From a virus (Duplodnaviria; Caudoviricetes): DNA of 64,000 nt. The notes under the pieces were generated by a model, which saw only the letters and a program-made list of their open reading frames with translations, was not told the DNA's origin and ran no database searches. The stretch is from IMG/VR virus record IMGVR_UViG_3300043694_000018, positions 1 to 64,000 of that record; one strand, given 5' to 3'. The translations under genes and the position numbers were made by a program. Positions 1 through 64,000 of this stretch are shown here, piece by piece (the first letter of the stretch is position 1; the number at the start of each line of letters is the position of its first letter).

Positions 1-2080
1 CATCGACGGCACCACCGCCAAGATCAACGACCCCTCGACATGGATGACGCGCGCTCAAGCGCAGGACTGTCTGGTCGAGTACGACCACGACGGCGTGCAG
101 ATTGCCCTCGGCGAGGCCAACGGTATGCTGCTGGGCGGCGTCGACCTCGACGCCTGCCTCGACACTGAAGGCGATCTCGATCCGTGGGCCGAGGCCATCG
201 TCAAGCTCCTCGACACCTACACCGAGGTCAGCCCATCCGGCACCGGCCTGCACCTGTTCTTCAAGTGCTCGCCCGAACTCAACTCGAAGCGCCTGCGCAA
301 GCACGTCCAGCGCAAGAGCCCGCGCGGCGGCAAGGACCAAGGCATCGAGTGCTACCTCGCCAAGCACTTCATGGCCGTCACCGACCAGACCTTCCAGCAC
401 TACGACACCGTGCGCATCCTCGACTTGGACACGCTCGACCGGCTCCAGATTCACATGCGCGACTTCGAGCAGAAGCCTCGCAAGCCCGAGGTCGATGAGA
501 CCGAGCGCCTGTACAGCGCCATCGCCGCCATGGCCAACACCGACCTGTCGTGGGAGGAATGGAACACGCAGGGCATGGCGATCTATCGTGCCACCGCAGG
601 CACGCAGCGCGGCTTCGAGGCGTTCTTGCGCTTCAGCCAGAAGTCGACCAAGTACGACGAGCGCGCCTGCGATGAGCGCTGGCGCAACTGGCGCATCTCA
701 CCGCCCGATCAGGTCGGCGAGGGCACCATCTTCCACCTCGCCATGGAGGCTGGCTGGCAGCCACCAGCGCGGCCCAAGACCAACGGCCACGCCAAGAACG
801 GCAACGGCCACAGCTATGCCGAGGAGCCCGAGAATGTGGTCGATCTCAACGCCTATCGCGGCAGCGCCAAGCTCAAGGACGAGACGCGCTTCCCGTCGCC
901 TGCGGCGCTCACTGAGGAAGACCTTGACGAGGATGCCCTCCCGGCGCGGCGCTGGCTCAAAGGCCGCAGCCTGATACGCGGCGAACTCACTGGCATCGTC
1001 GGCGATTCAGGCGTCGGCAAGTCAAGCCTCGAACTGATGACGGCGATTGCCGTCGTCACTGGTCGCGAAGGACTGGTGAGCGAGACGATCTACGAGACCG
1101 GCCCGGCATGGGTCCATAACTGCGAGGACAGCCACACCGAACTGCGACGGCGCGTCATTGCCATCCTCAAGCACTTCGATATTCCCAACGACGAGATCGT
1201 CGGCAAGTTGTTCCTCACCAGCGGCCTCGACAACGAGTTCGTCGTCCTCAACCGCGATCCCCGCTCAGGCCTTCTCACATCGACCATTCACGTGCAGGAC
1301 TGCATCGCCCACATCAAGGACCTCGGCATCATCTTCGCCAACTTCGATCCGTTCGGCAGTCTCGTGGACGACATCAGCGAGAACGCCAACCTCGAAGTGC
1401 GCAAAGGCCTCGTCCAGTTCAGGAAGATCGCCTACGCCACCGATGCCGCCGTGGCCATCGACCATCACACCGGCAAGGCACCACGCGGCGTCGAACACGA
1501 TCCGACCGATCCCAACATCGCACGCGGCGCAAAGGCCTTCATCGACACCTGTCGCATCGTCCAGCAACTCACCAACATCACCAACGCCGACGCCGACCGC
1601 TTCGACATCAACACGGAGAACAAGCACCTCTACCTGCGGCGCGACAATGGCAAGATCAACATCGCGCTGAAGGATGGGCAGGCACTTGGCTGGTACAGGC
1701 GTGAGACGATCCGGCTGCGCAACAGCGACGAGGTCGGTGTCGTCGTGCCGCACAGGTTCGAGACCAAGAGCCAGAGCGAGCAGGACCTCGAACGGCGGCG
1801 CGACGAGGGTCGTATCTTTGCGATGGTCGAGCGGCGCTTCAACGAAGGCCTGCCGGTGTCGGCCGCACCGCAGACCAAGGACGAAGGGCGCTACCTGCCA
1901 GCGCTCATGGATGCGTTGCCGCCTGCCGACCGCGTGCCCTACAAGCGAGCCCGGCGGCTGCTCACCGACATGCTTGGACGGCAAGACCTCTACTCCATCA
2001 CCGTCGATAGCCACAGCAAGGCGAAGGGGCTCTGCACGGCCACCCAATACCGCAACCTCAAAGAGAAAAAGGAGGAGTAG
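1..2080 (+). CDS. Primase-helicase (primase/polymerase N-terminus, PriCT-2-like domain, RepA/AAA_25 helicase); 5' end cut by window edge
   Basis: Frame is open from base 2 (IDGTTAKINDPSTWM...). Motifs: GVDLD and YTEVSPSGTGLH (primase); WEEW..QGMA..F..FSQKS.KYD (PriCT-2); Walker A GDSGVGKS, NCED, FDP, DHH (AAA_25). Confidence 0.85.
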   Translation, partial: IDGTTAKINDPSTWMTRAQAQDCLVEYDHDGVQIALGEANGMLLGGVDLDACLDTEGDLDPWAEAIVKLLDTYTEVSPSGTGLHLFFKCSPELNSKRLRKHVQRKSPRGGKDQGIECYLAKHFMAVTDQTFQHYDTVRILDLDTLDRLQIHMRDFEQKPRKPEVDETERLYSAIAAMANTDLSWEEWNTQGMAIYRATAGTQRGFEAFLRFSQKSTKYDERACDERWRNWRISPPDQVGEGTIFHLAMEAGWQPPARPKTNGHAKNGNGHSYAEEPENVVDLNAYRGSAKLKDETRFPSPAALTEEDLDEDALPARRWLKGRSLIRGELTGIVGDSGVGKSSLELMTAIAVVTGREGLVSETIYETGPAWVHNCEDSHTELRRRVIAILKHFDIPNDEIVGKLFLTSGLDNEFVVLNRDPRSGLLTSTIHVQDCIAHIKDLGIIFANFDPFGSLVDDISENANLEVRKGLVQFRKIAYATDAAVAIDHHTGKAPRGVEHDPTDPNIARGAKAFIDTCRIVQQLTNITNADADRFDINTENKHLYLRRDNGKINIALKDGQALGWYRRETIRLRNSDEVGVVVPHRFETKSQSEQDLERRRDEGRIFAMVERRFNEGLPVSAAPQTKDEGRYLPALMDALPPADRVPYKRARRLLTDMLGRQDLYSITVDSHSKAKGLCTATQYRNLKEKKEE

Positions 2081-2084
2081 ATTT

Positions 2085-2255
2085 TTCCCGCAAGGGTTTG
2101 CGGAAGTGAGTCGCTGCGGAAGTGCGGAACTCAGGTATTCTAAGTCGTTGATATTCCTCAAAACCCCGTGCGGGAGTGAGTCTGGTTCCATACCTCCAGT
2201 GTGAGTCTTCGTCTCACACACACTCCTGACGGAGTGTGAGACGGGACTCACCCCG
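2085..2255. other. Putative replication origin / structured intergenic region
   Basis: GCGGAAGT/GCGGAACT direct repeats, AT-rich tract, long imperfect inverted repeat 2201-2251, directly after primase-helicase. Confidence 0.4.
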
Positions 2256-2271
2256 CGCACAGGAGATCGCC

Positions 2272-2721
2272 ATGATCCAACCGACCAGCCACGACGACTA
2301 CCTCGCCACCCTTGTCCATCCTGCCCTGCTGGCCGCCGCCGATACCGTCATCGAGGTCCGCGCCAACAATCAGGGCGTCGTCCGCCTGCTGGCTCAAGTG
2401 CTGCCCCGATCCACCGACCGCATCGCCGTCGTCAATCCGCTGATCTGGCTGCCCCATGGCGACAGCCGCAAATGGGTCAACTGTCTGGCCATCCACGACG
2501 ATGAGGGCTTCAACCTGCAAGGCATCACGCTCGACCAAGACGATCCCGACTACGCCGATCAAGTTCGGCATCAGGTCATCTCGACCCTGTTCGAGACCGA
2601 GCCACCCTTCACAGTCTATCTCCCCGAAACCGAACTCGAAGCCGCCCGGACATGCGAGAGCCTGTGGCCGTCATCGCGCACACGCAAGCTCCGCAAGGCC
2701 ATCGAGAACGACAAGGCTTGA
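2272..2721 (+). CDS. Hypothetical protein
   Basis: CACAGGAG RBS before ATG 2272; GC3-rich codons. Confidence 0.7.
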   Translation: MIQPTSHDDYLATLVHPALLAAADTVIEVRANNQGVVRLLAQVLPRSTDRIAVVNPLIWLPHGDSRKWVNCLAIHDDEGFNLQGITLDQDDPDYADQVRHQVISTLFETEPPFTVYLPETELEAARTCESLWPSSRTRKLRKAIENDKA

Positions 2722-2770
2722 CGCCAAATTCTTTCACGCCCTACATTGCGGACATCTGAAAGGAGATACC

Positions 2771-3181
2771 ATGGCCAAGAAGCCACCCGCCAAGAAGCCC
2801 GCCCGCAAGAACCCCGTCGAGGCCAAGGTCGACCACGCGCTCGGCATCGGCAGCAGCCGTCCCACCGAGCATCCCCTCATCGGCAAAGGCGTCCGCATCG
2901 AACACATCGACCCCGATCCCGGCATCACCTTCGGCGAGATCATGGCCATCATCGACTGCCCACCCGCCCAAGGCGACCTCGTCCTCATCGAGCGCGTCTA
3001 TCCCAACGCCGATCAGGACTCCTACCAGTTCGTCATCGCGCTGAGCGGCCTCGCCGATCCCCGCATCCGCCTGTTCAACGATCCCGACGACGCCATCGCC
3101 TACACCGAGGGAACACCAATGCCGCTGGCCGATGCGCCAGAGGGTGAAGGCCCAGACCATCTCGGCGAGCCCTCAAATTAG
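2771..3181 (+). CDS. Hypothetical protein with Lys/Pro-rich N-terminus
   Basis: AAGGAGA RBS, MAKKPPAKKPARK start, typical codon bias. Confidence 0.7.
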   Translation: MAKKPPAKKPARKNPVEAKVDHALGIGSSRPTEHPLIGKGVRIEHIDPDPGITFGEIMAIIDCPPAQGDLVLIERVYPNADQDSYQFVIALSGLADPRIRLFNDPDDAIAYTEGTPMPLADAPEGEGPDHLGEPSN

Positions 3182-3190
3182 GACATCACC

Positions 3191-3559
3191 ATGGAACTGA
3201 TCTCCTGCACCCGCGCCCTCCATCGCATGCTCTGCGCCGGACACGACACCGTCATCGTCCACATGAACCGCGAGAACGAGGAATACACCGGCACACCAAC
3301 CGGCGTCTTCGCCAAGACCAACACGCAGGCCCGCATCCCTCAACGCGGTGATCGCGGCGATGCAGCCATCGGATCGCGCGTACCCGATCCCAAGAACTCG
3401 GCCATGCGCCGCAACCAAGATGCCCATCGCCCAATCTCGTGGCGCGCCCACGACTTCATCCTCGGCTTCACCATCATCGAGCGATCCAAGGAGGTCACGA
3501 TCTACCTGCCCATCGATGAGGTCATCGCCATCACCGGAGTTCCCAATGCGCAGGGGTGA
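3191..3559 (+). CDS. Hypothetical protein
   Basis: ORF tightly packed in operon. Confidence 0.55.
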   Translation: MELISCTRALHRMLCAGHDTVIVHMNRENEEYTGTPTGVFAKTNTQARIPQRGDRGDAAIGSRVPDPKNSAMRRNQDAHRPISWRAHDFILGFTIIERSKEVTIYLPIDEVIAITGVPNAQG

Positions 3560-3725
3560 CTGGAAGATCATCCTGTTCATCTTCGCGCTCGGCCTCTCGT
3601 TCGTCGCGCTCATGACCGTGCGCGACGATCACGTCTTCCATACAGGCGGACAGACTCTCCCCGGCCTCGGCGAATCCCCCGGCCTCGGTGTCTCGCGCGG
3701 CCTCACCCAGCGCGAGTTCAAGTGA
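3546..3725 (+). CDS. Small membrane protein
   Basis: MRRGDWKIILFIFALGLSFVALM hydrophobic segment; stop overlaps next GTG. Confidence 0.55.
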   Translation: MRRGDWKIILFIFALGLSFVALMTVRDDHVFHTGGQTLPGLGESPGLGVSRGLTQREFK

Positions 3726-3895
3726 GCGACCCCCATGCCATCGAGTTCACCTGCATCGACTGCGGCACCCGCGTCTTCGCCATCGGATACCACCACGCCA
3801 ACGACGACCCCGTCTGCGCCACCTGCTCATGGCTGCGCGCCATCGAAGACCCCGATGAACGCGAGAAATTGCGAAAGTTCCTCAACCGAGACTGA
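3722..3895 (+). CDS. Small Zn-finger-like protein (57 aa, not in ORF track)
   Basis: Hand translation from GTGA overlap: MSDPHAIEFTCIDCGTRVFAIGYHHANDDPVCATCSWLR..., two CxxC pairs. Confidence 0.65.
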   Translation: MSDPHAIEFTCIDCGTRVFAIGYHHANDDPVCATCSWLRAIEDPDEREKLRKFLNRD

Positions 3896-4196
3896 ACCCA
3901 TCTACCGCCTCAGCCTCTACGAGGCCTGCGTCTACACCAACCTCGACCCCTACCTGCTCGGCATCCTCCTCGATGATTTCGGCCTCCCGCGTCACCACAT
4001 CCCCACCGACCAACTCGACGGCATCCTCCGCTTCCTCAACGCCAATATCCTCGGCGATCCCGTCATTTTCCGCCTCTGGGCCGAGTCCGGCTTCACCGCC
4101 TACAACCCCGCCGACCGCGCCGGTCGACCCGCCCATGGCGCTCACACGCTTGACAGTACCCCGCCCGCTGTGGCTCAAATCCGCTCCGATAGCTGA
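3855..4196 (+). CDS. Hypothetical protein
   Basis: 3' part of ORF 3735-4196 has normal protein composition; start uncertain. Confidence 0.45.
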   Translation: MNARNCESSSTETEPIYRLSLYEACVYTNLDPYLLGILLDDFGLPRHHIPTDQLDGILRFLNANILGDPVIFRLWAESGFTAYNPADRAGRPAHGAHTLDSTPPAVAQIRSDS

Positions 4197-4362
4197 GCGC
4201 GGCCCTTCAGGGCCTGAGATCGGATCGCTCAGCCACTCTCGCGGGGAGGCTCCGATGTGAATTTCAGACATTCCATTTTGCGGAGCCATGCCTTACGACC
4301 TGTCCTCTTTTCAGGGCATCAGGATACACAGGAGGTCCAACAGTCCCGCGAGACCAACAGCG

Positions 4363-4887
4363 ATGTTCGCTTGGCACGTCGCCATCACAAAACCTTTCTC
4401 CGAACTGATTGCTGAACGGCACCTCGAACAGCAAGACTTCCAGCCGTTCAATCCCAAGTGCCTCATCATGCGCATCGTCCGAAACCGGCGCATCTTCACC
4501 GAGAAACCCTACATCCCCGGATACATCTTCATCCGATTCGATGTCGACACCGACAACTGGCAGCGCGTCAACAACACCAAAGGCGTGCAGCAGTTGATCT
4601 ACTCGTCCCCCGAACGCCCCGCTTGGATTCGCGACGAGGTCATGCAAGTCCTCATCGACCGTTGCTCAGGCGGTCAGTACGTCGCCCCAGAGCACATCGA
4701 TCAGGCCATCTCCAAGCTCATCCCCATCGGCGCGCTCGTCCGCGTGGTCGACGGTCCCTTCGAGGGCATGCGCGCGCCCGTCCACTGGTCACACCACCAG
4801 CGCGTCTCCGTCCTCTTGTCCTTCCTCGGCGTCCCCCGCAAAATCGATCTCCCCGCCCGATCCGTCGAGGTCGTCGGTCGGGCCTAA
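4363..4887 (+). CDS. NusG/RfaH-family transcription elongation/antitermination factor (NGN + KOW)
   Basis: W.V..TKP..E..AERHL, KPYIPGYIFIRFD, V..TKGV..LI (NGN); G..VRVVDGPFEG..A.V and RVSVLLSFLG (KOW). Start may be 4288. Confidence 0.9.
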   Translation: MFAWHVAITKPFSELIAERHLEQQDFQPFNPKCLIMRIVRNRRIFTEKPYIPGYIFIRFDVDTDNWQRVNNTKGVQQLIYSSPERPAWIRDEVMQVLIDRCSGGQYVAPEHIDQAISKLIPIGALVRVVDGPFEGMRAPVHWSHHQRVSVLLSFLGVPRKIDLPARSVEVVGRA

Positions 4888-4907
4888 AGTAGCGCGCGAG
4901 TAGCCCC

Positions 4908-5375
4908 ATGGCGGCAGCAACCGCACAGGTCGTCAAACTCCCCAAGCCCAAGCGTGTGCCTTTACCCACGGGCAAAGGCTATCGCTACGGCGGGCGCGTC
5001 AAAGGCACACCGAACAAGACCGGCCAAGAGTTCCGCGCTGCCTGTGCTTCGTATTCCATGGAAGGATTGGCGCGGCTCATCTCGATGGGTCGACAAGATC
5101 AGGACCTGCGGCTCGCCTTCGATGCGTGGAAGTTCATCATCGAGCAAGCGCATGGTCGCGCACCGCAAGGCATCAACCTGCTCGGCGCTGCTGGTGAACC
5201 CCTCGATCTCGCGACATTGACCGATGCCCAACTCACCATCCTCATCGCCCGCTTCGAGCTTGCAGCTTCAAGCGCGGAAGTGGCTCCCGCAATTGAAGGC
5301 ACAGCAACAGAGGTTGCACCGGGAAGCGAAGCAGAGGGCGGACACGCTGGCGAGGTTGAACGAGATCAGGAGTAA
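4908..5375 (+). CDS. Putative terminase small subunit
   Basis: GGRVKGTPNKT motif, ..EQAHGRAPQ; immediately upstream of TerL. Confidence 0.65.
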   Translation: MAAATAQVVKLPKPKRVPLPTGKGYRYGGRVKGTPNKTGQEFRAACASYSMEGLARLISMGRQDQDLRLAFDAWKFIIEQAHGRAPQGINLLGAAGEPLDLATLTDAQLTILIARFELAASSAEVAPAIEGTATEVAPGSEAEGGHAGEVERDQE

Positions 5376-6849
5376 CAACCTGAAGTTCTACGGCTTCATC
5401 ACCGAAGCGTGGGACAAGCTCGAACCGACCGCGCCCTACAAACCGTCATGGCACCATCAGGCCATCGGCGAACACCTCGAAGCGGTGTGGCGCGGCGAGA
5501 TACAGCGCCTCATCATCAACCAGCCGCCCGGCACCATGAAGTCGCTCACCGTGAGCGTGCTGTTCCAAGCGTGGGAATGGGGGCCGATGAACACGCCCGG
5601 CCTGCGCTACCTCACCACGTCGTACCGCGAGGACTGGGCACGGCGCGACTCCCGCAAGACCCGCGATCTGATCCAGAGCGAATGGTATCAGACGCTCTAC
5701 CCCTACATCAGGCTGACGCGCGATGGCGAGACCGACTTCGAGAATACGTTCCTTGGGAATCGTAAAGCGGTTCCCTTCAAGTCTCTCACCGCCGGTCGCG
5801 GTAATCGGGTCATCGTGGACGACCCACACTCGACCGAACAGGCTGAGTCAGATGCAGATCGTGAAGTCGCGACGCGCGTCTTTCGTGAGTCCGTCACCTC
5901 ACGCCTCAACGACCCGGAGCGCGACTGCATCATCATCTGCATGCACCGGCTCCATCCTGACGATGTGTGCGGCGTCGTTGAACGTCTAGGCTTGCCCTAC
6001 GTCAAGCTCGTGCTGCCCATGGAGTACACGCGCTCGCTCGAAGTGCGCACGCCATGGTTCAAAGACCCGCGCACGATGGAGAATGAACTGCTGTGCCCCA
6101 ACCGCGTCGACCGCGACACGGTGGAGCAGAACAAGATCGAGCTTGGCCCGCACGCCTACGACACGCAGTACCAGCAACAGGCCAAGGCGCGCGAAGGCAG
6201 CTTCTTCTTCAACCCCGAACACTTCCTGATCAAGACCGAGGTCGATGGCCGTGAGACGTGGTCGCCCGCCGATACTCCTCCCATCTGTGACAACGTCTTC
6301 GCGGTCATCGACACCGCGAGCAAGGTCGGCAAGCTGCGCGACGGCACGGGCTGCATGTACTACGCCTACACCAAGTACCCGGAGGAACAGCTTCGCATCA
6401 TCGACTGGGACCTGATCCAGATCGAGGCCGCCATCCTCGAACACTGGCTGCCCAACGTGCTCACGCGCTGCGAGGAACTGGCGACGCAGTGCAACGCGCG
6501 CTACGGCACATCGGGCGCGTGGATCGAGGAGAAGGACTCGGGCATCGTGCTGTTGCAGCAAGCGTTCATGCGCGGCCTGCTGGCCCAGCCGATCCAGACC
6601 AAGCTCACGCAGATCGGCAAGGACGGCCGGGCGATGAGCGCGTCAGGCTACATCTACAAGGGCATGGTAAAAATCTGTCAGGCGGCCTACGACAAGGTCA
6701 ACAACTTCCATGGCCGCACGCGCAACCACGCTTGGTGGCAGATGACCAACTATCGAATCGGCCACTCGACGCCCACGGATGAGGACGAGCTTTTCGACTG
6801 CCTGTGCTACGGTGCGATCATCGCATGCGGCGACACACAGGGGTTCTGA
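5224..6849 (+). CDS. terL: Terminase large subunit
   Basis: WHHQAI..HLE, IINQPPGTMKS (Walker A region), GRGNRVIVDDPH (Walker B), nuclease IDTASK...D, terminal DE.FDC. Start uncertain (5224 ATG or 5260 TTG). Confidence 0.92.
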   Translation: MPNSPSSSPASSLQLQARKWLPQLKAQQQRLHREAKQRADTLARLNEIRSNNLKFYGFITEAWDKLEPTAPYKPSWHHQAIGEHLEAVWRGEIQRLIINQPPGTMKSLTVSVLFQAWEWGPMNTPGLRYLTTSYREDWARRDSRKTRDLIQSEWYQTLYPYIRLTRDGETDFENTFLGNRKAVPFKSLTAGRGNRVIVDDPHSTEQAESDADREVATRVFRESVTSRLNDPERDCIIICMHRLHPDDVCGVVERLGLPYVKLVLPMEYTRSLEVRTPWFKDPRTMENELLCPNRVDRDTVEQNKIELGPHAYDTQYQQQAKAREGSFFFNPEHFLIKTEVDGRETWSPADTPPICDNVFAVIDTASKVGKLRDGTGCMYYAYTKYPEEQLRIIDWDLIQIEAAILEHWLPNVLTRCEELATQCNARYGTSGAWIEEKDSGIVLLQQAFMRGLLAQPIQTKLTQIGKDGRAMSASGYIYKGMVKICQAAYDKVNNFHGRTRNHAWWQMTNYRIGHSTPTDEDELFDCLCYGAIIACGDTQGF

Positions 6850-7094
6850 TGATCAAGATGACCGGCAAGAACGCCAAGACCGGCACGCCGTTCGTGCTGC
6901 TCGGCATCACCGACATGAACATCAAGCAGATGAACATGGGCAAGCCGATCCACGTGCTGGGCGCAGAGATGGGCGTCGATGTCGACATCGTCATCATCAC
7001 TGGCAAGGACGAGGACACGCTGGCCGAGACGCTGCGACCATTCGTGAGCGAGACCACGCGCGTCACCGACCGTCGCGACAGGAAGCGCAACTGA
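6849..7094 (+). CDS. Hypothetical protein
   Basis: TGATG coupling with terL and next gene. Confidence 0.65.
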   Translation: MIKMTGKNAKTGTPFVLLGITDMNIKQMNMGKPIHVLGAEMGVDVDIVIITGKDEDTLAETLRPFVSETTRVTDRRDRKRN

Positions 7095-7291
7095 TGCAGC
7101 ACCCTGACGACAACGCGATCTTCTTCCGGCAGTACATCGCGCCGCACGACATCGAATGGCGCGGCATGTTCTTTCCGATGGGCTCGATGTGGACATGCCT
7201 CGCTGGCGCTGCGGTGCCCGAGGGCTTTGTCGACGTGAGCATCGAGAACCTGCGCGAGATCAAGGCGCGCTTGCAGGCCACGGTGCAGTGA
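7094..7291 (+). CDS. Hypothetical protein
   Basis: TGATG coupling; 65 aa. Confidence 0.55.
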   Translation: MQHPDDNAIFFRQYIAPHDIEWRGMFFPMGSMWTCLAGAAVPEGFVDVSIENLREIKARLQATVQ

Positions 7292-7413
7292 GCGCACTGG
7301 AGATCGGCGGCACCTTCAAGGTGCTGATGCGCCAGATCGAGGACGAGCCGCAGATCAGGGCGCGCACGACGCTGAGGTACGACGGCTTCATCATCACCAT
7401 CACAGGAGATCGC

Positions 7414-7740
7414 ATGGCCTACACGCTCCCCGTCGACCACGAGGTCGAAGTGCAAGTCGCCTACGTCGATGCCAAGGGCAACCCCGCTGTGGTCGATGGC
7501 GACCCGGTGTGGTCATCGAGCGATGAGACGATCATCACGGTGACGGCCGACACGACCAACGCGATGCAGGCGATGGTGACGCCGGTCGGACCCATCGGCA
7601 ACGCTCAGGTCAAGGTCGAGGCTGATGCTGATCTCGGCGCTGGCACCAAGTCGCTGATCACGCTGATGGACGTGACCATCGTTGCGGGCGAGGCGGTGGC
7701 TGGCACGATCACGCCAGTCGGCGCACCGACCCCGGTGTGA
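7414..7740 (+). CDS. Ig-like (Big-type) virion protein
   Basis: ACAGGAG RBS; VQVAYVDAKGNPAVVDGDPVWSSSDETIITV resembles bacterial Ig-like repeats. Alternative GTG start 7288. Confidence 0.6.
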   Translation: MAYTLPVDHEVEVQVAYVDAKGNPAVVDGDPVWSSSDETIITVTADTTNAMQAMVTPVGPIGNAQVKVEADADLGAGTKSLITLMDVTIVAGEAVAGTITPVGAPTPV

Positions 7741-7937
7741 ACGCGCTCGAAGTCGCCGAAGGCTACCGGCGCAAGAACGAGGACGCATGGGAGAAGGATT
7801 GCCTGCACTGGCGCGGTCGCGTGCTGGTCGGCGATCACGCGCACTGGTGCCGCGAGTGGGACGGCCTGCCCATCGATGAGACGACGCCCGAATGGCCATG
7901 CGCCTGCGCTACGCCAGCGCACGCACCCGGCCGCTAG
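7737..7937 (+). CDS. Hypothetical Cys/His/Trp-rich protein
   Basis: GTGA overlap; DCLHWRG..HWC.EWD.LPIDET. Confidence 0.6.
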   Translation: MNALEVAEGYRRKNEDAWEKDCLHWRGRVLVGDHAHWCREWDGLPIDETTPEWPCACATPAHAPGR

Positions 7938-8082
7938 ATGCAGCGCAGCCCGTCAGAGCACTCGCAGAACATCATGCTGATGATGAGCACCATCAGCACT
8001 GGCACGGTGAGCATCCACATGGTTCGCATGTCCTGATTATGGGACAGGCCATGTGATCGCGTTGTGACCAAAGGAGGCGCGC

Positions 8083-8283
8083 ATGTACGAGCGCTCCGTC
8101 ATCCCCCATCCGGGGTTCCGCTTCTGGGCATCACGCGCGACGGTCCAGCAGGGCGTCGACATGGTCGAGGCCAACATCCGCGAGCAGAACATCGAGGTCG
8201 AGCCCGGCTATGACGCCGTGCTGATCACGATGTGCGCGCAGGCGCATGCGCTGTTCAAGATTGAACCTGCGGGGAACGCCTGA
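8083..8283 (+). CDS. Hypothetical protein
   Basis: AAGGAGG RBS; TGATG coupling to portal. Confidence 0.6.
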   Translation: MYERSVIPHPGFRFWASRATVQQGVDMVEANIREQNIEVEPGYDAVLITMCAQAHALFKIEPAGNA

Positions 8284-9929
8284 TGGCTGGCGAACTGAAG
8301 ATCACCAGTGCGATGGGCACTGCGCTCAGCGAACTGCTGACGCACAACGACGACATCCAGCCGGGTGCCGCGCTGAGCTACGACCTGTGCAAGAACATCT
8401 ACATTTTCCATCCGCTCGGCCGGAAGCTGGTCGAGAAGCCCATCGAGATCGCGCAGAGCCAGAAGCGCGAGGTCAGTGTGCCGAACTCGCCCGAGGAGCG
8501 CGTGAAGGAAGCGTTCGAGGATGAGTGGGAGCGGCTGCGCGTCGACACGCACATCATGAACCTCATGCGAATCGCGCGTGTATACGGCGTCGGCTCACTC
8601 GCTGTGGTTGAGGACGGCGTCGATGTGTCCAAGCCGCTCGACTACAACAAGGTCTACAAGGCGCAGATCGCGATCAACGCCTACGATCCGCTCAACACGG
8701 CGGGCTCGCTGGTGCTGCATCAGGACCCGCTGGCGATGGACTTCCAGCACGTCATGCAGATCGCGGTAAGCGGCCAGCCGTTCCATCGCACGCGCTCCAT
8801 CGTGCAGATGAACGAAGCGCCGATCTACATTCACTACACGGCGTCGGCCTACGGCTTCGTCGGCCGCAGCGTTTTCCAGCGCAGCCTGTTCCCGATGAAG
8901 TCGTTCCTGCGCACGATGGAGACCAACGATCTGGTGGCGACCAAGATCGGCGTGCTGGTGGCGAAGATCAAGCAGCCCGGCTCGATCATCAACAACGCGA
9001 TGATCAAGCTGTTCGGCCAGAAGCGTCAGGTAGTGAAGGAAGCGCAGACCGGCGGCGTGATCTCGATCAGCCCCGACGAGGCCATCGAGTCGCTGAACTT
9101 CCAGAACCTCGACGGGCCGATGGAGATCGTGCGCAAGTCGATCCTCGAAGACATCGCATCGGCGTGCGGCATGCCCGCGAAGATGCTGACCGAGGAGACG
9201 TTCGCCGAGGGATTTGGCGAGGGCACTGAAGACGCCAAGGCCATCGCCCGCTACATCGACGGCGTTCGGGAGGAGATGCAGCCGGTCTACGACTGGTTCG
9301 ACCGGCTGGTGATGTACCGGGCGTGGAACCCGGACTTCTACAAGACGATTCAGGCCGAGTACACGGAGTACGCCAACGTCGAGTTCGCGCAGGCGTTCTA
9401 CGAGTGGAAGAACAGCTTCACCACCAAGTGGCCATCGCTGCTCAAGGAGCCCGACAGCGAACTGGTCAAGGTGGACGAGGTCAAGCTGCGCGCGGTGCTG
9501 GCGTTCCTGCAACTGATGCTGCCGCAGGCCGACCCCGACAACAAAGCGCGGCTGATCGAATGGGCGGTCGACAACTTCAACAGCCTCAAGTTCCTGTTCG
9601 ATACGCCGCTCGAACTGGACTACGAGGAGTTGGCCAACTTCACGCCCGAGCCGCAGGTCATGCCCGGCATGGGCGCGCAGGGCGCACACGGTCCACCGGG
9701 CGGCGGCATGATGGGCGGTGGCAAGCCGGGCATGGGCGGCGGCGGTGGTGGCGGTGGCATGGGTGGCGGTGGCCAGAAGATGCAGGGCATGAGCTTCGGC
9801 AGCATGGCGCAGATGGGCCGCAGCCACGCCAACGACGCCGTCGACCGTCAGGTCGAGCAGTTCATGAGTGCAGTCGACCGCATGCTGGCGCGGCACAACA
9901 AGCCGCGCCTGCGCGTGGTCGAGAAGTGA
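8283..9929 (+). CDS. Portal protein (DUF1073-type) with Gly/Met-rich C-terminal tail
   Basis: Position after terL; ARVYG...L, IH.TR, ..IASACGMPAKML....AEGFGEGTEDA...Y...I motifs. Confidence 0.85.
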   Translation: MAGELKITSAMGTALSELLTHNDDIQPGAALSYDLCKNIYIFHPLGRKLVEKPIEIAQSQKREVSVPNSPEERVKEAFEDEWERLRVDTHIMNLMRIARVYGVGSLAVVEDGVDVSKPLDYNKVYKAQIAINAYDPLNTAGSLVLHQDPLAMDFQHVMQIAVSGQPFHRTRSIVQMNEAPIYIHYTASAYGFVGRSVFQRSLFPMKSFLRTMETNDLVATKIGVLVAKIKQPGSIINNAMIKLFGQKRQVVKEAQTGGVISISPDEAIESLNFQNLDGPMEIVRKSILEDIASACGMPAKMLTEETFAEGFGEGTEDAKAIARYIDGVREEMQPVYDWFDRLVMYRAWNPDFYKTIQAEYTEYANVEFAQAFYEWKNSFTTKWPSLLKEPDSELVKVDEVKLRAVLAFLQLMLPQADPDNKARLIEWAVDNFNSLKFLFDTPLELDYEELANFTPEPQVMPGMGAQGAHGPPGGGMMGGGKPGMGGGGGGGGMGGGGQKMQGMSFGSMAQMGRSHANDAVDRQVEQFMSAVDRMLARHNKPRLRVVEK

Positions 9930-9930
9930 T

Positions 9931-10800
9931 GTGGCGCGCCGTTTCCACATTGCGCGGGCTCGTCTCGGCACCCACACGCGCGACTTCATCGGCGTGCTCG
10001 CCGCTGCGGCCGAGGACTTCACGGCGAATGGCTACGACCGCGCTGAGCGACTGACCTTCTGGCAGCAGCAGCTACGTGCGGCGGCCGAGCGCTCAACGAT
10101 CCCCGAGCAGATCATGGAGGGCATGCTGCGCGCGTCGTTGCGGTCGATCTACGACAAGATGATCGAGCACGGCGGCATCCTGCGCCTGCATCCGGGCATC
10201 GGCGAGTTCACGCTGCGCAAGGTCAAGCCGCAACTGCATGCTGAACTGGAGCGGCGCGTCCACGCCAGCGCGCAACTGATCAAGCTCAACCGCGAGGAGA
10301 TGATCGAGAAGACGATGCGGCGCTTCAGCGGCTGGGCGACATCGATCCCGGCCGGTGGTGCGGCCGAGCCGCGCAAGAGCAAGAACGACATCAAGCGCGG
10401 CATCGCGGGGCTGAAGTTCAACGAGCGCCGCGTCATCATCGATCAGGGCCACAAGCTCACGAGTGCGATCAGCCAGACGATTGCCGAGGGCGGTGGCGCG
10501 CTGGGCGGCTACTGGTACAGCCACTGGCGACAGCCGGGCTACAACTACCGCGAGGACCACAAGGAACGCGACGAGGTGTTCTACGTGCAGCCCGACAACT
10601 GGGCGCTCAACGACGGGCTGATGAAGTACGGCGGGCACATCGGGATCGATGATCAAACGCTGCCGGGCGAGGAAGTGTTCTGCCGTTGCTTCTATCGCTA
10701 CGTCTACAACCTGACTGATCTGCCGGACGAGTGCCTGACCAAGAAGGGCCGCACCAAGCTCGAAGAAGCGCGCGCGTACATGGCGCGAGAGGAGGCGTGA
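9931..10800 (+). CDS. Minor head / head morphogenesis protein (MuF/gp7-like)
   Basis: GTG start after portal; IIDQGHKL, W.SHWR....YREDHKERD, PGEEVFCRC motif. Confidence 0.8.
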   Translation: MARRFHIARARLGTHTRDFIGVLAAAAEDFTANGYDRAERLTFWQQQLRAAAERSTIPEQIMEGMLRASLRSIYDKMIEHGGILRLHPGIGEFTLRKVKPQLHAELERRVHASAQLIKLNREEMIEKTMRRFSGWATSIPAGGAAEPRKSKNDIKRGIAGLKFNERRVIIDQGHKLTSAISQTIAEGGGALGGYWYSHWRQPGYNYREDHKERDEVFYVQPDNWALNDGLMKYGGHIGIDDQTLPGEEVFCRCFYRYVYNLTDLPDECLTKKGRTKLEEARAYMAREEA

Positions 10801-11030
10801 TGGCAGCGTTCCCCGGCCGACCGATCCCTGTGCAGGTTGTGACAGGCCAGCAGGTGCAACCCGGCCCGATCACGCCCTACGTGCTGGTGACGGGGCAGAA
10901 CGTGCTGCCCGGCCCGCCGACCAAGATTCAGGTGGTGGCGGCTGGCGGCACGGTGTCGCCCGGCCCGCAGATACCGTGTCAGGCCGTCGCGGGCACGCCG
11001 CTCGCAGGCAAGCCGATCCCGGTGCGCTGA
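10800..11030 (+). CDS. Small Pro/Gly/Val-rich repeat protein
   Basis: GGAGG RBS, TGATG coupling; about five PG.PIP.Q.V-like repeats. Confidence 0.6.
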   Translation: MAAFPGRPIPVQVVTGQQVQPGPITPYVLVTGQNVLPGPPTKIQVVAAGGTVSPGPQIPCQAVAGTPLAGKPIPVR

Positions 11031-11221
11031 TGGACGAGCCGCTGTTGCAGTTCTTCATCTTCGAGCATCTGCCGCCGAACTTGCAGGCGGTCAGTCAGCC
11101 GTTCCATTCGCTCGCTCACTGGATCGTGGCGAACCTGCCGCGCAACCCTGAGCGCACTGTCGCACTGCGCAAGCTCCTCGAAGCGAAGGACTGTGCGGTG
11201 CGCGCCAAGCTGTACGCCTGA
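11030..11221 (+). CDS. Conserved small helical phage protein
   Basis: LQFF.FEHLPP.LQAVS.PF..LA..I...LP..PERTVALRKLLEAKDCAVRA. Confidence 0.75.
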   Translation: MDEPLLQFFIFEHLPPNLQAVSQPFHSLAHWIVANLPRNPERTVALRKLLEAKDCAVRAKLYA

Positions 11222-11352
11222 CGTGAACGACCTCCTGTACCGCGTCGGCATGAACTGCGCGGGACTGGCGCAACGCTTCGACGTTCACAGCGCCAAGCGC
11301 AGGCAACTGCGCAAACTGGCGAGCTTCTTCTTCGAGATGGCATACTGCGAGG

Positions 11353-11799
11353 ATGAGGAACACGGACAAGGCCTACCTCGCAGGCATCATCGACGGCGAA
11401 GGCTGTGTGGGCATAGGGATTCGCAAGAGCGGATCGAGGCGAGGTCGCTACCTGACGCCAACCCTTCAAGTGACGAACACCCAGAAGGAACTCCTCGACT
11501 GGCTCTACAAACGATACGGCGGTGGCATCTACGCTCACCGCCAGACGAACCAACGCGGGCGTAAGCCGACTTGGTTGTGGTCGTGCGCTGGTCAGAAAGC
11601 GCTGGCGGCAATTCGAGATGCCAGACCGTACATGCTGCTGAAGTGTGAGCAAGCTGACATCCTGCTGGCATTGCCACGCTACTCGACCAAGGCCCGAGAC
11701 AAGCTCGGCCGCATCAAGGGTTCGATGACTGCGCGAGAGCATGCCGAGAACGACAACGTCATTGAACGGATACGCGCCCTCAACAAGCGAGGTGTGTGA
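11353..11799 (+). mobile_element. Free-standing LAGLIDADG homing endonuclease gene
   Basis: KAYLAGIIDGEGC motif followed by LQVTNT.KELLDWL...YGG; codon usage less GC3-biased than neighbours. Confidence 0.88.
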
Positions 11800-12212
11800 T
11801 GCCCTTAACAGACAAAGGTTCCACAATTATGGAAGCGATGAAGTCGGAGTACGGCCCGGAAAAGGGTGAACACGTCTTCTACGGTGCCAAAAATAAAGGG
11901 ACCATCAGCGGCGTGGATGACGACGACAAGGACACGATGGCGCAACGCCGCTTCGATGATCTCATGGAGAAGGTCCATGGGCTCGGCAAGCGCTGCGACG
12001 CCATCGAGGCGCGCTTCAAAGGGCCAGCACCAGCGCCCGGCGTCGTCACGTCGCCAGCGGTGAAGGACGACGACGACTGCGACACGCGGCACGATGATCG
12101 CTCGCCCGAGGAGCATGCGCAGGCGGCCAAGTTCCACGAGGAGGAGGCTGCACGCGGCGATGGCTTCGGCGGCAGGCTGACGACGCCGACCGGCGGCACG
12201 ATCCTCAAGTAG
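11799..12212 (+). CDS. Head-module protein with conserved MPLT.KG..IM..M..EYG.EKGE.VFY..KN.G.I.GVD N-terminus
   Basis: GAGG RBS; motif recognised from phage head operons of this type; Asp-rich C-terminus. Confidence 0.7.
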   Translation: MPLTDKGSTIMEAMKSEYGPEKGEHVFYGAKNKGTISGVDDDDKDTMAQRRFDDLMEKVHGLGKRCDAIEARFKGPAPAPGVVTSPAVKDDDDCDTRHDDRSPEEHAQAAKFHEEEAARGDGFGGRLTTPTGGTILK

Positions 12213-12218
12213 GCTGCG

Positions 12219-15200
12219 ATGGACGGCCTCGATCTCGCTGCCGACAAGCTCGACGCGCTGATCGCCCGGCTCGACTTCGATCCCAACGAGCCGCGCGATT
12301 CGCGTGGCCAGTGGACAACAGGCGCAGGCAGCAAGAAGGTCAACTACAAGGATGCGACGACCATCGGCGGCAAGATGGTCGACTTCGTCGTCAACCCGAC
12401 GATGGGCATGATCCGCTCGATGGTGCGCCACTCGGAGATACCCGCGCAGGGGATTCGGGTGATGCGCGACGACAGCGGGCACGTCATCGCATGGGATGCC
12501 TTCCATGGCATCCACGAGCAGATGGCAAGCGCGCTGGGCCACGCGGACAACGTGATCAAGGCAGAGCGCTCACCGCACAGCGACGACCGCGACATCTACG
12601 CCGAGGACGGCAAGCCGTGGATCGACTTCATCTCGCTCAACGCTGAGGGCAAGTTCGAGAGCGCGTTCGGTGAGCCGAAGGACTGGGCGACGCCTGACGA
12701 TGGCGTGCGCGCTGACGACTTCGATCCGAGCGAACCGCGTGATGAGGCAGGCAAGTGGACATCGGGCGGTGGCGGCAAGCGAGTGAACGTCGAGGACATC
12801 GTCAAGCTGCGCGACTATCACGGCGGCAAGGAGGTCAACGTCGTCATCAATCCGACCAAGGCCAAGATCGCCGAGATGGTGCGCAAGGTGCCTGACCCGT
12901 TCGAGGCCGAGGACGCTGGCGTGAGAGTGGTGCGCGCGAACGACGGCACGGTCTACGCATGGGACCCGCGAGACGCGATCCACGACACGATGCTGCAAGC
13001 GCTCGAAGCGCAGGGCGTCGATGTGTCGAAGACGCGGCAGAACCTCAAGGGTCAGGATGTCATCTACTACCACCCGAACAGCGGTGAACTGCACTCGGTG
13101 ATGAGCGAGCCCGAGGACTGGTACGCCGACGAGCCCGCGCCAAAGAAGATCGCCAATAGCTGGACCTCGTACAAGACGCCGAGCGGTGTCGATGTCGATG
13201 TCGTTGTCAACCCGACGCCTGACAACATCGAGGACCTGTCGAAGGAGAACAAGTGGAACGGGCGGGTCAGGTTCGTGCGCGACACGGACGGCAACATCTA
13301 CGCCGCGAGCGCGAGCAAGGCGATCCACGATTCGATCATCGGCGCGCTGGGCCTCAGCGTGGCGGACAAGACGGTGAGCGACCGCCAGTGGAACCAGTTC
13401 ATCTACGACCCGAAGCACCAGAAGGTTGGCGATCTGGTGAAGTGGGGCTGGGTGGCCGCTGATGCGTTCGATCCTGATGAGCCGCGCGATCCACGCGGGC
13501 GATGGACAGCCGGGCAGCGCGGCTTCATGGATGAGTTTCACGCGGGCACCGAGGAGCACCCGCTCGGCATGCCGGATCGCTTGCGCTATCTGCCGCAGAA
13601 CGAAGGGCAGGAGCAGACCAACCTCGTCGCGCTGCACGTGTCGCCATGGCAGGACGGCATCCATGTCCACTCGATCTTTGCGCCGGAGCCGAGGCAGGGG
13701 CAGGGAACGGCCGGGTTGAAGTGGCTGCACGAACTCGCCGACAAGCACAACGTACCGCTCGATGGCTTCGCCAAGGCCTACGGCGAGGGCGGCATGTCGA
13801 CGGCGCGGCTGAAGAAGTGGTACGCCAAGCACGGCTGGAAGGTGCAGCGCAGCGGCTCGATGAAGCGCCTGCCGCGTGGCAGCGCTGCTGACGACTATGA
13901 CCCGAGCGAACCGAGAGACGAATCGGGCAAGTGGACTGGGGGCGGTGGCGCGGGCAAGAAGCCCGAGGAGGATCGGTCAGGCCCGGAGTTCCACGAGCCC
14001 GAGGACATCCAGCGCGCGTTCGAGAACTACACGGGCAACGACATCACGCCGATGGATGCCGACTATGCGGGCACCGAGGGCGGCATCGGCTTCCTCGGCC
14101 CTGACGGCACGATGTGGAACATCGAGGGCAGCCACGCAGGCACGTCGCTGCGGCTCAACAAGGACCTGTGGGACATCTTCGAGGCGGGTTATCACCGCAT
14201 CTACGCCACGCCCGGCGACATGCTGGGCATCGAGGTCAACAACGAGAAGCCGCTGACGCCACAGCAGGTCAAGTTCGTGATCGACGCGGCGAGCCACGAG
14301 AAGTTCAAGAGCCTGTACATCGAGGGACAAGGCCACTTCTTCGGCAGGACGGGCAGCGACAAGTTCGAGCCGCCCGAGGGTGTGAACGCCAAGAACGCGC
14401 GGCGATACCTACGACAGCAGGGCATGATCGCGGCCGACGACGATGTGCTCGACGCCGCCGCCGACCGGCTCGATGCGCTGCTGACACGCTTGGACTGGGA
14501 GGAGAGTCAGCACCCGCGCGTGCCCGAGGGATCGAGCAAGGGCGGCCAGTTCACCAAGGGCGCGGGTGGCGCACCGGCCGAGGGCGAGAAGCCGAACGAA
14601 CTGGAGAAGCTGGTCGGCGAGTTCAAGAGCGTTGGCGAGCCGAAGGGCGAGCCCACGCCGTCGCAGATGTCGATCAGGCGCGTGATGCGCCGCCTCGGCG
14701 AGGCCGAGGAGATGATGAAGGAGGCGCGCGAGGTCGGGAACGAGGAGATGATCCCGCGCCTGCGCGAGGAGATCGGCAAGTTCCGCAAGCGCAAGCGTGA
14801 ACTGGACAAGATCGAGCACGACCGCGAGCGCGCAGAGCAGCAGGAGAAGTGGGACGACGCGCGCTCATACGACCGCACGCAGGCCGCCGTCGTGTTCATC
14901 GATGAGAAGGTGCAGGAACTGGTCAACTCCGGCGAGTGGCAGAAGCTCGATGACAAGGCGCGCATGGACAAGCGCGGCGAGTTCGAGTTGCAGTTCCTCG
15001 ACAAGGAGCCACCGCGCACCAAGCTCGACTATCTGGAGCAGGGCAAGCTGCTGACGCTGTGGGAGCGCGCTGACGACGAGACCAAGGAGGACGCCAAGAA
15101 CATCTTCATCCAAGAGAAGATGGATGCCCTCTATAAAGGGCAGGAGGTTCAGGACTTCGACAAGCACGAGGAGGCGAAGCAAAAGGCTTCGGCCGAGTTC

Positions 15201-17783
15201 GATGCGATGTCGCCGCGCGTGCGGCACACCTATCTGGAGAAGGCCGAGGCCAACCTGCCGAAGTCGTGGGACGAGCTTGGCGACGAACAGCAGGAGCAGG
15301 CGAAGGCGCGCTACGTGCGCAACAACCTGAAGCGTGCGGTCAACGAGGAGACATCGTACTGGCGCGAGCAGGGCGGCAACCTCGATGACGCCAAGCACAA
15401 GCTGGTGGGCGAGTTCAACGAGTACGATTCGACCATGCCGGAGTGGTTCGAGGAGGCGATGTCGGATGTCAACGAGCATCGGCTCCACACCGATCCACCG
15501 CATCCGCCGATCCCGTACACCAACGAGCAACTGTGGAAGGCGATCTCGCTCAGCTACGAGGGCGACGGTGCTGGCGGTGGCCCGCTCCGCGTCGAGTTCC
15601 TTGACGAGAACCTGCGCCATCCGAAGGACTACGATTCCAAGCAGCAGACGCTACCCGGCATCGAGCCCGAAGACCCGTCGAAGCGACTGACGCAGGAGAT
15701 GCGCGACGCGCTGGAGGTGCAGATCACCGACGCCTTCGACGCGCAGGCCGACAAGGATCAATACTCGGTGGAGCCCGACTACAACATGCTGGAGGAGAAC
15801 GCAGCGGAGCGGGTCAACATCGAGTGGGACGACCTCAATGATGACCAGAAGTTCGCGATGTTCCAAGGCCGCAAGCAGAAGCTCGGCATGCAGACCGAGA
15901 TGCGCGGCAAGACCGAGTGGCGCTATGTGCCGTTCACCGCCAAGGCGTGGAACCCCGGCGACCTGCCAGAGGGCGAATCGTACAGCGTCGAGACCGCCGT
16001 CGACCCGGATGCCCACGACATCGAGGACGTGATGCGGCACAGCCAGCGCGGCGTGATCCGGCTGGCGCGCATGAACGACGGCAAGACATACGTGTGGGAC
16101 GCCACGACCGTCACGCATCCCGAGATGATTCCCGAGCTTGGCTACAGCTACCCGGAGGACGTTGACGACACCGAGGTCGCGTGGGGCATGAGCGGCGTGC
16201 GCTACCTGCTGAACAACTGGGCACGCCACGACAGCCAGAGCCCGCGCATCGCCGCCGACGCGGTGTACCTGAAGTGGAACGACTCGATCATCCCGCCGCC
16301 GGGCTATCGCTTCCAGAGTTGGGTAGCGCGCGCCGACGCCTTCAACCCCAACGAACCGCGCGATCCGCAGGGGCGCTGGACCGAGGGCGGTGGCACGCTC
16401 TACCACGTCACGCACAGCCGCTACGGTGGCAGCATCAAGAAGAAGGGCATCGTGCCGTTGGGCGGCGAGGGCTCGAACTGGGTGAAGGGCACGGAGGAAG
16501 GCGAGCGCTACGGCGCTGGCGAGGTCTACGCCTTCGAGCACAAGGACGACGCGATTCGCTGGGCCGCGAAGATGGACTGGTCGTTCAACAAGGGCGACAG
16601 CGGCAAGGGCAAGATCAGCATCGTCCACATCAAGGGCCAGCAGGGCGACAAGTGGCTGGTCGATGAGTCTGATCCGCTCAGTCAGGCGACGGCCAAGGGC
16701 AAGTGGCTGAAGCGGCTCGACCCGGTCGACCGCAAGCGCATCGCCAAGGTCGAGCCTGTCACCAACGACATGGTGCGCGACATGCTCGCGCGCGAGCGCG
16801 CCGAGACACCGAAGGCGAAGGAAGCGCCCGGTTGGAGCTTCCCTGATGACGAGAACAAGTTCTGGAACGCCATACCGGGGATACTGAGCGGGCACGTCCA
16901 CAGCGAAGGGCCGTGGTTCGTCGCCGAAGGCGAGGGCTACAAGATCAAGTACAGCCGCCTCACCGACAACTGGACCGTCTCCGATCCGAAGAACGACAGC
17001 AACAAGTGGGCTGAGGGCATCGGCGTCTACAACCTGATGCAGTTCCTGAAGGACGACCCGAAGATCGGCAAGAAGGCGCAGGCGTGGATCGACAAGGACA
17101 AGCAGGAGCACGCCGCCACGCTGGCCGAAAAGCTCAAGCACTTCCGCTCGACCGCTGAGGAGATGGGCAAGCGCGCCAACTTCGATACGTCGAAGATCAA
17201 GTTCGGGGAGGTCGCGCCCGACTACGTGCTGAACGGCAGGCACTTCAAGGCGGCCGGTGTCGCCAACCTCGGCAGCGGCGAGATCACGCTCTACCCCGGT
17301 GCGGAGTCGAGCGAGGAGTTCTTCCGGGGCGTGGTGGCGCACGAGATGGAGCACCAAAAGTTCCAGTTCTTCCTCGATGAGCAGAGCCGCGAACTGGAGG
17401 AGATCATCAAGCTGCCCAAGCCCGAGCGGCGGCGCGATGACCCGATGAAGCCGGACGGCACGCTGCGCACACCCGAGCTTCGCGAGAAGTACCCGGCCTA
17501 CTCGGCCTACACCGAGATCATCGGCAAGCACTACGACGAACTGAAGGAGGAGGACGGCGTCACCAAGTACAGCCGCGAATGGTGGCAGGCCTACAACAAC
17601 AAGACGGCCAACATCGAGCAGGCGTGGCACGAGACGATGGCCGAGATCGCCTTCCTGATGCACAAGGACGAGGAGGGCTCGAAGGTCAGTCGCAACTGGA
17701 ACAAGCTGTTCAACACCGTCAATCAAATCTGGAACGACCGCCACACGCAGGGCATGCGCACGTCGGGAGTGCCCGGCCCATGA
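12219..17783 (+). CDS. Giant modular (polyvalent) head-associated protein: 6 leader repeats, GNAT, ART-like, HExxH zincin, 4x unknown domain
   Basis: 1854-aa ORF with strong codon bias; motifs detailed in findings. Confidence 0.85.
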   Translation: MDGLDLAADKLDALIARLDFDPNEPRDSRGQWTTGAGSKKVNYKDATTIGGKMVDFVVNPTMGMIRSMVRHSEIPAQGIRVMRDDSGHVIAWDAFHGIHEQMASALGHADNVIKAERSPHSDDRDIYAEDGKPWIDFISLNAEGKFESAFGEPKDWATPDDGVRADDFDPSEPRDEAGKWTSGGGGKRVNVEDIVKLRDYHGGKEVNVVINPTKAKIAEMVRKVPDPFEAEDAGVRVVRANDGTVYAWDPRDAIHDTMLQALEAQGVDVSKTRQNLKGQDVIYYHPNSGELHSVMSEPEDWYADEPAPKKIANSWTSYKTPSGVDVDVVVNPTPDNIEDLSKENKWNGRVRFVRDTDGNIYAASASKAIHDSIIGALGLSVADKTVSDRQWNQFIYDPKHQKVGDLVKWGWVAADAFDPDEPRDPRGRWTAGQRGFMDEFHAGTEEHPLGMPDRLRYLPQNEGQEQTNLVALHVSPWQDGIHVHSIFAPEPRQGQGTAGLKWLHELADKHNVPLDGFAKAYGEGGMSTARLKKWYAKHGWKVQRSGSMKRLPRGSAADDYDPSEPRDESGKWTGGGGAGKKPEEDRSGPEFHEPEDIQRAFENYTGNDITPMDADYAGTEGGIGFLGPDGTMWNIEGSHAGTSLRLNKDLWDIFEAGYHRIYATPGDMLGIEVNNEKPLTPQQVKFVIDAASHEKFKSLYIEGQGHFFGRTGSDKFEPPEGVNAKNARRYLRQQGMIAADDDVLDAAADRLDALLTRLDWEESQHPRVPEGSSKGGQFTKGAGGAPAEGEKPNELEKLVGEFKSVGEPKGEPTPSQMSIRRVMRRLGEAEEMMKEAREVGNEEMIPRLREEIGKFRKRKRELDKIEHDRERAEQQEKWDDARSYDRTQAAVVFIDEKVQELVNSGEWQKLDDKARMDKRGEFELQFLDKEPPRTKLDYLEQGKLLTLWERADDETKEDAKNIFIQEKMDALYKGQEVQDFDKHEEAKQKASAEFDAMSPRVRHTYLEKAEANLPKSWDELGDEQQEQAKARYVRNNLKRAVNEETSYWREQGGNLDDAKHKLVGEFNEYDSTMPEWFEEAMSDVNEHRLHTDPPHPPIPYTNEQLWKAISLSYEGDGAGGGPLRVEFLDENLRHPKDYDSKQQTLPGIEPEDPSKRLTQEMRDALEVQITDAFDAQADKDQYSVEPDYNMLEENAAERVNIEWDDLNDDQKFAMFQGRKQKLGMQTEMRGKTEWRYVPFTAKAWNPGDLPEGESYSVETAVDPDAHDIEDVMRHSQRGVIRLARMNDGKTYVWDATTVTHPEMIPELGYSYPEDVDDTEVAWGMSGVRYLLNNWARHDSQSPRIAADAVYLKWNDSIIPPPGYRFQSWVARADAFNPNEPRDPQGRWTEGGGTLYHVTHSRYGGSIKKKGIVPLGGEGSNWVKGTEEGERYGAGEVYAFEHKDDAIRWAAKMDWSFNKGDSGKGKISIVHIKGQQGDKWLVDESDPLSQATAKGKWLKRLDPVDRKRIAKVEPVTNDMVRDMLARERAETPKAKEAPGWSFPDDENKFWNAIPGILSGHVHSEGPWFVAEGEGYKIKYSRLTDNWTVSDPKNDSNKWAEGIGVYNLMQFLKDDPKIGKKAQAWIDKDKQEHAATLAEKLKHFRSTAEEMGKRANFDTSKIKFGEVAPDYVLNGRHFKAAGVANLGSGEITLYPGAESSEEFFRGVVAHEMEHQKFQFFLDEQSRELEEIIKLPKPERRRDDPMKPDGTLRTPELREKYPAYSAYTEIIGKHYDELKEEDGVTKYSREWWQAYNNKTANIEQAWHETMAEIAFLMHKDEEGSKVSRNWNKLFNTVNQIWNDRHTQGMRTSGVPGP
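15126..15141. promoter_or_regulatory. Palindromic site GCCCT-CTATAA-AGGGC (intragenic)
   Basis: Perfect match to genome-wide motif. Confidence 0.65.
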
Positions 17784-19954
17784 TCGAGCGCGTGATGCTC
17801 AACAACAAGATGGGCACCGTGGTCTACCTCAACGCCGCGATGCTGCCGACCGACAAGGACAAGGCGAAGGCCATCAAGGTCCACTTCGATGACGGCACGA
17901 TCACCTTCGCCACGCTCCAGCCAGACACCGTGCCGACGCCGAAGCGCTGGGTGAACCCGAACACGCCGTCGCCCTATGGCATGAGCGGGCGGCTCGACTG
18001 GGACGAGTCACAGCACCCGCGCGGCCAGCCAGCGAACAAGGGCCAGTTCGTCACTCGGGGCGGCGCGGCGATGGGCATGACCATCGGCAAGGCGGGCGAG
18101 GGACTGTACACGGCGCAGATCGACGGCAAGTACGCAGGGCACGCCCAGCTTGCCAGCGAGGGCCATCCGTTCGTGTCGGCGCTGCACGTGCCCGAGGAGC
18201 ACAGCGGCAAGGGCGTCGGCCACGCGCTGTACGATCACATCGAGAAGCAGACGGGCAAGTCGATGGTGCCCAATCCGCTGCATCTCACCGAGCAGCACGC
18301 GGAGATTTGGAAGAAGCGGCTGAGTGATATGGGCGCGGCCGAGGCCAAGCGGCGGCTCACCGAGGCGCGCACCATCGGCTACAAGAACTTCGGCCAGAAG
18401 TACACGACGACGGACAAGCTGCACATGCCGCTGCGGGAGGTCGCGGGCAAGGCGCAGCATCCGGGCGAGGGTTACAGCGAGAACGCCTTCGTGGACGGCA
18501 AGGGCCGCATCCACACCAACAACATCTACGACGCCACGCGCGCGCTGTACGAGAAGCGCGATGTCGTGCTGGCGCAGCCGCGCGAGGTGTCGACGCTGCT
18601 CGATCACCTCCAGAAGGTCTCGGCCGAGTTCATCCGGCTGGGCAGCAAGGCTCCGGTGTTCGACCTGTGCAAGGTCAGCGTCGAGGGCACCAACCTGTTC
18701 TGCGTCGGCTCGATGGGCATCCCGCGCGTGAAGATGCCGCAACTCGACAAGGAGATGACCAAGAAGTTCCTGCACTTCCTGCAAGCCAAGGGCTACGAGG
18801 TCACGGACGAGGAGGAGTTCGCCAGCTACCTGCGCGCGACGCAGAACGAACTGAACGGGGCCAAGGTGGCGGGCATCGCCAACGCGATGCTGACCGGCAA
18901 GTTCGAGGAGGGCCGCAACCCGCGACTGGTGATCAGCCGCGACAACTACATCCTCGACGGGCATCACCGCTGGGCAGCGCTGGTCGGCGTCGATGCGCTG
19001 AACAACCAGTTCGGCGACAAGCTCATGAAGGTGAGCCGGGTCGGCATCGGCATCACCGACCTGTTGCGCGAGGCTGAGGAGTTCGGCGTGCCGACCGGCG
19101 AGGGCGTCGAGGTGATGTCGAAGGAGGAGGCGGCGCAGTCGGGCGGCAAGGCGACTGGCACGCCCAAGACCGGAGCACCAGCGACGAAGCAGCCCGACAA
19201 GCACGGCTACGAGTTCGTGTCGCCCAACGTCAAGGACCTCAAGTTCAAGGACGCCGTGGCGTCGCTCGAAGGCGACCGGCACAAGTACATCACCGCGCTC
19301 AGCGAGCAGGTCGACAAGGAACTGGGGCTGAAGGGCACGACCAAGCCGGTGCTCGGCGTCTGGACCGATGGCGCGGAGAACTCGACCATGACGACCTACA
19401 CCAACCCGACGTGGCAGCAACTGGTGGCGTCGGCCTCGATGAAGGGGCATCTGGCGAACCAGAAGCAGGTCCTGATCTTCAACGAGGGCGACATCGATGC
19501 TGGCCACGGCGACGAGGGCTTCCTCGCGTCGTTCCCGGTGAAAGGCGACATGAAGGAGGTGTCGGACTGGCTGGGCCAGAACGGGCTGATCTACCACACG
19601 CTTGAACCGACGAAAGACGGCGCTATCGTCCACGTCTACGGCAGCGATGACGCCACCATGCAGGCCGTGAAGGCCGCAGGAGACCACTATGGCACGACCG
19701 TCCAAGCCGGTGTCGGACGAGGAGCCTTCCTCGGCAGCTTCAAAGAAGGAGCCGACGACGAGCAGCGCGCAGACGCCCGCGCCGTCTATGAGCGAGAGAT
19801 TGAAGGCGCTGGGCTTCAAGGTGCGTCGGCCGTCTGGAAAGGGCTACGTGATCGGTACGGGTGGGCCAACAAAGCAGCCACCGGAAGCCAAGCAGTAGCA
19901 CGTGCTGACGCACGCCCTAGAAACAGGGCATTGCAGTTTGCGGTATCCCCATGA
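17780..19954 (+). CDS. Second modular protein: leader repeat, GNAT-like, ParB/Srx-like domain
   Basis: ATGA overlap; RLDWDESQHPRG...GQF; VPEEHSGKGVGHALY (GNAT motif A); ISRDNYILDGHHRWAA (ParB/Srx-like). Confidence 0.8.
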   Translation: MIERVMLNNKMGTVVYLNAAMLPTDKDKAKAIKVHFDDGTITFATLQPDTVPTPKRWVNPNTPSPYGMSGRLDWDESQHPRGQPANKGQFVTRGGAAMGMTIGKAGEGLYTAQIDGKYAGHAQLASEGHPFVSALHVPEEHSGKGVGHALYDHIEKQTGKSMVPNPLHLTEQHAEIWKKRLSDMGAAEAKRRLTEARTIGYKNFGQKYTTTDKLHMPLREVAGKAQHPGEGYSENAFVDGKGRIHTNNIYDATRALYEKRDVVLAQPREVSTLLDHLQKVSAEFIRLGSKAPVFDLCKVSVEGTNLFCVGSMGIPRVKMPQLDKEMTKKFLHFLQAKGYEVTDEEEFASYLRATQNELNGAKVAGIANAMLTGKFEEGRNPRLVISRDNYILDGHHRWAALVGVDALNNQFGDKLMKVSRVGIGITDLLREAEEFGVPTGEGVEVMSKEEAAQSGGKATGTPKTGAPATKQPDKHGYEFVSPNVKDLKFKDAVASLEGDRHKYITALSEQVDKELGLKGTTKPVLGVWTDGAENSTMTTYTNPTWQQLVASASMKGHLANQKQVLIFNEGDIDAGHGDEGFLASFPVKGDMKEVSDWLGQNGLIYHTLEPTKDGAIVHVYGSDDATMQAVKAAGDHYGTTVQAGVGRGAFLGSFKEGADDEQRADARAVYEREIEGAGLQGASAVWKGLRDRYGWANKAATGSQAVARADARPRNRALQFAVSP
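19914..19929. promoter_or_regulatory. Palindromic site GCCCT-AGAAAC-AGGGC (upstream of Nudix-DUF2213 start)
   Basis: Perfect match. Confidence 0.65.
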
Positions 19955-21915
19955 TCCGCGCCGCCGGGGTGCTGATCCTGAGCGCGGACGGTCGCGTGCT
20001 GTTCCTCAAGCGCTCGAAGTCGGGGGACATGCCGGGCAAGTGGTGCTTCCCCGGCGGCAAGATCGAGGACGACGAGACGCCCGAAGAAGCTGCCATCCGC
20101 GAACTGGACGAGGAAGCAGGCGTCAGTGCCAAGCCAGAGCACCTGACGTTCTGGACGCGCCGGGTCGCGGCTGACGCAGGCCCGGAGGAGGTCGACTTCA
20201 CCACGTTCATCGTGCGCAACGTGGTCGAGTTCGAGCCGTACCTCGATCAGGAGCACACCGCCTACCTGTGGGCTGAGCCGAACCGCGCCCCGCGCCCGCT
20301 CCACCCCGGTTGCCAGATCAGCGTCGACCGGCTGGACATGGACGAGCTTGACGTGGCGCGCGCGATCAAGGACGGCGACCTTCACGGCCCACAGCAGTAC
20401 GAGAACATCTGGCTGTTCCCGATGCGCATCACCGGGACCGGCATGGCCTTCCGCCACAAGTGGGAGGAGTACGTCTGGCGCGATCCCGCGCTCTATCTCA
20501 ATGACAATTTCTTGCAGCGTTGCAATGGCCTGCCCGTCATCCTCGAACACCCATCAACGTCGGTGCTGACCACCGACGAGTTCAAGGACCGCACAGTCGG
20601 CACGGTCATGCTGCCCTACATTAAGGGCGACGAGGTCTGGGGCATCACGAAAATCTACGACGCGGACGCCGCGCACATCCTGCTCACGGAGCAGTTGAGC
20701 ACGTCACCGGCCGTGGTGTGGCGTGACCCGGACGTGAACGCTGAGAAGGAGATGGAGAACGGCCAGACATACCTGATCGAGGGAAAGCCCAGCCTCCTCG
20801 ATCACCTTGCGATTTGTAAGCAGGGCGTCTGGGACAAAGGCGGGAAACCCGAAGGTATAGACCTAGGAGGTCTGATCATGCCAGAGAACAGCAAGATCGC
20901 CGCCGACGACACCAGCAAGGGCGGCAGTGGAATCGAGCGCCTGCTCAAGGGGCTCGATGCGATGGCGTTGAAGCTCGACAGCTTCACGTCGCGCATGGAC
21001 TCGGTCGAGGCGCAGGTCGCGAAGGTCCTCAAGTCCCGCAAGGACGACGATGATCGCGCCGACGCAGGTCCGCCGGGCGACGGCAAGCCTGTGCCGCCGA
21101 TGCCGGGTCCGGGCGCACCGCCGGGCGACGGCAAGCCCGCGCCCGTGGCAGCCGACAAGCGCAAGGACGCGGACGGCAAGCCGTTCCCCGGTGCCGCGCC
21201 GCCGATCCAAGGCAAGGGTCCGCCGTCACCGCCGCCTGCCGCCAAGGCCGACGAGGGCGATGGCGACGACAAGGACAAGAAGGACGACCTGCCGCCGTTC
21301 ATGAAGAAGGCGGACGACGAGAAGGAGCCCAACGAGGACCCGACCGCGCAGGGTCGTGGCGACGAGGGCAGCGAGAAGACCCACTTCCCGGCCAAGCCGA
21401 TCACCGGGGCCGACGCGGCCAAGCGTGACGCCGACCTCAACGCGCTCAAGAAGGAGATCGCCGAGCTTCGGCTGCGCATCCCCAAGGATCGCTCAGACGC
21501 CGACGCCGCCCAGATGGCCGAGGATCAGGCACGCTGCGACAGCGTCGCCATGCTGTTCGGCACGTCAGCGCCGCGCCCGCTCGCGGGCGAGACCCGGCCA
21601 GCGTACCGGCTGCGCATCTTGGAGCCGTTCAAGAAGCACAGCCCGCAGTGGCAGAATGTCGACGTTCAGGTCGTCGCCGTCGATGAGGCCGCGCTCAACG
21701 TGGTCGAGCATCAAATCTACGAGGCGGCACGGATCGCCGCTCGTGATCCCGCCAGCGTCCCGGTCGGCACGCTGCGGGCCGTCACCATGCGCACGCCCAC
21801 AGGCCACATCGAGACGAAGTTCATGGGGTCGCCGAGCGCGTGGCTCAATCGTCATGCGGGCAACTCGCGGGCCTTCGTGACGGCGCTCAACCTCAAGTCG
21901 CCGACTGCAAACTGA
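19951..21915 (+). CDS. Nudix hydrolase fused to DUF2213-type prohead protease/scaffold
   Basis: Nudix box FPGGKIEDDETPEEAAIRELDEEAG; R.G.......R....L....L....NG.PV..EHP, DHLAIC..G (DUF2213); acidic/Pro-rich scaffold-like tail. Confidence 0.82.
   Translation: MIRAAGVLILSADGRVLFLKRSKSGDMPGKWCFPGGKIEDDETPEEAAIRELDEEAGVSAKPEHLTFWTRRVAADAGPEEVDFTTFIVRNVVEFEPYLDQEHTAYLWAEPNRAPRPLHPGCQISVDRLDMDELDVARAIKDGDLHGPQQYENIWLFPMRITGTGMAFRHKWEEYVWRDPALYLNDNFLQRCNGLPVILEHPSTSVLTTDEFKDRTVGTVMLPYIKGDEVWGITKIYDADAAHILLTEQLSTSPAVVWRDPDVNAEKEMENGQTYLIEGKPSLLDHLAICKQGVWDKGGKPEGIDLGGLIMPENSKIAADDTSKGGSGIERLLKGLDAMALKLDSFTSRMDSVEAQVAKVLKSRKDDDDRADAGPPGDGKPVPPMPGPGAPPGDGKPAPVAADKRKDADGKPFPGAAPPIQGKGPPSPPPAAKADEGDGDDKDKKDDLPPFMKKADDEKEPNEDPTAQGRGDEGSEKTHFPAKPITGADAAKRDADLNALKKEIAELRLRIPKDRSDADAAQMAEDQARCDSVAMLFGTSAPRPLAGETRPAYRLRILEPFKKHSPQWQNVDVQVVAVDEAALNVVEHQIYEAARIAARDPASVPVGTLRAVTMRTPTGHIETKFMGSPSAWLNRHAGNSRAFVTALNLKSPTAN
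20613..20628. promoter_or_regulatory. Palindromic site GCCCT-ACATTA-AGGGC (intragenic)
   Basis: Perfect match. Confidence 0.6.
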
Positions 21916-21925
21916 GAGGTCCACC

Positions 21926-22540
21926 ATGGCCATCGGCATCACTCCTCAAGTCACCAAGACGGCACTGGGCACCTTCGGTGTGCAGTGGGACGGGCTCGTG
22001 CAGGGCACCGCCATGCCGTCACCCAACGCGGTCTTCAACCTCGCTGGCGGCTGGGTCGCCAGCACCGAGACCGATCCGATGTACGGCGGGATCGCCATCA
22101 CCGAAGGCATCCCGACCGCACCCGGCTCGCCACCGGCCACCCCAGCGATGGAACTGGGCGGCCCGCTCACGCGCGCGAGCGGCTATCCCAACCTCACGGG
22201 CTTCACCGTGTTCGATCAGGACTACGCGGCGATCAACTCGCCGCAGTCCGAAGTGCAGTTGGCGGACGTGTACATGCAGATGAACTTCTACCGCCTCGGC
22301 TCGGGCCAGCGCATCGTCGTGGCCTGCGATCCGGCGCTCATCACCCTGTACGGTCAGCCGATCACGCAACAGGTGTCGTGGGACTTCTCGGCCCAGCGCC
22401 TCGTGGCGTTCTCGACCACCGCTCTCGCCTGCAAAGTCCTCAAGATGATGCCTGCGGGGTGCATGACCGTCACCTACACCAGCGGCACCAAGACCGCCGC
22501 ATGGAATCGCAACGGCGCAGCCGCTGTGATCCTGATCTGA
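21926..22540 (+). CDS. Capsid decoration/cement-type structural protein
   Basis: Located between protease and major capsid protein; GAGG RBS. Confidence 0.65.
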   Translation: MAIGITPQVTKTALGTFGVQWDGLVQGTAMPSPNAVFNLAGGWVASTETDPMYGGIAITEGIPTAPGSPPATPAMELGGPLTRASGYPNLTGFTVFDQDYAAINSPQSEVQLADVYMQMNFYRLGSGQRIVVACDPALITLYGQPITQQVSWDFSAQRLVAFSTTALACKVLKMMPAGCMTVTYTSGTKTAAWNRNGAAAVILI

Positions 22541-22553
22541 AGGGAGATAGACC

Positions 22554-23576
22554 ATGGCACTGCAAGCGCCAGCCTTTGTGACGGTCAACCCGTCGCTGAT
22601 CGAGCCCGATCTCATCCTCCCCTACGCGCAGGCATCCGGTGCCTTCGATTGCCTCGAAGGTGGCGAGCCTCGCATCAAGCTGGGCGAGGGCGATCTCTAC
22701 GTCTACATGAAGCGCGTCGACCTGCGCACGTCGATGGCGGCTGGACCGGCCAGCTACAACAGCCTGCCGGGCGTGAACATCGCGTTCTCGCAAATCCAGA
22801 CGCCGACGTACCTGTTGCAGGTGCGCTCGATGTACAATCACCACGATCAGGCCGCCGCCCAGAATTGGGGCGTGTCCCTGCCGGAGGCGTACCGGCTCGG
22901 CATGCGGCAGGGTCACTTCCAGTTGGCCCGCAACGCTCTGCTCTACGGCTTCAATCCGCAGAACGGCGAGGGCTTGGTCAACACGGCGGGCGCAGTCGCC
23001 GTCAACCTGCCAGCGGATTCGCTGGGGAACACCACCGTCTCGACCTACGACAACGGTCAGATGGCGTTCTTCTTCCTCCAGCAAATCCAGTTCCTGAAGG
23101 CCCGGACCAACCAACTGGGCATCGGGCGCAAGTTCACCATCCTCGGGCCGCAGCGCACGCTCGGGCTGATGGAGTACCAGAGCGTCGTGCAGTTGACCCA
23201 GTACCAGCGACAGGGTGCGGGCTCGGCGACCACGGCGACGCTGATCAAGGAAATCCTGATGTCGAACGGCGATTCGATCATCTGGGCCTACGACGACACG
23301 CTGATCGGCAAGGGCGCGGGCGGCAACGACGCCGTCATCATCGCGATGCCGGAGGTCGAGAAGCCCAAGGAGACCGGGATCAACACCAACGAGTTCGCCA
23401 AGCTCTCGCCGGGCAACGACTCGTGCATCACGATGTACGGCGACCAGTCCGCTCCCAAGGAGATCACCTCGCCGATGGCGGGCGGCATGACCGACGTACT
23501 GAGCGAGTGGCGCATCACCTCGGGCTGGGCAGTCCGGCCGGAGTGCATCACCATCTGCTCGATGCAGTATCAGTGA
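22554..23576 (+). CDS. Major capsid protein (DUF2184-like)
   Basis: 340 aa, strong RBS and position; L.YGF...GEGL.N, terminal SGW.VRPE motif. Confidence 0.8.
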   Translation: MALQAPAFVTVNPSLIEPDLILPYAQASGAFDCLEGGEPRIKLGEGDLYVYMKRVDLRTSMAAGPASYNSLPGVNIAFSQIQTPTYLLQVRSMYNHHDQAAAQNWGVSLPEAYRLGMRQGHFQLARNALLYGFNPQNGEGLVNTAGAVAVNLPADSLGNTTVSTYDNGQMAFFFLQQIQFLKARTNQLGIGRKFTILGPQRTLGLMEYQSVVQLTQYQRQGAGSATTATLIKEILMSNGDSIIWAYDDTLIGKGAGGNDAVIIAMPEVEKPKETGINTNEFAKLSPGNDSCITMYGDQSAPKEITSPMAGGMTDVLSEWRITSGWAVRPECITICSMQYQ

Positions 23577-23674
23577 CGGGTGCGGGCGCTCATCGCCCGC
23601 TTCACCCCGAATCTGGATTTATGCCCATGGGCATAAAATGAAGAAACCGCCCGAAAGTGAACCGAGGAGCCGCC

Positions 23675-24160
23675 ATGAAGCTCTACATCGCCAACTGCAC
23701 CAATCAGGTGCGCGTGGTCAACTCGCGACCGCCTGAACACAAGAACGTCTGGAGCCAGCCCATCCAGATCGGCCAGCAGGCGCTCTACATCTCGCCCAAC
23801 CTCAACCGGCTCCAGATCGACGCCATCATCGAACAGCAATCGGCCTACGGCCTGCGCTCGTGCAAGGACTTCGAGCACGCGCGCGTGTCGGGCGCGCTCT
23901 ACGAGATGCTGTACAACATCGATGAGCCGGTGCCGTACAAGCAGCACCTCGCAGCCTGTGAGTGGAACGAGGCCGTGCTGCGCCAGCGCGGCAAGAAGCT
24001 GCGCGAGGATGCCGCCATCGCCACCTCGGCCGACATGCGCAACTACGCGCCCAACGCTGCCAACCTGCTCCAGATGCAAGTGCAGGAGGAGACCCCGGCC
24101 ACCGATCACGAGCCCGTGAACGAGGGCTGGCGCGTCGACCCGCAGCACGGGATCGCGTGA
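23675..24160 (+). CDS. Conserved virion-module protein
   Basis: GAGGAG RBS; MKLYIANCTNQ start. Confidence 0.7.
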   Translation: MKLYIANCTNQVRVVNSRPPEHKNVWSQPIQIGQQALYISPNLNRLQIDAIIEQQSAYGLRSCKDFEHARVSGALYEMLYNIDEPVPYKQHLAACEWNEAVLRQRGKKLREDAAIATSADMRNYAPNAANLLQMQVQEETPATDHEPVNEGWRVDPQHGIA

Positions 24161-24161
24161 C

Positions 24162-24725
24162 ATGGCGACGGCGGTCGTCAACGGCGCGGGCTGGTTCCCG
24201 ATCACCGGAACAGGCACGTTCAGCGCCAGCGCCGTCGATCCCAACCTCACCGACTACCTGAAGTTCCTGCGTGGCGTGGTCGGTATCCCGGTCGAGGCGC
24301 TGCCCGACTCCTCGCCATGGATCACCCAGTCGTACTGGTACGCCATGACGGTGTGCAACGAGCAACTGGGCGTGGTCGGCAACGCCGAGACGCCGCCGCC
24401 GCAGGTGTTCCCGACGTACTACGCCTACGCGGTGTACAACCTCGGGGCCGACTTCCTCGTGCGCTTCGCCTTGGACGACCCGGCCGCACCGCCGCCGTGG
24501 AACACCTACTGGAAGGACCTGCGCGCCAAGATGGGGCTGAACTCGTGGGTGCCGGGCGTCATCCAGTCGTCCAGCGATCAGGGCACGTCACAGAGCTTCA
24601 TGATTCCTGACTGGTATCGCCAGATCAGCCTCGGCGACCAAATGCTGCTCCAGACGCCGTGGGGCCGACAGTACCTCGCGCTGGCGCAGGCCTACGGCCC
24701 GACGATCTGGGGGCTCACGCCATGA
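24162..24725 (+). CDS. Head-tail adaptor (DUF4054-like)
   Basis: YAVYNLGAD..., SSSDQGTS.S, L.QTPWGRQYL motif. Confidence 0.7.
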   Translation: MATAVVNGAGWFPITGTGTFSASAVDPNLTDYLKFLRGVVGIPVEALPDSSPWITQSYWYAMTVCNEQLGVVGNAETPPPQVFPTYYAYAVYNLGADFLVRFALDDPAAPPPWNTYWKDLRAKMGLNSWVPGVIQSSSDQGTSQSFMIPDWYRQISLGDQMLLQTPWGRQYLALAQAYGPTIWGLTP

Positions 24726-25198
24726 TGCTGAACCTCGGCGTGATCAGCCAGCCCTACCGCCACACCGGCCCGCGCTACACGGGCCGGGGCCGCGCCAAGC
24801 ACAAGCGCTCAGGCGCGACGCGCGGCATCTCGACCTACGAGGTCGCCCGCATCCTCGAACACAAGTACCACGTGATGGAGCACTTCTATCGCAAGCACGA
24901 GGATGAGATCACCCAGATCATCATGGACGACTTGGACGAGGCAGCGCTCACGGCCCAGATGGGCGGCCCGGCCGAACTCGCCGAGGATTCCAGCGGCATG
25001 CAGAAGATCAGGGCGATGTTCAACACGTTCCTCGACAGCAAGGAGATCGAGACCATGGGCGTGGCGGGCGTGCCGACCAAGGCGGCGCTGCACGGCGTCA
25101 GCCATCGCTTCAAGCATCCCTACGCCCGGCGCGGACCACGCCCGAGCTTCATCGACACCGGCCTCTACGAGGCCTCTTTTCGCGCGTGGGTGGACTGA
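24722..25198 (+). CDS. Neck / virion morphogenesis protein
   Basis: ..VA.ILE.KYH, PRPSFIDTGLY.ASF motif. Confidence 0.65.
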   Translation: MMLNLGVISQPYRHTGPRYTGRGRAKHKRSGATRGISTYEVARILEHKYHVMEHFYRKHEDEITQIIMDDLDEAALTAQMGGPAELAEDSSGMQKIRAMFNTFLDSKEIETMGVAGVPTKAALHGVSHRFKHPYARRGPRPSFIDTGLYEASFRAWVD

Positions 25199-25548
25199 TG
25201 CCCCTGATGGTTGATCCCCGAGCGGTGAGCAGCGCCGACAGCGCCCGGCAGGACCGCTCCAGCCACATCCTGATGCCGGGCGCGGGCTACATGCGCATCG
25301 GGCCGCCGCCTGAGCCGCCCGTGGTGAAGCGCCACGCCTTCGACTGCGAGCCGCCCGCCAACCATGCCGACAAGGAGTGGCACGTGCTGAAGACGCCGGA
25401 CGGCGAGGACTACGGGCCGATGCGCTGGCACGCCGACACCAAGGAGTGGGAGCCGGTCTCGCCGTTCGCGGGCAACCGGCTGGCGTGGACCTCGCGCTTC
25501 CTCGCGGCGTGGGGCTGGAGCTACGGGAAGCCACATGGCGACGATTGA
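25198..25548 (+). CDS. Hypothetical protein
   Basis: TGATG coupling. Confidence 0.6.
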   Translation: MPLMVDPRAVSSADSARQDRSSHILMPGAGYMRIGPPPEPPVVKRHAFDCEPPANHADKEWHVLKTPDGEDYGPMRWHADTKEWEPVSPFAGNRLAWTSRFLAAWGWSYGKPHGDD

Positions 25549-26530
25549 CGAAGTCGAAGAAAGCCGGACGGCGCTGGGGGCTGCCCTAAAAGCAGGGCTC
25601 GACACGCTCGACCTCAACCAGACCATCACCTTCACCAAGTACGTGCGCACCATCCTGCCCTACGACGGCTGGGTGTTCTGGGTCGCCAAGGTGCCCGCCG
25701 AGACGATGGATGTGATGGGCGCGATCCACTACCTCAGCCAGTACAGCCAGAAGCAGGAATCGACCGGCGTCACCCATCGCGTGGTGTTCTCGGCCGAGAA
25801 CGCGGTCAACGATCTCAACGCCATCGCGCCGAACGAATGGTGGATCGCCAAGTTCGACGGCATCCAGTTCGCCTTCAGCCAGCGCGGCATGTACTTCCAG
25901 CAGGCCAACCTGCACCACTATCTCGGTGACGCCGTCTACTCCTCGATGCAGCCGATGGTGCTCGATGACCCGGCGCAACTCGATCCCGACAGCGCCATCG
26001 TCTCGAACAGCCTGCCGATCTGGCTCTACCTCAGCGGCTACGCGCCGCCATGGCACGTCGACATCCCGATGCCGCCGATCCCGCTCTACCCGAGCTTCCT
26101 CAGCCCGGCCAACATCAGCACGCCCTATGGCGTCGTCCATGTCGAGCCAGATCAGACGATGCCCTACGCCTCGGTGCCGTTTCTTAACAGCCGCTCAGAT
26201 CACAGCCAGCTTTACCACGACCGCGTGACGGTGACGCTCTACAACGTCAAGCACCGGCAGGCGATGGACTTCCTCGATGCGACGCTCCAGTTCAGCTACG
26301 ACACCGACTACATGGGCATCGTCGGCATGCCGCCTGCGGTACGCGACGACAAGGAAGTGCAGGCCGAACTGCTGACGCTGGCGATCAAGAAGCGCGTCGT
26401 CTTCGAGATCAGCTACTACCAGAGCGTTGTTCGCAATCTCGCCCGCCAGTTGATCCTGCGCGCGCAGATGGGACTGTACGTCGACACCCAGCACATCGCC
26501 GACATCCCGATCATCCCGACGATCCCCTAG
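25535..26530 (+). CDS. Head closure / tail terminator-type structural protein
   Basis: Position before sheath; 331 aa. Confidence 0.55.
   Translation: MATIDEVEESRTALGAALKAGLDTLDLNQTITFTKYVRTILPYDGWVFWVAKVPAETMDVMGAIHYLSQYSQKQESTGVTHRVVFSAENAVNDLNAIAPNEWWIAKFDGIQFAFSQRGMYFQQANLHHYLGDAVYSSMQPMVLDDPAQLDPDSAIVSNSLPIWLYLSGYAPPWHVDIPMPPIPLYPSFLSPANISTPYGVVHVEPDQTMPYASVPFLNSRSDHSQLYHDRVTVTLYNVKHRQAMDFLDATLQFSYDTDYMGIVGMPPAVRDDKEVQAELLTLAIKKRVVFEISYYQSVVRNLARQLILRAQMGLYVDTQHIADIPIIPTIP
25583..25598. promoter_or_regulatory. Palindromic site GCCCT-AAAAGC-AGGGC (intragenic)
   Basis: Perfect match; rare codons. Confidence 0.65.
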
Positions 26531-26544
26531 AACAGGAGCCAACG

Positions 26545-26862
26545 ATGCCCCAAGCGATTCTCAACGCCTCGGTCTCCGAAGGCGGCAGCAAGACCGCGCT
26601 TCAGGTCAACTCGGCCCGCGTCATCAAGGCCGCGCCCGGCAACCTCGCGCGCATCATCGTGCAAGCGCCCGGCTCGGCCGGAAACCTGACGATCAATGAC
26701 TGCGCTACCGTGGGCGCGGCGGCGGCGGCCAATCAGGTCATCACCATCGCCTTCGGTTCGCTCACCATCGGGCAGCAAATCTGGCTCGACATGCCGATGG
26801 CCACTGGGATCACCGTCAGCGCGATCCCAACCGCTGGCGTGATCTCGATCTCCTACAACTGA
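26545..26862 (+). CDS. Small beta-rich virion protein
   Basis: AGGAG RBS. Confidence 0.65.
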   Translation: MPQAILNASVSEGGSKTALQVNSARVIKAAPGNLARIIVQAPGSAGNLTINDCATVGAAAAANQVITIAFGSLTIGQQIWLDMPMATGITVSAIPTAGVISISYN

Positions 26863-26886
26863 TCCTTCCGACTCGGAGGCCGCCCC

Positions 26887-28530
26887 ATGGCGAACCCCAT
26901 TGTCACTGTCCAAGTCTCACAGACTGTCGCGCCGACTCCGAGCAATCTTCAGAAGACCGGCGCGATCATCTCGTCGGGCGGCACGACGTTGTCTCAGGGC
27001 GCGACCCAGCTTCTGCTGAGCGACGCCGACCTCAACGCCATCCTGCCTGCGGCACTGGCGCTCACCACAGTCGCGTGGGCGGCGGGCGTCGTCACCGCGT
27101 CGACCGCTGCACCTCATGGCAAGGCGACCGGCGCTACCTTCGTCAGCACCATCGCAGGCGTCACGCCGTCCGGCTTCAACGGCACGTTCAACTGCATCGC
27201 CACCGGGCCATCGGCGTTCACCTACTACGTCGCTGCCAACCCCGGCTTGCAGACCGTGGCGGGCACCTACTCGAACCCGGCGGGCGAGCAGGTCAACGCC
27301 ATGGTCGACACCTTCTTCGGCCAAGGCTCACAGCAGGGCGTGTACGTGCTCGAACTGGGCTCGGGCTCGGTCGCCACGCAGGTCTCCAACCTGCAAAATT
27401 TCATCAACAACAGCGACCAGATGTTCTACAGCTACCTCGTGCCGCGCGAGTGGGACGCTGACCCCGCCTTCCTCGCGCTGATCGCCCAGTACGAGACCAC
27501 GACAGCGAAGACCTACTTCTTCGTCACCACCACGCTGGCAACCTACAGCCAGTACACGGCGCAGATGAAGGACGTGGTCGCGCTGATCGAGGCCCCGCAG
27601 TACGGCATCTGGCCGGGCGTGACGTTCGCCTCGGCGACGTGGGCCGGTGGCACCGTCACGGCGGCGACCACCACCGCCCACGGCATCAAGCCGGGCGACT
27701 GGTTCCAGACCATTGGCATGGCACCCGCAGGCTACAACGGCATCTGGCGCGCGCTGCCCGGCACCACCGGCACGGCGCTCTCGTGGGCGATGAGCAATCC
27801 GGGCGGGCCTGCGACCACACCGGGCTCGGTCAAGCAGAGCGTCTACGGCTCCGTGGGCATCCCTGCAACCGAGTTCACCATGGCGGCGGCGTGGTGGGTG
27901 ACGCTGAACTATGCGCCCGGCGCGGCCAACAAGGTGCCGCCCTACGCCTACAGCTACCTGTACGGCGTGACGCGCTTCCCTTCGCCGGGCAACGGGCCGC
28001 TGTTCTCCGCGCTCAAGCTGGCGAACGTCAACATCGTCGGCACCGGAGCGGAAGGCGGCATCGGCAACAACATCCTGATCTACGGTCACACGATGGATGG
28101 TCGGCCGTGGAACTACTGGTATTCGGTGGACTGGATGCAGATCAACATCGACCTCGACATCTCCAACGCCATCATCAACGGGTCGAACAACTTCATCAAT
28201 CCGCTCTACTACAATCAGGATGGCATCAACCGCCTCGAAGCGGTCGCGGCCAACACCGGCACCAACGGCATCGCCTACGGTCTGGCGCTGGGCGCGGTCA
28301 GGCAGGTCTCGCTCGATCCCGCCGTCTTCACCGACAACATCAACAAGGGCGTGTACGCGGGTCTGCTGGTCGTGAACGCCATCCCGTTCCCGTCCTACAC
28401 GGCGGCGCACCCGAGCCACTACGCCATCGGCGAGTACGACGGGCTCAGCATGGTCTACACGCCGCTCCGAGGCTTCGAGCACATCGTGTTCAACATCGTC
28501 GTCACCGACTTCGTGGCGGCGGCGGCGTGA
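26887..28530 (+). CDS. Tail sheath protein with two inserted beta-domains
   Basis: MANPIVTVQVSQT..PTP, C-terminal YWYSVDW.QIN, ..PLYYNQ.GI..L motifs typical of contractile sheaths; followed by tube gene. Confidence 0.8.
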   Translation: MANPIVTVQVSQTVAPTPSNLQKTGAIISSGGTTLSQGATQLLLSDADLNAILPAALALTTVAWAAGVVTASTAAPHGKATGATFVSTIAGVTPSGFNGTFNCIATGPSAFTYYVAANPGLQTVAGTYSNPAGEQVNAMVDTFFGQGSQQGVYVLELGSGSVATQVSNLQNFINNSDQMFYSYLVPREWDADPAFLALIAQYETTTAKTYFFVTTTLATYSQYTAQMKDVVALIEAPQYGIWPGVTFASATWAGGTVTAATTTAHGIKPGDWFQTIGMAPAGYNGIWRALPGTTGTALSWAMSNPGGPATTPGSVKQSVYGSVGIPATEFTMAAAWWVTLNYAPGAANKVPPYAYSYLYGVTRFPSPGNGPLFSALKLANVNIVGTGAEGGIGNNILIYGHTMDGRPWNYWYSVDWMQINIDLDISNAIINGSNNFINPLYYNQDGINRLEAVAANTGTNGIAYGLALGAVRQVSLDPAVFTDNINKGVYAGLLVVNAIPFPSYTAAHPSHYAIGEYDGLSMVYTPLRGFEHIVFNIVVTDFVAAAA

Positions 28531-28541
28531 GGAGATGATCT

Positions 28542-28997
28542 ATGGCTGACCCACTCGTTGCGCTGGGCTCGCTCAACCGGCTCCGCGCGTCCATCTACTG
28601 GAACAGCTTCCCGCAACTCAACATCACCGCGTCGTTCCTCGGCGTCGATGGCATCCGCCTCGGCCTCGACGGCGGCGCGGTGGCCTTCCTGCCCGCAATG
28701 ACGGGCACGGTGGCGAGCCCCGAGCCGTACCAGATGATCACGCTTTCGGCGAACCTGCTGAAGACCCAGCAGCTTGCCGAACTGTACAAGAACCAGATGG
28801 AGGTCGACGCCCGCATCGGCGATGGCACGGTCTACCCCGACGTAGCGATCAGCCAGAACGGGCTCGGCGTCTACATGGTGCGCAACTGCGCCATCGAGTC
28901 GGTGGCTGAGCTTGCCTTCTCCGGCACCGACGCGGGCTTCCGCGTCACCATGCGCGGCTACTACCTGATCAACTCCAGCCTGTGGGGCTCGGGATGA
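28542..28997 (+). CDS. Tail tube protein
   Basis: 151 aa directly after sheath. Confidence 0.7.
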   Translation: MADPLVALGSLNRLRASIYWNSFPQLNITASFLGVDGIRLGLDGGAVAFLPAMTGTVASPEPYQMITLSANLLKTQQLAELYKNQMEVDARIGDGTVYPDVAISQNGLGVYMVRNCAIESVAELAFSGTDAGFRVTMRGYYLINSSLWGSG

Positions 28998-29152
28998 ACC
29001 TGCTGTGGCTGCTGATCGTCATCCTGCTGATCTTCGCCGTGCTGGGCGCACCGCGCTGGCCCTACGCGCAGTCGTGGGGCTGGTATCCTTCGGGCGGGCT
29101 GGGGCTGGTCGTGATCATTCTTCTCATCCTGTTGCTGATGGGCAGACTGTGA
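28994..29152 (+). CDS. DUF3309-like small membrane protein (52 aa)
   Basis: Hand translation: MNLLWLLIVILLIFAVLGAPRWPYAQSWGWYPSGGLGLVVIILLILLLMGRL. Confidence 0.75.
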   Translation: MNLLWLLIVILLIFAVLGAPRWPYAQSWGWYPSGGLGLVVIILLILLLMGRL

Positions 29153-29160
29153 GGTGAGCC

Positions 29161-29331
29161 ATGTCACTCGGTCTCGCGTTCTGGATTTTGATGTTGATCT
29201 GGCTGGTCTTCGGCTTCGCGTGGCACTGGGGCGTGATGGGGCCATACGGCCCGTGGGGCTTCAGCCTCCTGCTGTTCATCCTGCTGGCGCTGCTCGGCTG
29301 GCACGCCTTCGGCCCGCCGTTGCACGGCTGA
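29161..29331 (+). CDS. Small two-TM membrane protein (56 aa)
   Basis: Hand translation: MSLGLAFWILMLIWLVFGFAWHWGVMGPYGPWGFSLLLFILLALLGWHAFGPPLHG; GAGG RBS. Confidence 0.7.
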   Translation: MSLGLAFWILMLIWLVFGFAWHWGVMGPYGPWGFSLLLFILLALLGWHAFGPPLHG

Positions 29332-29355
29332 TCGCAGGAGGCCTATAAAGCGGGC

Positions 29356-29940
29356 ATGGCAAAACTCGACCGGCGGCTCAACCTCGTCCTATCCGTCACG
29401 ACCGACGATGGCGCGGAGATGTGGGTCCACCACACGCCGATCCGCCGCGAGGTCTTCCAGACCCACTTCCTCGTCATCACCAAGACCGTGTCGGCGATGT
29501 ACGAGGAGGGCCTGCCGCCGAACATCGCCTCGCGCGTCGCCATGCTGATGCTGCGCAAGGTCGCCAAGGACATGGGCACGCCGATCCCCGAGCAGGTCGA
29601 GCAGGCGCTCCTGCCTGAACTGTGGCGGCTCACCAACGTCATGATCCCCAACCCCAACGGTGCCGCAGGCTGGCTGACGGTGCCGCTGGAGAAGGTGATC
29701 GCCGACAAGGTGATCGATGAGGAGGATGCCGAGGAGGTGAAGAACCACGTGGTTTTTTTTACCTGCGCCTCTTGGGTCCACAAGAAGAACGAGTTGGAGG
29801 AGATGATCTATCCGATCCTGCAAAACTCCGGCTCGCAGATCACATCATTGAACTCTACGGACTTCAGGCCGTCCTCGCCGACATCGACGCCGGTCGAGAA
29901 TACTGGCGAGACGGCGACAGCCTCGTCCATTCCATCCTAG
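29356..29940 (+). CDS. Tail assembly chaperone
   Basis: Between tube and tape measure; contains a T8 slippery run. Confidence 0.7.
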   Translation: MAKLDRRLNLVLSVTTDDGAEMWVHHTPIRREVFQTHFLVITKTVSAMYEEGLPPNIASRVAMLMLRKVAKDMGTPIPEQVEQALLPELWRLTNVMIPNPNGAAGWLTVPLEKVIADKVIDEEDAEEVKNHVVFFTCASWVHKKNELEEMIYPILQNSGSQITSLNSTDFRPSSPTSTPVENTGETATASSIPS

Positions 29941-30065
29941 ACTGGGTCGTCACCGAGGGCTGGGACGCCTTCTTCAGGCGCGTCCAAGAATGGGACTGGG
30001 CCTCGGCCACCGACTATCGCAACCGCCACCTGATCGCGCTCGGCAAGGCGCTCGCCGGGAGATGA
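29757..30065 (+). CDS. -1 frame extension of tail assembly chaperone (G-T type fusion partner)
   Basis: -1 frame is open from the T8 run to 30065, ending 3 nt before the tape measure start. Confidence 0.55.
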   Translation, partial: FYLRLLGPQEERVGGDDLSDPAKLRLADHIIELYGLQAVLADIDAGREYWRDGDSLVHSILDWVVTEGWDAFFRRVQEWDWASATDYRNRHLIALGKALAGR

Positions 30066-30068
30066 CGC

Positions 30069-32123
30069 ATGGCCGTCAACGCTCACGCTCAAGCCATCTT
30101 CAGCACTCAGGTCAACCCGTCGCTCGTGCCGGGTGCGACGACTGGGCCACAGCAGCCCAGCGCGCAGTCGCTGACGCCCGCAAATCAGGCCATGCAGAAG
30201 TGGCAACAGGCGCAGAAGCAGGCGCTGGACCTGTCGAAGCAATTCCTCAAGACGATGCAGGACCTGACGAAGGCGATCCAGTCGCTGCAACAGACGCTGG
30301 TGAAGATGGTGCCGCAAATCGCGGCGGCGGCGCAGCACACCAAGATGATGATGCACCACGCCAGCGGCACGGAGCGCCACTGGAAGAAGATCAAGGAGCA
30401 CGCCGCCAGCTATTACGACCACGTCAAGGGCGCGACGCTGCACCTGCTGAAGTGGACCGGCATCTTCGGGCTGGTCGGTGGCGTTCTCGGCAGCTTCACA
30501 ACCCTGTTCGGCTTGTCTTCGCTGGCCGCCGGGGTACGCGCCGAGAAGCGCGAGGCCGCAGGCCTTGGACTGGGCAGCGGTGAGAAGGCGGTGCTGGAGT
30601 CCTCGTTCCGGGGCATCTTCCCTGACGTGGGCGGGATCATGAGCGGCGTTGGCCGCGCCAAGGGCAACTACCGTTCGCCGGAGGCCCGCGCGTTCCGTCG
30701 CTTGGGGCTCGATGCGCGCACCATGAGCCCGTTCCAGATGAATCAAGCGATCCTGCGCAGGGTGTTCCAGATCGCCGACACGGTGCCCGAGGCGCAGTGG
30801 ACGACCGTGCTCAAGAACCAGCATCTCCAAGAGTTCGGCATCACCGAGGAGACGGTGCGACAGGCGCACGCCGCGACACCCGAGCAGCGCCGCAAGGCGT
30901 GGGCCGGGATGTCGCCCGAGGAGGTCAAGCGGAAGGGGCTGACGCCGGGCGCGCAGGACAAGTGGACCGACTTCGCCAACTTCTGGGAGGACGCCGGTCG
31001 GCGCATCAAGGTTGCGCTGATCAACAACCTCGACAAGATCATGCCGCAACTGGAGAAGCTGCTCGCCAACATCGAGCGCTGGATCACCGACTTCTTCGAG
31101 GGCGACAGTTTCGAGAAGCTGGTCAACTCCATCACGGCGGGCCTCAAGGACTTCACCGAGTACCTCGGCAGCCAGCAGTTCAAGGACGACGTGAAAGCCT
31201 TCAAAGATGGCTTCCGCGACGTTGTCGATTTTATGAAGCGCTGGTTCGGGCCGAGCGATCCGACGCTCGATCCCGAGGGCCATCCGGGCGGCACCGACGA
31301 GAGCATCAGCGAGGAGGAGATGCTGCGCAGGCGCGCCCGCACCAAGAAGTGGTGGAAAGAGAACATGCCGTCGTGGCTCGGTGGCGAGGCGAAGCCCTCG
31401 ACCGAACTGGACGAAGAAGGCCATCCCATCGAACCGCCCAGCGGGCCGAAGGTCCGGCCGGGGCCGGGCCGCTCGGTCAACCCGCGCAACTTTCGCGCGC
31501 GCATGGGCTGGGGGCCTGACCCGGCGAACGACAACACAGGTGGCGCACGCGGCGGCGCGCGCACGCCGGGCAGCGGCGGCGGCAAGGTCGGCATCTCCGG
31601 TCAGGTGCGTGGCACGGCCGATCAGGCGATGAAGTTCTTCATCGAGCGTGGCTGGAGCAAGGATCAAGCCGCTGGCATCGTCGCCAACCTGATCGAGGAG
31701 TCGGGGCTCGACCCCAACATCGGCGGCGACAACGGCAAGGCCTACGGCATCGGCCAGTGGTGGCCGGATCGACAGGCGCAGTTCCAGAAGATTTTCGGCA
31801 AGTCGATCAAGGGATCGAGCTTCATGGAGCAGCTTGCCTTCGTGGACTGGGAACTCGGCCACACCGAGGCCAAGGCGGGCAACCTCCTGCGTGGCGCGGG
31901 CTCGGCGCGTGACGCCGGAGCCATCGTGTCGCGCTACTACGAGCGCCCGGCGGCGGTGCAGGAAGCGATGAACAAGCGCGGTGGCATGGCCGACGCGCTG
32001 GTCGGCGGGACAGGACAGGTGTTCGACGTGAACCTCAACATCAACGACAGCGCAGGCGGCAACGTCACCTACGCCGCCGCTCCCATCGGGCTGCGCGGGC
32101 GGCCGAGGCATGTCCGGCGATGA
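30069..32123 (+). CDS. Tape measure protein with C-terminal phage tail lysozyme domain
   Basis: Helical Ala/Gln/Lys-rich body; GWSKDQAAGIVANLIEESGLDP...G.AYGIGQW...R, YERP. Confidence 0.88.
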   Translation: MAVNAHAQAIFSTQVNPSLVPGATTGPQQPSAQSLTPANQAMQKWQQAQKQALDLSKQFLKTMQDLTKAIQSLQQTLVKMVPQIAAAAQHTKMMMHHASGTERHWKKIKEHAASYYDHVKGATLHLLKWTGIFGLVGGVLGSFTTLFGLSSLAAGVRAEKREAAGLGLGSGEKAVLESSFRGIFPDVGGIMSGVGRAKGNYRSPEARAFRRLGLDARTMSPFQMNQAILRRVFQIADTVPEAQWTTVLKNQHLQEFGITEETVRQAHAATPEQRRKAWAGMSPEEVKRKGLTPGAQDKWTDFANFWEDAGRRIKVALINNLDKIMPQLEKLLANIERWITDFFEGDSFEKLVNSITAGLKDFTEYLGSQQFKDDVKAFKDGFRDVVDFMKRWFGPSDPTLDPEGHPGGTDESISEEEMLRRRARTKKWWKENMPSWLGGEAKPSTELDEEGHPIEPPSGPKVRPGPGRSVNPRNFRARMGWGPDPANDNTGGARGGARTPGSGGGKVGISGQVRGTADQAMKFFIERGWSKDQAAGIVANLIEESGLDPNIGGDNGKAYGIGQWWPDRQAQFQKIFGKSIKGSSFMEQLAFVDWELGHTEAKAGNLLRGAGSARDAGAIVSRYYERPAAVQEAMNKRGGMADALVGGTGQVFDVNLNINDSAGGNVTYAAAPIGLRGRPRHVRR

Positions 32124-32950
32124 CGCCCGGCCTCAGCGCGTTCCAGATGGCGTATGAGATTTCGCCGATCATCCTCGTCGGCGGCATCGCCGACAAGATA
32201 CCCGGCCAGATGCTGCCGATCATCTCGATCACCGAGCCGGGCAATCTGCTGACCGGCTTGGTCAGCGGCGGCGATCCGCTCAGCCTCGACAACTTCTTCG
32301 CCCACTACATCCCGCTGCCGGGCTCGTCGCTGATCGACCAAGACATCGCCCAGTACCCGTTTGCCAACCAGACCGTCGCGGCGAACTCGGTGATGACCAA
32401 GGCGCTCAACATCAGCTTCCAGATGATCGCGCCCGCCAAGGGTCGCTTCAGCTACGTCAGCAAGATGCCCATCATCATGATGCTCCAGAAGACGCTGGAG
32501 AATCACAACGCGACTGGCGGCACCTACACGCTGCTGACGCCGTCGTTCATCTACCTCAACTGCCTGATGGTCTCGATGCGCGACACCTCGCAGGGAGCCA
32601 CCAAGCAGGTTCAGAACACGTGGCAACTCGACTTCCAGAAGCCGCTGATCACCGTGCAGGACGCGGTCGGTATCTCGGGCGCGCTCAACGGCCTCATGCG
32701 CAAGCTGAGCGCCGGAAGCTCGATGGACGGCGAGATCAGCACGTCAGGCTTCGATCCGGCATCGGGTGCTGCCACACCCGAGGGCCAGACCGATGTCATC
32801 CGCTCGTCGCCCGGCAAGGTGGCGGTGCCCTACGATCTCAACCAGCAGCCCACCCAGATTGTCGGCTGGCCCCGGCCGGGCATCTTGGGCAACCCGGACA
32901 CGGGCGTCGGCTTGGGCACGCAGGCCATCGGCAATCAGGGGCCGATCTGA
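32120..32950 (+). CDS. Baseplate / tube-initiator-type protein
   Basis: Follows tape measure; ATGA overlap. Confidence 0.6.
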   Translation: MTPGLSAFQMAYEISPIILVGGIADKIPGQMLPIISITEPGNLLTGLVSGGDPLSLDNFFAHYIPLPGSSLIDQDIAQYPFANQTVAANSVMTKALNISFQMIAPAKGRFSYVSKMPIIMMLQKTLENHNATGGTYTLLTPSFIYLNCLMVSMRDTSQGATKQVQNTWQLDFQKPLITVQDAVGISGALNGLMRKLSAGSSMDGEISTSGFDPASGAATPEGQTDVIRSSPGKVAVPYDLNQQPTQIVGWPRPGILGNPDTGVGLGTQAIGNQGPI

Positions 32951-33447
32951 TGCAGTTCATCCCCTTCACACCCTCCCGCGTTGGCGGCGTCGTGCCGTTC
33001 CAGTTCAGCCCGACCATCGACGGCGAGACCATGGACGCCATCGTGACGTGGAACGCCGCAGGCCAGCGCTGGTACGTCACGCTCGTCAACTCCTCGGGCG
33101 ATGTCATCTTCCACATGGCGCTGGCGGGCGCGCCGCTCGGCCAGACCATCGAGACGCTGGAGTGGCAGAGCGGACATGCGCTTGGCACGACGGTCGTGCC
33201 GTTCAGCTTCCGCATCGGCAACACCTACGACCTCGCGATCTACGACTGCGCGCCGAACGGCTACAACGGCAGGCATCGCGTGCTGATGACCGGGCCGAAC
33301 TCGTTCAGCTACGCCTTGCCAATCGACCCCGGCCTGCTCACCAACGCGGGCTCGATCACTTTCGATCTCGACATGCTGGCGGGCTACGGCTTCAACAGCA
33401 CGATGGTCTATCGCTCGCCGACCTCGATGTTCGAGATCAACCCATGA
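32950..33447 (+). CDS. Small baseplate protein with inserted beta-domain
   Basis: TWN.AGQRWYV.L...SG motif; TGATG coupling. Confidence 0.6.
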   Translation: MQFIPFTPSRVGGVVPFQFSPTIDGETMDAIVTWNAAGQRWYVTLVNSSGDVIFHMALAGAPLGQTIETLEWQSGHALGTTVVPFSFRIGNTYDLAIYDCAPNGYNGRHRVLMTGPNSFSYALPIDPGLLTNAGSITFDLDMLAGYGFNSTMVYRSPTSMFEINP

Positions 33448-34781
33448 GATGGTACGAGATCGTCATCAAGTTCAAGGACGGGTCGGTGTACCAGCCGCCC
33501 TCAATGAAGGGCTTGAAGCTGCGCAAGGGCGTGAGCTATGGCAGCGTCGACAACCAAGGCAACGCGCTGACCTCGGCGCTGCACATCCAACTCAACGTGC
33601 CGGTCAACGAGATCGGGGCCATCGAGGCCGACGACGGCGTGATGCTGCACATCTTCAACGTCGGCATCGAGGACATCGCCAAAGGCAACACGCTGACCGA
33701 CGCCTACATCGAAGTGCGCGGCGGCATGATGCAGCCCGGCCTGCCGCTCGCCGTGCCGAAGAAGCCCAGCGTGCTGGTGTCGGGCTCGATCTGGTCAGCG
33801 TTCGGCAACTGGGTCGGCACCCAGACCGAGATGTGCCTCATCATCTCCGATCCGCTGCAAGGCATGGCTGACCAGAAGCCCGACATCACCTTCAACTGGC
33901 CGGACGGCACGCCGCTCGCTGATGCCATCGAGCAGATGATGACGGCGGCGTTCCCTGAGTACGAGATCAGCATCGCGATCAGCGACCAACTCAAGGTCAA
34001 GGGCCAGCAGGTCGGGTTCTATGGCACGTTCAACCAATTCTCGATGCAAATCATCCAGTTCTCGAAGGACAAGCAGTTCCGGGGCATCAAGACGTTGGAC
34101 GGCAGCCCCTACGACGGCGTGAAGATCGTGAAGGACCCGGCTGCCAACAAGATCACCGTGTCGGACGGCACGCAGAAGGCCAACCAGTGGACGAAAGATC
34201 GGCCGCACCAGATCGACTTCATCGACCTGATCGGCCAGCCGACATGGATCGAGCCCGAGGTCATCACCTTCGCCACCGTGCTGCGCGGCGATATTCGGCT
34301 CGGCGACTACGTCAAGCTGCCTGCCGGGCTCAAGCTGCCCTACGTGACGACGACGGATCGCGGCGCACCGAATCCGGTGGGCGTCGGGGCCGAGCAGGAC
34401 CCGTCGCGCAACAACGTGGCGCTCAAGGGCACCTTCCTCATCGTCTCCATCGAGCACTACATGATGTTCCGGCAGCCTGACGCGAACTCGTGGGTGACGA
34501 TCTTCCAAGGCGAAGCGGAGATGCAGCAGAAGGTCGGTGACGGCACGACCTCGATCTCAGGTGGGGCCGAGGCCACAACGCCCTCACTCATCGAGCAGGC
34601 CTTCAACGCACCGACCGGCACGACCGTCACCGATCCCAAGATCGTCGCCGCCTTCAATCAAGGTACGATCACGGCCAAGCCGGGCATCAACGCCTCCGTC
34701 GCCGCAGGCGCGGGCGTCGATCCCAAGAAGCCCGACCCCATCGAGCCCAAGAACCCGACACCCGCCGTCTGGCCCGGATAG
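33444..34781 (+). CDS. Baseplate hub protein
   Basis: ATGA overlap; DLIGQPTWI, .V.LRGDI..GD.V.LP, G.F.I..I.H...FRQPD..SW.T. Confidence 0.7.
   Translation: MRWYEIVIKFKDGSVYQPPSMKGLKLRKGVSYGSVDNQGNALTSALHIQLNVPVNEIGAIEADDGVMLHIFNVGIEDIAKGNTLTDAYIEVRGGMMQPGLPLAVPKKPSVLVSGSIWSAFGNWVGTQTEMCLIISDPLQGMADQKPDITFNWPDGTPLADAIEQMMTAAFPEYEISIAISDQLKVKGQQVGFYGTFNQFSMQIIQFSKDKQFRGIKTLDGSPYDGVKIVKDPAANKITVSDGTQKANQWTKDRPHQIDFIDLIGQPTWIEPEVITFATVLRGDIRLGDYVKLPAGLKLPYVTTTDRGAPNPVGVGAEQDPSRNNVALKGTFLIVSIEHYMMFRQPDANSWVTIFQGEAEMQQKVGDGTTSISGGAEATTPSLIEQAFNAPTGTTVTDPKIVAAFNQGTITAKPGINASVAAGAGVDPKKPDPIEPKNPTPAVWPG
33497..33512. promoter_or_regulatory. Palindromic site GCCCT-CAATGA-AGGGC (intragenic)
   Basis: Perfect match. 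Confidence 0.6.
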
Positions 34782-34788
34782 AGGAACG

Positions 34789-35982
34789 ATGCTCACCCAG
34801 AAAATCCCCTTCAATCGCTCGCTGCCGCGCGCGATGTCGAACCGCTTCTCGAACCTTCAGCAGCTTTTGCAGAAGGGGCTGCCCGCGACCATCGTCAAGC
34901 TGGAGAAGAACGGCACCATCGCCACCGTGAAGTTCGAGTTGGATAGCCAGTTCAACCTGCCACAGGTCAAGATGCCGGTGTACGGGCCGGAGTATGTGCG
35001 CTGGCCGCTGCAAGAGGGCTGCAAGGGCTACGTCGTGCCGTCCGATGTGAACATCGGCGCGATGAACGGACTGGGTGAAGGCGTGGCGACGCTGACGCCG
35101 CAGTTCAACCTGTCGTCGGGCGTGTTCTTCCCGATGGGCAACACCGAGTTCGATGACACCGACGATCCGAAGAAGGTCGTGCTGTACGGCCCGGACGGCG
35201 TGATCATTCGCAACGGCACCAAGGACTCGGTGCTCGACATCGACAGCGAGCACTTCACCTTCTCGCTCAACGGCAACACCTTCATCACAGTCAACAAGGA
35301 CGGCGTCACCATCGACTTCGCGCCGACCAGTGCCGACCCGCACACTGGCACCAGCGCAGTCACCGGGTCCACCACTGCCACGATCTACCTCAGCGCGACC
35401 GGCATGCTGTTGTCGTCGTTCAACCGTTCGATCAGCTTCACCCAGAGCGGACTCACCATCGCAGGCGATGGTCGCTCGATCAGCTTCAACTCGTCCGGCC
35501 TCACGATGAACGGCGATGGTCATGCAATCGCGATCAACCCGACCGGCATCACGATGAGCCGCAGCGACGGCCAGTACATCCAGATACAGTCGGGCGGCAC
35601 TTACATCCAAGGGCTAGGCGGCGCGACCTTCAATCTCCAGAACCAGTCGGTGAACATGGCCAATGGCACCGGCATCGGGCTCAACCTGAACACCAGCGGG
35701 CTCTCCGCTTCAACGCCGTGGGGCTCATCGATCAGCCTGCTCAACAATCAGGCGACCATCGGCTTCGGCGGCGGCGCGTATGTGCAGTGCCTGTCGAACC
35801 AGATCAACGCCATCAGTGCGGGGATCGCCCAGATGTCCGCGCCCAACGGCCAGAACATCTACATGGACCCCAGCCATGTCACTATCGGCAGCGGCAACAC
35901 CACCATCGACAGCCGCCTGTTCCTCCAACACACGCACTACGGCGTGCAGACCGGCGGCAGCAATACCAACGTGGTGAACTGA
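34789..35982 (+). CDS. Baseplate central spike (gpV/gp5-like) with beta-helix repeats
   Basis: N-terminal OB-like region, repeated short beta strands, terminal FLQHTHYGVQTGGSNT (HxH metal site). Confidence 0.8.
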   Translation: MLTQKIPFNRSLPRAMSNRFSNLQQLLQKGLPATIVKLEKNGTIATVKFELDSQFNLPQVKMPVYGPEYVRWPLQEGCKGYVVPSDVNIGAMNGLGEGVATLTPQFNLSSGVFFPMGNTEFDDTDDPKKVVLYGPDGVIIRNGTKDSVLDIDSEHFTFSLNGNTFITVNKDGVTIDFAPTSADPHTGTSAVTGSTTATIYLSATGMLLSSFNRSISFTQSGLTIAGDGRSISFNSSGLTMNGDGHAIAINPTGITMSRSDGQYIQIQSGGTYIQGLGGATFNLQNQSVNMANGTGIGLNLNTSGLSASTPWGSSISLLNNQATIGFGGGAYVQCLSNQINAISAGIAQMSAPNGQNIYMDPSHVTIGSGNTTIDSRLFLQHTHYGVQTGGSNTNVVN

Positions 35983-36347
35983 TGCGCACCTACGGCCGGG
36001 TCTACACCTACGACGCGCTCGGCCAGCCGACTATCGGCCCGTGGCAGGTCGTCACCTCGGACAAGAACGGGCTGAACGACATGGTGATGCTGACGGCGCT
36101 GGCGCAGGTGCTGCGGCTCAATCAGGGCGAATCGCCGTTCTATTCCCAGTGGGGCATCCCGGCGCGCTCGGCGGTGATCACGCAGGTCTTCCCCGACTTC
36201 GCCGTCGCCTACACTCAGCAGGCGTTCGCGCCGCAGTTCGCCGCGCTGATGATCAACAAGCGTGCGGACCCGACACCGACCTACGACATCTTCATCACGA
36301 CCAAGCTCGGTGTACAACTGAACGTCAAGGTCCCCATCCCGACGTGA
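35982..36347 (+). CDS. Baseplate wedge subunit (gp25/gpW-like)
   Basis: L.QVLRLNQGESPFYSQWGIP motif; between spike and J-like gene. Confidence 0.7.
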   Translation: MRTYGRVYTYDALGQPTIGPWQVVTSDKNGLNDMVMLTALAQVLRLNQGESPFYSQWGIPARSAVITQVFPDFAVAYTQQAFAPQFAALMINKRADPTPTYDIFITTKLGVQLNVKVPIPT

Positions 36348-36354
36348 GGCTCGC

Positions 36355-38052
36355 ATGGCTGACAACGATCTCCCCGTCGACATCGGCAACCTGCCTGTGG
36401 TCCTCGGGCCAGCCGGGCTCGCGCCGCAGTCGCCGTCCGCCCTGCTCAGCCAGCTTCTCGGGCTCGTCGCCAAGACCAACCCCGGCTACACCGCCAACCT
36501 GCCGGGCTCGCTGATCGAGGACATCTCCTCGACCGACGTGGCGGCGATGGTGCTGATCGACCAGATGCGCGTCGAGATGCTGAACAGCCTGACGCCGCGC
36601 GGCTGCAACGCCTTCGTGCTCAACCAGCTTGGCCAAATCTACGGCGTGCAGGTCGGGGCCTCGACCAACACCTCGGTCTACTGCGTGTTCTACGGCCTGC
36701 CCGGCTTCGTGATCGGCAAGGGCTTCGTCGTCACCGATGGCAACTACCAGTATCAGGTGGTCGACGGTGGCGTGGTCGGATCGTCCGGCCAAAGTCAGCC
36801 CTTGTTTTGTGTGGCCACGCAGGCGGGCATCTGGGCGGTGCCAGCAGGCACTGTGACCAGCCTCGTGACCTCGGTGCCGCAGGGCTTCCCGCTCACCGTC
36901 GTCAACTCCGAGCCCGGCATCCCCGGCTCCGATGTCGAGAACATCACCAGCTATCGCGCGCGTGTGCTGATGGCCGGGCTGGCAGCGTCGCAGGGCATGG
37001 CGCGCTACCTCAAGACGCTGGTCGACAACGTGCCCGGCGTGCAGCCGCGTCTGGTCTCGGTGCAGCAACAGACCGGCGGCGGCTGGGCGGTGATCGTCGG
37101 CGGCGGCGATCCCTACGAGGTCGCCTACGCGATCTGGATGGCCCTGTTCGACATCAACAATCTCGTCGGCTCCACGCTGCACGTCGTCACGATCAGTCAA
37201 GCCAACCCGGCAGTCGTCACCACCGATCTCAACCACCTGTTCACGCCCGGCCAGCCGATCAGCATCCAAGGCGTGCTGCCCACGACCTACAACGGCACCA
37301 GCTTCGGCGTGCTGGGGCTGGTCGGCACCACCGGCAAGGTCTTCACGCTCGGCGTGCCGTTCGCGGCCAACGCCGTCCAGTCGCTGGCGTGGGCGACTGG
37401 CGTGGCGACGGCGACGACGCTGACCAACCACGGCGTGACTGTGGGCTCGACCTTCACACTGGTCGGGCAGGTGCCGACCGGCTGGGCCGGGACCTACACC
37501 GCCGTCGCAGGCACCACGGGCACGACGCTGAAGTGGAACCTCGCGGCCAACCCCGGCGCGGCGACCACGCTTGGCCAGCTTGCCGCCGGGATGGCGAACT
37601 TCGACAGCACCGGGCTCGCGGCCTACTCCACGGGCGGCGTCATCACGCCCAACCTGCGCAACCTCGTCGTCACGCTGACCGACTATCCCGACACCTTTCT
37701 CGTGCCGTTCATCATCCCGCCCCAGCAGACGCTCAGCATCGTGGTGACGTGGAACACGTCGAGCCCCAACTTCGTGTCGCCGGTCGCCATCGCCCAACTC
37801 GCGGGTCCGGCGCTGGTCGACTACATCAACAGCGTCGTCGTCGGCCAGCCGCTCAGCCAGTACACGATGGAGGACGTGTTCGCTGACGCCGTCGAGCCGA
37901 TCCTGCCGCACGCGCTGATCAGCCACATCGTGTTTCAGGTCTCGATCAACGGCGTCGGCACGGTGGTCTCGCCCGGCACCGGCTACTTCAAGGGTGATCC
38001 GCAGAGCTACTTCTTTGCCCGGCTCAGCGACATCACCTTCACGCAGGGCTGA
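36355..38052 (+). CDS. Baseplate J-like protein with two inserted beta-domains
   Basis: NLPGSLIEDISST, C.Q.G...VPAGT.T.L, G...E....YR.RV motifs. Confidence 0.85.
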   Translation: MADNDLPVDIGNLPVVLGPAGLAPQSPSALLSQLLGLVAKTNPGYTANLPGSLIEDISSTDVAAMVLIDQMRVEMLNSLTPRGCNAFVLNQLGQIYGVQVGASTNTSVYCVFYGLPGFVIGKGFVVTDGNYQYQVVDGGVVGSSGQSQPLFCVATQAGIWAVPAGTVTSLVTSVPQGFPLTVVNSEPGIPGSDVENITSYRARVLMAGLAASQGMARYLKTLVDNVPGVQPRLVSVQQQTGGGWAVIVGGGDPYEVAYAIWMALFDINNLVGSTLHVVTISQANPAVVTTDLNHLFTPGQPISIQGVLPTTYNGTSFGVLGLVGTTGKVFTLGVPFAANAVQSLAWATGVATATTLTNHGVTVGSTFTLVGQVPTGWAGTYTAVAGTTGTTLKWNLAANPGAATTLGQLAAGMANFDSTGLAAYSTGGVITPNLRNLVVTLTDYPDTFLVPFIIPPQQTLSIVVTWNTSSPNFVSPVAIAQLAGPALVDYINSVVVGQPLSQYTMEDVFADAVEPILPHALISHIVFQVSINGVGTVVSPGTGYFKGDPQSYFFARLSDITFTQG

Positions 38053-38054
38053 CC

Positions 38055-39149
38055 ATGACGCAGGTCCAACTCTGGCCGACTGCCGTCTCGCAGGTCCGCG
38101 TCGGTGGCCAGCCCATCACGGCGATCTATGGTCCCTGCCTCGGCGGCATCATCACCAATCCCCGGACGAGCGGCGAGCAGGGCGTCCCGGCACTTGAGCC
38201 GCTGTACCTCAACCCGCTGGGTCCTGCGCTGGCGATTGCCTCGGGCAGCACCATCGCGCTGCAACCCGGCCAGAGCTACACGGTGCCGCTCAACTTCGGC
38301 GGCGACATCAGCGTGACGGCGGCGACGGCGGGCCATCGCTTCTCGGGCGTGGTGTTCCAGCCGTCGACCGACTTCCACCGTTCGGACTTCTACGACGCGG
38401 GCTTCACCTTCCCGCCGCCCGGCCCGGTGACGCTCCAGCGCACGATCCCGTCGTACCTCTACCAGCAGTACACCGACGACGACGACTTGCAGGCCTTCGT
38501 CGCCGCCTACAACGCCATGACGCAGAGCTACCTGTCATGGATGAGCAACATCAACCTCGCGGTCTACACCGGGGACCAGATCGGCGGCGACCTGCTCGAC
38601 TGGGTGGCCGAAGGGCTCTACGGCATCACGCGCAACGCCCTATCTTTAGGGCATGGCAAGACAGTCGGCCCGCTCAACACGTATATGTTCAACACCCTGC
38701 CGCTCAACGTGCTGCGCAACATCCCGCCCAACGACTACTTCCTGACTGACGACGACACGTTTAAGCGCATCATGACGTGGCACATCTTCAAGGGCGACGG
38801 CAAGGTGTTCGACGTGCGCTGGCTCAAGCGCCGCGTCATGCGCTTCCTGACCGGGGTCGACGGCGGGCCGGGCGATACCGGCGTGCTCGGACCCGACGAG
38901 ACCTACCCGGTGTCGGTGACGTTCGGCGCTGGCGGGGTCGTCAACATCAACCTGCAACCGCAGCGTCGTCGCTTCGTGTCGGGCGCGATCTTCAACGGCT
39001 TCGCCATGAACACGATGACCTTCGCCCAGTTCAACAGCACGGTGCAACAGTTCCCGGTGTCGCCGAAGGCCCCGATCCTGAAGTCGGCCATCGAGGCGGG
39101 CGTGCTGGAGCTTCCTTTCCAGTTCCAGTTCACCGTGAACATCCTATGA
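38055..39149 (+). CDS. Baseplate wedge (gpI-like) protein with extra N-terminal domain
   Basis: IPSYLYQQY.DDD.LQAFV.AYN, G.LLDWV..GLYG..R, DD.FKR..TW. Confidence 0.7.
   Translation: MTQVQLWPTAVSQVRVGGQPITAIYGPCLGGIITNPRTSGEQGVPALEPLYLNPLGPALAIASGSTIALQPGQSYTVPLNFGGDISVTAATAGHRFSGVVFQPSTDFHRSDFYDAGFTFPPPGPVTLQRTIPSYLYQQYTDDDDLQAFVAAYNAMTQSYLSWMSNINLAVYTGDQIGGDLLDWVAEGLYGITRNALSLGHGKTVGPLNTYMFNTLPLNVLRNIPPNDYFLTDDDTFKRIMTWHIFKGDGKVFDVRWLKRRVMRFLTGVDGGPGDTGVLGPDETYPVSVTFGAGGVVNINLQPQRRRFVSGAIFNGFAMNTMTFAQFNSTVQQFPVSPKAPILKSAIEAGVLELPFQFQFTVNIL
38637..38652. promoter_or_regulatory. Palindromic site GCCCT-ATCTTT-AGGGC (intragenic)
   Basis: Perfect match; CTA TCT TTA codons. Confidence 0.65.
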
Positions 39150-39159
39150 GGTCGAACCC

Positions 39160-40317
39160 ATGGCCCAAGTGATCTTCAAAAACAATGCGCAGACCACGTT
39201 GTCGGCCTCGATCTCAGCGACCGACACGACGATCCCTCTGCACGCGGGCGGCGGCATCCTGTTCCCCATTCCGAGCGCCGGGCAATACTTCGTCGGCACC
39301 ATGATCGATGCCGCGACCGGACTGCTCAATGAGATCGTGTGGTGTACCGCATTTGCGGGCACGGACCTGCTGACGGTGGTGCGCGGACAGGAAGGCACGT
39401 CGCCCAAGGGCTGGACCGCAGGCGACAGCTTCGCCGAACTGTGGACCGCTGGCCAAGCGGGCGCGATGCTCCAGAAGGGCGATCAGCAGAGCGGATCGAC
39501 CAACTACGCGCAGGATGTCGGCACGCCCAACGCGATCCGCGCGGTGTTCAACCCGGCGATCACCACGCTGATCCCCGGCATGCCGCTCAACATCCTGATC
39601 GCCAACGCCAACACCGGACCCACGACCCTTGATGTCGGCACAGGCGCGGGTGCGGTGCGCGACATCAAGGGTCAGCCGCTCAAGGGCGGCGAGCTTGCGG
39701 CGGGCACCATCGTCCAGTTCTTCTGGACCGGCGCGATCTTCGTGATGTCCTACGCGCTCGGTGCGGCGGCAGGCCTCAATGGTCAGGTCCAGTTCAACGA
39801 CGCTGGTGTGTTCGGCGGGTCGTCCAACTTCATCTTCGACAAGGCCACGCCTGCCTTCAACATGGTCGGCACCTTCAACGTCACTGGCGCGGGGAACATC
39901 AACGCCAATAACAAGGTGCTCGCGACCTACCTTCAGGGCACCAGCACGATCTACGCGCCCAACATGGGCGACGCCAACTCGAACTGGACCGGCAAGCCCA
40001 TCCCGGTCACGGGCGGCGGCACAGGCCTTGCCAGCATCCCCTTCTCGCCGGGCAGCAACGGCTACATCTACTTGCTCGGAGGCTTGGGCATGCAGTGGGG
40101 CCAGTACGCCTTCGGCGGCGACTCAGGCGGCTTCGTGCCCTTCAGTCGCGCCTTCTCGGGCGGTCCCTACGGCGTGTGGCTGACGCCGAACGACGGCTCG
40201 CTCGGCCTGCCGCAGTCGGAGTCGGTCGTCACGGCGGCGAACACCTCGGGCTTCAGCATGATCAACGGCTCCGACCGCAGCCGGAACTTCTTCTGGATGG
40301 CACTCGGCTACTACTGA
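39160..40317 (+). CDS. Tail fibre protein (proximal/short)
   Basis: FKNNAQTTLSASI, L.V.RGQEGT...W.AG; C-terminal GYI.L.GGL..QWG fibre domain. Confidence 0.75.
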   Translation: MAQVIFKNNAQTTLSASISATDTTIPLHAGGGILFPIPSAGQYFVGTMIDAATGLLNEIVWCTAFAGTDLLTVVRGQEGTSPKGWTAGDSFAELWTAGQAGAMLQKGDQQSGSTNYAQDVGTPNAIRAVFNPAITTLIPGMPLNILIANANTGPTTLDVGTGAGAVRDIKGQPLKGGELAAGTIVQFFWTGAIFVMSYALGAAAGLNGQVQFNDAGVFGGSSNFIFDKATPAFNMVGTFNVTGAGNINANNKVLATYLQGTSTIYAPNMGDANSNWTGKPIPVTGGGTGLASIPFSPGSNGYIYLLGGLGMQWGQYAFGGDSGGFVPFSRAFSGGPYGVWLTPNDGSLGLPQSESVVTAANTSGFSMINGSDRSRNFFWMALGYY

Positions 40318-40327
40318 GGAGCGCACC

Positions 40328-40642
40328 ATGGCAGTCAATCCCCAGCCCGGTACGAACTCGGTGGTGTCGACGGCGAACACGCCGGTCGAAGCCGTGCCCG
40401 CCAACCCGCAGGGCGGCGGCACGATCACCAACCCGCTGAGCGCCACCGATCAGGGGCTCGGCACCAACCCGGCCGAGCCGCTGTACATCGATCCGACCGG
40501 CCAGAATCCGGCGCTGGCAGCCTACGGCACCACCTTCGCGCTCGCGCCCGGCCAGACGTGGAACGTCATCCCCGGCCAGATGACGCGCACCATGGTCAAC
40601 GCCGCGACAGGCGGCCATCGCTTCAGCGTGATCTGGTGGTAG
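40328..40642 (+). CDS. Small virion protein paralogous to N-terminus of 38055 gene
   Basis: GG.ITNP.....QG....EPLY..P.G.........T.AL.PGQ........AAT.GHRFS shared. Confidence 0.7.
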   Translation: MAVNPQPGTNSVVSTANTPVEAVPANPQGGGTITNPLSATDQGLGTNPAEPLYIDPTGQNPALAAYGTTFALAPGQTWNVIPGQMTRTMVNAATGGHRFSVIWW

Positions 40643-40645
40643 GCC

Positions 40646-43600
40646 ATGCCTGACGGCTCGAACCTCCCGCCCACCGCCGTCTACCTGAGCGGCACGCCCG
40701 GCGTGATGTCGGTGGCCGTGCCTATCGGCGCGGTCGGCCCCGGCCCGGTCCCGCCGCCGTGGCAGTACAGCGGCCCGACGATCTTCTACGATCAGGGCGG
40801 CGCGACCATGAAGCACGATGTGCCGGGCGGCTCCAAAGGCCCCGGCACGCTGAACGCCACGGCGCTGTACGTGAACGGCGTCGCGGTCGGCACGACGACG
40901 CTCAGCGTTAGCCAAGGCACCGGCATCGTCTGCTCGCCGAACCCGATTGTCGGCGTCGGCACGATCTCCATCGACACCAACGTCGTCGTCACCAAGCCGA
41001 GCGGTGCGCTGACGACGGGCTCGGTGCTGTTCGCGGGCACCACGGGTGCAGTCGCTCAGGACAACGCGAACTTCTCGTGGGACGACACCAACAACATCCT
41101 GACGGTCAAGAATCAGGTCAACGTCAACAACCTGCTCCTGCAAGGCGACGGCACCAACGCCTACGTGCGCAACACCGTCTCGGCGAACTATCTCTACCTC
41201 GGCGCGGGCTCGACCAATTCGCTGCTCGTCTCGACCACCGGGCTCTACTCGCCGACCGCCGGAGCCTCGAACGTCGGCAACGCCTCGAACTACTTCAACC
41301 AGATGTACGCCAACTCGTACATCGGCCGGGGCACAGGGACCGCGCAGTTCATCCTCGACACGCCCGCCGCGAACTCGCGCTGGGTCGAATGGCGCACCGC
41401 CGGGGTCGTGCGCTGGACGATGGGCGTCAACAACGCCGCCGAAGGCGGCTCGAACGCGGGCTCCAACTTCTTCCTCAGCCGCTTCACCGATGCAGGTGGT
41501 CCGCTCGACACACCGATCACCATCAATCGCGCGACCGGCCTGCTGACCAAGTTCGGGCCGGACGGCGCGAACTCGGTGCTGTTCGGCGGCACGGCGCGCG
41601 GCATCCGGTTCTACCACACGACGACCCTGTCCACGATTGAGGGCACCGACCAGACCGGCGGCGGTTCCTACCAGCCGCTGTACATCGGCGGCTCGCTGGT
41701 CAACCTCGGCGTCAACGGCAACACCTACTGGCAGGTTGCTGCGACCGGCAACCTGCTGGGCTTCACCGACAACACCAGCGACATCGGCACCATCTCGGCG
41801 GCCCGCCCGCGCAACATCTACGCCGCTGGCAATATTGGCGCTGGGCTGGCATCGGCGATTCCGGCCACCGGCACGCAGGACCTCGGCCTGCTGTTCTCGT
41901 CCACGCCGCACTTCGGCGTCACCTTCGCAGGCGGCGCTCCCAACATCGTGATGGCCAAGGGCACCATCGCGTTGAACAGCGCAGGCAATGCCGCGCCCTA
42001 CATCAACACGGACGGCACCGCCACCGGCTGGGTCCAGTTGGCGATGTCGGTGGGCGCTGGCTACCTGACCGGCATCACGGCTGGCACCGGCATCAGCGTC
42101 TCCGGCGTCGCGCCGTCACCGACCGTTGCGCTCAGCAACCAGATCACGGCGGCAGGCCCCATCGGGGGCGCGTCGACCGTCCCGGTCCTGACCTACAACG
42201 CACAGGGTCAACTGACGACCGTCACGACGGCCACGATCACGGCGGCGGCTATCGGTGCTCAGCCTGCCGGGACCTACGTGACGAGCGTCGGCGCAGGCAC
42301 CGGCATCACGATAGGCGGCACGGGCACTGCGCCGACCGTGGGCATCACCAACACGATCACGGCGGCAGGCCCCATCGGCGGCGCGGCCACGGTGCCGGTG
42401 CTGACCTACAATGCGCAGGGCCAACTCACGACGGTCACGACGGCAGCGATCACCGCCGCCGCCATCGGAGCCCAGCCCGCCGGGACCTACGTCACCTCGA
42501 TCACGGCAGGCAACGGCATCAGCGTCGGCGGCACCGGGGCCGTGCCGGTCATCAGCATGGCGAACTCGATCACCGCTGGCGGCCCCATCGGTGACGCGAG
42601 CCACGTCGCCCAGATCACCTACAACGCGCAGGGCGTGCTGACGCTGGTCTCGTCAGTGCTGATCACCCCGGCCGCCATCGGGGCTCAGCCCAGCGGCACC
42701 TACGTCACCGGCATCGGAGCCGGGACTGGCATCAGCATCGGCGGCACCGCGACCGTGCCCACGGTCGGGCTGGCCAATACCGCCGTCACGGCGGGCTCCT
42801 ACGGCTCGGGCGCGCTGGTCCCGACCTTCACGGTCGACGCACAGGGCCGCCTGACGGCGGCGGGCACCGCCACCAACACGCCCGCGATTGCCAACGTCAC
42901 CGGGCTCGGCACGGGCATCGCCACCTTCCTCGCCACGCCGAACAGCGCCAACCTTGCGGCGTGCGTGCCGGACGAGACCGGCTCCGGCGCGCTGGTGTTC
43001 GGCACTGCGCCTACGATCTCGAACGCCAACCTCACCGGCTCGCCAACCATCGCGGGCTACGCCACGACGGCGGCGCTGGCTGGCTACCTGCCGCTCACGG
43101 GCGGCATCCTGTCGGGCACGCTCCAGTTCAGCGCGGGCGACATCGGGCTCTCAGGATCGAACAGGCCTGCCAACGTCTACGTCGGCACGCAGGTTACGAC
43201 GCCACGGGTCAACGGGCCTGCCTCCTCCGATCTCACGCTCAACGCGCCAGTCGGTCAGAACGTGCAGCTTGCGGTCAACGGTGTGAACGTCGTCACCGTC
43301 ACCGCAGCGGGCCTCGCCAATACCGGCCCGGATCAGATTTTGGTCAACACCGCGATCCCGGCGGGCGGCAGCGTCGGCGCTGGCTACAAGTTCACCAGCA
43401 CCGCCAACTTCGGCATCTTCCCCGGCTCGGGTGCGCCAACGCTCGTCGCGGCGCGTGGCTCGCTCTACCTGCGCAGCGATGCGCCCACCGCGCCGTACTA
43501 CAACACGGACGGCACGGGCACGGGCTGGGTGCAGCTTGGCTCGGGCGGCGGCGCGTCGGTGTGGGTCGGCGACACACCGCCCGCTTCGCCCGCCGACAAC

Positions 43601-44191
43601 ACCCTCTGGTGGAAATCAGACAGTGGTCAACTGCTAATCTACTATAACGATTCCAACACTCGACAGTGGGTTCCTGCCGCGCCGTCGACCTCGCAGGGCC
43701 AGACCATTCCGCCGGGCACTGGCGCAGACTTCTGGGGCGGCACCGCGCCAGCGGGCTGGTACTTGTGCGACGGCTCGCTCAAGAACCGCGTGACGGACGC
43801 CGCGCTGTTCGCCGCCATCGGCACGACGTTCGGCGCGGGCGACGGCTCGACCACGTTCGCCTTGCCGGACTGTCGCGCGCGTGTGACGGCGATGGCGGAT
43901 GGCGGCACGGGCCGCTTCACTGCCATCGCCACGCTGGGGCAGGCAGGCGGCGCGGAGTATCAGGGCCTGACCATCGCCAATCTGCCCGCGCACAATCACG
44001 GCGGCACGGGTGTCGGCCTCGTCGGCAACAACCTCACCAACGGCACCTCGCGCGCAGTGGGCACGGCTGACGGCACCAACTCCGGCTACTTCCAAGACAT
44101 CCAATTGACCGGCGTGGGCAACACCGGCAGCGGCACCGGGCACTACAACGTGCAGCCCACCATCATCTGCAACAAGATCATCAAGAGGTGA
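40646..44191 (+). CDS. Long tail fibre with 71-aa tandem repeats and C-terminal tail-collar-like domain
   Basis: Gly/Thr/Ala-rich; G..DFWGGTAPAGWYLCDGS...R...AALFAAIGT.FG.GDGSTTF.LPD.R and H..VQPTII.N.IIK. Confidence 0.88.
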   Translation: MPDGSNLPPTAVYLSGTPGVMSVAVPIGAVGPGPVPPPWQYSGPTIFYDQGGATMKHDVPGGSKGPGTLNATALYVNGVAVGTTTLSVSQGTGIVCSPNPIVGVGTISIDTNVVVTKPSGALTTGSVLFAGTTGAVAQDNANFSWDDTNNILTVKNQVNVNNLLLQGDGTNAYVRNTVSANYLYLGAGSTNSLLVSTTGLYSPTAGASNVGNASNYFNQMYANSYIGRGTGTAQFILDTPAANSRWVEWRTAGVVRWTMGVNNAAEGGSNAGSNFFLSRFTDAGGPLDTPITINRATGLLTKFGPDGANSVLFGGTARGIRFYHTTTLSTIEGTDQTGGGSYQPLYIGGSLVNLGVNGNTYWQVAATGNLLGFTDNTSDIGTISAARPRNIYAAGNIGAGLASAIPATGTQDLGLLFSSTPHFGVTFAGGAPNIVMAKGTIALNSAGNAAPYINTDGTATGWVQLAMSVGAGYLTGITAGTGISVSGVAPSPTVALSNQITAAGPIGGASTVPVLTYNAQGQLTTVTTATITAAAIGAQPAGTYVTSVGAGTGITIGGTGTAPTVGITNTITAAGPIGGAATVPVLTYNAQGQLTTVTTAAITAAAIGAQPAGTYVTSITAGNGISVGGTGAVPVISMANSITAGGPIGDASHVAQITYNAQGVLTLVSSVLITPAAIGAQPSGTYVTGIGAGTGISIGGTATVPTVGLANTAVTAGSYGSGALVPTFTVDAQGRLTAAGTATNTPAIANVTGLGTGIATFLATPNSANLAACVPDETGSGALVFGTAPTISNANLTGSPTIAGYATTAALAGYLPLTGGILSGTLQFSAGDIGLSGSNRPANVYVGTQVTTPRVNGPASSDLTLNAPVGQNVQLAVNGVNVVTVTAAGLANTGPDQILVNTAIPAGGSVGAGYKFTSTANFGIFPGSGAPTLVAARGSLYLRSDAPTAPYYNTDGTGTGWVQLGSGGGASVWVGDTPPASPADNTLWWKSDSGQLLIYYNDSNTRQWVPAAPSTSQGQTIPPGTGADFWGGTAPAGWYLCDGSLKNRVTDAALFAAIGTTFGAGDGSTTFALPDCRARVTAMADGGTGRFTAIATLGQAGGAEYQGLTIANLPAHNHGGTGVGLVGNNLTNGTSRAVGTADGTNSGYFQDIQLTGVGNTGSGTGHYNVQPTIICNKIIKR
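42062..42800 (+). repeat. 213-bp (71-aa) coding tandem repeat, ~3.5 copies
   Basis: Units start at 42062, 42275, 42488, 42701 (Y.T.I.AG.GI...ITAAGPIG.A..V..LTYNAQG). Confidence 0.9.
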
Positions 44192-44403
44192 GCATGATTA
44201 CCTCCGCGACCTACAAGTGCGACCGCTGCGGCACCGAAGCCAAGTCGAGCGAAGGCGTCGCACCCCCGGCCGACTGGGCGATCATCAACGTGCAGGGCCT
44301 TGGCGTCTTTCGTGCGGTGAATCTCTGCACGACGTGCGCTGGCGATCTCATCGCGCTGATGGAGGCTAAGGGTGCCAAGTTCGACCTGACGCCGCCCGCC
44401 TGA
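44188..44403 (+). CDS. Small Zn-finger-like protein
   Basis: CDRCG ... LCTTC. Confidence 0.65.
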   Translation: MSMITSATYKCDRCGTEAKSSEGVAPPADWAIINVQGLGVFRAVNLCTTCAGDLIALMEAKGAKFDLTPPA

Positions 44404-44404
44404 C

Positions 44405-45577
44405 ATGCTCGACTTTCCGAACAGCCCGACAGACCAGCAACTCTGGGGCGCACCGAACGGTGTGACGTACCAGTTCAATGCCTCGCCTTCGCCCGGCTAC
44501 TGGGCGGCGGTCGGCGGCTCAACCACGGGCGCGACGATCTCCTCGACGCCGCCCGTCAATCCGTTCGGCGGGCAAATCTGGTGGCAGCCTGATCTCGCGC
44601 GCGCTTTCATCTGGTACTTCGACGGCAACAGCTATCAATGGGTTCCGCTCGACCCCGGCACAGGCGCGCTCGCGACCGGGGCCGACTTCTTCTCCTCGGG
44701 CGCGCCAGCGCTCGGCACGACTGCTCAAGTCACCACGATGCCGGTCATCAGTGGAAATTCAGGCTCGTGGTATTCGACAGGGACAGGGAGGTTCATCCCA
44801 CCGGCAGGAAGATACAACCTGTTCGCTGCCATCGGTGGCTACAGCAATGCCGGTGCCATCGGCATCAACGGCGCGATCCGCAAGAATGGCGTGACTGTTG
44901 GTCAAGGCCCCGCCGTCAACACGCCGGGGGCCAATCAATGGGGTGTCACGCCCCACAATGTGCAGGCGGACGCCAACGGCAGCGACTACTTCGACTTCCT
45001 CGTGTCGTGCAATCCCGCCGCGACCGGCAGCTTCGGTTGGTTCGGCGCGCATCCTGTCGGCCAGATCGTCGGCACGATCCAGCCGGGGCCGAGCGTGCCG
45101 TACCTCTACAACGAGGTGGTCTCGATTGCGGGCGCGACCGACATGCGACCGACCTTTCCGTCGAACGCCAAGAAGATCGAGATCGAGTTCGCCATCGGCA
45201 CTTCGGATTCCTCGGCGCAGACGTTCTATGTGCAGTGGATGCAGGGCGGGGCCATCGTCGGCGGCACCAACTACACGTACCAGATGTTCTATGGCACCGG
45301 CACGACCGTCGCGGCGGCAGGCGCGACCGGGCAAGGGTACTTCAACCTCGGCAGCGCGCTCATCTTCAAGGGCGTGCTGCGTCCCTCGTTCCTCTATCCC
45401 TCCGGCTACGTCCTCGAAGGCCAAGGCTACGCGCAGGGCGCGTCGGGTGCGCGCTACGCCATGGGCTGGTCAGGCGACACGGGCGCGCTCGGCGGCATCA
45501 CCGCGCTGCGCCTCGGCTTCGTCTCGGGCACGACGCTGGCAGTCGGCAGCTACGCCCGCAGCTACGTGGTGCAGTGA
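44405..45577 (+). CDS. Tail fibre-associated/receptor-binding protein (adaptor + C1q-like + beta domain)
   Basis: MLDFPNSP start, GRFIPPAGRY.L.A.I C1q-like motif. Confidence 0.7.
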   Translation: MLDFPNSPTDQQLWGAPNGVTYQFNASPSPGYWAAVGGSTTGATISSTPPVNPFGGQIWWQPDLARAFIWYFDGNSYQWVPLDPGTGALATGADFFSSGAPALGTTAQVTTMPVISGNSGSWYSTGTGRFIPPAGRYNLFAAIGGYSNAGAIGINGAIRKNGVTVGQGPAVNTPGANQWGVTPHNVQADANGSDYFDFLVSCNPAATGSFGWFGAHPVGQIVGTIQPGPSVPYLYNEVVSIAGATDMRPTFPSNAKKIEIEFAIGTSDSSAQTFYVQWMQGGAIVGGTNYTYQMFYGTGTTVAAAGATGQGYFNLGSALIFKGVLRPSFLYPSGYVLEGQGYAQGASGARYAMGWSGDTGALGGITALRLGFVSGTTLAVGSYARSYVVQ

Positions 45578-46656
45578 TGGCGCTCGATTTCCCAAACAGC
45601 CCGGTCGCCAATCAGGTGTTCTATGCCAGCAACGGCATCGCCTACCAGTACAACGCGACCTACACCGCATGGCTGCCGATCAGCGCGTTGATCGCGCCGC
45701 CCGTCGACTTCTACGCGACGATCTACTCCACGGGTATTCCCGCCGCTTGGACGACGCTCACGGCATGGGCCGTCCAGTCGGGCAATGCAGGCGGATGGCT
45801 CGGCGCGAACGGGCGGTTCACGCCGCCACCCGGCCGCTACTTCGTCTTCGCCGCGCATGTGTTCGGCCAGACCGGCACCGCCGTCACGGGCTACATCACG
45901 CTGCGCAAGAACGGCACCGTCATCGCAAACCCATCGCCGGGCATGACGACGGGGACGGCTGGCTACTACGGCAACACGTTCCATCAGGCCATTGTCGACA
46001 TGAACGGCACGGACTGGATTGACGTGCAGGTCTATGCCGGGACAACGACCAACATCAACCTGCCGTTCTGGTTCGGCGCGTTCGCGCTGCCCGGCGGCGC
46101 GCAGCCCTCGCCGGTCTACACGCCGACATGGCGGCAACTCTATCGCATCTCACCGACTGCGGGCGTCGGTCCCATCGACCTGACCTCGATTCCGTCCGAC
46201 ATCAACGATCTCGAACTGCGCTTCGACGTGAGTGCCACCACCGGGGCGCAGGACTTCATCGTCCAAGTCATCACGGCGAGCGGCGTCATTGCATCCAGCT
46301 ATGCATGGTCGACCAAGTGGGGCAACCACGCGCAGGCGTCGGGCGCGGCTCCCGCTGTGTACAACAGCACTGCCTCTGGCATGACCTCGGGCTTCGCGCT
46401 CAACGGCTCGGTGGTCGGCAACCGGGTGAGCTATACCATCAACGGCTCGCTCAAGATCAACAACATCAGAGACAACAGCCGGACGAAGTACGCCAACTGG
46501 CATTGCGGCTTCCTTGAACAGACCGGGACCTACGTCGTGGACATGGAAGGCGGCGGCTACCAGAGCGGCGGCTTGGCGATCACGGGCCTGCGCTGCACGT
46601 GGACCTCGACCACTTTCGCCGCTGGTGGGGAACTGTCACTACTCGGATCACCTTGA
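45577..46656 (+). CDS. Paralogous tail fibre-associated/receptor-binding protein
   Basis: MALDFPNSP start, GRFTPPPGRY.V.A; same architecture as 44405 gene. Confidence 0.7.
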   Translation: MALDFPNSPVANQVFYASNGIAYQYNATYTAWLPISALIAPPVDFYATIYSTGIPAAWTTLTAWAVQSGNAGGWLGANGRFTPPPGRYFVFAAHVFGQTGTAVTGYITLRKNGTVIANPSPGMTTGTAGYYGNTFHQAIVDMNGTDWIDVQVYAGTTTNINLPFWFGAFALPGGAQPSPVYTPTWRQLYRISPTAGVGPIDLTSIPSDINDLELRFDVSATTGAQDFIVQVITASGVIASSYAWSTKWGNHAQASGAAPAVYNSTASGMTSGFALNGSVVGNRVSYTINGSLKINNIRDNSRTKYANWHCGFLEQTGTYVVDMEGGGYQSGGLAITGLRCTWTSTTFAAGGELSLLGSP

Positions 46657-46669
46657 GAAGGAGGCATCG

Positions 46670-47002
46670 ATGCCGACATACGTGTGCGTCAAGGACAACG
46701 TCATCACCCAGATCGGAAAGGAGACCGACCCCGCGCTGGTCTTGGCACCGGGTGAGGTCCAGTACATCGCGCCGCCGGTCATGCCCGGCGCAGACGAGCC
46801 CGAGGTCGGCTGGCTGTGGAACGACGCCAATCCCGCGCCAGCGGCAGCGACTATGCCTGCGGGCGAGGAGAAGGCGAGCGCCGATCCCGGCCGCGCGCCG
46901 GAGCCCCCCAGCGACGAGCCGGGTGCGCCGCCAACCGGCACACCGCCGCAGCCGCGCCCAGCACCGCATGCGCCCGCGCATCGCGGCAGCCGCAGGGAGT
47001 AG
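46670..47002 (+). CDS. Hypothetical protein (possible fibre assembly factor) with Pro/Ala tail
   Basis: AAGGAGG RBS; ..P.VGW.W motif. Confidence 0.55.
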   Translation: MPTYVCVKDNVITQIGKETDPALVLAPGEVQYIAPPVMPGADEPEVGWLWNDANPAPAAATMPAGEEKASADPGRAPEPPSDEPGAPPTGTPPQPRPAPHAPAHRGSRRE

Positions 47003-47005
47003 GCC

Positions 47006-47374
47006 ATGGCCGACCCAGCGCACGAAATCGGAACGCCACCAGTGGGCCACGAGATGACCAACGATCCGAACAAGATCAGCTACGCCGTCGTCGGTGTCGA
47101 CGGCGGCAACCTCTTGGTCGACTACAAGCTCGGCGAGAACACCGTGCAGCTTCGCCTGCCCTACACGGGCGACAAGGAGAACCTGCCCGCCTACCTCAGC
47201 CGCATGGTGACGCTCACCGGGCTCGCCGACATCCCGCAGCCGCGCACCGAGACCGTCGACCTCACGCAGTTCCTCGGGACGGCGGGTCAGGTCAAGTACG
47301 AGCACGAGGAGCCGCCACCGCCGCCGCCCCCTGTGCCGCCGCAGGCTCCTGCGTCACCGCCCGAGCGCGAGTGA
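47006..47374 (+). CDS. Hypothetical protein, poly-Pro tail
   Basis: GGGAG RBS, codon bias. Confidence 0.6.
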   Translation: MADPAHEIGTPPVGHEMTNDPNKISYAVVGVDGGNLLVDYKLGENTVQLRLPYTGDKENLPAYLSRMVTLTGLADIPQPRTETVDLTQFLGTAGQVKYEHEEPPPPPPPVPPQAPASPPERE

Positions 47375-47375
47375 T

Positions 47376-47630
47376 GTGAAGCGGTGTCTGGCGCTCATCC
47401 TGTTGCTGGCTGGTTGCAGCAGCACCAAACCGCCTGACTGGCCAGACCCGCCTTTCAAGATGGAGGTGACGCTCGCGCGTGACGACAAGATCGTCTGCAT
47501 GGAGCGCATCTTCCATGTCGGCTTGCCGACCACGGGCGGGCACTGGCCCAAGGTGATCGGCTACTTGAGGCGCGAGTTCGAGTGTACCGTCGTGCCCGTC
47601 AACTATCCGTTGAGAGGGAGTGAGTGGTAA
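47376..47630 (+). CDS. Lipoprotein (o-spanin candidate)
   Basis: Lipobox LLLAG|C, Pro-rich linker, two further Cys; adjacent to endolysin. Confidence 0.6.
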   Translation: MKRCLALILLLAGCSSTKPPDWPDPPFKMEVTLARDDKIVCMERIFHVGLPTTGGHWPKVIGYLRREFECTVVPVNYPLRGSEW

Positions 47631-48055
47631 TGCCCATGTTGCTCAGCCCGAACTTTAGCCTTGAGGAAATGATCCGGTCGGACACGGCTCAAGCCGAGGG
47701 CATCGTCAATGCGCCCAACTGGGACTGCCTCGTTCAGATGATCCTGCTCTGCAACAACACGCTCGAAGGCATCCGCAAGTTGCTGGGCGACGTGCCGATC
47801 ACCATCACGTCCGGCTTCCGCTGTGGCGACCTCAACGAAGCGGTCGGTGGCGCGGAAAATTCGGCTCACTTGTTCGGCTGCGCCGCCGACTTCCATGCCG
47901 AGGGCTTCACGATCCAAGGGATCATCGCCGCCGTTCAGCCTCACATGGCAGAGCTTGAGATCGACCAGTTGATCGATGAGTACAGTCAGTGGGTCCATGT
48001 CGGTCGCGCCAATTTCGGCGCGACCCCGCGCAACGAGTGTTTCGCCGTCACCTAG
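47630..48055 (+). CDS. Endolysin, peptidase M15A family
   Basis: LSPNFSLEEM, ITSGFRC..LN.AVGG..NSAH..G.AAD, WVH. Confidence 0.88.
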   Translation: MPMLLSPNFSLEEMIRSDTAQAEGIVNAPNWDCLVQMILLCNNTLEGIRKLLGDVPITITSGFRCGDLNEAVGGAENSAHLFGCAADFHAEGFTIQGIIAAVQPHMAELEIDQLIDEYSQWVHVGRANFGATPRNECFAVT

Positions 48056-48378
48056 CGTGGCTGGCCCGCGCGCCGGGCCATCTCCTCGCTGGCTGGCGAG
48101 ATGCGTCCGTACTCGCCGTTGTACCAGCGCGGGAACAGGCGCTCGCCGACCCAGTGGACGGCGAGGATCACGCCGAACGCCGTGTAGGCGATCAGCCATT
48201 CCCACTTGCGGATCGGCTTCTCGACGCCGGGTGGCGTCTTGAGCCACCACAGGATGTCAGGCGGCGGCGCGACGCCGGTCAGCACATCAGGCGTCGGCTT
48301 GGGTGCGGTGAGCCTGAGCGCGACCCACGTGGCGAAGCTCAGCGCGATCACCACCAGCGCGATGTACAGGACCGTCAT
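48052..48378 (-). CDS. Hypothetical membrane protein
   Basis: Two hydrophobic segments. Confidence 0.6.
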   Translation of the reverse strand: MTVLYIALVVIALSFATWVALRLTAPKPTPDVLTGVAPPPDILWWLKTPPGVEKPIRKWEWLIAYTAFGVILAVHWVGERLFPRWYNGEYGRISPASEEMARRAGQPR

Positions 48379-48605
48379 CGGGTCTGGTCCCACGCGCCTG
48401 CGCCGGGATTGGCCTTGCGATCCCAGTCTGCGTCGGAGGCTTCCTCACTGGCGGCGGCCAGCGTGTAAAGCTCCTCGACCAGCCGCTGGATGATCACGAC
48501 CATTGCATCGGGGCCTAGCTCGCCGCTGATGATGGCGAGTTGCTTGCCGACGTGCTCGCTCAGTTCCTTGTAGGCGCGCTCCTGCTTGTACTGTTCGTCT
48601 GCCAT
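48375..48605 (-). CDS. Hypothetical protein
   Basis: GGGAGAAGG RBS, MADEQYK start. Confidence 0.6.
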   Translation of the reverse strand: MADEQYKQERAYKELSEHVGKQLAIISGELGPDAMVVIIQRLVEELYTLAAASEEASDADWDRKANPGAGAWDQTR

Positions 48606-49777
48606 CACGCCTTCTCCCTTCCTGTCATCATCGGCCGCGCCTGTTGCTTGGCGGCCTCCTTGCTCTGCGCCGTCGATGGCACGTTGTCGGTCTTCTGGCT
48701 GCCTTGGCTGCCCGGATACCAGACCTGCATCCAGCCGGGCTGCGTCGCCTGCCCGCCGTAGCCCCGCAGCTTCGGCACGCCTGTCACGGCGACCGCGCCC
48801 GCCGGGCACTTCACGATGTACTGCGTCGGCCCGGTGTGCGGCGTCACCCAGTTGCGCGTCCAGTTGCCGTCGCTCGCAAGCTGCGGGCTCGCGATCTCGG
48901 CTCCGGCCCAGTCCTGCTTGTCGACCACCACCATGATCTGCCCGGCGTTCTCCATCTGCGGGTTCCAGATCATGTGGATGCCGTTCGTCGCATGGATGCC
49001 ACCCATGCCGTTGCAGACGAACTTCGGCGACAGCCACGTCACCTGATCGGACGATGCCAGTTGCTCGGCACCCCAGCCGTCGCAGCGGGAAAGCTGCGCG
49101 TTGTTGACGGTGATCTGCGTGGTGGTGCCGCCGCCGGTTGGCCCGTTCTCGAAGATGACGCCGGTCTTGCCGACATCGTTGGTCTCGATCATGTCGACCG
49201 AGCCCTCGAACGCGCCCATGAACACGTAGCCGTTGCCCGCGACGTGCTCGACGCGCAGGTTCTGGATCGAGAAGTTGTAGAAGCTCTCGTTGTTGCCTTG
49301 GTTGCTGGAGACGAAGCGGAAGGCATCGCCACAGCGCCGGTTGGGATAGTCGCCCGTGACGAACAGGTTCTTCAGCCGGAAGCCCGGCTGCCCATCCTGA
49401 AACTCCAGCAGGTGATCGTAGCTCGCGATGGCGGTGCCGATCTGGAGGCCTGAGCCGTCGAAGTAGAAGTTGGGCTTCGTGACGGGCACGACGATCTTGG
49501 CGCTCACCGTGATCGGCGGACTGGCGGGGTCGACCACGATGCGCCCGCCGTTGGCGGCGGTCTGAAGCGCAGTGCGCAGGTCGCCCTCGTTGTTGATCAT
49601 CGTCAGCATGCCGTTCTCCGGTGGTTGAGGGTCAGGAGGGATCGGATCAGGCGGCGTGGCGGTGAGGGCCGCCAGCGCTTCGGCCGATGCCGCAGGAGCG
49701 TCGCGCAGCCATTGCAGCGTGGCCTCGCTGACCGTTCCGGCGGCCAGCCCGGCGAGTACGTCTCGGCGCTCAGGCAT
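48605..49777 (-). CDS. Right-handed beta-helix (pectin-lyase-like) protein with twin-arginine-like leader
   Basis: MPERRDVLAGLAAG leader; repeated ..I.NL.V..., GNG..F, ..G..F.N beta-helix patterns. Confidence 0.65.
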   Translation of the reverse strand: MPERRDVLAGLAAGTVSEATLQWLRDAPAASAEALAALTATPPDPIPPDPQPPENGMLTMINNEGDLRTALQTAANGGRIVVDPASPPITVSAKIVVPVTKPNFYFDGSGLQIGTAIASYDHLLEFQDGQPGFRLKNLFVTGDYPNRRCGDAFRFVSSNQGNNESFYNFSIQNLRVEHVAGNGYVFMGAFEGSVDMIETNDVGKTGVIFENGPTGGGTTTQITVNNAQLSRCDGWGAEQLASSDQVTWLSPKFVCNGMGGIHATNGIHMIWNPQMENAGQIMVVVDKQDWAGAEIASPQLASDGNWTRNWVTPHTGPTQYIVKCPAGAVAVTGVPKLRGYGGQATQPGWMQVWYPGSQGSQKTDNVPSTAQSKEAAKQQARPMMTGREKA

Positions 49778-49808
49778 GTTCGGTCTCCCTCGTCGGATCA
49801 TGCGCCAC

Positions 49809-50180
49809 TCAGCCCACGGTCGGTGGTGGCCATTTTTGGCGCGGCACCGGCACGCGCACCCGGATCGGGCCGCGCTGCTCGATGAGGGCGCGCAGGCCTG
49901 CCGGGTCGTGGCGTGCCCACACCATGAAGCAGTGGTGGCTGATCACGGTCGGCGGCCAGAGGTCGCCCGGCACCATCGCACGGGGCGCGCAACTTAAAGA
50001 CCCTACTGCCGACTGGGGAAGCCCATATTTGACCGCCAGAGGGCCTTGGCCGGGAGCGCCCGGAGATACGGCCCCGGCGGCCGAGCCTACGTGCTGGTCA
50101 CGGCTGCCAAGCCGCTGGGGTGTCGACGGGGTGTCGACACCTAGGGTCAGCGGATCGGTTACGGAAGGTAACTCTGCCAT
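49809..50180 (-). CDS. Hypothetical protein
   Basis: Fills gap between - strand genes; weak support. Confidence 0.35.
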   Translation of the reverse strand: MAELPSVTDPLTLGVDTPSTPQRLGSRDQHVGSAAGAVSPGAPGQGPLAVKYGLPQSAVGSLSCAPRAMVPGDLWPPTVISHHCFMVWARHDPAGLRALIEQRGPIRVRVPVPRQKWPPPTVG

Positions 50181-50192
50181 GTCACCGCCCGG

Positions 50193-50426
50193 TCACAGAC
50201 GACCCCGGTCTTCGCGCAGCCAGTACCAGAGCACGATGGGCAGCCAGCCGGTCGACCAGCGCAGGAAGCACGTGACGTTGGCGAACCAGAACGCCCGCCA
50301 CTCGGCCCCGGTCTGGGGCCGGGCAACACGCGCCAGCAGGCCGCTCAGCACTGACAGGGCGAACACCGTGCCGATGGCCATGTAGAGCGCCAGCGCGATG
50401 GCCAGCATGCGCTCGAAGTCGCTCAC
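50193..50426 (-). CDS. Small membrane protein
   Basis: GTG overlap; hydrophobic helix. Confidence 0.6.
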   Translation of the reverse strand: MSDFERMLAIALALYMAIGTVFALSVLSGLLARVARPQTGAEWRAFWFANVTCFLRWSTGWLPIVLWYWLREDRGRL

Positions 50427-50635
50427 GCCGCCGCTTCCAGTGTGTCGGTCTGGGCCTGACAGTGGTCGATGATCTGGCCGTAGAACTCGACGGCGGCCTT
50501 CGCGGTCATCGTCTTGGCCACCCGGTCGAGCACATCCTTGGCGGCCTTGGCGGCCTCGGCCGGGCCGGGCGTGCGCCGCTTGGGCTTGGCGGCCTTGCGG
50601 GCCTTCTTCTTCGCTGCCTTGCGTCTCGCTGCCAT
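50423..50635 (-). CDS. Basic Ala/Lys-rich protein
   Basis: GGGAGG RBS; MAARRKAAKKKARK. Confidence 0.65.
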   Translation of the reverse strand: MAARRKAAKKKARKAAKPKRRTPGPAEAAKAAKDVLDRVAKTMTAKAAVEFYGQIIDHCQAQTDTLEAAA

Positions 50636-50645
50636 GGTCTCCTCC

Positions 50646-50924
50646 CTATCGTTGGTAGGTCTTCGATTCGCAGCGCTCCTCCGAGCCCTGCTTCCAGCAC
50701 CGCGTGATCGTCTCGCGCTGGCCGGTGTCGCGCCCGCGCAGCACGGGCGTCGGCGTCGTGTCGCGCTCCCGGCACACCCGGTAGGCCCCTTCCTTCCAGC
50801 ACAGGGTGGACGTGGTCTGCTGGCCGTGCGCGTTGCTGCACATGCTGAGACCCCACAGCCCCATGCCGAAGATCATCGGCATGCCGACAAGCAGCTTCAT
50901 GACGCGCATGTCAGAGTTGGTCAT
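50646..50924 (-). CDS. Small exported protein
   Basis: Signal-like N-terminus; C..C repeats. Confidence 0.55.
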   Translation of the reverse strand: MTNSDMRVMKLLVGMPMIFGMGLWGLSMCSNAHGQQTTSTLCWKEGAYRVCRERDTTPTPVLRGRDTGQRETITRCWKQGSEERCESKTYQR

Positions 50925-50944
50925 CTCCCCCTCCCCCGGTGACT

Positions 50945-51292
50945 TCAGTGCGTCACCCCCGCCGCTTCTTCCTCAAGGTCGTCGTAGCCGCCCAGCGCCT
51001 CGAACATCGGGTGAGCGATCATCGTGCCGTACAGGCGGCTGATGTCCCGGCGCAGCGGTACGACCATGGCGACCGGGATGTCGATCTCCTCGCCCGGCTT
51101 CACGGCGTGGAGCTTCTGCGCCAGCAGGTAGCGGCGGCGGTGCTCCAGTTCGGTGCGTGGCGGCTGCTGGGGATCGCCCGGCTGGACGCAGGCGTTGATG
51201 AGCACGACCCGCACGGTCCACGTCGTCTTGCCGTCCGGCGTGATCATCGGCCGCTGATCGAAATCGACCAGCACCTTGTCGGTCAGCTTCAT
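50945..51292 (-). CDS. Hypothetical protein
   Basis: GAAGG RBS; codon bias. Confidence 0.65.
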   Translation of the reverse strand: MKLTDKVLVDFDQRPMITPDGKTTWTVRVVLINACVQPGDPQQPPRTELEHRRRYLLAQKLHAVKPGEEIDIPVAMVVPLRRDISRLYGTMIAHPMFEALGGYDDLEEEAAGVTH

Positions 51293-51642
51293 GCGCTCAC
51301 CTTCAGTTCGTTCATGACCTCGATGACCTCGGCCCGCCGTTCCTTCGCCCGGTCGATGCGCTCATCGATGTGCTCCAGAACGCGCGGCCAGAGATCAGGC
51401 TGGATCACGGTTTCGAGGCCGTCCCAGCGGCGCACGGTGCGCAGGTTCACGGCGACGGCGCGGCCCATCTCGGACTTCCAGCGCTTGCCGTAGAGGGCAC
51501 GACCGACGCGCTCCAGCAGGCGGCGGTAGCGAACGGCTTCCTTCTTCGTGGGAGGATGCTCCCTGAAATCACGTGGTCGCTGCTTGCTCATGGATGCCCT
51601 AATATCAGGCTGCCCGCTTTCGGTAAACAGCATCATGGTCAT
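51289..51642 (-). CDS. Putative HTH DNA-binding protein
   Basis: GRALYG.RW.SEMGRAVAVNLRTVRRW helix-turn-helix-like pattern; start uncertain. Confidence 0.6.
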   Translation of the reverse strand: MTMMLFTESGQPDIRASMSKQRPRDFREHPPTKKEAVRYRRLLERVGRALYGKRWKSEMGRAVAVNLRTVRRWDGLETVIQPDLWPRVLEHIDERIDRAKERRAEVIEVMNELKVSA

Positions 51643-52010
51643 TGCGGCAAGTTCGATTCGGTGTAGCCGAAGCGCTCCATCAGTGCGTGACGACAGTTCT
51701 CGATCTGCACGAGGAACAGGCGCTCCCAGAAGAAGTCGGAGCGGACCATCCGGTCGAGCAGCTTCTCGTTGTGCCGGTGCTGCGCCTCCTCCCACATCAT
51801 GGCGTAAGCGCGCGCTTCGATCATGGTCTCGCGGTCGTACAGCGTCTCCGGCAGCTTGATGCCGCGCTCGCGCAAGGCCTTGATGGCGCTCCCGGCCGCT
51901 GCGATCACTTGCTGCTCGTTGAGCACCGGCCCGCTCATCGGCGTCAGGCTCTGCGTCGCGACGAACTCCAGCATGTCCTTCGGCGGCTTCGGCAGATCGT
52001 TCGTGCTCAT
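51639..52010 (-). CDS. Hypothetical protein
   Basis: GGAGG RBS. Confidence 0.6.
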   Translation of the reverse strand: MSTNDLPKPPKDMLEFVATQSLTPMSGPVLNEQQVIAAAGSAIKALRERGIKLPETLYDRETMIEARAYAMMWEEAQHRHNEKLLDRMVRSDFFWERLFLVQIENCRHALMERFGYTESNLPQ

Positions 52011-52330
52011 AGGCCCTCCATGAACTCGGCGTCGCCTGTCACGATGATGACAGTGCCGACGAGGTAGTCGCCGATCTCGGACGGCTGGCGGTCGAGCGCG
52101 CGCGCCCACAGCAACGTGGCCTGCGCGTTGAAGGGCAACTTCTTGTTCTTCCCATCCTCGTCGCAGAAGGCGACGCACTGCTGGCCCTCGTAGACGTAGA
52201 AGCTCGGCACCGCCTCGACGTAGCCGCCGTTCAGCGCGGGCTTGATCAGTTCGAGAATGTTCTGCGGGTCGGTGGTGTCGATGCGCGAGATCGGTCGATC
52301 CGGGCGCACGATGTGAAGCGATCCGTTCAT
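52007..52330 (-). CDS. DUF3846-like protein
   Basis: GGYVEAV, FCDEDGK.K.LP.N..AT, DYLVG.V....G. Confidence 0.75.
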   Translation of the reverse strand: MNGSLHIVRPDRPISRIDTTDPQNILELIKPALNGGYVEAVPSFYVYEGQQCVAFCDEDGKNKKLPFNAQATLLWARALDRQPSEIGDYLVGTVIIVTGDAEFMEGL

Positions 52331-52662
52331 GACGACAGCCTCCTCATGTGCAAGAGCGCGATGCAGAGCATGATCGGCAGAACCGGCACGCCGTCGATCA
52401 GCGTCGCGCGGTCGAAGTCGAGCGCACCGTCGAGCAGGCTGCGCATGCCGCTTTCGTCGTGGGCGAGATCGTCGGCACTGATGTCACGTTCCTTCTGCAT
52501 GCGCTCGAAGATCAGGCGCAGCGCACCCAGCGCAGCATTGACGCGGGCCTCGGTCATCACCTCCTCGGGCTCCACGTCGTAGCTCTCGCGCAGCAGGGCG
52601 CGCGCCTTCTCTACCCACTCGGGCGTGATGTACTGGACGATCTCGCGCGGGATGCCCTTCAT
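52327..52662 (-). CDS. Hypothetical protein
   Basis: ATGA overlaps. Confidence 0.6.
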   Translation of the reverse strand: MKGIPREIVQYITPEWVEKARALLRESYDVEPEEVMTEARVNAALGALRLIFERMQKERDISADDLAHDESGMRSLLDGALDFDRATLIDGVPVLPIMLCIALLHMRRLSS

Positions 52663-52913
52663 TCGGCCTTCTCGATGTGCTGCTTGGCGGCTTCGAGCGC
52701 ACTGTCGATCTGCGCCTCCAGATCGGGCACGGTGATCTTGAGCGCCTCCCGCCTGATCTTCTGGAGCGTCACGACCAGCAGGACGTTGGCCTCCTCCAGC
52801 GCGTTCTTCTGTTTGACCAGCTTGGTGATCTGGCCGTGCAGCGCGCCCAGCCGGTCGTTGATCGCGCTGCTCAGGTCATCGACGCGCTTCATCAGTTCTT
52901 CGGTCGTCGGCAT
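52659..52913 (-). CDS. Coiled-coil protein
   Basis: GGAGGAG RBS; heptad pattern. Confidence 0.6.
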   Translation of the reverse strand: MPTTEELMKRVDDLSSAINDRLGALHGQITKLVKQKNALEEANVLLVVTLQKIRREALKITVPDLEAQIDSALEAAKQHIEKAE

Positions 52914-52915
52914 GC

Positions 52916-53218
52916 TCACTCCTCCACGGGCTGGGGCTTTTTGGCGAGGCGGTTGACGGCTTCGGTCAACAGGGCCGCACGCTGGATAATGTACTGGTCG
53001 CGGCATGCCTCCTCCTCGTTCTCGCTGCGCGCCTTGGTCAGGCAGTCATCGTAGGTCTTGCGCGCCGCCTTGACGCGGTTGTCCCAATCGTCGGCGCGCA
53101 GCACGCAGGTCGACAGGCCGATCAGGATCACCGCGCCGAGCACGGTGAAGAAGGCGTCGCGCAGCCGTCGAAAGGCGCAGAACGCCGATACGACCAGCAG
53201 GATGACGACGAAGATCAT
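52916..53218 (-). CDS. Membrane-anchored protein
   Basis: Two N-terminal hydrophobic stretches. Confidence 0.55.
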   Translation of the reverse strand: MIFVVILLVVSAFCAFRRLRDAFFTVLGAVILIGLSTCVLRADDWDNRVKAARKTYDDCLTKARSENEEEACRDQYIIQRAALLTEAVNRLAKKPQPVEE

Positions 53219-53574
53219 CGCAGCGCACTCCGGCGGCCAAGCTGCTTGCCGATCAGTTCGGCCCCGACCTCGTCGCGGGCGTCGCTCTGCTTGACCCACG
53301 TGATTACGCCCGTGGCGGTCACGCCAGTCTCGCCGATCAGCACGCCGACCAGATCGCGGTCGCGCACGAGTTCGGGCATCTCCTCCTCCAACTTCTTGAG
53401 CCGGGCCTCGATGGGTCCCTCGTACTCGAAGACGCCTGCCTCGTTCATGCCGGTGTCGCGCACCGGCATCTTGACGCCGATCAGGTGAATCCGCTGGTAG
53501 CTATCGCCCATCACGAACGACACGCGCCGGGTCTTCCAATTGCTCACGCCGCGCGGGCGACCCCGTGGCATCAC
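53215..53574 (-). CDS. Hypothetical protein
   Basis: GGGGAGGG RBS. Confidence 0.55.
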   Translation of the reverse strand: MMPRGRPRGVSNWKTRRVSFVMGDSYQRIHLIGVKMPVRDTGMNEAGVFEYEGPIEARLKKLEEEMPELVRDRDLVGVLIGETGVTATGVITWVKQSDARDEVGAELIGKQLGRRSALR

Positions 53575-53867
53575 GCCCTCCCCCGGATCGCTTCGCGCTC
53601 GCCGATCTGGCGGTCGATCTCCGTGGCGATGGCGATCAGATCGCGCTCGATCTTGTTGAGGGCTTCGCGGCGCGCGATATGCTCATGGTAGGCAAGCGAC
53701 GCCGCGTCACCCTTGGGGCTGGTGGCGATGGTCTGGTAGTCGCGGCCGTGGACCGTGAGGGCGCTCATCGCAGCTTGCGCGGCCTGTATGGCGTGGATGG
53801 CGTCGAGGTATTCCTGCTTCAGGACCTCGGCGTTCGTGCCGTTGATGTTGATCTGAGGAAACTGCAT
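53571..53867 (-). CDS. Conserved small phage protein
   Basis: ACACAGGAG leader; P.IN.NGT..E.L...Y..A...HGRDYQ motif. Confidence 0.7.
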   Translation of the reverse strand: MQFPQININGTNAEVLKQEYLDAIHAIQAAQAAMSALTVHGRDYQTIATSPKGDAASLAYHEHIARREALNKIERDLIAIATEIDRQIGEREAIRGRA

Positions 53868-53889
53868 TGTCATTCTCCTGTGTTTCGAT

Positions 53890-53905
53890 GCCCTCAATTT
53901 AGGGC
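53890..53905. promoter_or_regulatory. Palindromic site GCCCT-CAATTT-AGGGC
   Basis: Intergenic, upstream of early gene. Confidence 0.8.
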
Positions 53906-53933
53906 GTGACCGGGAGAACTACAAGCCCTCTCG

Positions 53934-54137
53934 TCACTGGCCGCACTGGTCGGGGAACGGTTCCTGCCCCTTGTGGATGCGGGCGTCGTTCGTCGTCTTC
54001 AGGTTGGCCCGGCAGGTCTCGACGGCCTTGCTCCGGGCGATGCCGTCGCCGATCAGGTAGCCGGTCAGCAGCACGGCACAGCCGCTCGTGCTCAGCGCAA
54101 CGCCCGCCAGTACGCACGCCATGGCAAGACGCTTCAC
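53934..54137 (-). CDS. Small lipoprotein
   Basis: GTG start, ALSTSG|C lipobox-like. Confidence 0.55.
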   Translation of the reverse strand: MKRLAMACVLAGVALSTSGCAVLLTGYLIGDGIARSKAVETCRANLKTTNDARIHKGQEPFPDQCGQ

Positions 54138-54373
54138 GATGTCACCTTGGCCAGCGTGGCGTAGCAGTTCATGCCCGCCGTGGTGCGGACCTCCGTGCCA
54201 TTGGCCAGCGTGAACGAGAACGCGCCGCTGTTCACGGCGAGGTCGTAGGCGTCCTTCCACGTCTGCGCGCCGGGATAGGTCTGGCACGTGACATTCCATG
54301 GGCCGCGCGGCGTGGCGGCGGCGACACTGGTGGCCGCGCAAACCAGCGCGGCGATGGCAAAAACTCGAATCAC
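54134..54373 (-). CDS. Small secreted protein
   Basis: AGGAAGG RBS, signal peptide. Confidence 0.6.
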   Translation of the reverse strand: MIRVFAIAALVCAATSVAAATPRGPWNVTCQTYPGAQTWKDAYDLAVNSGAFSFTLANGTEVRTTAGMNCYATLAKVTS

Positions 54374-54399
54374 TCAACACCTTCCTTTCGACGCCCTAA

Positions 54400-54430
54400 G
54401 CCCGCGTCAGCTTTTCAGGGCTGAGCGGGC
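54400..54430 (-). ncRNA. Bulged leader hairpin, copy A
   Basis: GCCCGC-UCAGC-[CCUGAAAA]-GCUGA-C-GCGGGC. Confidence 0.55.
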
Positions 54431-54508
54431 CGGGTTCCTGTGGTAGATCGGGGTGGTTGCCGGGCGGCCAACACAGGACACAAACCGCCCGGCGTCCCCC
54501 ACGCGAGA

Positions 54509-54532
54509 GGGAGCGGCTTCCCATCCGCTCCC
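54509..54532. terminator. GC-rich hairpin after DUF932 gene (possible terminator, no U-tract)
   Basis: GGGAGCGG-cttcccat-CCGCTCCC. Confidence 0.35.
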
Positions 54533-54546
54533 TCCCTCCCAAGTTC

Positions 54547-55665
54547 TTAGGCAGCGACGGGCACCGCCTCGACATCGATCACCGGCTGGGCAGCGGCGCG
54601 GCGGCGGCGGCGCACCGGGGCCGCGTCGGCCTCCAGTACCTGCTTCCACTCGGCCTGCGGCAGTTCCAGCAACTGGCCGCCCAGCTTCTCGAAGTCGACG
54701 GCGCGGTCGTAGTCGGTGGCGTCGTGGGCCTGCGCGGTGACGGCGTTCAGCACGCCCCACTTGCTCAAGTCGCCGCCCTCGATCAGCGACCGCAGGATGC
54801 CGCCGGTCTCGGTCTCGTTGGCACCGATCTTCTGGGCCAGCACCTCGACCGCAGCCGCCGGGTTGCCGACGATCTTGGCCTCGGTCATGCCCTGCATCTT
54901 GGCGACGACCTTGCCGAACTCGATCTCGCCGACCGCGTTCCGCACCATGTCGCGGACCTTGAGCAGGATCGCCCGGTCGTCCGCCTTCTTCGTGTCGTCG
55001 GCCCACAGGGCCTCGTTGTCTTCGATCTTGCGACCGACGTGACGAGCGCTGAAGCGCTGGTCCGGCAGGATCATGCCGTTGAGGCAGCGCAGGCGGTACA
55101 CCATCGGCGTCACCGACACCGCGCCGAAGCCGATCTCGGAGTTCGAGATCACGACACCGGCCTGCACCACGTCGCCGACCTTGACCTCGCCCTGTACACG
55201 CGGGCTCACCGCCTGAATGTACATGCGCCGCTCAGTCACTTCGCAGGAGACGATCTGGACTTGCGGGATGTCGAGCAGCACCGGCAGCGCGACCTCGGCG
55301 ATTTCCTCGTTCTCGATGCGCTGATACTGGTTCGACAGGAAGGCGCGGACGTTGTCCTTCAGGACGCGGACCATGCGCTTCTCGGGGTTCGCGTGGAACC
55401 ACGTGTTGACGTTCTGGGCCAGAAGCTCCGGCTGGTCGGCGAGCATGCGGTCGTAGTATTTGACCGGGATGCCGAGGCGGTTGGCGATCTGGTTGTGAGC
55501 AGTCGGCCGGATGGCGAGCGGCTGCTGGCTGGGGATGACGAGCGACGTGCCCGTCTCGCTGGGCCTCATCTCGACCGACGCGGTGTCGGCGATGAAGTCC
55601 TTCTTCTGGGTCTTCAGGCCCTCGATACGCTGGGCCAACTCGGAAAGCGACAAACCTTTAAGCAT
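54547..55665 (-). CDS. DUF932-like protein
   Basis: ACACAGGA leader; RAFLS..Y.RI.N, G..ISNSE.G.G.V.V......RL.CLNGM. Confidence 0.75.
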   Translation of the reverse strand: MLKGLSLSELAQRIEGLKTQKKDFIADTASVEMRPSETGTSLVIPSQQPLAIRPTAHNQIANRLGIPVKYYDRMLADQPELLAQNVNTWFHANPEKRMVRVLKDNVRAFLSNQYQRIENEEIAEVALPVLLDIPQVQIVSCEVTERRMYIQAVSPRVQGEVKVGDVVQAGVVISNSEIGFGAVSVTPMVYRLRCLNGMILPDQRFSARHVGRKIEDNEALWADDTKKADDRAILLKVRDMVRNAVGEIEFGKVVAKMQGMTEAKIVGNPAAAVEVLAQKIGANETETGGILRSLIEGGDLSKWGVLNAVTAQAHDATDYDRAVDFEKLGGQLLELPQAEWKQVLEADAAPVRRRRRAAAQPVIDVEAVPVAA

Positions 55666-55723
55666 TGAAGTGGTAGTTCCTGTGTTTGCTCCGGCTGCCG
55701 GGATGGTCCCGCCGGGCACCACA

Positions 55724-55752
55724 GAGATAGGCTCACTGAAAAAGTTTTGCAA
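55724..55752 (-). promoter_or_regulatory. Sigma70-like early promoter TTGCAA-N17-TATCTC
   Basis: One of three near-identical promoter boxes. Confidence 0.6.
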
Positions 55753-55761
55753 GCCCCTGAT

Positions 55762-55804
55762 GCCCTTTTTTGAGGGCCTATGGATTGTGCCCTATTTTGC
55801 GGGC
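55762..55804. promoter_or_regulatory. Tandem palindromic sites (GCCCT-TTTTTG-AGGGC and variant GCCCT-ATTTTG-CGGGC)
   Basis: Just upstream of the -35 of the DUF932 promoter. Confidence 0.8.
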
Positions 55805-56001
55805 ATGACCACATCCAGCTTGCGGGGTGCCCGCTGGGTGGCGTGGTAGGTGCAGAAGTGGCCGATCCGGGCCGGGCGCTTGCACTGGTAGGCTGGCTTG
55901 GCCGTGGTCGGCGGCAGCACAGCGGCGAGGCAGCGCGCCGGGTCGACCGGCGGCTGGTCCTCCCTCGGCGAGTACAGGCAGCGCAGCGGCAGGGTGCTCA
56001 T
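55792..56001 (-). CDS. Small Cys/His protein
   Basis: C...C...C.R.....FC..H. Confidence 0.55.
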   Translation of the reverse strand: MSTLPLRCLYSPREDQPPVDPARCLAAVLPPTTAKPAYQCKRPARIGHFCTYHATQRAPRKLDVVMPAK

Positions 56002-56189
56002 GCCGGGGCCTTCTCCTCGGGCGCGTGGCTGCGCAGCGGGAAATCGCGGGTGGTGTGGCACTTCCACGTGCTGTTCGGCTTGTGCGGGTCCGTCACCCAC
56101 TTGTAGCTGTACTCGGTCACGCCGGTCTTGATCAGCGTGATCTGCGCGCCGCACTTGGCACAGGTCGCGGTCTTCGTCATCGGCATCAC
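55998..56189 (-). CDS. Small Zn-ribbon protein
   Basis: CAKCG ... C ... H.P. Confidence 0.6.
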   Translation of the reverse strand: MMPMTKTATCAKCGAQITLIKTGVTEYSYKWVTDPHKPNSTWKCHTTRDFPLRSHAPEEKAPA

Positions 56190-56392
56190 GGGAACTTCTC
56201 TTTCAGGTCGTCCAGCACCGACAGGCTCACCTCGGCGAGCCCGCCCAGAACTCCGTGCATGGCGTTCGCCAAGTCGCGGGCCTCACCCGGCTTCAGCGGC
56301 TTGTCGTCGCTGTTGTAGAGCCGGGTCATGACGCGGCGCAGCTTGGCGACCTCCATGCCGTCGATCACGAAGTCCTTGTCCTCGTCGCTCAT
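56186..56392 (-). CDS. Hypothetical protein
   Basis: ATGA overlaps. Confidence 0.6.
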   Translation of the reverse strand: MSDEDKDFVIDGMEVAKLRRVMTRLYNSDDKPLKPGEARDLANAMHGVLGGLAEVSLSVLDDLKEKFP

Positions 56393-56808
56393 GCCAGCAC
56401 CGCGCCCTGTTCGAGGTCGTAGTTCTCCAGCAACCGCCGGGCGGCGTCGATCTGGTCGGGCCGCATCTCCTCGGCAGCGCGCCGGTCGTTGGCGACCCAG
56501 CGCACGAAGCCCAGCACGTGCCCGGCAAGATCGGGCGACTGGACGCGCCAGTGCTTGAGGTCGTAGCGGCCCACGTACTCCAGCCCATCGGCGAACACGA
56601 CCTTGAAGTCGTGCTTGTCGTACCCGCCGCCGGTCGGCGCGGTGCGGCTGTTCGTGCGCAGCGTGTTGTTGGCGTCAGTCCAGCCCCGGCAGACCTGCAC
56701 GATGCCGCACTCGCTGGCGAGGCCTTCGACGCGCGTGATCTCGATGCGCACCGGGCGGATAAGCTCGCGGTACACCTTGCCGTCCACGCCCTGATAGGTC
56801 GCGCTCAT
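56389..56808 (-). CDS. Hypothetical protein
   Basis: AAGGGGG RBS; GGYDK.DF.V.F.DG..Y.GR.DL motif. Confidence 0.65.
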   Translation of the reverse strand: MSATYQGVDGKVYRELIRPVRIEITRVEGLASECGIVQVCRGWTDANNTLRTNSRTAPTGGGYDKHDFKVVFADGLEYVGRYDLKHWRVQSPDLAGHVLGFVRWVANDRRAAEEMRPDQIDAARRLLENYDLEQGAVLA

Positions 56809-56984
56809 GCGGCCCCCTTGGCGAAGCGGTACTCGCGCTCGGCCCACTGGTCGAGCTTGCTGAGCTTGTCCTTGTACTCGGACTCGCTCAGCTTGCCCGC
56901 CATGTACTGGGCGTCGATGGCGTCAGTGGTGCGCTCGACGGCGCGCTCGATCTGGTCCTCGGTCATGATGGTGTTCGTTCTCAT
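56805..56984 (-). CDS. Small helical protein (59 aa, not in ORF track)
   Basis: Hand translation: MRTNTIMTEDQIERAVERTTDAIDAQYMAGKLSESEYKDKLSKLDQWAEREYRFAKGAA. Confidence 0.65.
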   Translation of the reverse strand: MRTNTIMTEDQIERAVERTTDAIDAQYMAGKLSESEYKDKLSKLDQWAEREYRFAKGAA

Positions 56985-57000
56985 GCCCTCAATTTAGGGC
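56985..57000. promoter_or_regulatory. Palindromic site GCCCT-CAATTT-AGGGC
   Basis: Abuts ATG 56984. Confidence 0.8.
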
Positions 57001-57236
57001 GCGTCGTCGTTGCTTTCAATGGGGAAGACGCGCTGGCCCGGACGATATTCGCGCACGTCGAGGATCGGGTCGTGGTCGTACAGGCGCAGCGACAGGCGCG
57101 ACAGCCAGAGCAGCACCCAGTACAGGCCGTCGACCACGATCTGGCTGAGGCTGAAGACCAGCACCATCAGCAGGAACAGCGGCACGATGAGCGCCAGTAT
57201 CAGGGCGAACGACGCCGCAGCGCGCAGGGCGTTCAT
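56994..57236 (-). CDS. Membrane protein
   Basis: Long hydrophobic segment. Confidence 0.55.
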   Translation of the reverse strand: MNALRAAASFALILALIVPLFLLMVLVFSLSQIVVDGLYWVLLWLSRLSLRLYDHDPILDVREYRPGQRVFPIESNDDAP

Positions 57237-57562
57237 TCGGCCGCCACCTTGGCCGCCAGCGGCACCGGCACCGGGTCAGGCTCGATCACCGGCAGCGGCG
57301 CGACCGTGACGACCGGCTTGGCCGCGCGCTTCTGCGGCTTCACCGTGTAGTTCTGCAACAGGCGCTTGACGGTATCCACCACCATCATCTCGACCAGAAA
57401 CAGCACCTCCTGTCGTGGCAGGTTGGCGTCGGCGACGACGACCCGGACGTGCTGGACGTGCGGGTCGGCGCTGACGACCGGGGCGGACCAGATGACTGGC
57501 CCGCCGGGCGGGACCACTGAGCCGTTGCAGCAGTTGATCTCGATCTCGCAGACGTACTTCAT
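57233..57562 (-). CDS. Hypothetical protein
   Basis: GGAGG RBS. Confidence 0.55.
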   Translation of the reverse strand: MKYVCEIEINCCNGSVVPPGGPVIWSAPVVSADPHVQHVRVVVADANLPRQEVLFLVEMMVVDTVKRLLQNYTVKPQKRAAKPVVTVAPLPVIEPDPVPVPLAAKVAAE

Positions 57563-57843
57563 GCGTTGTTGCTTGAGCCTCCACCGTTTGAACGCTTGCG
57601 CGCGAGCACCCTGCTCCGCGCCCGGACGCAGGGCGCGCACATGCAGGAGTCGAGCGTCTTGTAGAAGATCGAGGCTGCATGCCACGCCGGGCACTCCTCG
57701 CGCAGGGCGATGGCGGCGATCTGGCCCACGTCATCCGGGCGCTTGACCCGGATGGAGGCTCGCACGATGCCTTCCCACTGCTGGATTGTGAACCTATGGC
57801 GTCCCACTACACTCTCCCCATGTCCCCTTTGTAGGGCATGCAA
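57559..57843 (-). CDS. Hypothetical Cys-containing protein
   Basis: ATGA overlap; start uncertain. Confidence 0.4.
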   Translation of the reverse strand: MHALQRGHGESVVGRHRFTIQQWEGIVRASIRVKRPDDVGQIAAIALREECPAWHAASIFYKTLDSCMCAPCVRARSRVLARKRSNGGGSSNNA

Positions 57844-57924
57844 TCTGCGATTGACAAGGATGGAATTGTCCGACTGCGGCGCTCAGGTATTACCCCCAAA
57901 GCGCTCTTGCCTAACCTTTCGGGA

Positions 57925-58110
57925 TCATGACGACAGCGCGCTCCCCTCGCGGACGTTGCCCTCGATCAGGACCTCGGTGGTGTTCTTCATCACCAGCGCA
58001 GTGCCGTGCAGGTCGATCTTGCTGCCCGGCAACCAGACGACCAGTTGATGGTCGTCCAGCGCCGGGTCGAGCTTCATCAGTTCGTCGCGCACTTGCTTGA
58101 CGGTCGCCAT
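57925..58110 (-). CDS. Hypothetical protein
   Basis: GGGGAGG RBS. Confidence 0.65.
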   Translation of the reverse strand: MATVKQVRDELMKLDPALDDHQLVVWLPGSKIDLHGTALVMKNTTEVLIEGNVREGSALSS

Positions 58111-58111
58111 C

Positions 58112-58762
58112 TCACACCTCCCCCGGATCGGCGTTGATCGCCGCGTCGCGCAGTTCCTCCAGCGCGGCCTCGTAGTCCGACTCGGCCTGTTCCTTGGCGT
58201 CGGCCTGTTCGGTCAGGTACTGCTCCCACGCGGTGGTCGCCCAGTCCTGAACGGCGTCGAGGTAGTCCTCGACCGTCGCGAGGTCGAGCCGTTCGGGCTC
58301 CGGCATCGAGTAGTTGTCGAGGAAGTCCTCGAAGCTCTGCTCCTCCGGCTCCTCCAGTTCGGGCTGGTCGAGGCCTTCGATCTCGTCGGCCCACGTCTCG
58401 CAGTTCTGGATGCGCTCCTGAAGCATCTCGCCGGTCGCGCCCTGTTGCAGGCCCTCCGGCATGTTGTCGAGGCTGCCTTGGCACTCCTCACCCAGCGACC
58501 TGATCTCGCCCGCGATCTCCACGAGCGCGTCATACAGGCCGTCATCGAGGCTGAGGTCGCCCATCTGTTCGCTGAAGCTACGCCACTGGCTCTTGAAGCT
58601 CGACCGCGTCAACTGGCTGGGACGCGGGTACGCCTTGCTGACGACCTTGGTCCCCGGCCCGCGCTGGTTCTTGAACGTCCACCAGTAGTACGTGTCACCC
58701 ACCGCGATCCCGGCATGCGGGATCGCCTTGCGGGCGCGCTCGACCTTATTGACGCGCGGCAT
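58112..58762 (-). CDS. Acidic hypothetical protein
   Basis: GGAGG RBS; GD.YYWW N-terminus, acidic helical C-terminus. Confidence 0.7.
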   Translation of the reverse strand: MPRVNKVERARKAIPHAGIAVGDTYYWWTFKNQRGPGTKVVSKAYPRPSQLTRSSFKSQWRSFSEQMGDLSLDDGLYDALVEIAGEIRSLGEECQGSLDNMPEGLQQGATGEMLQERIQNCETWADEIEGLDQPELEEPEEQSFEDFLDNYSMPEPERLDLATVEDYLDAVQDWATTAWEQYLTEQADAKEQAESDYEAALEELRDAAINADPGEV

Positions 58763-59072
58763 CGGAAGCCTCCTTGGCCTTGCGCGCGGCTTCGTCGCGG
58801 TCCCGCTCGCGCAGCATGTGATGCTGCACCAGCGTCGCGATCCGCTCCTCGTCGGCGAACAGGTCCTTCAGCGCGCCGTAGGCACCGCTCAGGTTCGCCA
58901 CCTTGCAGGCGGCATACAGCAGGTCGTTCGCGGCGTCCTTGTCACCGGCCGCGAAGCTCATGTCGATGAACACCGTGTTCGGCTTGTCCTCGGCGGTGTT
59001 CGCCCCAACCCGCAGGTTGGTGATGCTGCCGACAATCGTGCTGACGGTCGGCGGGTCCTTCCTTCTTGCCAT
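58746..59072 (-). CDS. Hypothetical protein
   Basis: ACACAGGAG leader. Confidence 0.65.
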   Translation of the reverse strand: MARRKDPPTVSTIVGSITNLRVGANTAEDKPNTVFIDMSFAAGDKDAANDLLYAACKVANLSGAYGALKDLFADEERIATLVQHHMLRERDRDEAARKAKEASDAARQ

Positions 59073-59094
59073 GTCACTCTCCTGTGTTGTTGTG

Positions 59095-59114
59095 ACGCCC
59101 TAAATTTAGGGCGT
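59095..59114. promoter_or_regulatory. Perfect 20-bp palindrome ACGCCCTAAATTTAGGGCGT
   Basis: Upstream of the ACACAGGAG leader of gene 58746-59072. Confidence 0.8.
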
Positions 59115-59366
59115 GGCCTTCCCGTTTTCAAGGGCCGCCGCACGCTCGGCCTTGCTCGGATAGATCACGCGCTGGCGGCGGAACACGCGCTTCTGCGGCT
59201 CCGGCTCAGGCGTGCTCGGCCCATAGGGCGCGACGCCCGGCGGCAGGTTGTGGTTGATGATGGCGAGGTTGGCCGCCTCGACGGCGGCCTCGGCGAGCTT
59301 CAGCGCATCGTGCGCCCGGCGCAGGCAGGCGTAGGCCTTCACCAGCAGGTCGTGCCGTTCACTCAC
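59106..59366 (-). CDS. Hypothetical protein
   Basis: GTG overlap. Confidence 0.55.
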   Translation of the reverse strand: MSERHDLLVKAYACLRRAHDALKLAEAAVEAANLAIINHNLPPGVAPYGPSTPEPEPQKRVFRRQRVIYPSKAERAAALENGKATP

Positions 59367-59556
59367 GCGGCACCTTGCTTTCGAGCACGATGACGCGCTT
59401 GATCCGGTCGTGCCAGATGCGGAACGACTCGGTCGGCCGGTTCGGCACTTCGAGCACGATCTCGCAGTCGCTGTGGCGATAGGGCTCGGCCAGCCGGGCG
59501 GTGGTGTCGCCGCCGTTGGTCGTGAGCACGCGCACGAGGATGCCCTTGGGGATCAT
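59359..59556 (-). CDS. Hypothetical SH3-like small protein
   Basis: G..VRV.T.NGG beta-rich pattern. Confidence 0.55.
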   Translation of the reverse strand: MIPKGILVRVLTTNGGDTTARLAEPYRHSDCEIVLEVPNRPTESFRIWHDRIKRVIVLESKVPRE

Positions 59557-59559
59557 GGT

Positions 59560-59844
59560 TCAGGCCTCCAGCGTCCGGGTGAGGTTCAGCCGCGCCGCCA
59601 TCGGCACCCGGTCGAGGGTGTCGTTGGCGTTGACGATCATCGCCATGCTGTACGAGCCGTAGGGCTTGAACTGCTCGACGCCGTTGTAGACCGAGAGGCG
59701 GCGCACGACGCGCTTGCCGTGGACCTCGGTGGTGATGGTCTTCGCGGTGCGCGCCTCGATGCGGAAGAAGCTCCACAACTGGCTATCGCCCGTGAAGTTG
59801 TCGGCGTAGGTGGTGCCGACCTGAAAGCGCTTGATGTCGTTCAC
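59560..59844 (-). CDS. Hypothetical protein
   Basis: ACACAGGAG leader before GTG; F.VG.TY......D.......RTAKTI motif. Confidence 0.7.
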   Translation of the reverse strand: MNDIKRFQVGTTYADNFTGDSQLWSFFRIEARTAKTITTEVHGKRVVRRLSVYNGVEQFKPYGSYSMAMIVNANDTLDRVPMAARLNLTRTLEA

Positions 59845-59857
59845 GATGATCTCCTGT

Positions 59858-59883
59858 GTCACGCCCTAAATAGAGGGCGTGAC
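59858..59883. promoter_or_regulatory. Extended palindrome GTCACGCCCT-AAATAG-AGGGCGTGAC
   Basis: Intergenic. Confidence 0.8.
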
Positions 59884-59900
59884 GTTCGGGGTTCAAGGGT

Positions 59901-60086
59901 TCAGCGGCGGGTCTTCGCGGCCTTCTTGGCGGCGGCCAGAAAGTCGTCGCCGACCTTCAGGACGCTCACCCGGTGAAGCCGCGCGATCATGCGTAGCCGC
60001 ACAGACGAGGTTTCGATGACGCCCTTGGGCGAGGTGCGCTTGGCTTCCTCGACCAGCCGGGCAATCGCCTCTCGGTACTTGCTCAT
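59901..60086 (-). CDS. Hypothetical protein
   Basis: GGAGG RBS. Confidence 0.6.
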   Translation of the reverse strand: MSKYREAIARLVEEAKRTSPKGVIETSSVRLRMIARLHRVSVLKVGDDFLAAAKKAAKTRR

Positions 60087-60490
60087 CGCACCACCTCCAC
60101 CACTTCTCGCTCGGCGAGGTAGCGGTACTTGCCGTCAGCAAACTCGACGCGGGCGCGCATGTAGCGCGTGCCGCCAACGCTAGTCCGGCGCGTCCACTCG
60201 ATGGCCGCGACCTCGCGGGCACCGTCGCCGCCGATCACCAGCCAGTCGCCGACCTTCACGGCCTCGGCCTCGATGTTCTCGAAGCGGCCGAGGTCGCCCT
60301 CGGCCATCTGCGGCACCGCGCGGGCCTTGGCCAGTTCGGCGCGGAGGTCCCACGCTCGGTCGAGCAGCTTGCGGCTGACGCTCGCGGCGTCGTAGGCATC
60401 CGACTCCAAGCCGTACTGGCTGAGGAGCTTGGCGGCCTCCTTGCACCGCGCGGAGGCGGTGAACAGAATCTCTACTTGTGTGTCAGTCAT
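60083..60490 (-). CDS. Hypothetical protein
   Basis: ACACAGGAC leader. Confidence 0.65.
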   Translation of the reverse strand: MTDTQVEILFTASARCKEAAKLLSQYGLESDAYDAASVSRKLLDRAWDLRAELAKARAVPQMAEGDLGRFENIEAEAVKVGDWLVIGGDGAREVAAIEWTRRTSVGGTRYMRARVEFADGKYRYLAEREVVEVVR

Positions 60491-60522
60491 GATGGTCCTG
60501 TGTTGGTTCTCTCGACTCCCCG

Positions 60523-60554
60523 ACCCCGCTCACGGGTCCTAACCGTGGCGGGGT
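60523..60554 (-). ncRNA. Bulged leader hairpin, copy B
   Basis: ACCCCGC-CACGG-[UUAGGAC]-CCGUG-A-GCGGGGU. Confidence 0.55.
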
Positions 60555-60637
60555 TCTGGGGTGATGCCGGGGCTCGACCCGGCGGCTGCATTTCCTAGGC
60601 CGTCCCCGACACTCCGGGGTGCTTCGCCCTCCCCACC

Positions 60638-60682
60638 AAGATGGGGATGCTGAAAGATTTTTGCAAGCCCTAAAAAGAGGAC
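60638..60682 (-). promoter_or_regulatory. Sigma70-like early promoter TTGCAA-N17-CATCTT abutting variant palindrome GCCCT-AAAAAG-AGGAC
   Basis: Sequence match to the other two copies. Confidence 0.6.
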
Positions 60683-61149
60683 ATCAAAACCTCGTACTTT
60701 TCGCTCAGCCCGCGCACGAGATCGGCAGCCTCAGAGAAGGTATCGGCCGGGACGCGCAGGGTCTCGACCGGGTGCTGCCCGGCATCTGGGCCGCTCATCA
60801 GCGTCGCGTTGCCGTTGACGTATTGCACCGTCCAGAGCGTCTGGACCTTGGCCTTTGGGTTGGCCACGACCACGTCGAGCGGCTTGCGGTTGAAGCTATC
60901 GTCCAACAGCGTCGCCCGCTCGTACTCGTAGACCTTCGAGCCGGGGAACGTGTCGAACACGATGCGCCCGGTGGTCCGGCCCTCGGCGACCAGCCTGCGG
61001 CTGGCGTGGCAGCCAGTCTTGAACTCCATGCGGGAGTTGTGCTTGCGCTCGCCCCAGCTTGGCTTGTAGGCGTACTTCGCCACGTTGGCCTCGCGGCCGT
61101 CCGTGAGCTTCACGCGCTCGGCCGTCACTCGATAGACATACGCACCCAT
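60670..61149 (-). CDS. Hypothetical protein
   Basis: ACACAGGAG leader. Confidence 0.65.
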   Translation of the reverse strand: MGAYVYRVTAERVKLTDGREANVAKYAYKPSWGERKHNSRMEFKTGCHASRRLVAEGRTTGRIVFDTFPGSKVYEYERATLLDDSFNRKPLDVVVANPKAKVQTLWTVQYVNGNATLMSGPDAGQHPVETLRVPADTFSEAADLVRGLSEKYEVLMSSF

Positions 61150-61183
61150 TGAACTCTCCTGTGTTGGTTCTCTCGACTCCCTG

Positions 61184-61216
61184 ACCCCGCGTCAGGTTCT
61201 CAGGCCTGAGCGGGGT
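61184..61216 (-). ncRNA. Bulged leader hairpin, copy C
   Basis: ACCCCGC-UCAGG-[CCUGAGAA]-CCUGA-C-GCGGGGU. Confidence 0.55.
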
Positions 61217-61224
61217 TGCGGGGG

Positions 61225-62187
61225 TTACATCTGATGATTGTCGCCGCTGAAGTCGTTGTAGTCCGGCTCCGGCTCGGCCGACCCGGTCGAGTAGTCGGTG
61301 CGGGCACCGTCGCCGTCTTCGCTGCGCTGGTCGTCGGCAGGCCCGATCTTGCGGGCCTGCGTCGGGCGACTGAAGAAGCCGAACTTCGGGTCATCCCGGC
61401 TCGGCTGGACCTTGGCGCTGAACTCGACGGTGTCGCCGCGCTCGACGCTCAGACCGGCGGGGACCGTGCCCCACACCTTCCAGCCGTCCTGATGGCGGAC
61501 CAGCATCTTGAGCACCGAGCCCCGGAAGCCATCGACCAGCTTGGTGCTGACGACCTCGCCCCGGATGGTGATGCGCTGGTCGCTGACCGGGAGCGGCGCG
61601 GCGGCGGCCTTCTCGGCCTCGCGCTGGGCGGTGCGCTGGGCGCGGTTGCTGATGTCGCTCAGCAGCTTGCCCACGAAGTTCGCCTGCTTGTCCGAGATCG
61701 AGCCGTAGCGCACGACCTTCGAGACGATGTCAGTGATGATCGACTCCTCGCGGGGAAGCGGCGCGTCGTAGGTCGCGGTGTAGATCGTCCACGCGGTGTT
61801 CAACTGGCGGTCGGCCAGAAGCTCCTGCGCGCGGGCCTTGCCCTTGAAGGTCTTGCGGCCAGCCGCGATCCGCTTCTTGAACGAGCGGAAGGCAGTGGCG
61901 TCGCCCATGTCCATCTTCTCGGCGCAGTCCATGCCGGTCTGGATGTAGGCGTTGCTCGGGCGATGATGGAAGCGCGCCACGTACATGGCGTGCGCGCCGC
62001 ACACGTGGCACGTGCCACCGTGCTCGTGATGAGACCACGTGCCACCCGTGCGCTTCTGATGCTCGCGGAAGAACATGCGGTCGCTGAGGAACGCCATGGA
62101 GTCCACGCCGCCGCCCAGATAGTCACAACTGACGTAGTCGTACTCCTGCGGCTGGATGGTGCTCGGGCGATGAAGGTCGGTTCTCAT
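61225..62187 (-). CDS. Protein with CxxC region and C-terminal OB-fold-like domain
   Basis: ACACAGGAC leader; CHVCG...CAEK; ITIRGEV....KVWGT...GDTVEF.A.V....DD..FGFFSRP. Confidence 0.7.
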   Translation of the reverse strand: MRTDLHRPSTIQPQEYDYVSCDYLGGGVDSMAFLSDRMFFREHQKRTGGTWSHHEHGGTCHVCGAHAMYVARFHHRPSNAYIQTGMDCAEKMDMGDATAFRSFKKRIAAGRKTFKGKARAQELLADRQLNTAWTIYTATYDAPLPREESIITDIVSKVVRYGSISDKQANFVGKLLSDISNRAQRTAQREAEKAAAAPLPVSDQRITIRGEVVSTKLVDGFRGSVLKMLVRHQDGWKVWGTVPAGLSVERGDTVEFSAKVQPSRDDPKFGFFSRPTQARKIGPADDQRSEDGDGARTDYSTGSAEPEPDYNDFSGDNHQM

Positions 62188-62224
62188 ATGGTCCTGTGTT
62201 TCCGGGCCACGGCGGCCCACCACA

Positions 62225-62252
62225 GAGATGGGGATTTGCAAAAAATTTGCAA
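62225..62252 (-). promoter_or_regulatory. Sigma70-like early promoter TTGCAA-N16-CATCTC
   Basis: Sequence match to the other two copies. Confidence 0.55.
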
Positions 62253-62274
62253 GCCCCCGATCTCGATTTCATAT

Positions 62275-62324
62275 GCCCTGCAATTAGGGCATGGTGGTTA
62301 TTGCACAGGCCCTGAAATTAGGGC
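62275..62324. promoter_or_regulatory. Two palindromic sites (62275-62290, 62309-62324)
   Basis: Upstream of the promoter at 62225-62252. Confidence 0.8.
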
Positions 62325-62855
62325 ACGCTCCAGCCCGGCCTTGGACCGGCGCAGCTTGCGCAGGGCGTTCTCGGCCCGGCGGGCCTTGGCCTCCCATCGC
62401 TCGATCCGGGCGGTGACGCTCAGCAGCTTGAGCGCGCGGACCTCGGCCTTGTCGGGCTTCGGCTTCGGCTCAGGCTTGGCCTTCGGCAGATGCCAGCCCT
62501 TCCTGACCACGTAGTCGACCATCGCCTTCTCCAGCGCCGCGTGGACGTGGGAGTGCGTCAGCTTGCCGGGGTGCATGACCTCGAACAGGTAGTGGCTGCA
62601 ATCGTGAACCATGCGGCCGAGACCGTTGTGCCCGCCGTTGGCGTAGCGCTTCGTGTCCTGCGGCTTGGTGTTCGCCCAGCACCGCCGACCCCGGCGGAAC
62701 CATGACGGCATCCGCAGGTAGATCGGGTCAATGTCCGGGTGCTTGGCGAACTTCGCGAACAGCTTGGCTGCCAGCGGCACGACCTCGGCCTTGGTGATCG
62801 GGGGGAGGATCGCTCCTCCCCACGCCGCGCCCACGTCGTCGTAGCTCACGGTCAT
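62298..62855 (-). CDS. Hypothetical protein
   Basis: GGAGG RBS; HD.SH...H..H pattern, possibly metal-binding. Confidence 0.6.
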   Translation of the reverse strand: MTVSYDDVGAAWGGAILPPITKAEVVPLAAKLFAKFAKHPDIDPIYLRMPSWFRRGRRCWANTKPQDTKRYANGGHNGLGRMVHDCSHYLFEVMHPGKLTHSHVHAALEKAMVDYVVRKGWHLPKAKPEPKPKPDKAEVRALKLLSVTARIERWEAKARRAENALRKLRRSKAGLERALISGPVQ

Positions 62856-63181
62856 GCGAGCCTCCGACCCTTGGCGCTGATGCGCGCCCAGTCCGACATC
62901 GAGACGCTTTGCTCGGCCCCGCCGTCGTGCAGCCAGATCAGCCGGGAGCCGGTCTCATCCTCGGCGACCCAGACGCGGCGGATGCCGCTGCCCAGTCGAC
63001 GGAGGTAGTGGTCGGTGTTCGCGATGAAGACCTCCCAACGCTCGGCGTCTTCGTAGCGCTCGCCCTCGGGCCTGCGCGCCTTGAAGCGCTTGCGCCGGGG
63101 CTTCACCTCCACCGGCTTCTGATCTCTCGACCGCCGCAGGAACGCGGGGATCGCGAGATCGTCATCACTCATCAACAACAT
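62852..63181 (-). CDS. Hypothetical protein with DDLAIPAFLRR motif
   Basis: ACACAGGAG leader. Confidence 0.65.
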   Translation of the reverse strand: MLLMSDDDLAIPAFLRRSRDQKPVEVKPRRKRFKARRPEGERYEDAERWEVFIANTDHYLRRLGSGIRRVWVAEDETGSRLIWLHDGGAEQSVSMSDWARISAKGRRLA

Positions 63182-63244
63182 TCGACTTCTCCTGTGTTCA
63201 ATCGAATGAAAGATTTTAGCACAGGAGGAAGCAAAAGTCGAGAC

Positions 63245-63260
63245 GCCCTATTTTGAGGGC
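63245..63260. promoter_or_regulatory. Palindromic site GCCCT-ATTTTG-AGGGC
   Basis: Overlaps stop of 63248 gene, upstream of next gene. Confidence 0.75.
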
Positions 63261-63520
63261 GCGTCGTCTTCGGGGCTACTAGACTTAGCGAAGCTGAGCG
63301 TGATCGTCTCGACTTCGCGCGCCGGTCTGTACTCGACCAAGTCGGCGAACTCCTCGTACTTCGACTCGTCAGCACCACCCTGCACGGCGACGGCGAACAC
63401 GTAGGCCGTGACCGGCGTGCCCTTCTCGCTCACGCCGCGCCAGATGCGCACCGGCATGTTCGGCTTCACACCGACGAGCGTCGCCCAGTCGTCGGTCAGT
63501 TCGATGGTCATCTTCACCAT
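63248..63520 (-). CDS. Hypothetical protein
   Basis: AGGAGA RBS; P.RIW.G.S..G.PV..YV. Confidence 0.65.
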   Translation of the reverse strand: MVKMTIELTDDWATLVGVKPNMPVRIWRGVSEKGTPVTAYVFAVAVQGGADESKYEEFADLVEYRPAREVETITLSFAKSSSPEDDAPSK

Positions 63521-63678
63521 CACCGTTCTCCTATTGCTAAGTCGCGGCACACGGCTTCGCCGTGGTGCCAGTAGCACTCGATCTTGGCGACGGCTCGCCA
63601 CAGCGGCGTGTCATCGATGCTCGACCAGTCGATAGAGAGCACGACCCATGCGATTAGCAGGATGGCCACGGAACGCAT
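63520..63678 (-). CDS. Small exported protein (52 aa)
   Basis: Hand translation: MRSVAILLIAWVVLSIDW...ECYWHHGEAVCRD; TGATG coupling. Confidence 0.5.
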   Translation of the reverse strand: MRSVAILLIAWVVLSIDWSSIDDTPLWRAVAKIECYWHHGEAVCRDLAIGER

Positions 63679-63830
63679 CACCATGGCTCGTGATCTTCAT
63701 CATCGTATTGCATGAAATCGATCAGCCGCTGCGGCAGGTCGAACCAGACCACGTACTGGATGCCCAGCAGCATGGCGGCGAGGGTCGCGCCGACGCACAG
63801 CAGAACGATGACCTCGCCGAGGCTGATCAC
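63678..63830 (-). CDS. Small membrane protein
   Basis: GTG overlap; hydrophobic. Confidence 0.5.
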   Translation of the reverse strand: MISLGEVIVLLCVGATLAAMLLGIQYVVWFDLPQRLIDFMQYDDEDHEPW

Positions 63831-64000
63831 TGGATGACGCGCGTCGCCAGCGCTGCGCGCTCGACCTCGGTGAGTTCCCAGTGCGCCACGACCAGCCACA
63901 GGTCCGCCTTGCCGATGCGGCGCAGCAGGTACGGATCACGCGGCGGGATCGGCTCCCATTCGGCTTCCCAGAGCACGTGATAGTTCGCGAGCCCACGCTT
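63827..64000 (-). CDS. 3' end of a conserved phage protein (cut by window edge)
   Basis: Hand translation: KRGLANYHVLWEAEWEPIPPRDPYLLRRIGKADLWLVVAHWELTEVERAAL. Confidence 0.65.
   Translation of the reverse strand, partial: KRGLANYHVLWEAEWEPIPPRDPYLLRRIGKADLWLVVAHWELTEVERAALATRVIQ

Follow-up and report, generated by a model that had tools for sequence, protein, structure and literature searches.

A minus-strand hairpin in a phage operon spacer displays the complement of a shared ribosome-binding leader: a candidate anti-leader RNA element

Most of what is known about the control of early genes in phages concerns proteins, among them repressors, RegA and RegB, and the few RNA cases, c4 and P4 CI, involve one or two sites each. 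The loops of c4 pair with sites that include the ribosome-binding site (RBS) of icd. The UCCC-loop sRNAs of S. aureus and the CcsR or 'cuckoo' RNAs display C-rich, anti-Shine-Dalgarno (anti-SD) sequences in hairpin loops and have many targets; RNAs of these types are separate genes with a promoter and a terminator, often with several hairpins. In the immI operon of P1/P7, the icd/ant genes downstream are fully repressed only if the c4 antisense RNA is present (PMC8198154). In S. aureus icaR, a pyrimidine-rich anti-SD motif in the 3'UTR can pair with the Shine-Dalgarno (SD) region of the 5'UTR (PMC3868564). Phage T4 provides examples in which one factor reaches many messages: the RegB endoribonuclease inactivates many early messages via the RBS motif GGAG and a wider conserved context (PMC1702504), and the translational repressor RegA is a single phage factor that acts on many early messages through a shared RBS sequence (PMC3014915). 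Here we describe a hairpin, H2, whose loop is complementary to a leader shared by the RBSs of a series of phage genes. By analogy, its logic would be closest to that of P1 c4 and the icaR 3'UTR, and its one-to-many scope closest to that of T4 RegB.

The locus lies in an IMG/VR virus record of 79,317 bp (65% G+C), the first 64 kb of which make up the window, the whole stretch of DNA analysed here. Third-position G+C (GC3) places structural genes on the plus strand at 1-48 kb and a long series of small genes on the minus strand, running from ~77 kb down to 48 kb. H2 sits within a 166-nt spacer that extends on the minus strand from the stop codon of a DUF932 gene to a gene for a 79-aa protein (Table 1). 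Because the flanking gene run is encoded on the minus strand, this is the transcribed strand at H2, as the original prediction implied without saying so; the hairpin, which shares its strand with all the genes, is very probably transcribed. The genes 3' of H2 lack a promoter of their own, and the likely source of the H2-bearing transcript is the cassette at 55719-55756, a putative promoter. Cassettes of this type (TTGCAA, 17 nt, C/T-ATCT-C/T) occur three times on the minus strand, at 55719-55756, 62220-62257 and 60633-60670, and each leads a unit with an H3-type hairpin; a GCCCT-N6-AGGGC palindrome lies immediately upstream of the copy at 55756. DUF932 was the sole named family found in Pfam and PHROGs (seven tagged genes were scanned in PHROGs, four of these in Pfam), and neither database gave a function for the genes checked. 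A search with the DUF932 protein brought up one close relative, on the metagenome contig L123 (soil-type, 2.75 kb), at 91% amino acid identity. Further DUF932 relatives are many, at 72% or less, and a homologue that is 83% identical, P0002, lies on a 12-kb contig.

Table 1. Features of the H2 locus and the leaders complementary to the H2 loop. Positions are those of the window and its continuation in the same record.
Feature	Position	Strand	Remarks
Leader/RBS of 98-aa gene	53876..53884	-	9-nt complement to H2 loop
79-aa gene downstream of spacer	54134..54373	-	Signal-peptide-like N-terminus; own AGGAAGG RBS; missing in L123
Hairpin H3, bulged, family D17	54400..54430	-	Also at 61184-61216 and 60523-60554; RBS of 79-aa gene follows; identical in L123
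Orphan leader-like CACAGGA	54436..54442	-	16 nt 3' of H2; start codon absent after it; conserved in L123
Hairpin H2	54459..54493	-	9-bp G+C stem, 54485-54493 with 54459-54467; 17-nt loop, 54468-54484
Anti-leader 12-mer in H2 loop	54468..54479	-	Exact complement of leader 60495-60506; opening costs 3.3 kcal/mol
H2 lower stem, 5' side (G run)	54494..54500	-	Pairs with C run 54450-54456 in RNAfold minimum-energy and centroid folds
Hairpin H1	54505..54536	-	Directly after DUF932 stop codon; sequence diverged in L123, hairpin retained
DUF932 gene, 372 aa	54547..55665	-	Pfam PF06067; phrog_1362; high GC3; H2 in its 3' untranslated spacer
Leader/RBS of DUF932 gene	55678..55686	-	9-nt complement; same mRNA as H2
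Promoter-like cassette TTGCAA, 17 nt, TATCTC	55719..55756	-	Repeat family D7; conserved in L123; putative promoter
Leader/RBS of 108-aa gene	59080..59089	-	10-nt complement to H2 loop
Leader/RBS of 94-aa gene	59852..59859	-	8-nt complement to H2 loop
Leader/RBS of 135-aa gene	60495..60506	-	12-nt complement; best predicted target; duplex -23.2, target opening +5.0 kcal/mol
Leader/RBS of 159-aa gene	61157..61167	-	11-nt complement to H2 loop
Leader/RBS of 320-aa gene	62191..62200	-	10-nt complement to H2 loop
Leader/RBS of 109-aa gene	63190..63198	-	9-nt complement to H2 loop
Orphan leader copy outside window	66093..66102	-	10-nt complement to H2 loop
Leader copy outside window	72110..72120	-	11-nt complement to H2 loop

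The perfect 9-bp stem of H2 is read directly from the minus strand, with its 5' arm at 54493-54485 and its 3' arm at 54467-54459, in agreement with the original prediction. RNAfold places H2 in both the minimum-energy and the centroid fold of the spacer, where two U.G pairs and a lower stem of 5 bp lengthen it. H2 is the middle one of three predicted spacer hairpins, after H1 (54536-54505) and before H3 (54430-54400), and the minus-strand spacer fold beats all 200 of 200 shuffled sequences (z = -3.55). Together with a conserved 3' tail that leads into the next RBS, H3 recurs within the phage with covarying upper stems, and relatives that are 61-72% identical also have H3-like hairpins behind the DUF932 gene (L124:4150-4200 and L003:4145-4190). 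H3 is older than H2 and more widely distributed.

A consensus scan of 54380-54550 found neither a promoter nor a U-tract terminator on either strand. No U run follows H1, H2 or H3, an A/C-rich stretch being found after H2, and a 17-nt loop with no U tract does not have the form of an intrinsic (Rho-independent) terminator. With neither a promoter nor a U-tract terminator to itself, H2 is not an sRNA gene in its own right, nor an intrinsic terminator, but a part of the 166-nt DUF932 operon spacer. A weak promoter inside H2 was also considered and rejected on account of its poor hexamers. Searches of both strands of 47000-64000 with cmscan gave zero Rfam family matches at E values up to 1, C4 included, and a tRNA scan was empty. 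We likewise rejected a coding role for the spacer: its 59-aa (minus strand) and 36-aa (plus strand) ORFs are disrupted by an indel in L123 and by the divergence of H1, and the conservation of the spacer thus does not come from coding.

The leader complementary to the loop is itself a repeated element. The window contains 10 copies of ACACAGGA where 1.76 are expected, a number reached in 0 of 100 shuffles. The minus strand of the whole record also holds 10, all within 53.8-72.1 kb, and nine of these lie 4-12 nt upstream of an ATG or GTG. ACACAGGA is a genuine shared ribosome-binding tag, which bears out the description of the motif as the common RBS leader of minus-strand genes ("early" is the label of the original prediction). 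The tag is carried by genes in first position behind a promoter-like cassette or a hairpin; those overlapping or abutting the preceding gene have ordinary, varied SD sequences instead. The tenth minus-strand copy (66094) is an orphan because 32 nt separate it from the next start codon. This copy, at 66093-66102 and beyond the window, follows a G+C hairpin, and the gene that starts at ATG 66054, for a ~70-aa protein with a hydrophobic N-terminus, is too distant for the tag to serve as its RBS. The plus strand of the record has three copies: the RBS of a plus-strand gene (78958), one at 4326 and the H2 loop. After the last of these, as originally noted, ATG, GTG and TTG are all absent on the plus strand.

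Read on the minus strand, positions 54468-54479 of the loop are the exact 12-nt complement of the leader at 60495-60506, just as first described, and further leaders are complementary over shorter stretches (Table 1; lengths are contiguous matches to the H2 loop). The match lengths reported earlier (11 nt at 61157, 10 nt at 62191) stand, and three of the start coordinates given with them were off by one. When duplex and target opening are summed, the leaders of the genes that start at 60490, 61149, 59072 and 62187 have predicted energies of -18.2, -16.8, -14.9 and -13.7 kcal/mol, against a median of -3.3 kcal/mol for untagged genes. Folding is predicted for the tagged leaders of the genes at 63181, 59844, 55665 and 53867, which would take 9-14 kcal/mol to open; for the DUF932 gene's own leader, a duplex of -14.8 is set against an opening cost of +9.3 kcal/mol. 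The two best targets (60495 and 61157) are exactly those that come after H3-type hairpins, and the tag is predicted to be mostly single-stranded there.

How much of this could arise by chance depends on what is counted. Antisense copies of the 11-nt tag are expected 0.019 times per strand per genome. The region from 47 to 79 kb contains 724 inverted 11-mer pairs, compared with ~400 in shuffled sequences, and a lone inverted match of 11-12 nt is not rare in itself. The signal is the match to a repeated leader together with its display in a loop. Among the 50 minus-strand hairpins at 47-79 kb with a perfect stem of at least 7 bp and a loop of 8-21 nt, H2 alone has a 12-nt loop complement to a translation start region, the runner-up having 9 nt. 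Counting loop complements of at least 8 nt, H2 matches nine start regions and the runner-up two.

We tentatively read H2 as an operon-embedded anti-leader RNA element that acts on the shared RBS by occlusion, an interpretation that we hold to be possible and somewhat short of probable. The operon would be transcribed on the minus strand from the promoter-like cassette at ~55756, and the 166-nt spacer after the DUF932 stop codon is predicted to form three hairpins in that RNA. The middle one, H2, presents 12 nt antisense to the shared leader/RBS in a large open loop, which could pair with the start regions of up to nine or ten minus-strand genes, those at 60495 and 61157 being the best. H2 would act within the long mRNA or after a putative processing step, and pairing would mask SD bases and so reduce the translation or stability of the target messages. 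The CACAGGA 16 nt downstream might conceivably compete for the loop in cis. Within its own mRNA, H2 might also pair with the DUF932 leader in the manner of a 5'-3' UTR interaction, although this candidate is weaker. Pairing of loop and leader in vivo and its effect on translation are inferred. We count against the anti-leader reading that one hairpin per operon message would face many abundant mRNAs. H2 would also be made together with the messages it would repress, and for this reason a temporal switch is not evident. The predicted folding of four tagged leaders, the lack of an Rfam match and the existence in G003 of a shared leader without an antisense copy weigh against it as well. We think it rather doubtful that a single hairpin, by reading a private tag made up of the SD and 5-7 bases before it at the first gene of nearly every early unit, sets the translation of the whole class, with a decoy as buffer.

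Compared with the described systems, the proposed element shares parts with each. H2 resembles c4 (RF01695) in sharing a strand and, by presumed co-transcription, an operon with targets, and in having a loop that complements a target RBS. Unlike c4, H2 does not match the Rfam C4 model; c4 targets lie just downstream in its own operon, whereas the best candidate targets of H2 are in other transcription units and number ~10, and RNase P processing is known for c4. As in icaR, H2 lies 3' of a coding region, that of DUF932, whose own leader has nine complementary bases. It differs from icaR in that pairing with this leader is predicted to be weak, with better partners on other mRNAs, and in that the RNA runs on into further genes, making the site a spacer rather than a true 3'UTR. 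H2 resembles the UCCC-loop and CcsR sRNAs in displaying an anti-SD sequence in a loop, by which one RNA could reach many RBSs; in contrast to them it is one phage-encoded hairpin within an operon, and its specificity would reach a further 5-7 nt upstream of the SD, into a private tag. RegB and RegA are proteins, whereas the proposed effector here is RNA.

The loop and the leader can be compared in two sequences, this phage and L123. The DUF932 genes of the two share 89.5% DNA identity, and 76% identity at four-fold degenerate sites. A 113-nt block that closely encloses H2 and H3 differs by 3 substitutions and 1 inserted base, a conservation with P ~4e-9 at the four-fold-site rate; this high local identity could in part reflect recent module exchange rather than selection. 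The H2 stem and the 12-mer are unchanged in L123. Loop positions 1 and 5 are substituted, both outside the 12-mer (2 of the 5 remaining loop positions changed), an outcome found in 10 of 136 ways by chance, and the change at position 1 converts a closing U.G pair into C-G. Within a few bases of H2, H1 is mostly altered in sequence and still forms a hairpin. H1 therefore appears constrained in structure and H2 in sequence. The invariance of the 12-mer taken by itself (0.76^12, ~0.04) is weak evidence.

Beyond L123, in the relatives L124 (72%) and L002-L004 (61-63%), an H3-like hairpin is the only one of these elements behind the DUF932 gene. The tag is found in 0-1 copies, both strands counted, in the complete records G001-G004, where H2 is absent, and the 7-kb L124 locus has zero tag copies and no H2. 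In these sequences, the tag and anti-tag are confined to one lineage, and so constitute one single evolutionary observation. The record that contains L002, G003, has a shared leader of its own around TAGGAGAG; its plus strand carries this leader 7-8 times in sense orientation, and antisense copies are absent from the entire record. A shared leader thus does not require an anti-leader partner, and we rejected anti-leader loops as a general trait of this phage group. A blastn search with 53500-56000 gave no match in the phage collection. In viral contigs, a 14-mer leader pattern, which was too loose, returned single chance matches only, and two H2-specific patterns returned none. A 19-mer had 5 matches in bacterial genomes, about the number expected by chance and all without a hairpin, and the DUF932 protein had no relative in bacterial genomes. 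The start of the DUF932 leader is the most diverged spot of the promoter region: the first transcribed bases (55705-55720, minus strand, against L123:335-350) differ at ~5 of 10 positions, and both versions complement the RBS tag, in different registers.

The main rival reading is that H2 is a local structural or processing module, formed with H1, H3 and CACAGGA, that has no action in trans; we regard this as unlikely on balance. Such a module could be a processing site, stop exonucleases or Rho, or insulate DUF932 from the small genes that follow it, and its loop would resemble the leaders only through descent from a leader cassette. The stability of the spacer fold against shuffled sequences favours it, as does the C-rich, G-poor linker, which resembles a Rho-loading site, and so does the conserved cis partner 16 nt downstream. 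CACAGGA is present on the minus strand as first reported, and seven loop bases could form a helix with it (54442-54436), for a duplex energy of -12.4 kcal/mol once a 3-bp extension is counted. A 7-bp pairing and, judging by the loop lengths, an H-type pseudoknot are sterically permitted; the original claim that this pseudoknot locks the loop gains no support. L123 has the same sequence on both sides of the cis helix and so offers no covariation, and the 1-nt insertion in the L123 linker weakens the 3-bp extension. The loop matches distant leaders over 10-12 nt and the cis copy over just 7, a sign that it was shaped by something other than the cis site. Also against a purely local role, a structural hairpin should drift as H1 has done, but the H2 stem and 12-mer are invariant.

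Similar arrangements elsewhere in the phage also speak for a local role. CUGUG-type arms are predicted to pair in cis with the tag in the DUF932 leader (55665) and, via 63220-63229, in read-through RNA upstream of the 63181 leader, and the 5' arm of the L123 DUF932 leader has 9 nt in common with the H2 loop. This recurrent cis pairing of the tag suggests that RBS occlusion is habitual in the phage, at least in cis. The segment 63220-63229 (minus strand) is a 10-12-nt complement of the RBS tag at 63190-63198, 30 nt downstream, and the fold prediction pairs the two. It lies between the -35 and -10 hexamers of a promoter-like site, 63241-63213; since only upstream read-through RNA contains the segment, the RBS would be sequestered in read-through RNA only.

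A less probable alternative takes H2 for a relic or recombination boundary, in which an inverted leader-cassette fragment became trapped between inverted repeats, with an inert loop and with block similarity that stems from recent exchange or from a module-shuffling junction. Promoter, leader and hairpin cassettes are repeated across the region, inverted 11-mer matches are common in this G+C-rich DNA, and such repeated cassettes, as PeSL elements, reportedly mediate gene shuffling in T4-type phages. Gene content changes beside the block, with the 79-aa gene missing in L123. As a separate observation, the next gene, for a 67-aa lipoprotein-like protein (54137-53934, minus strand), is retained there, and the indel of a whole small gene adjoins the conserved H2-H3 block. 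At 113 nt, however, the block is short, and it is bounded on one side by the strongly diverged H1, unlike a recent long exchange. Both loop changes spare the 12-mer, and the low number of antisense tag copies expected by chance, given above, also counts against a relic, a reading that we consider improbable.

The canonical binding sites of CsrA/RsmA carry GGA in a hairpin loop, with the consensus ANGGA or CANGGANG. A function on the plus strand or in the DNA itself, either as a transcript that displays the tag with its GGA as a decoy, as the original prediction had offered, or as a 9-bp inverted repeat bound by a protein, is very improbable: the plus strand folds equally well (z = -4.37) and in part resembles a promoter-proximal leader layout, but GGA lies in the loop only on that strand, where no promoter was found at 54380-54550, all high-GC3 gene calls here are on the minus strand, the L123 indel interrupts the plus-strand ORFs over this stretch, and the stem extension needs U.G pairs that exist only on the minus strand, one of which has become C-G in L123. 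The decoy version is weak because of the absent plus-strand promoter and because the tag fits neither ANGGA nor CANGGANG.

The tag and anti-tag are short, and reporter assays with compensatory mutations could probe their pairing while the phage itself stays uncultured. Should the loop prove inert, the locus would show that duplicated leader cassettes are able to mimic antisense regulators. If the anti-leader reading is true, an RNA that reads a class-wide tag would be a compact means of co-regulating many genes, and it would account for the leaders keeping bases upstream of the SD core.
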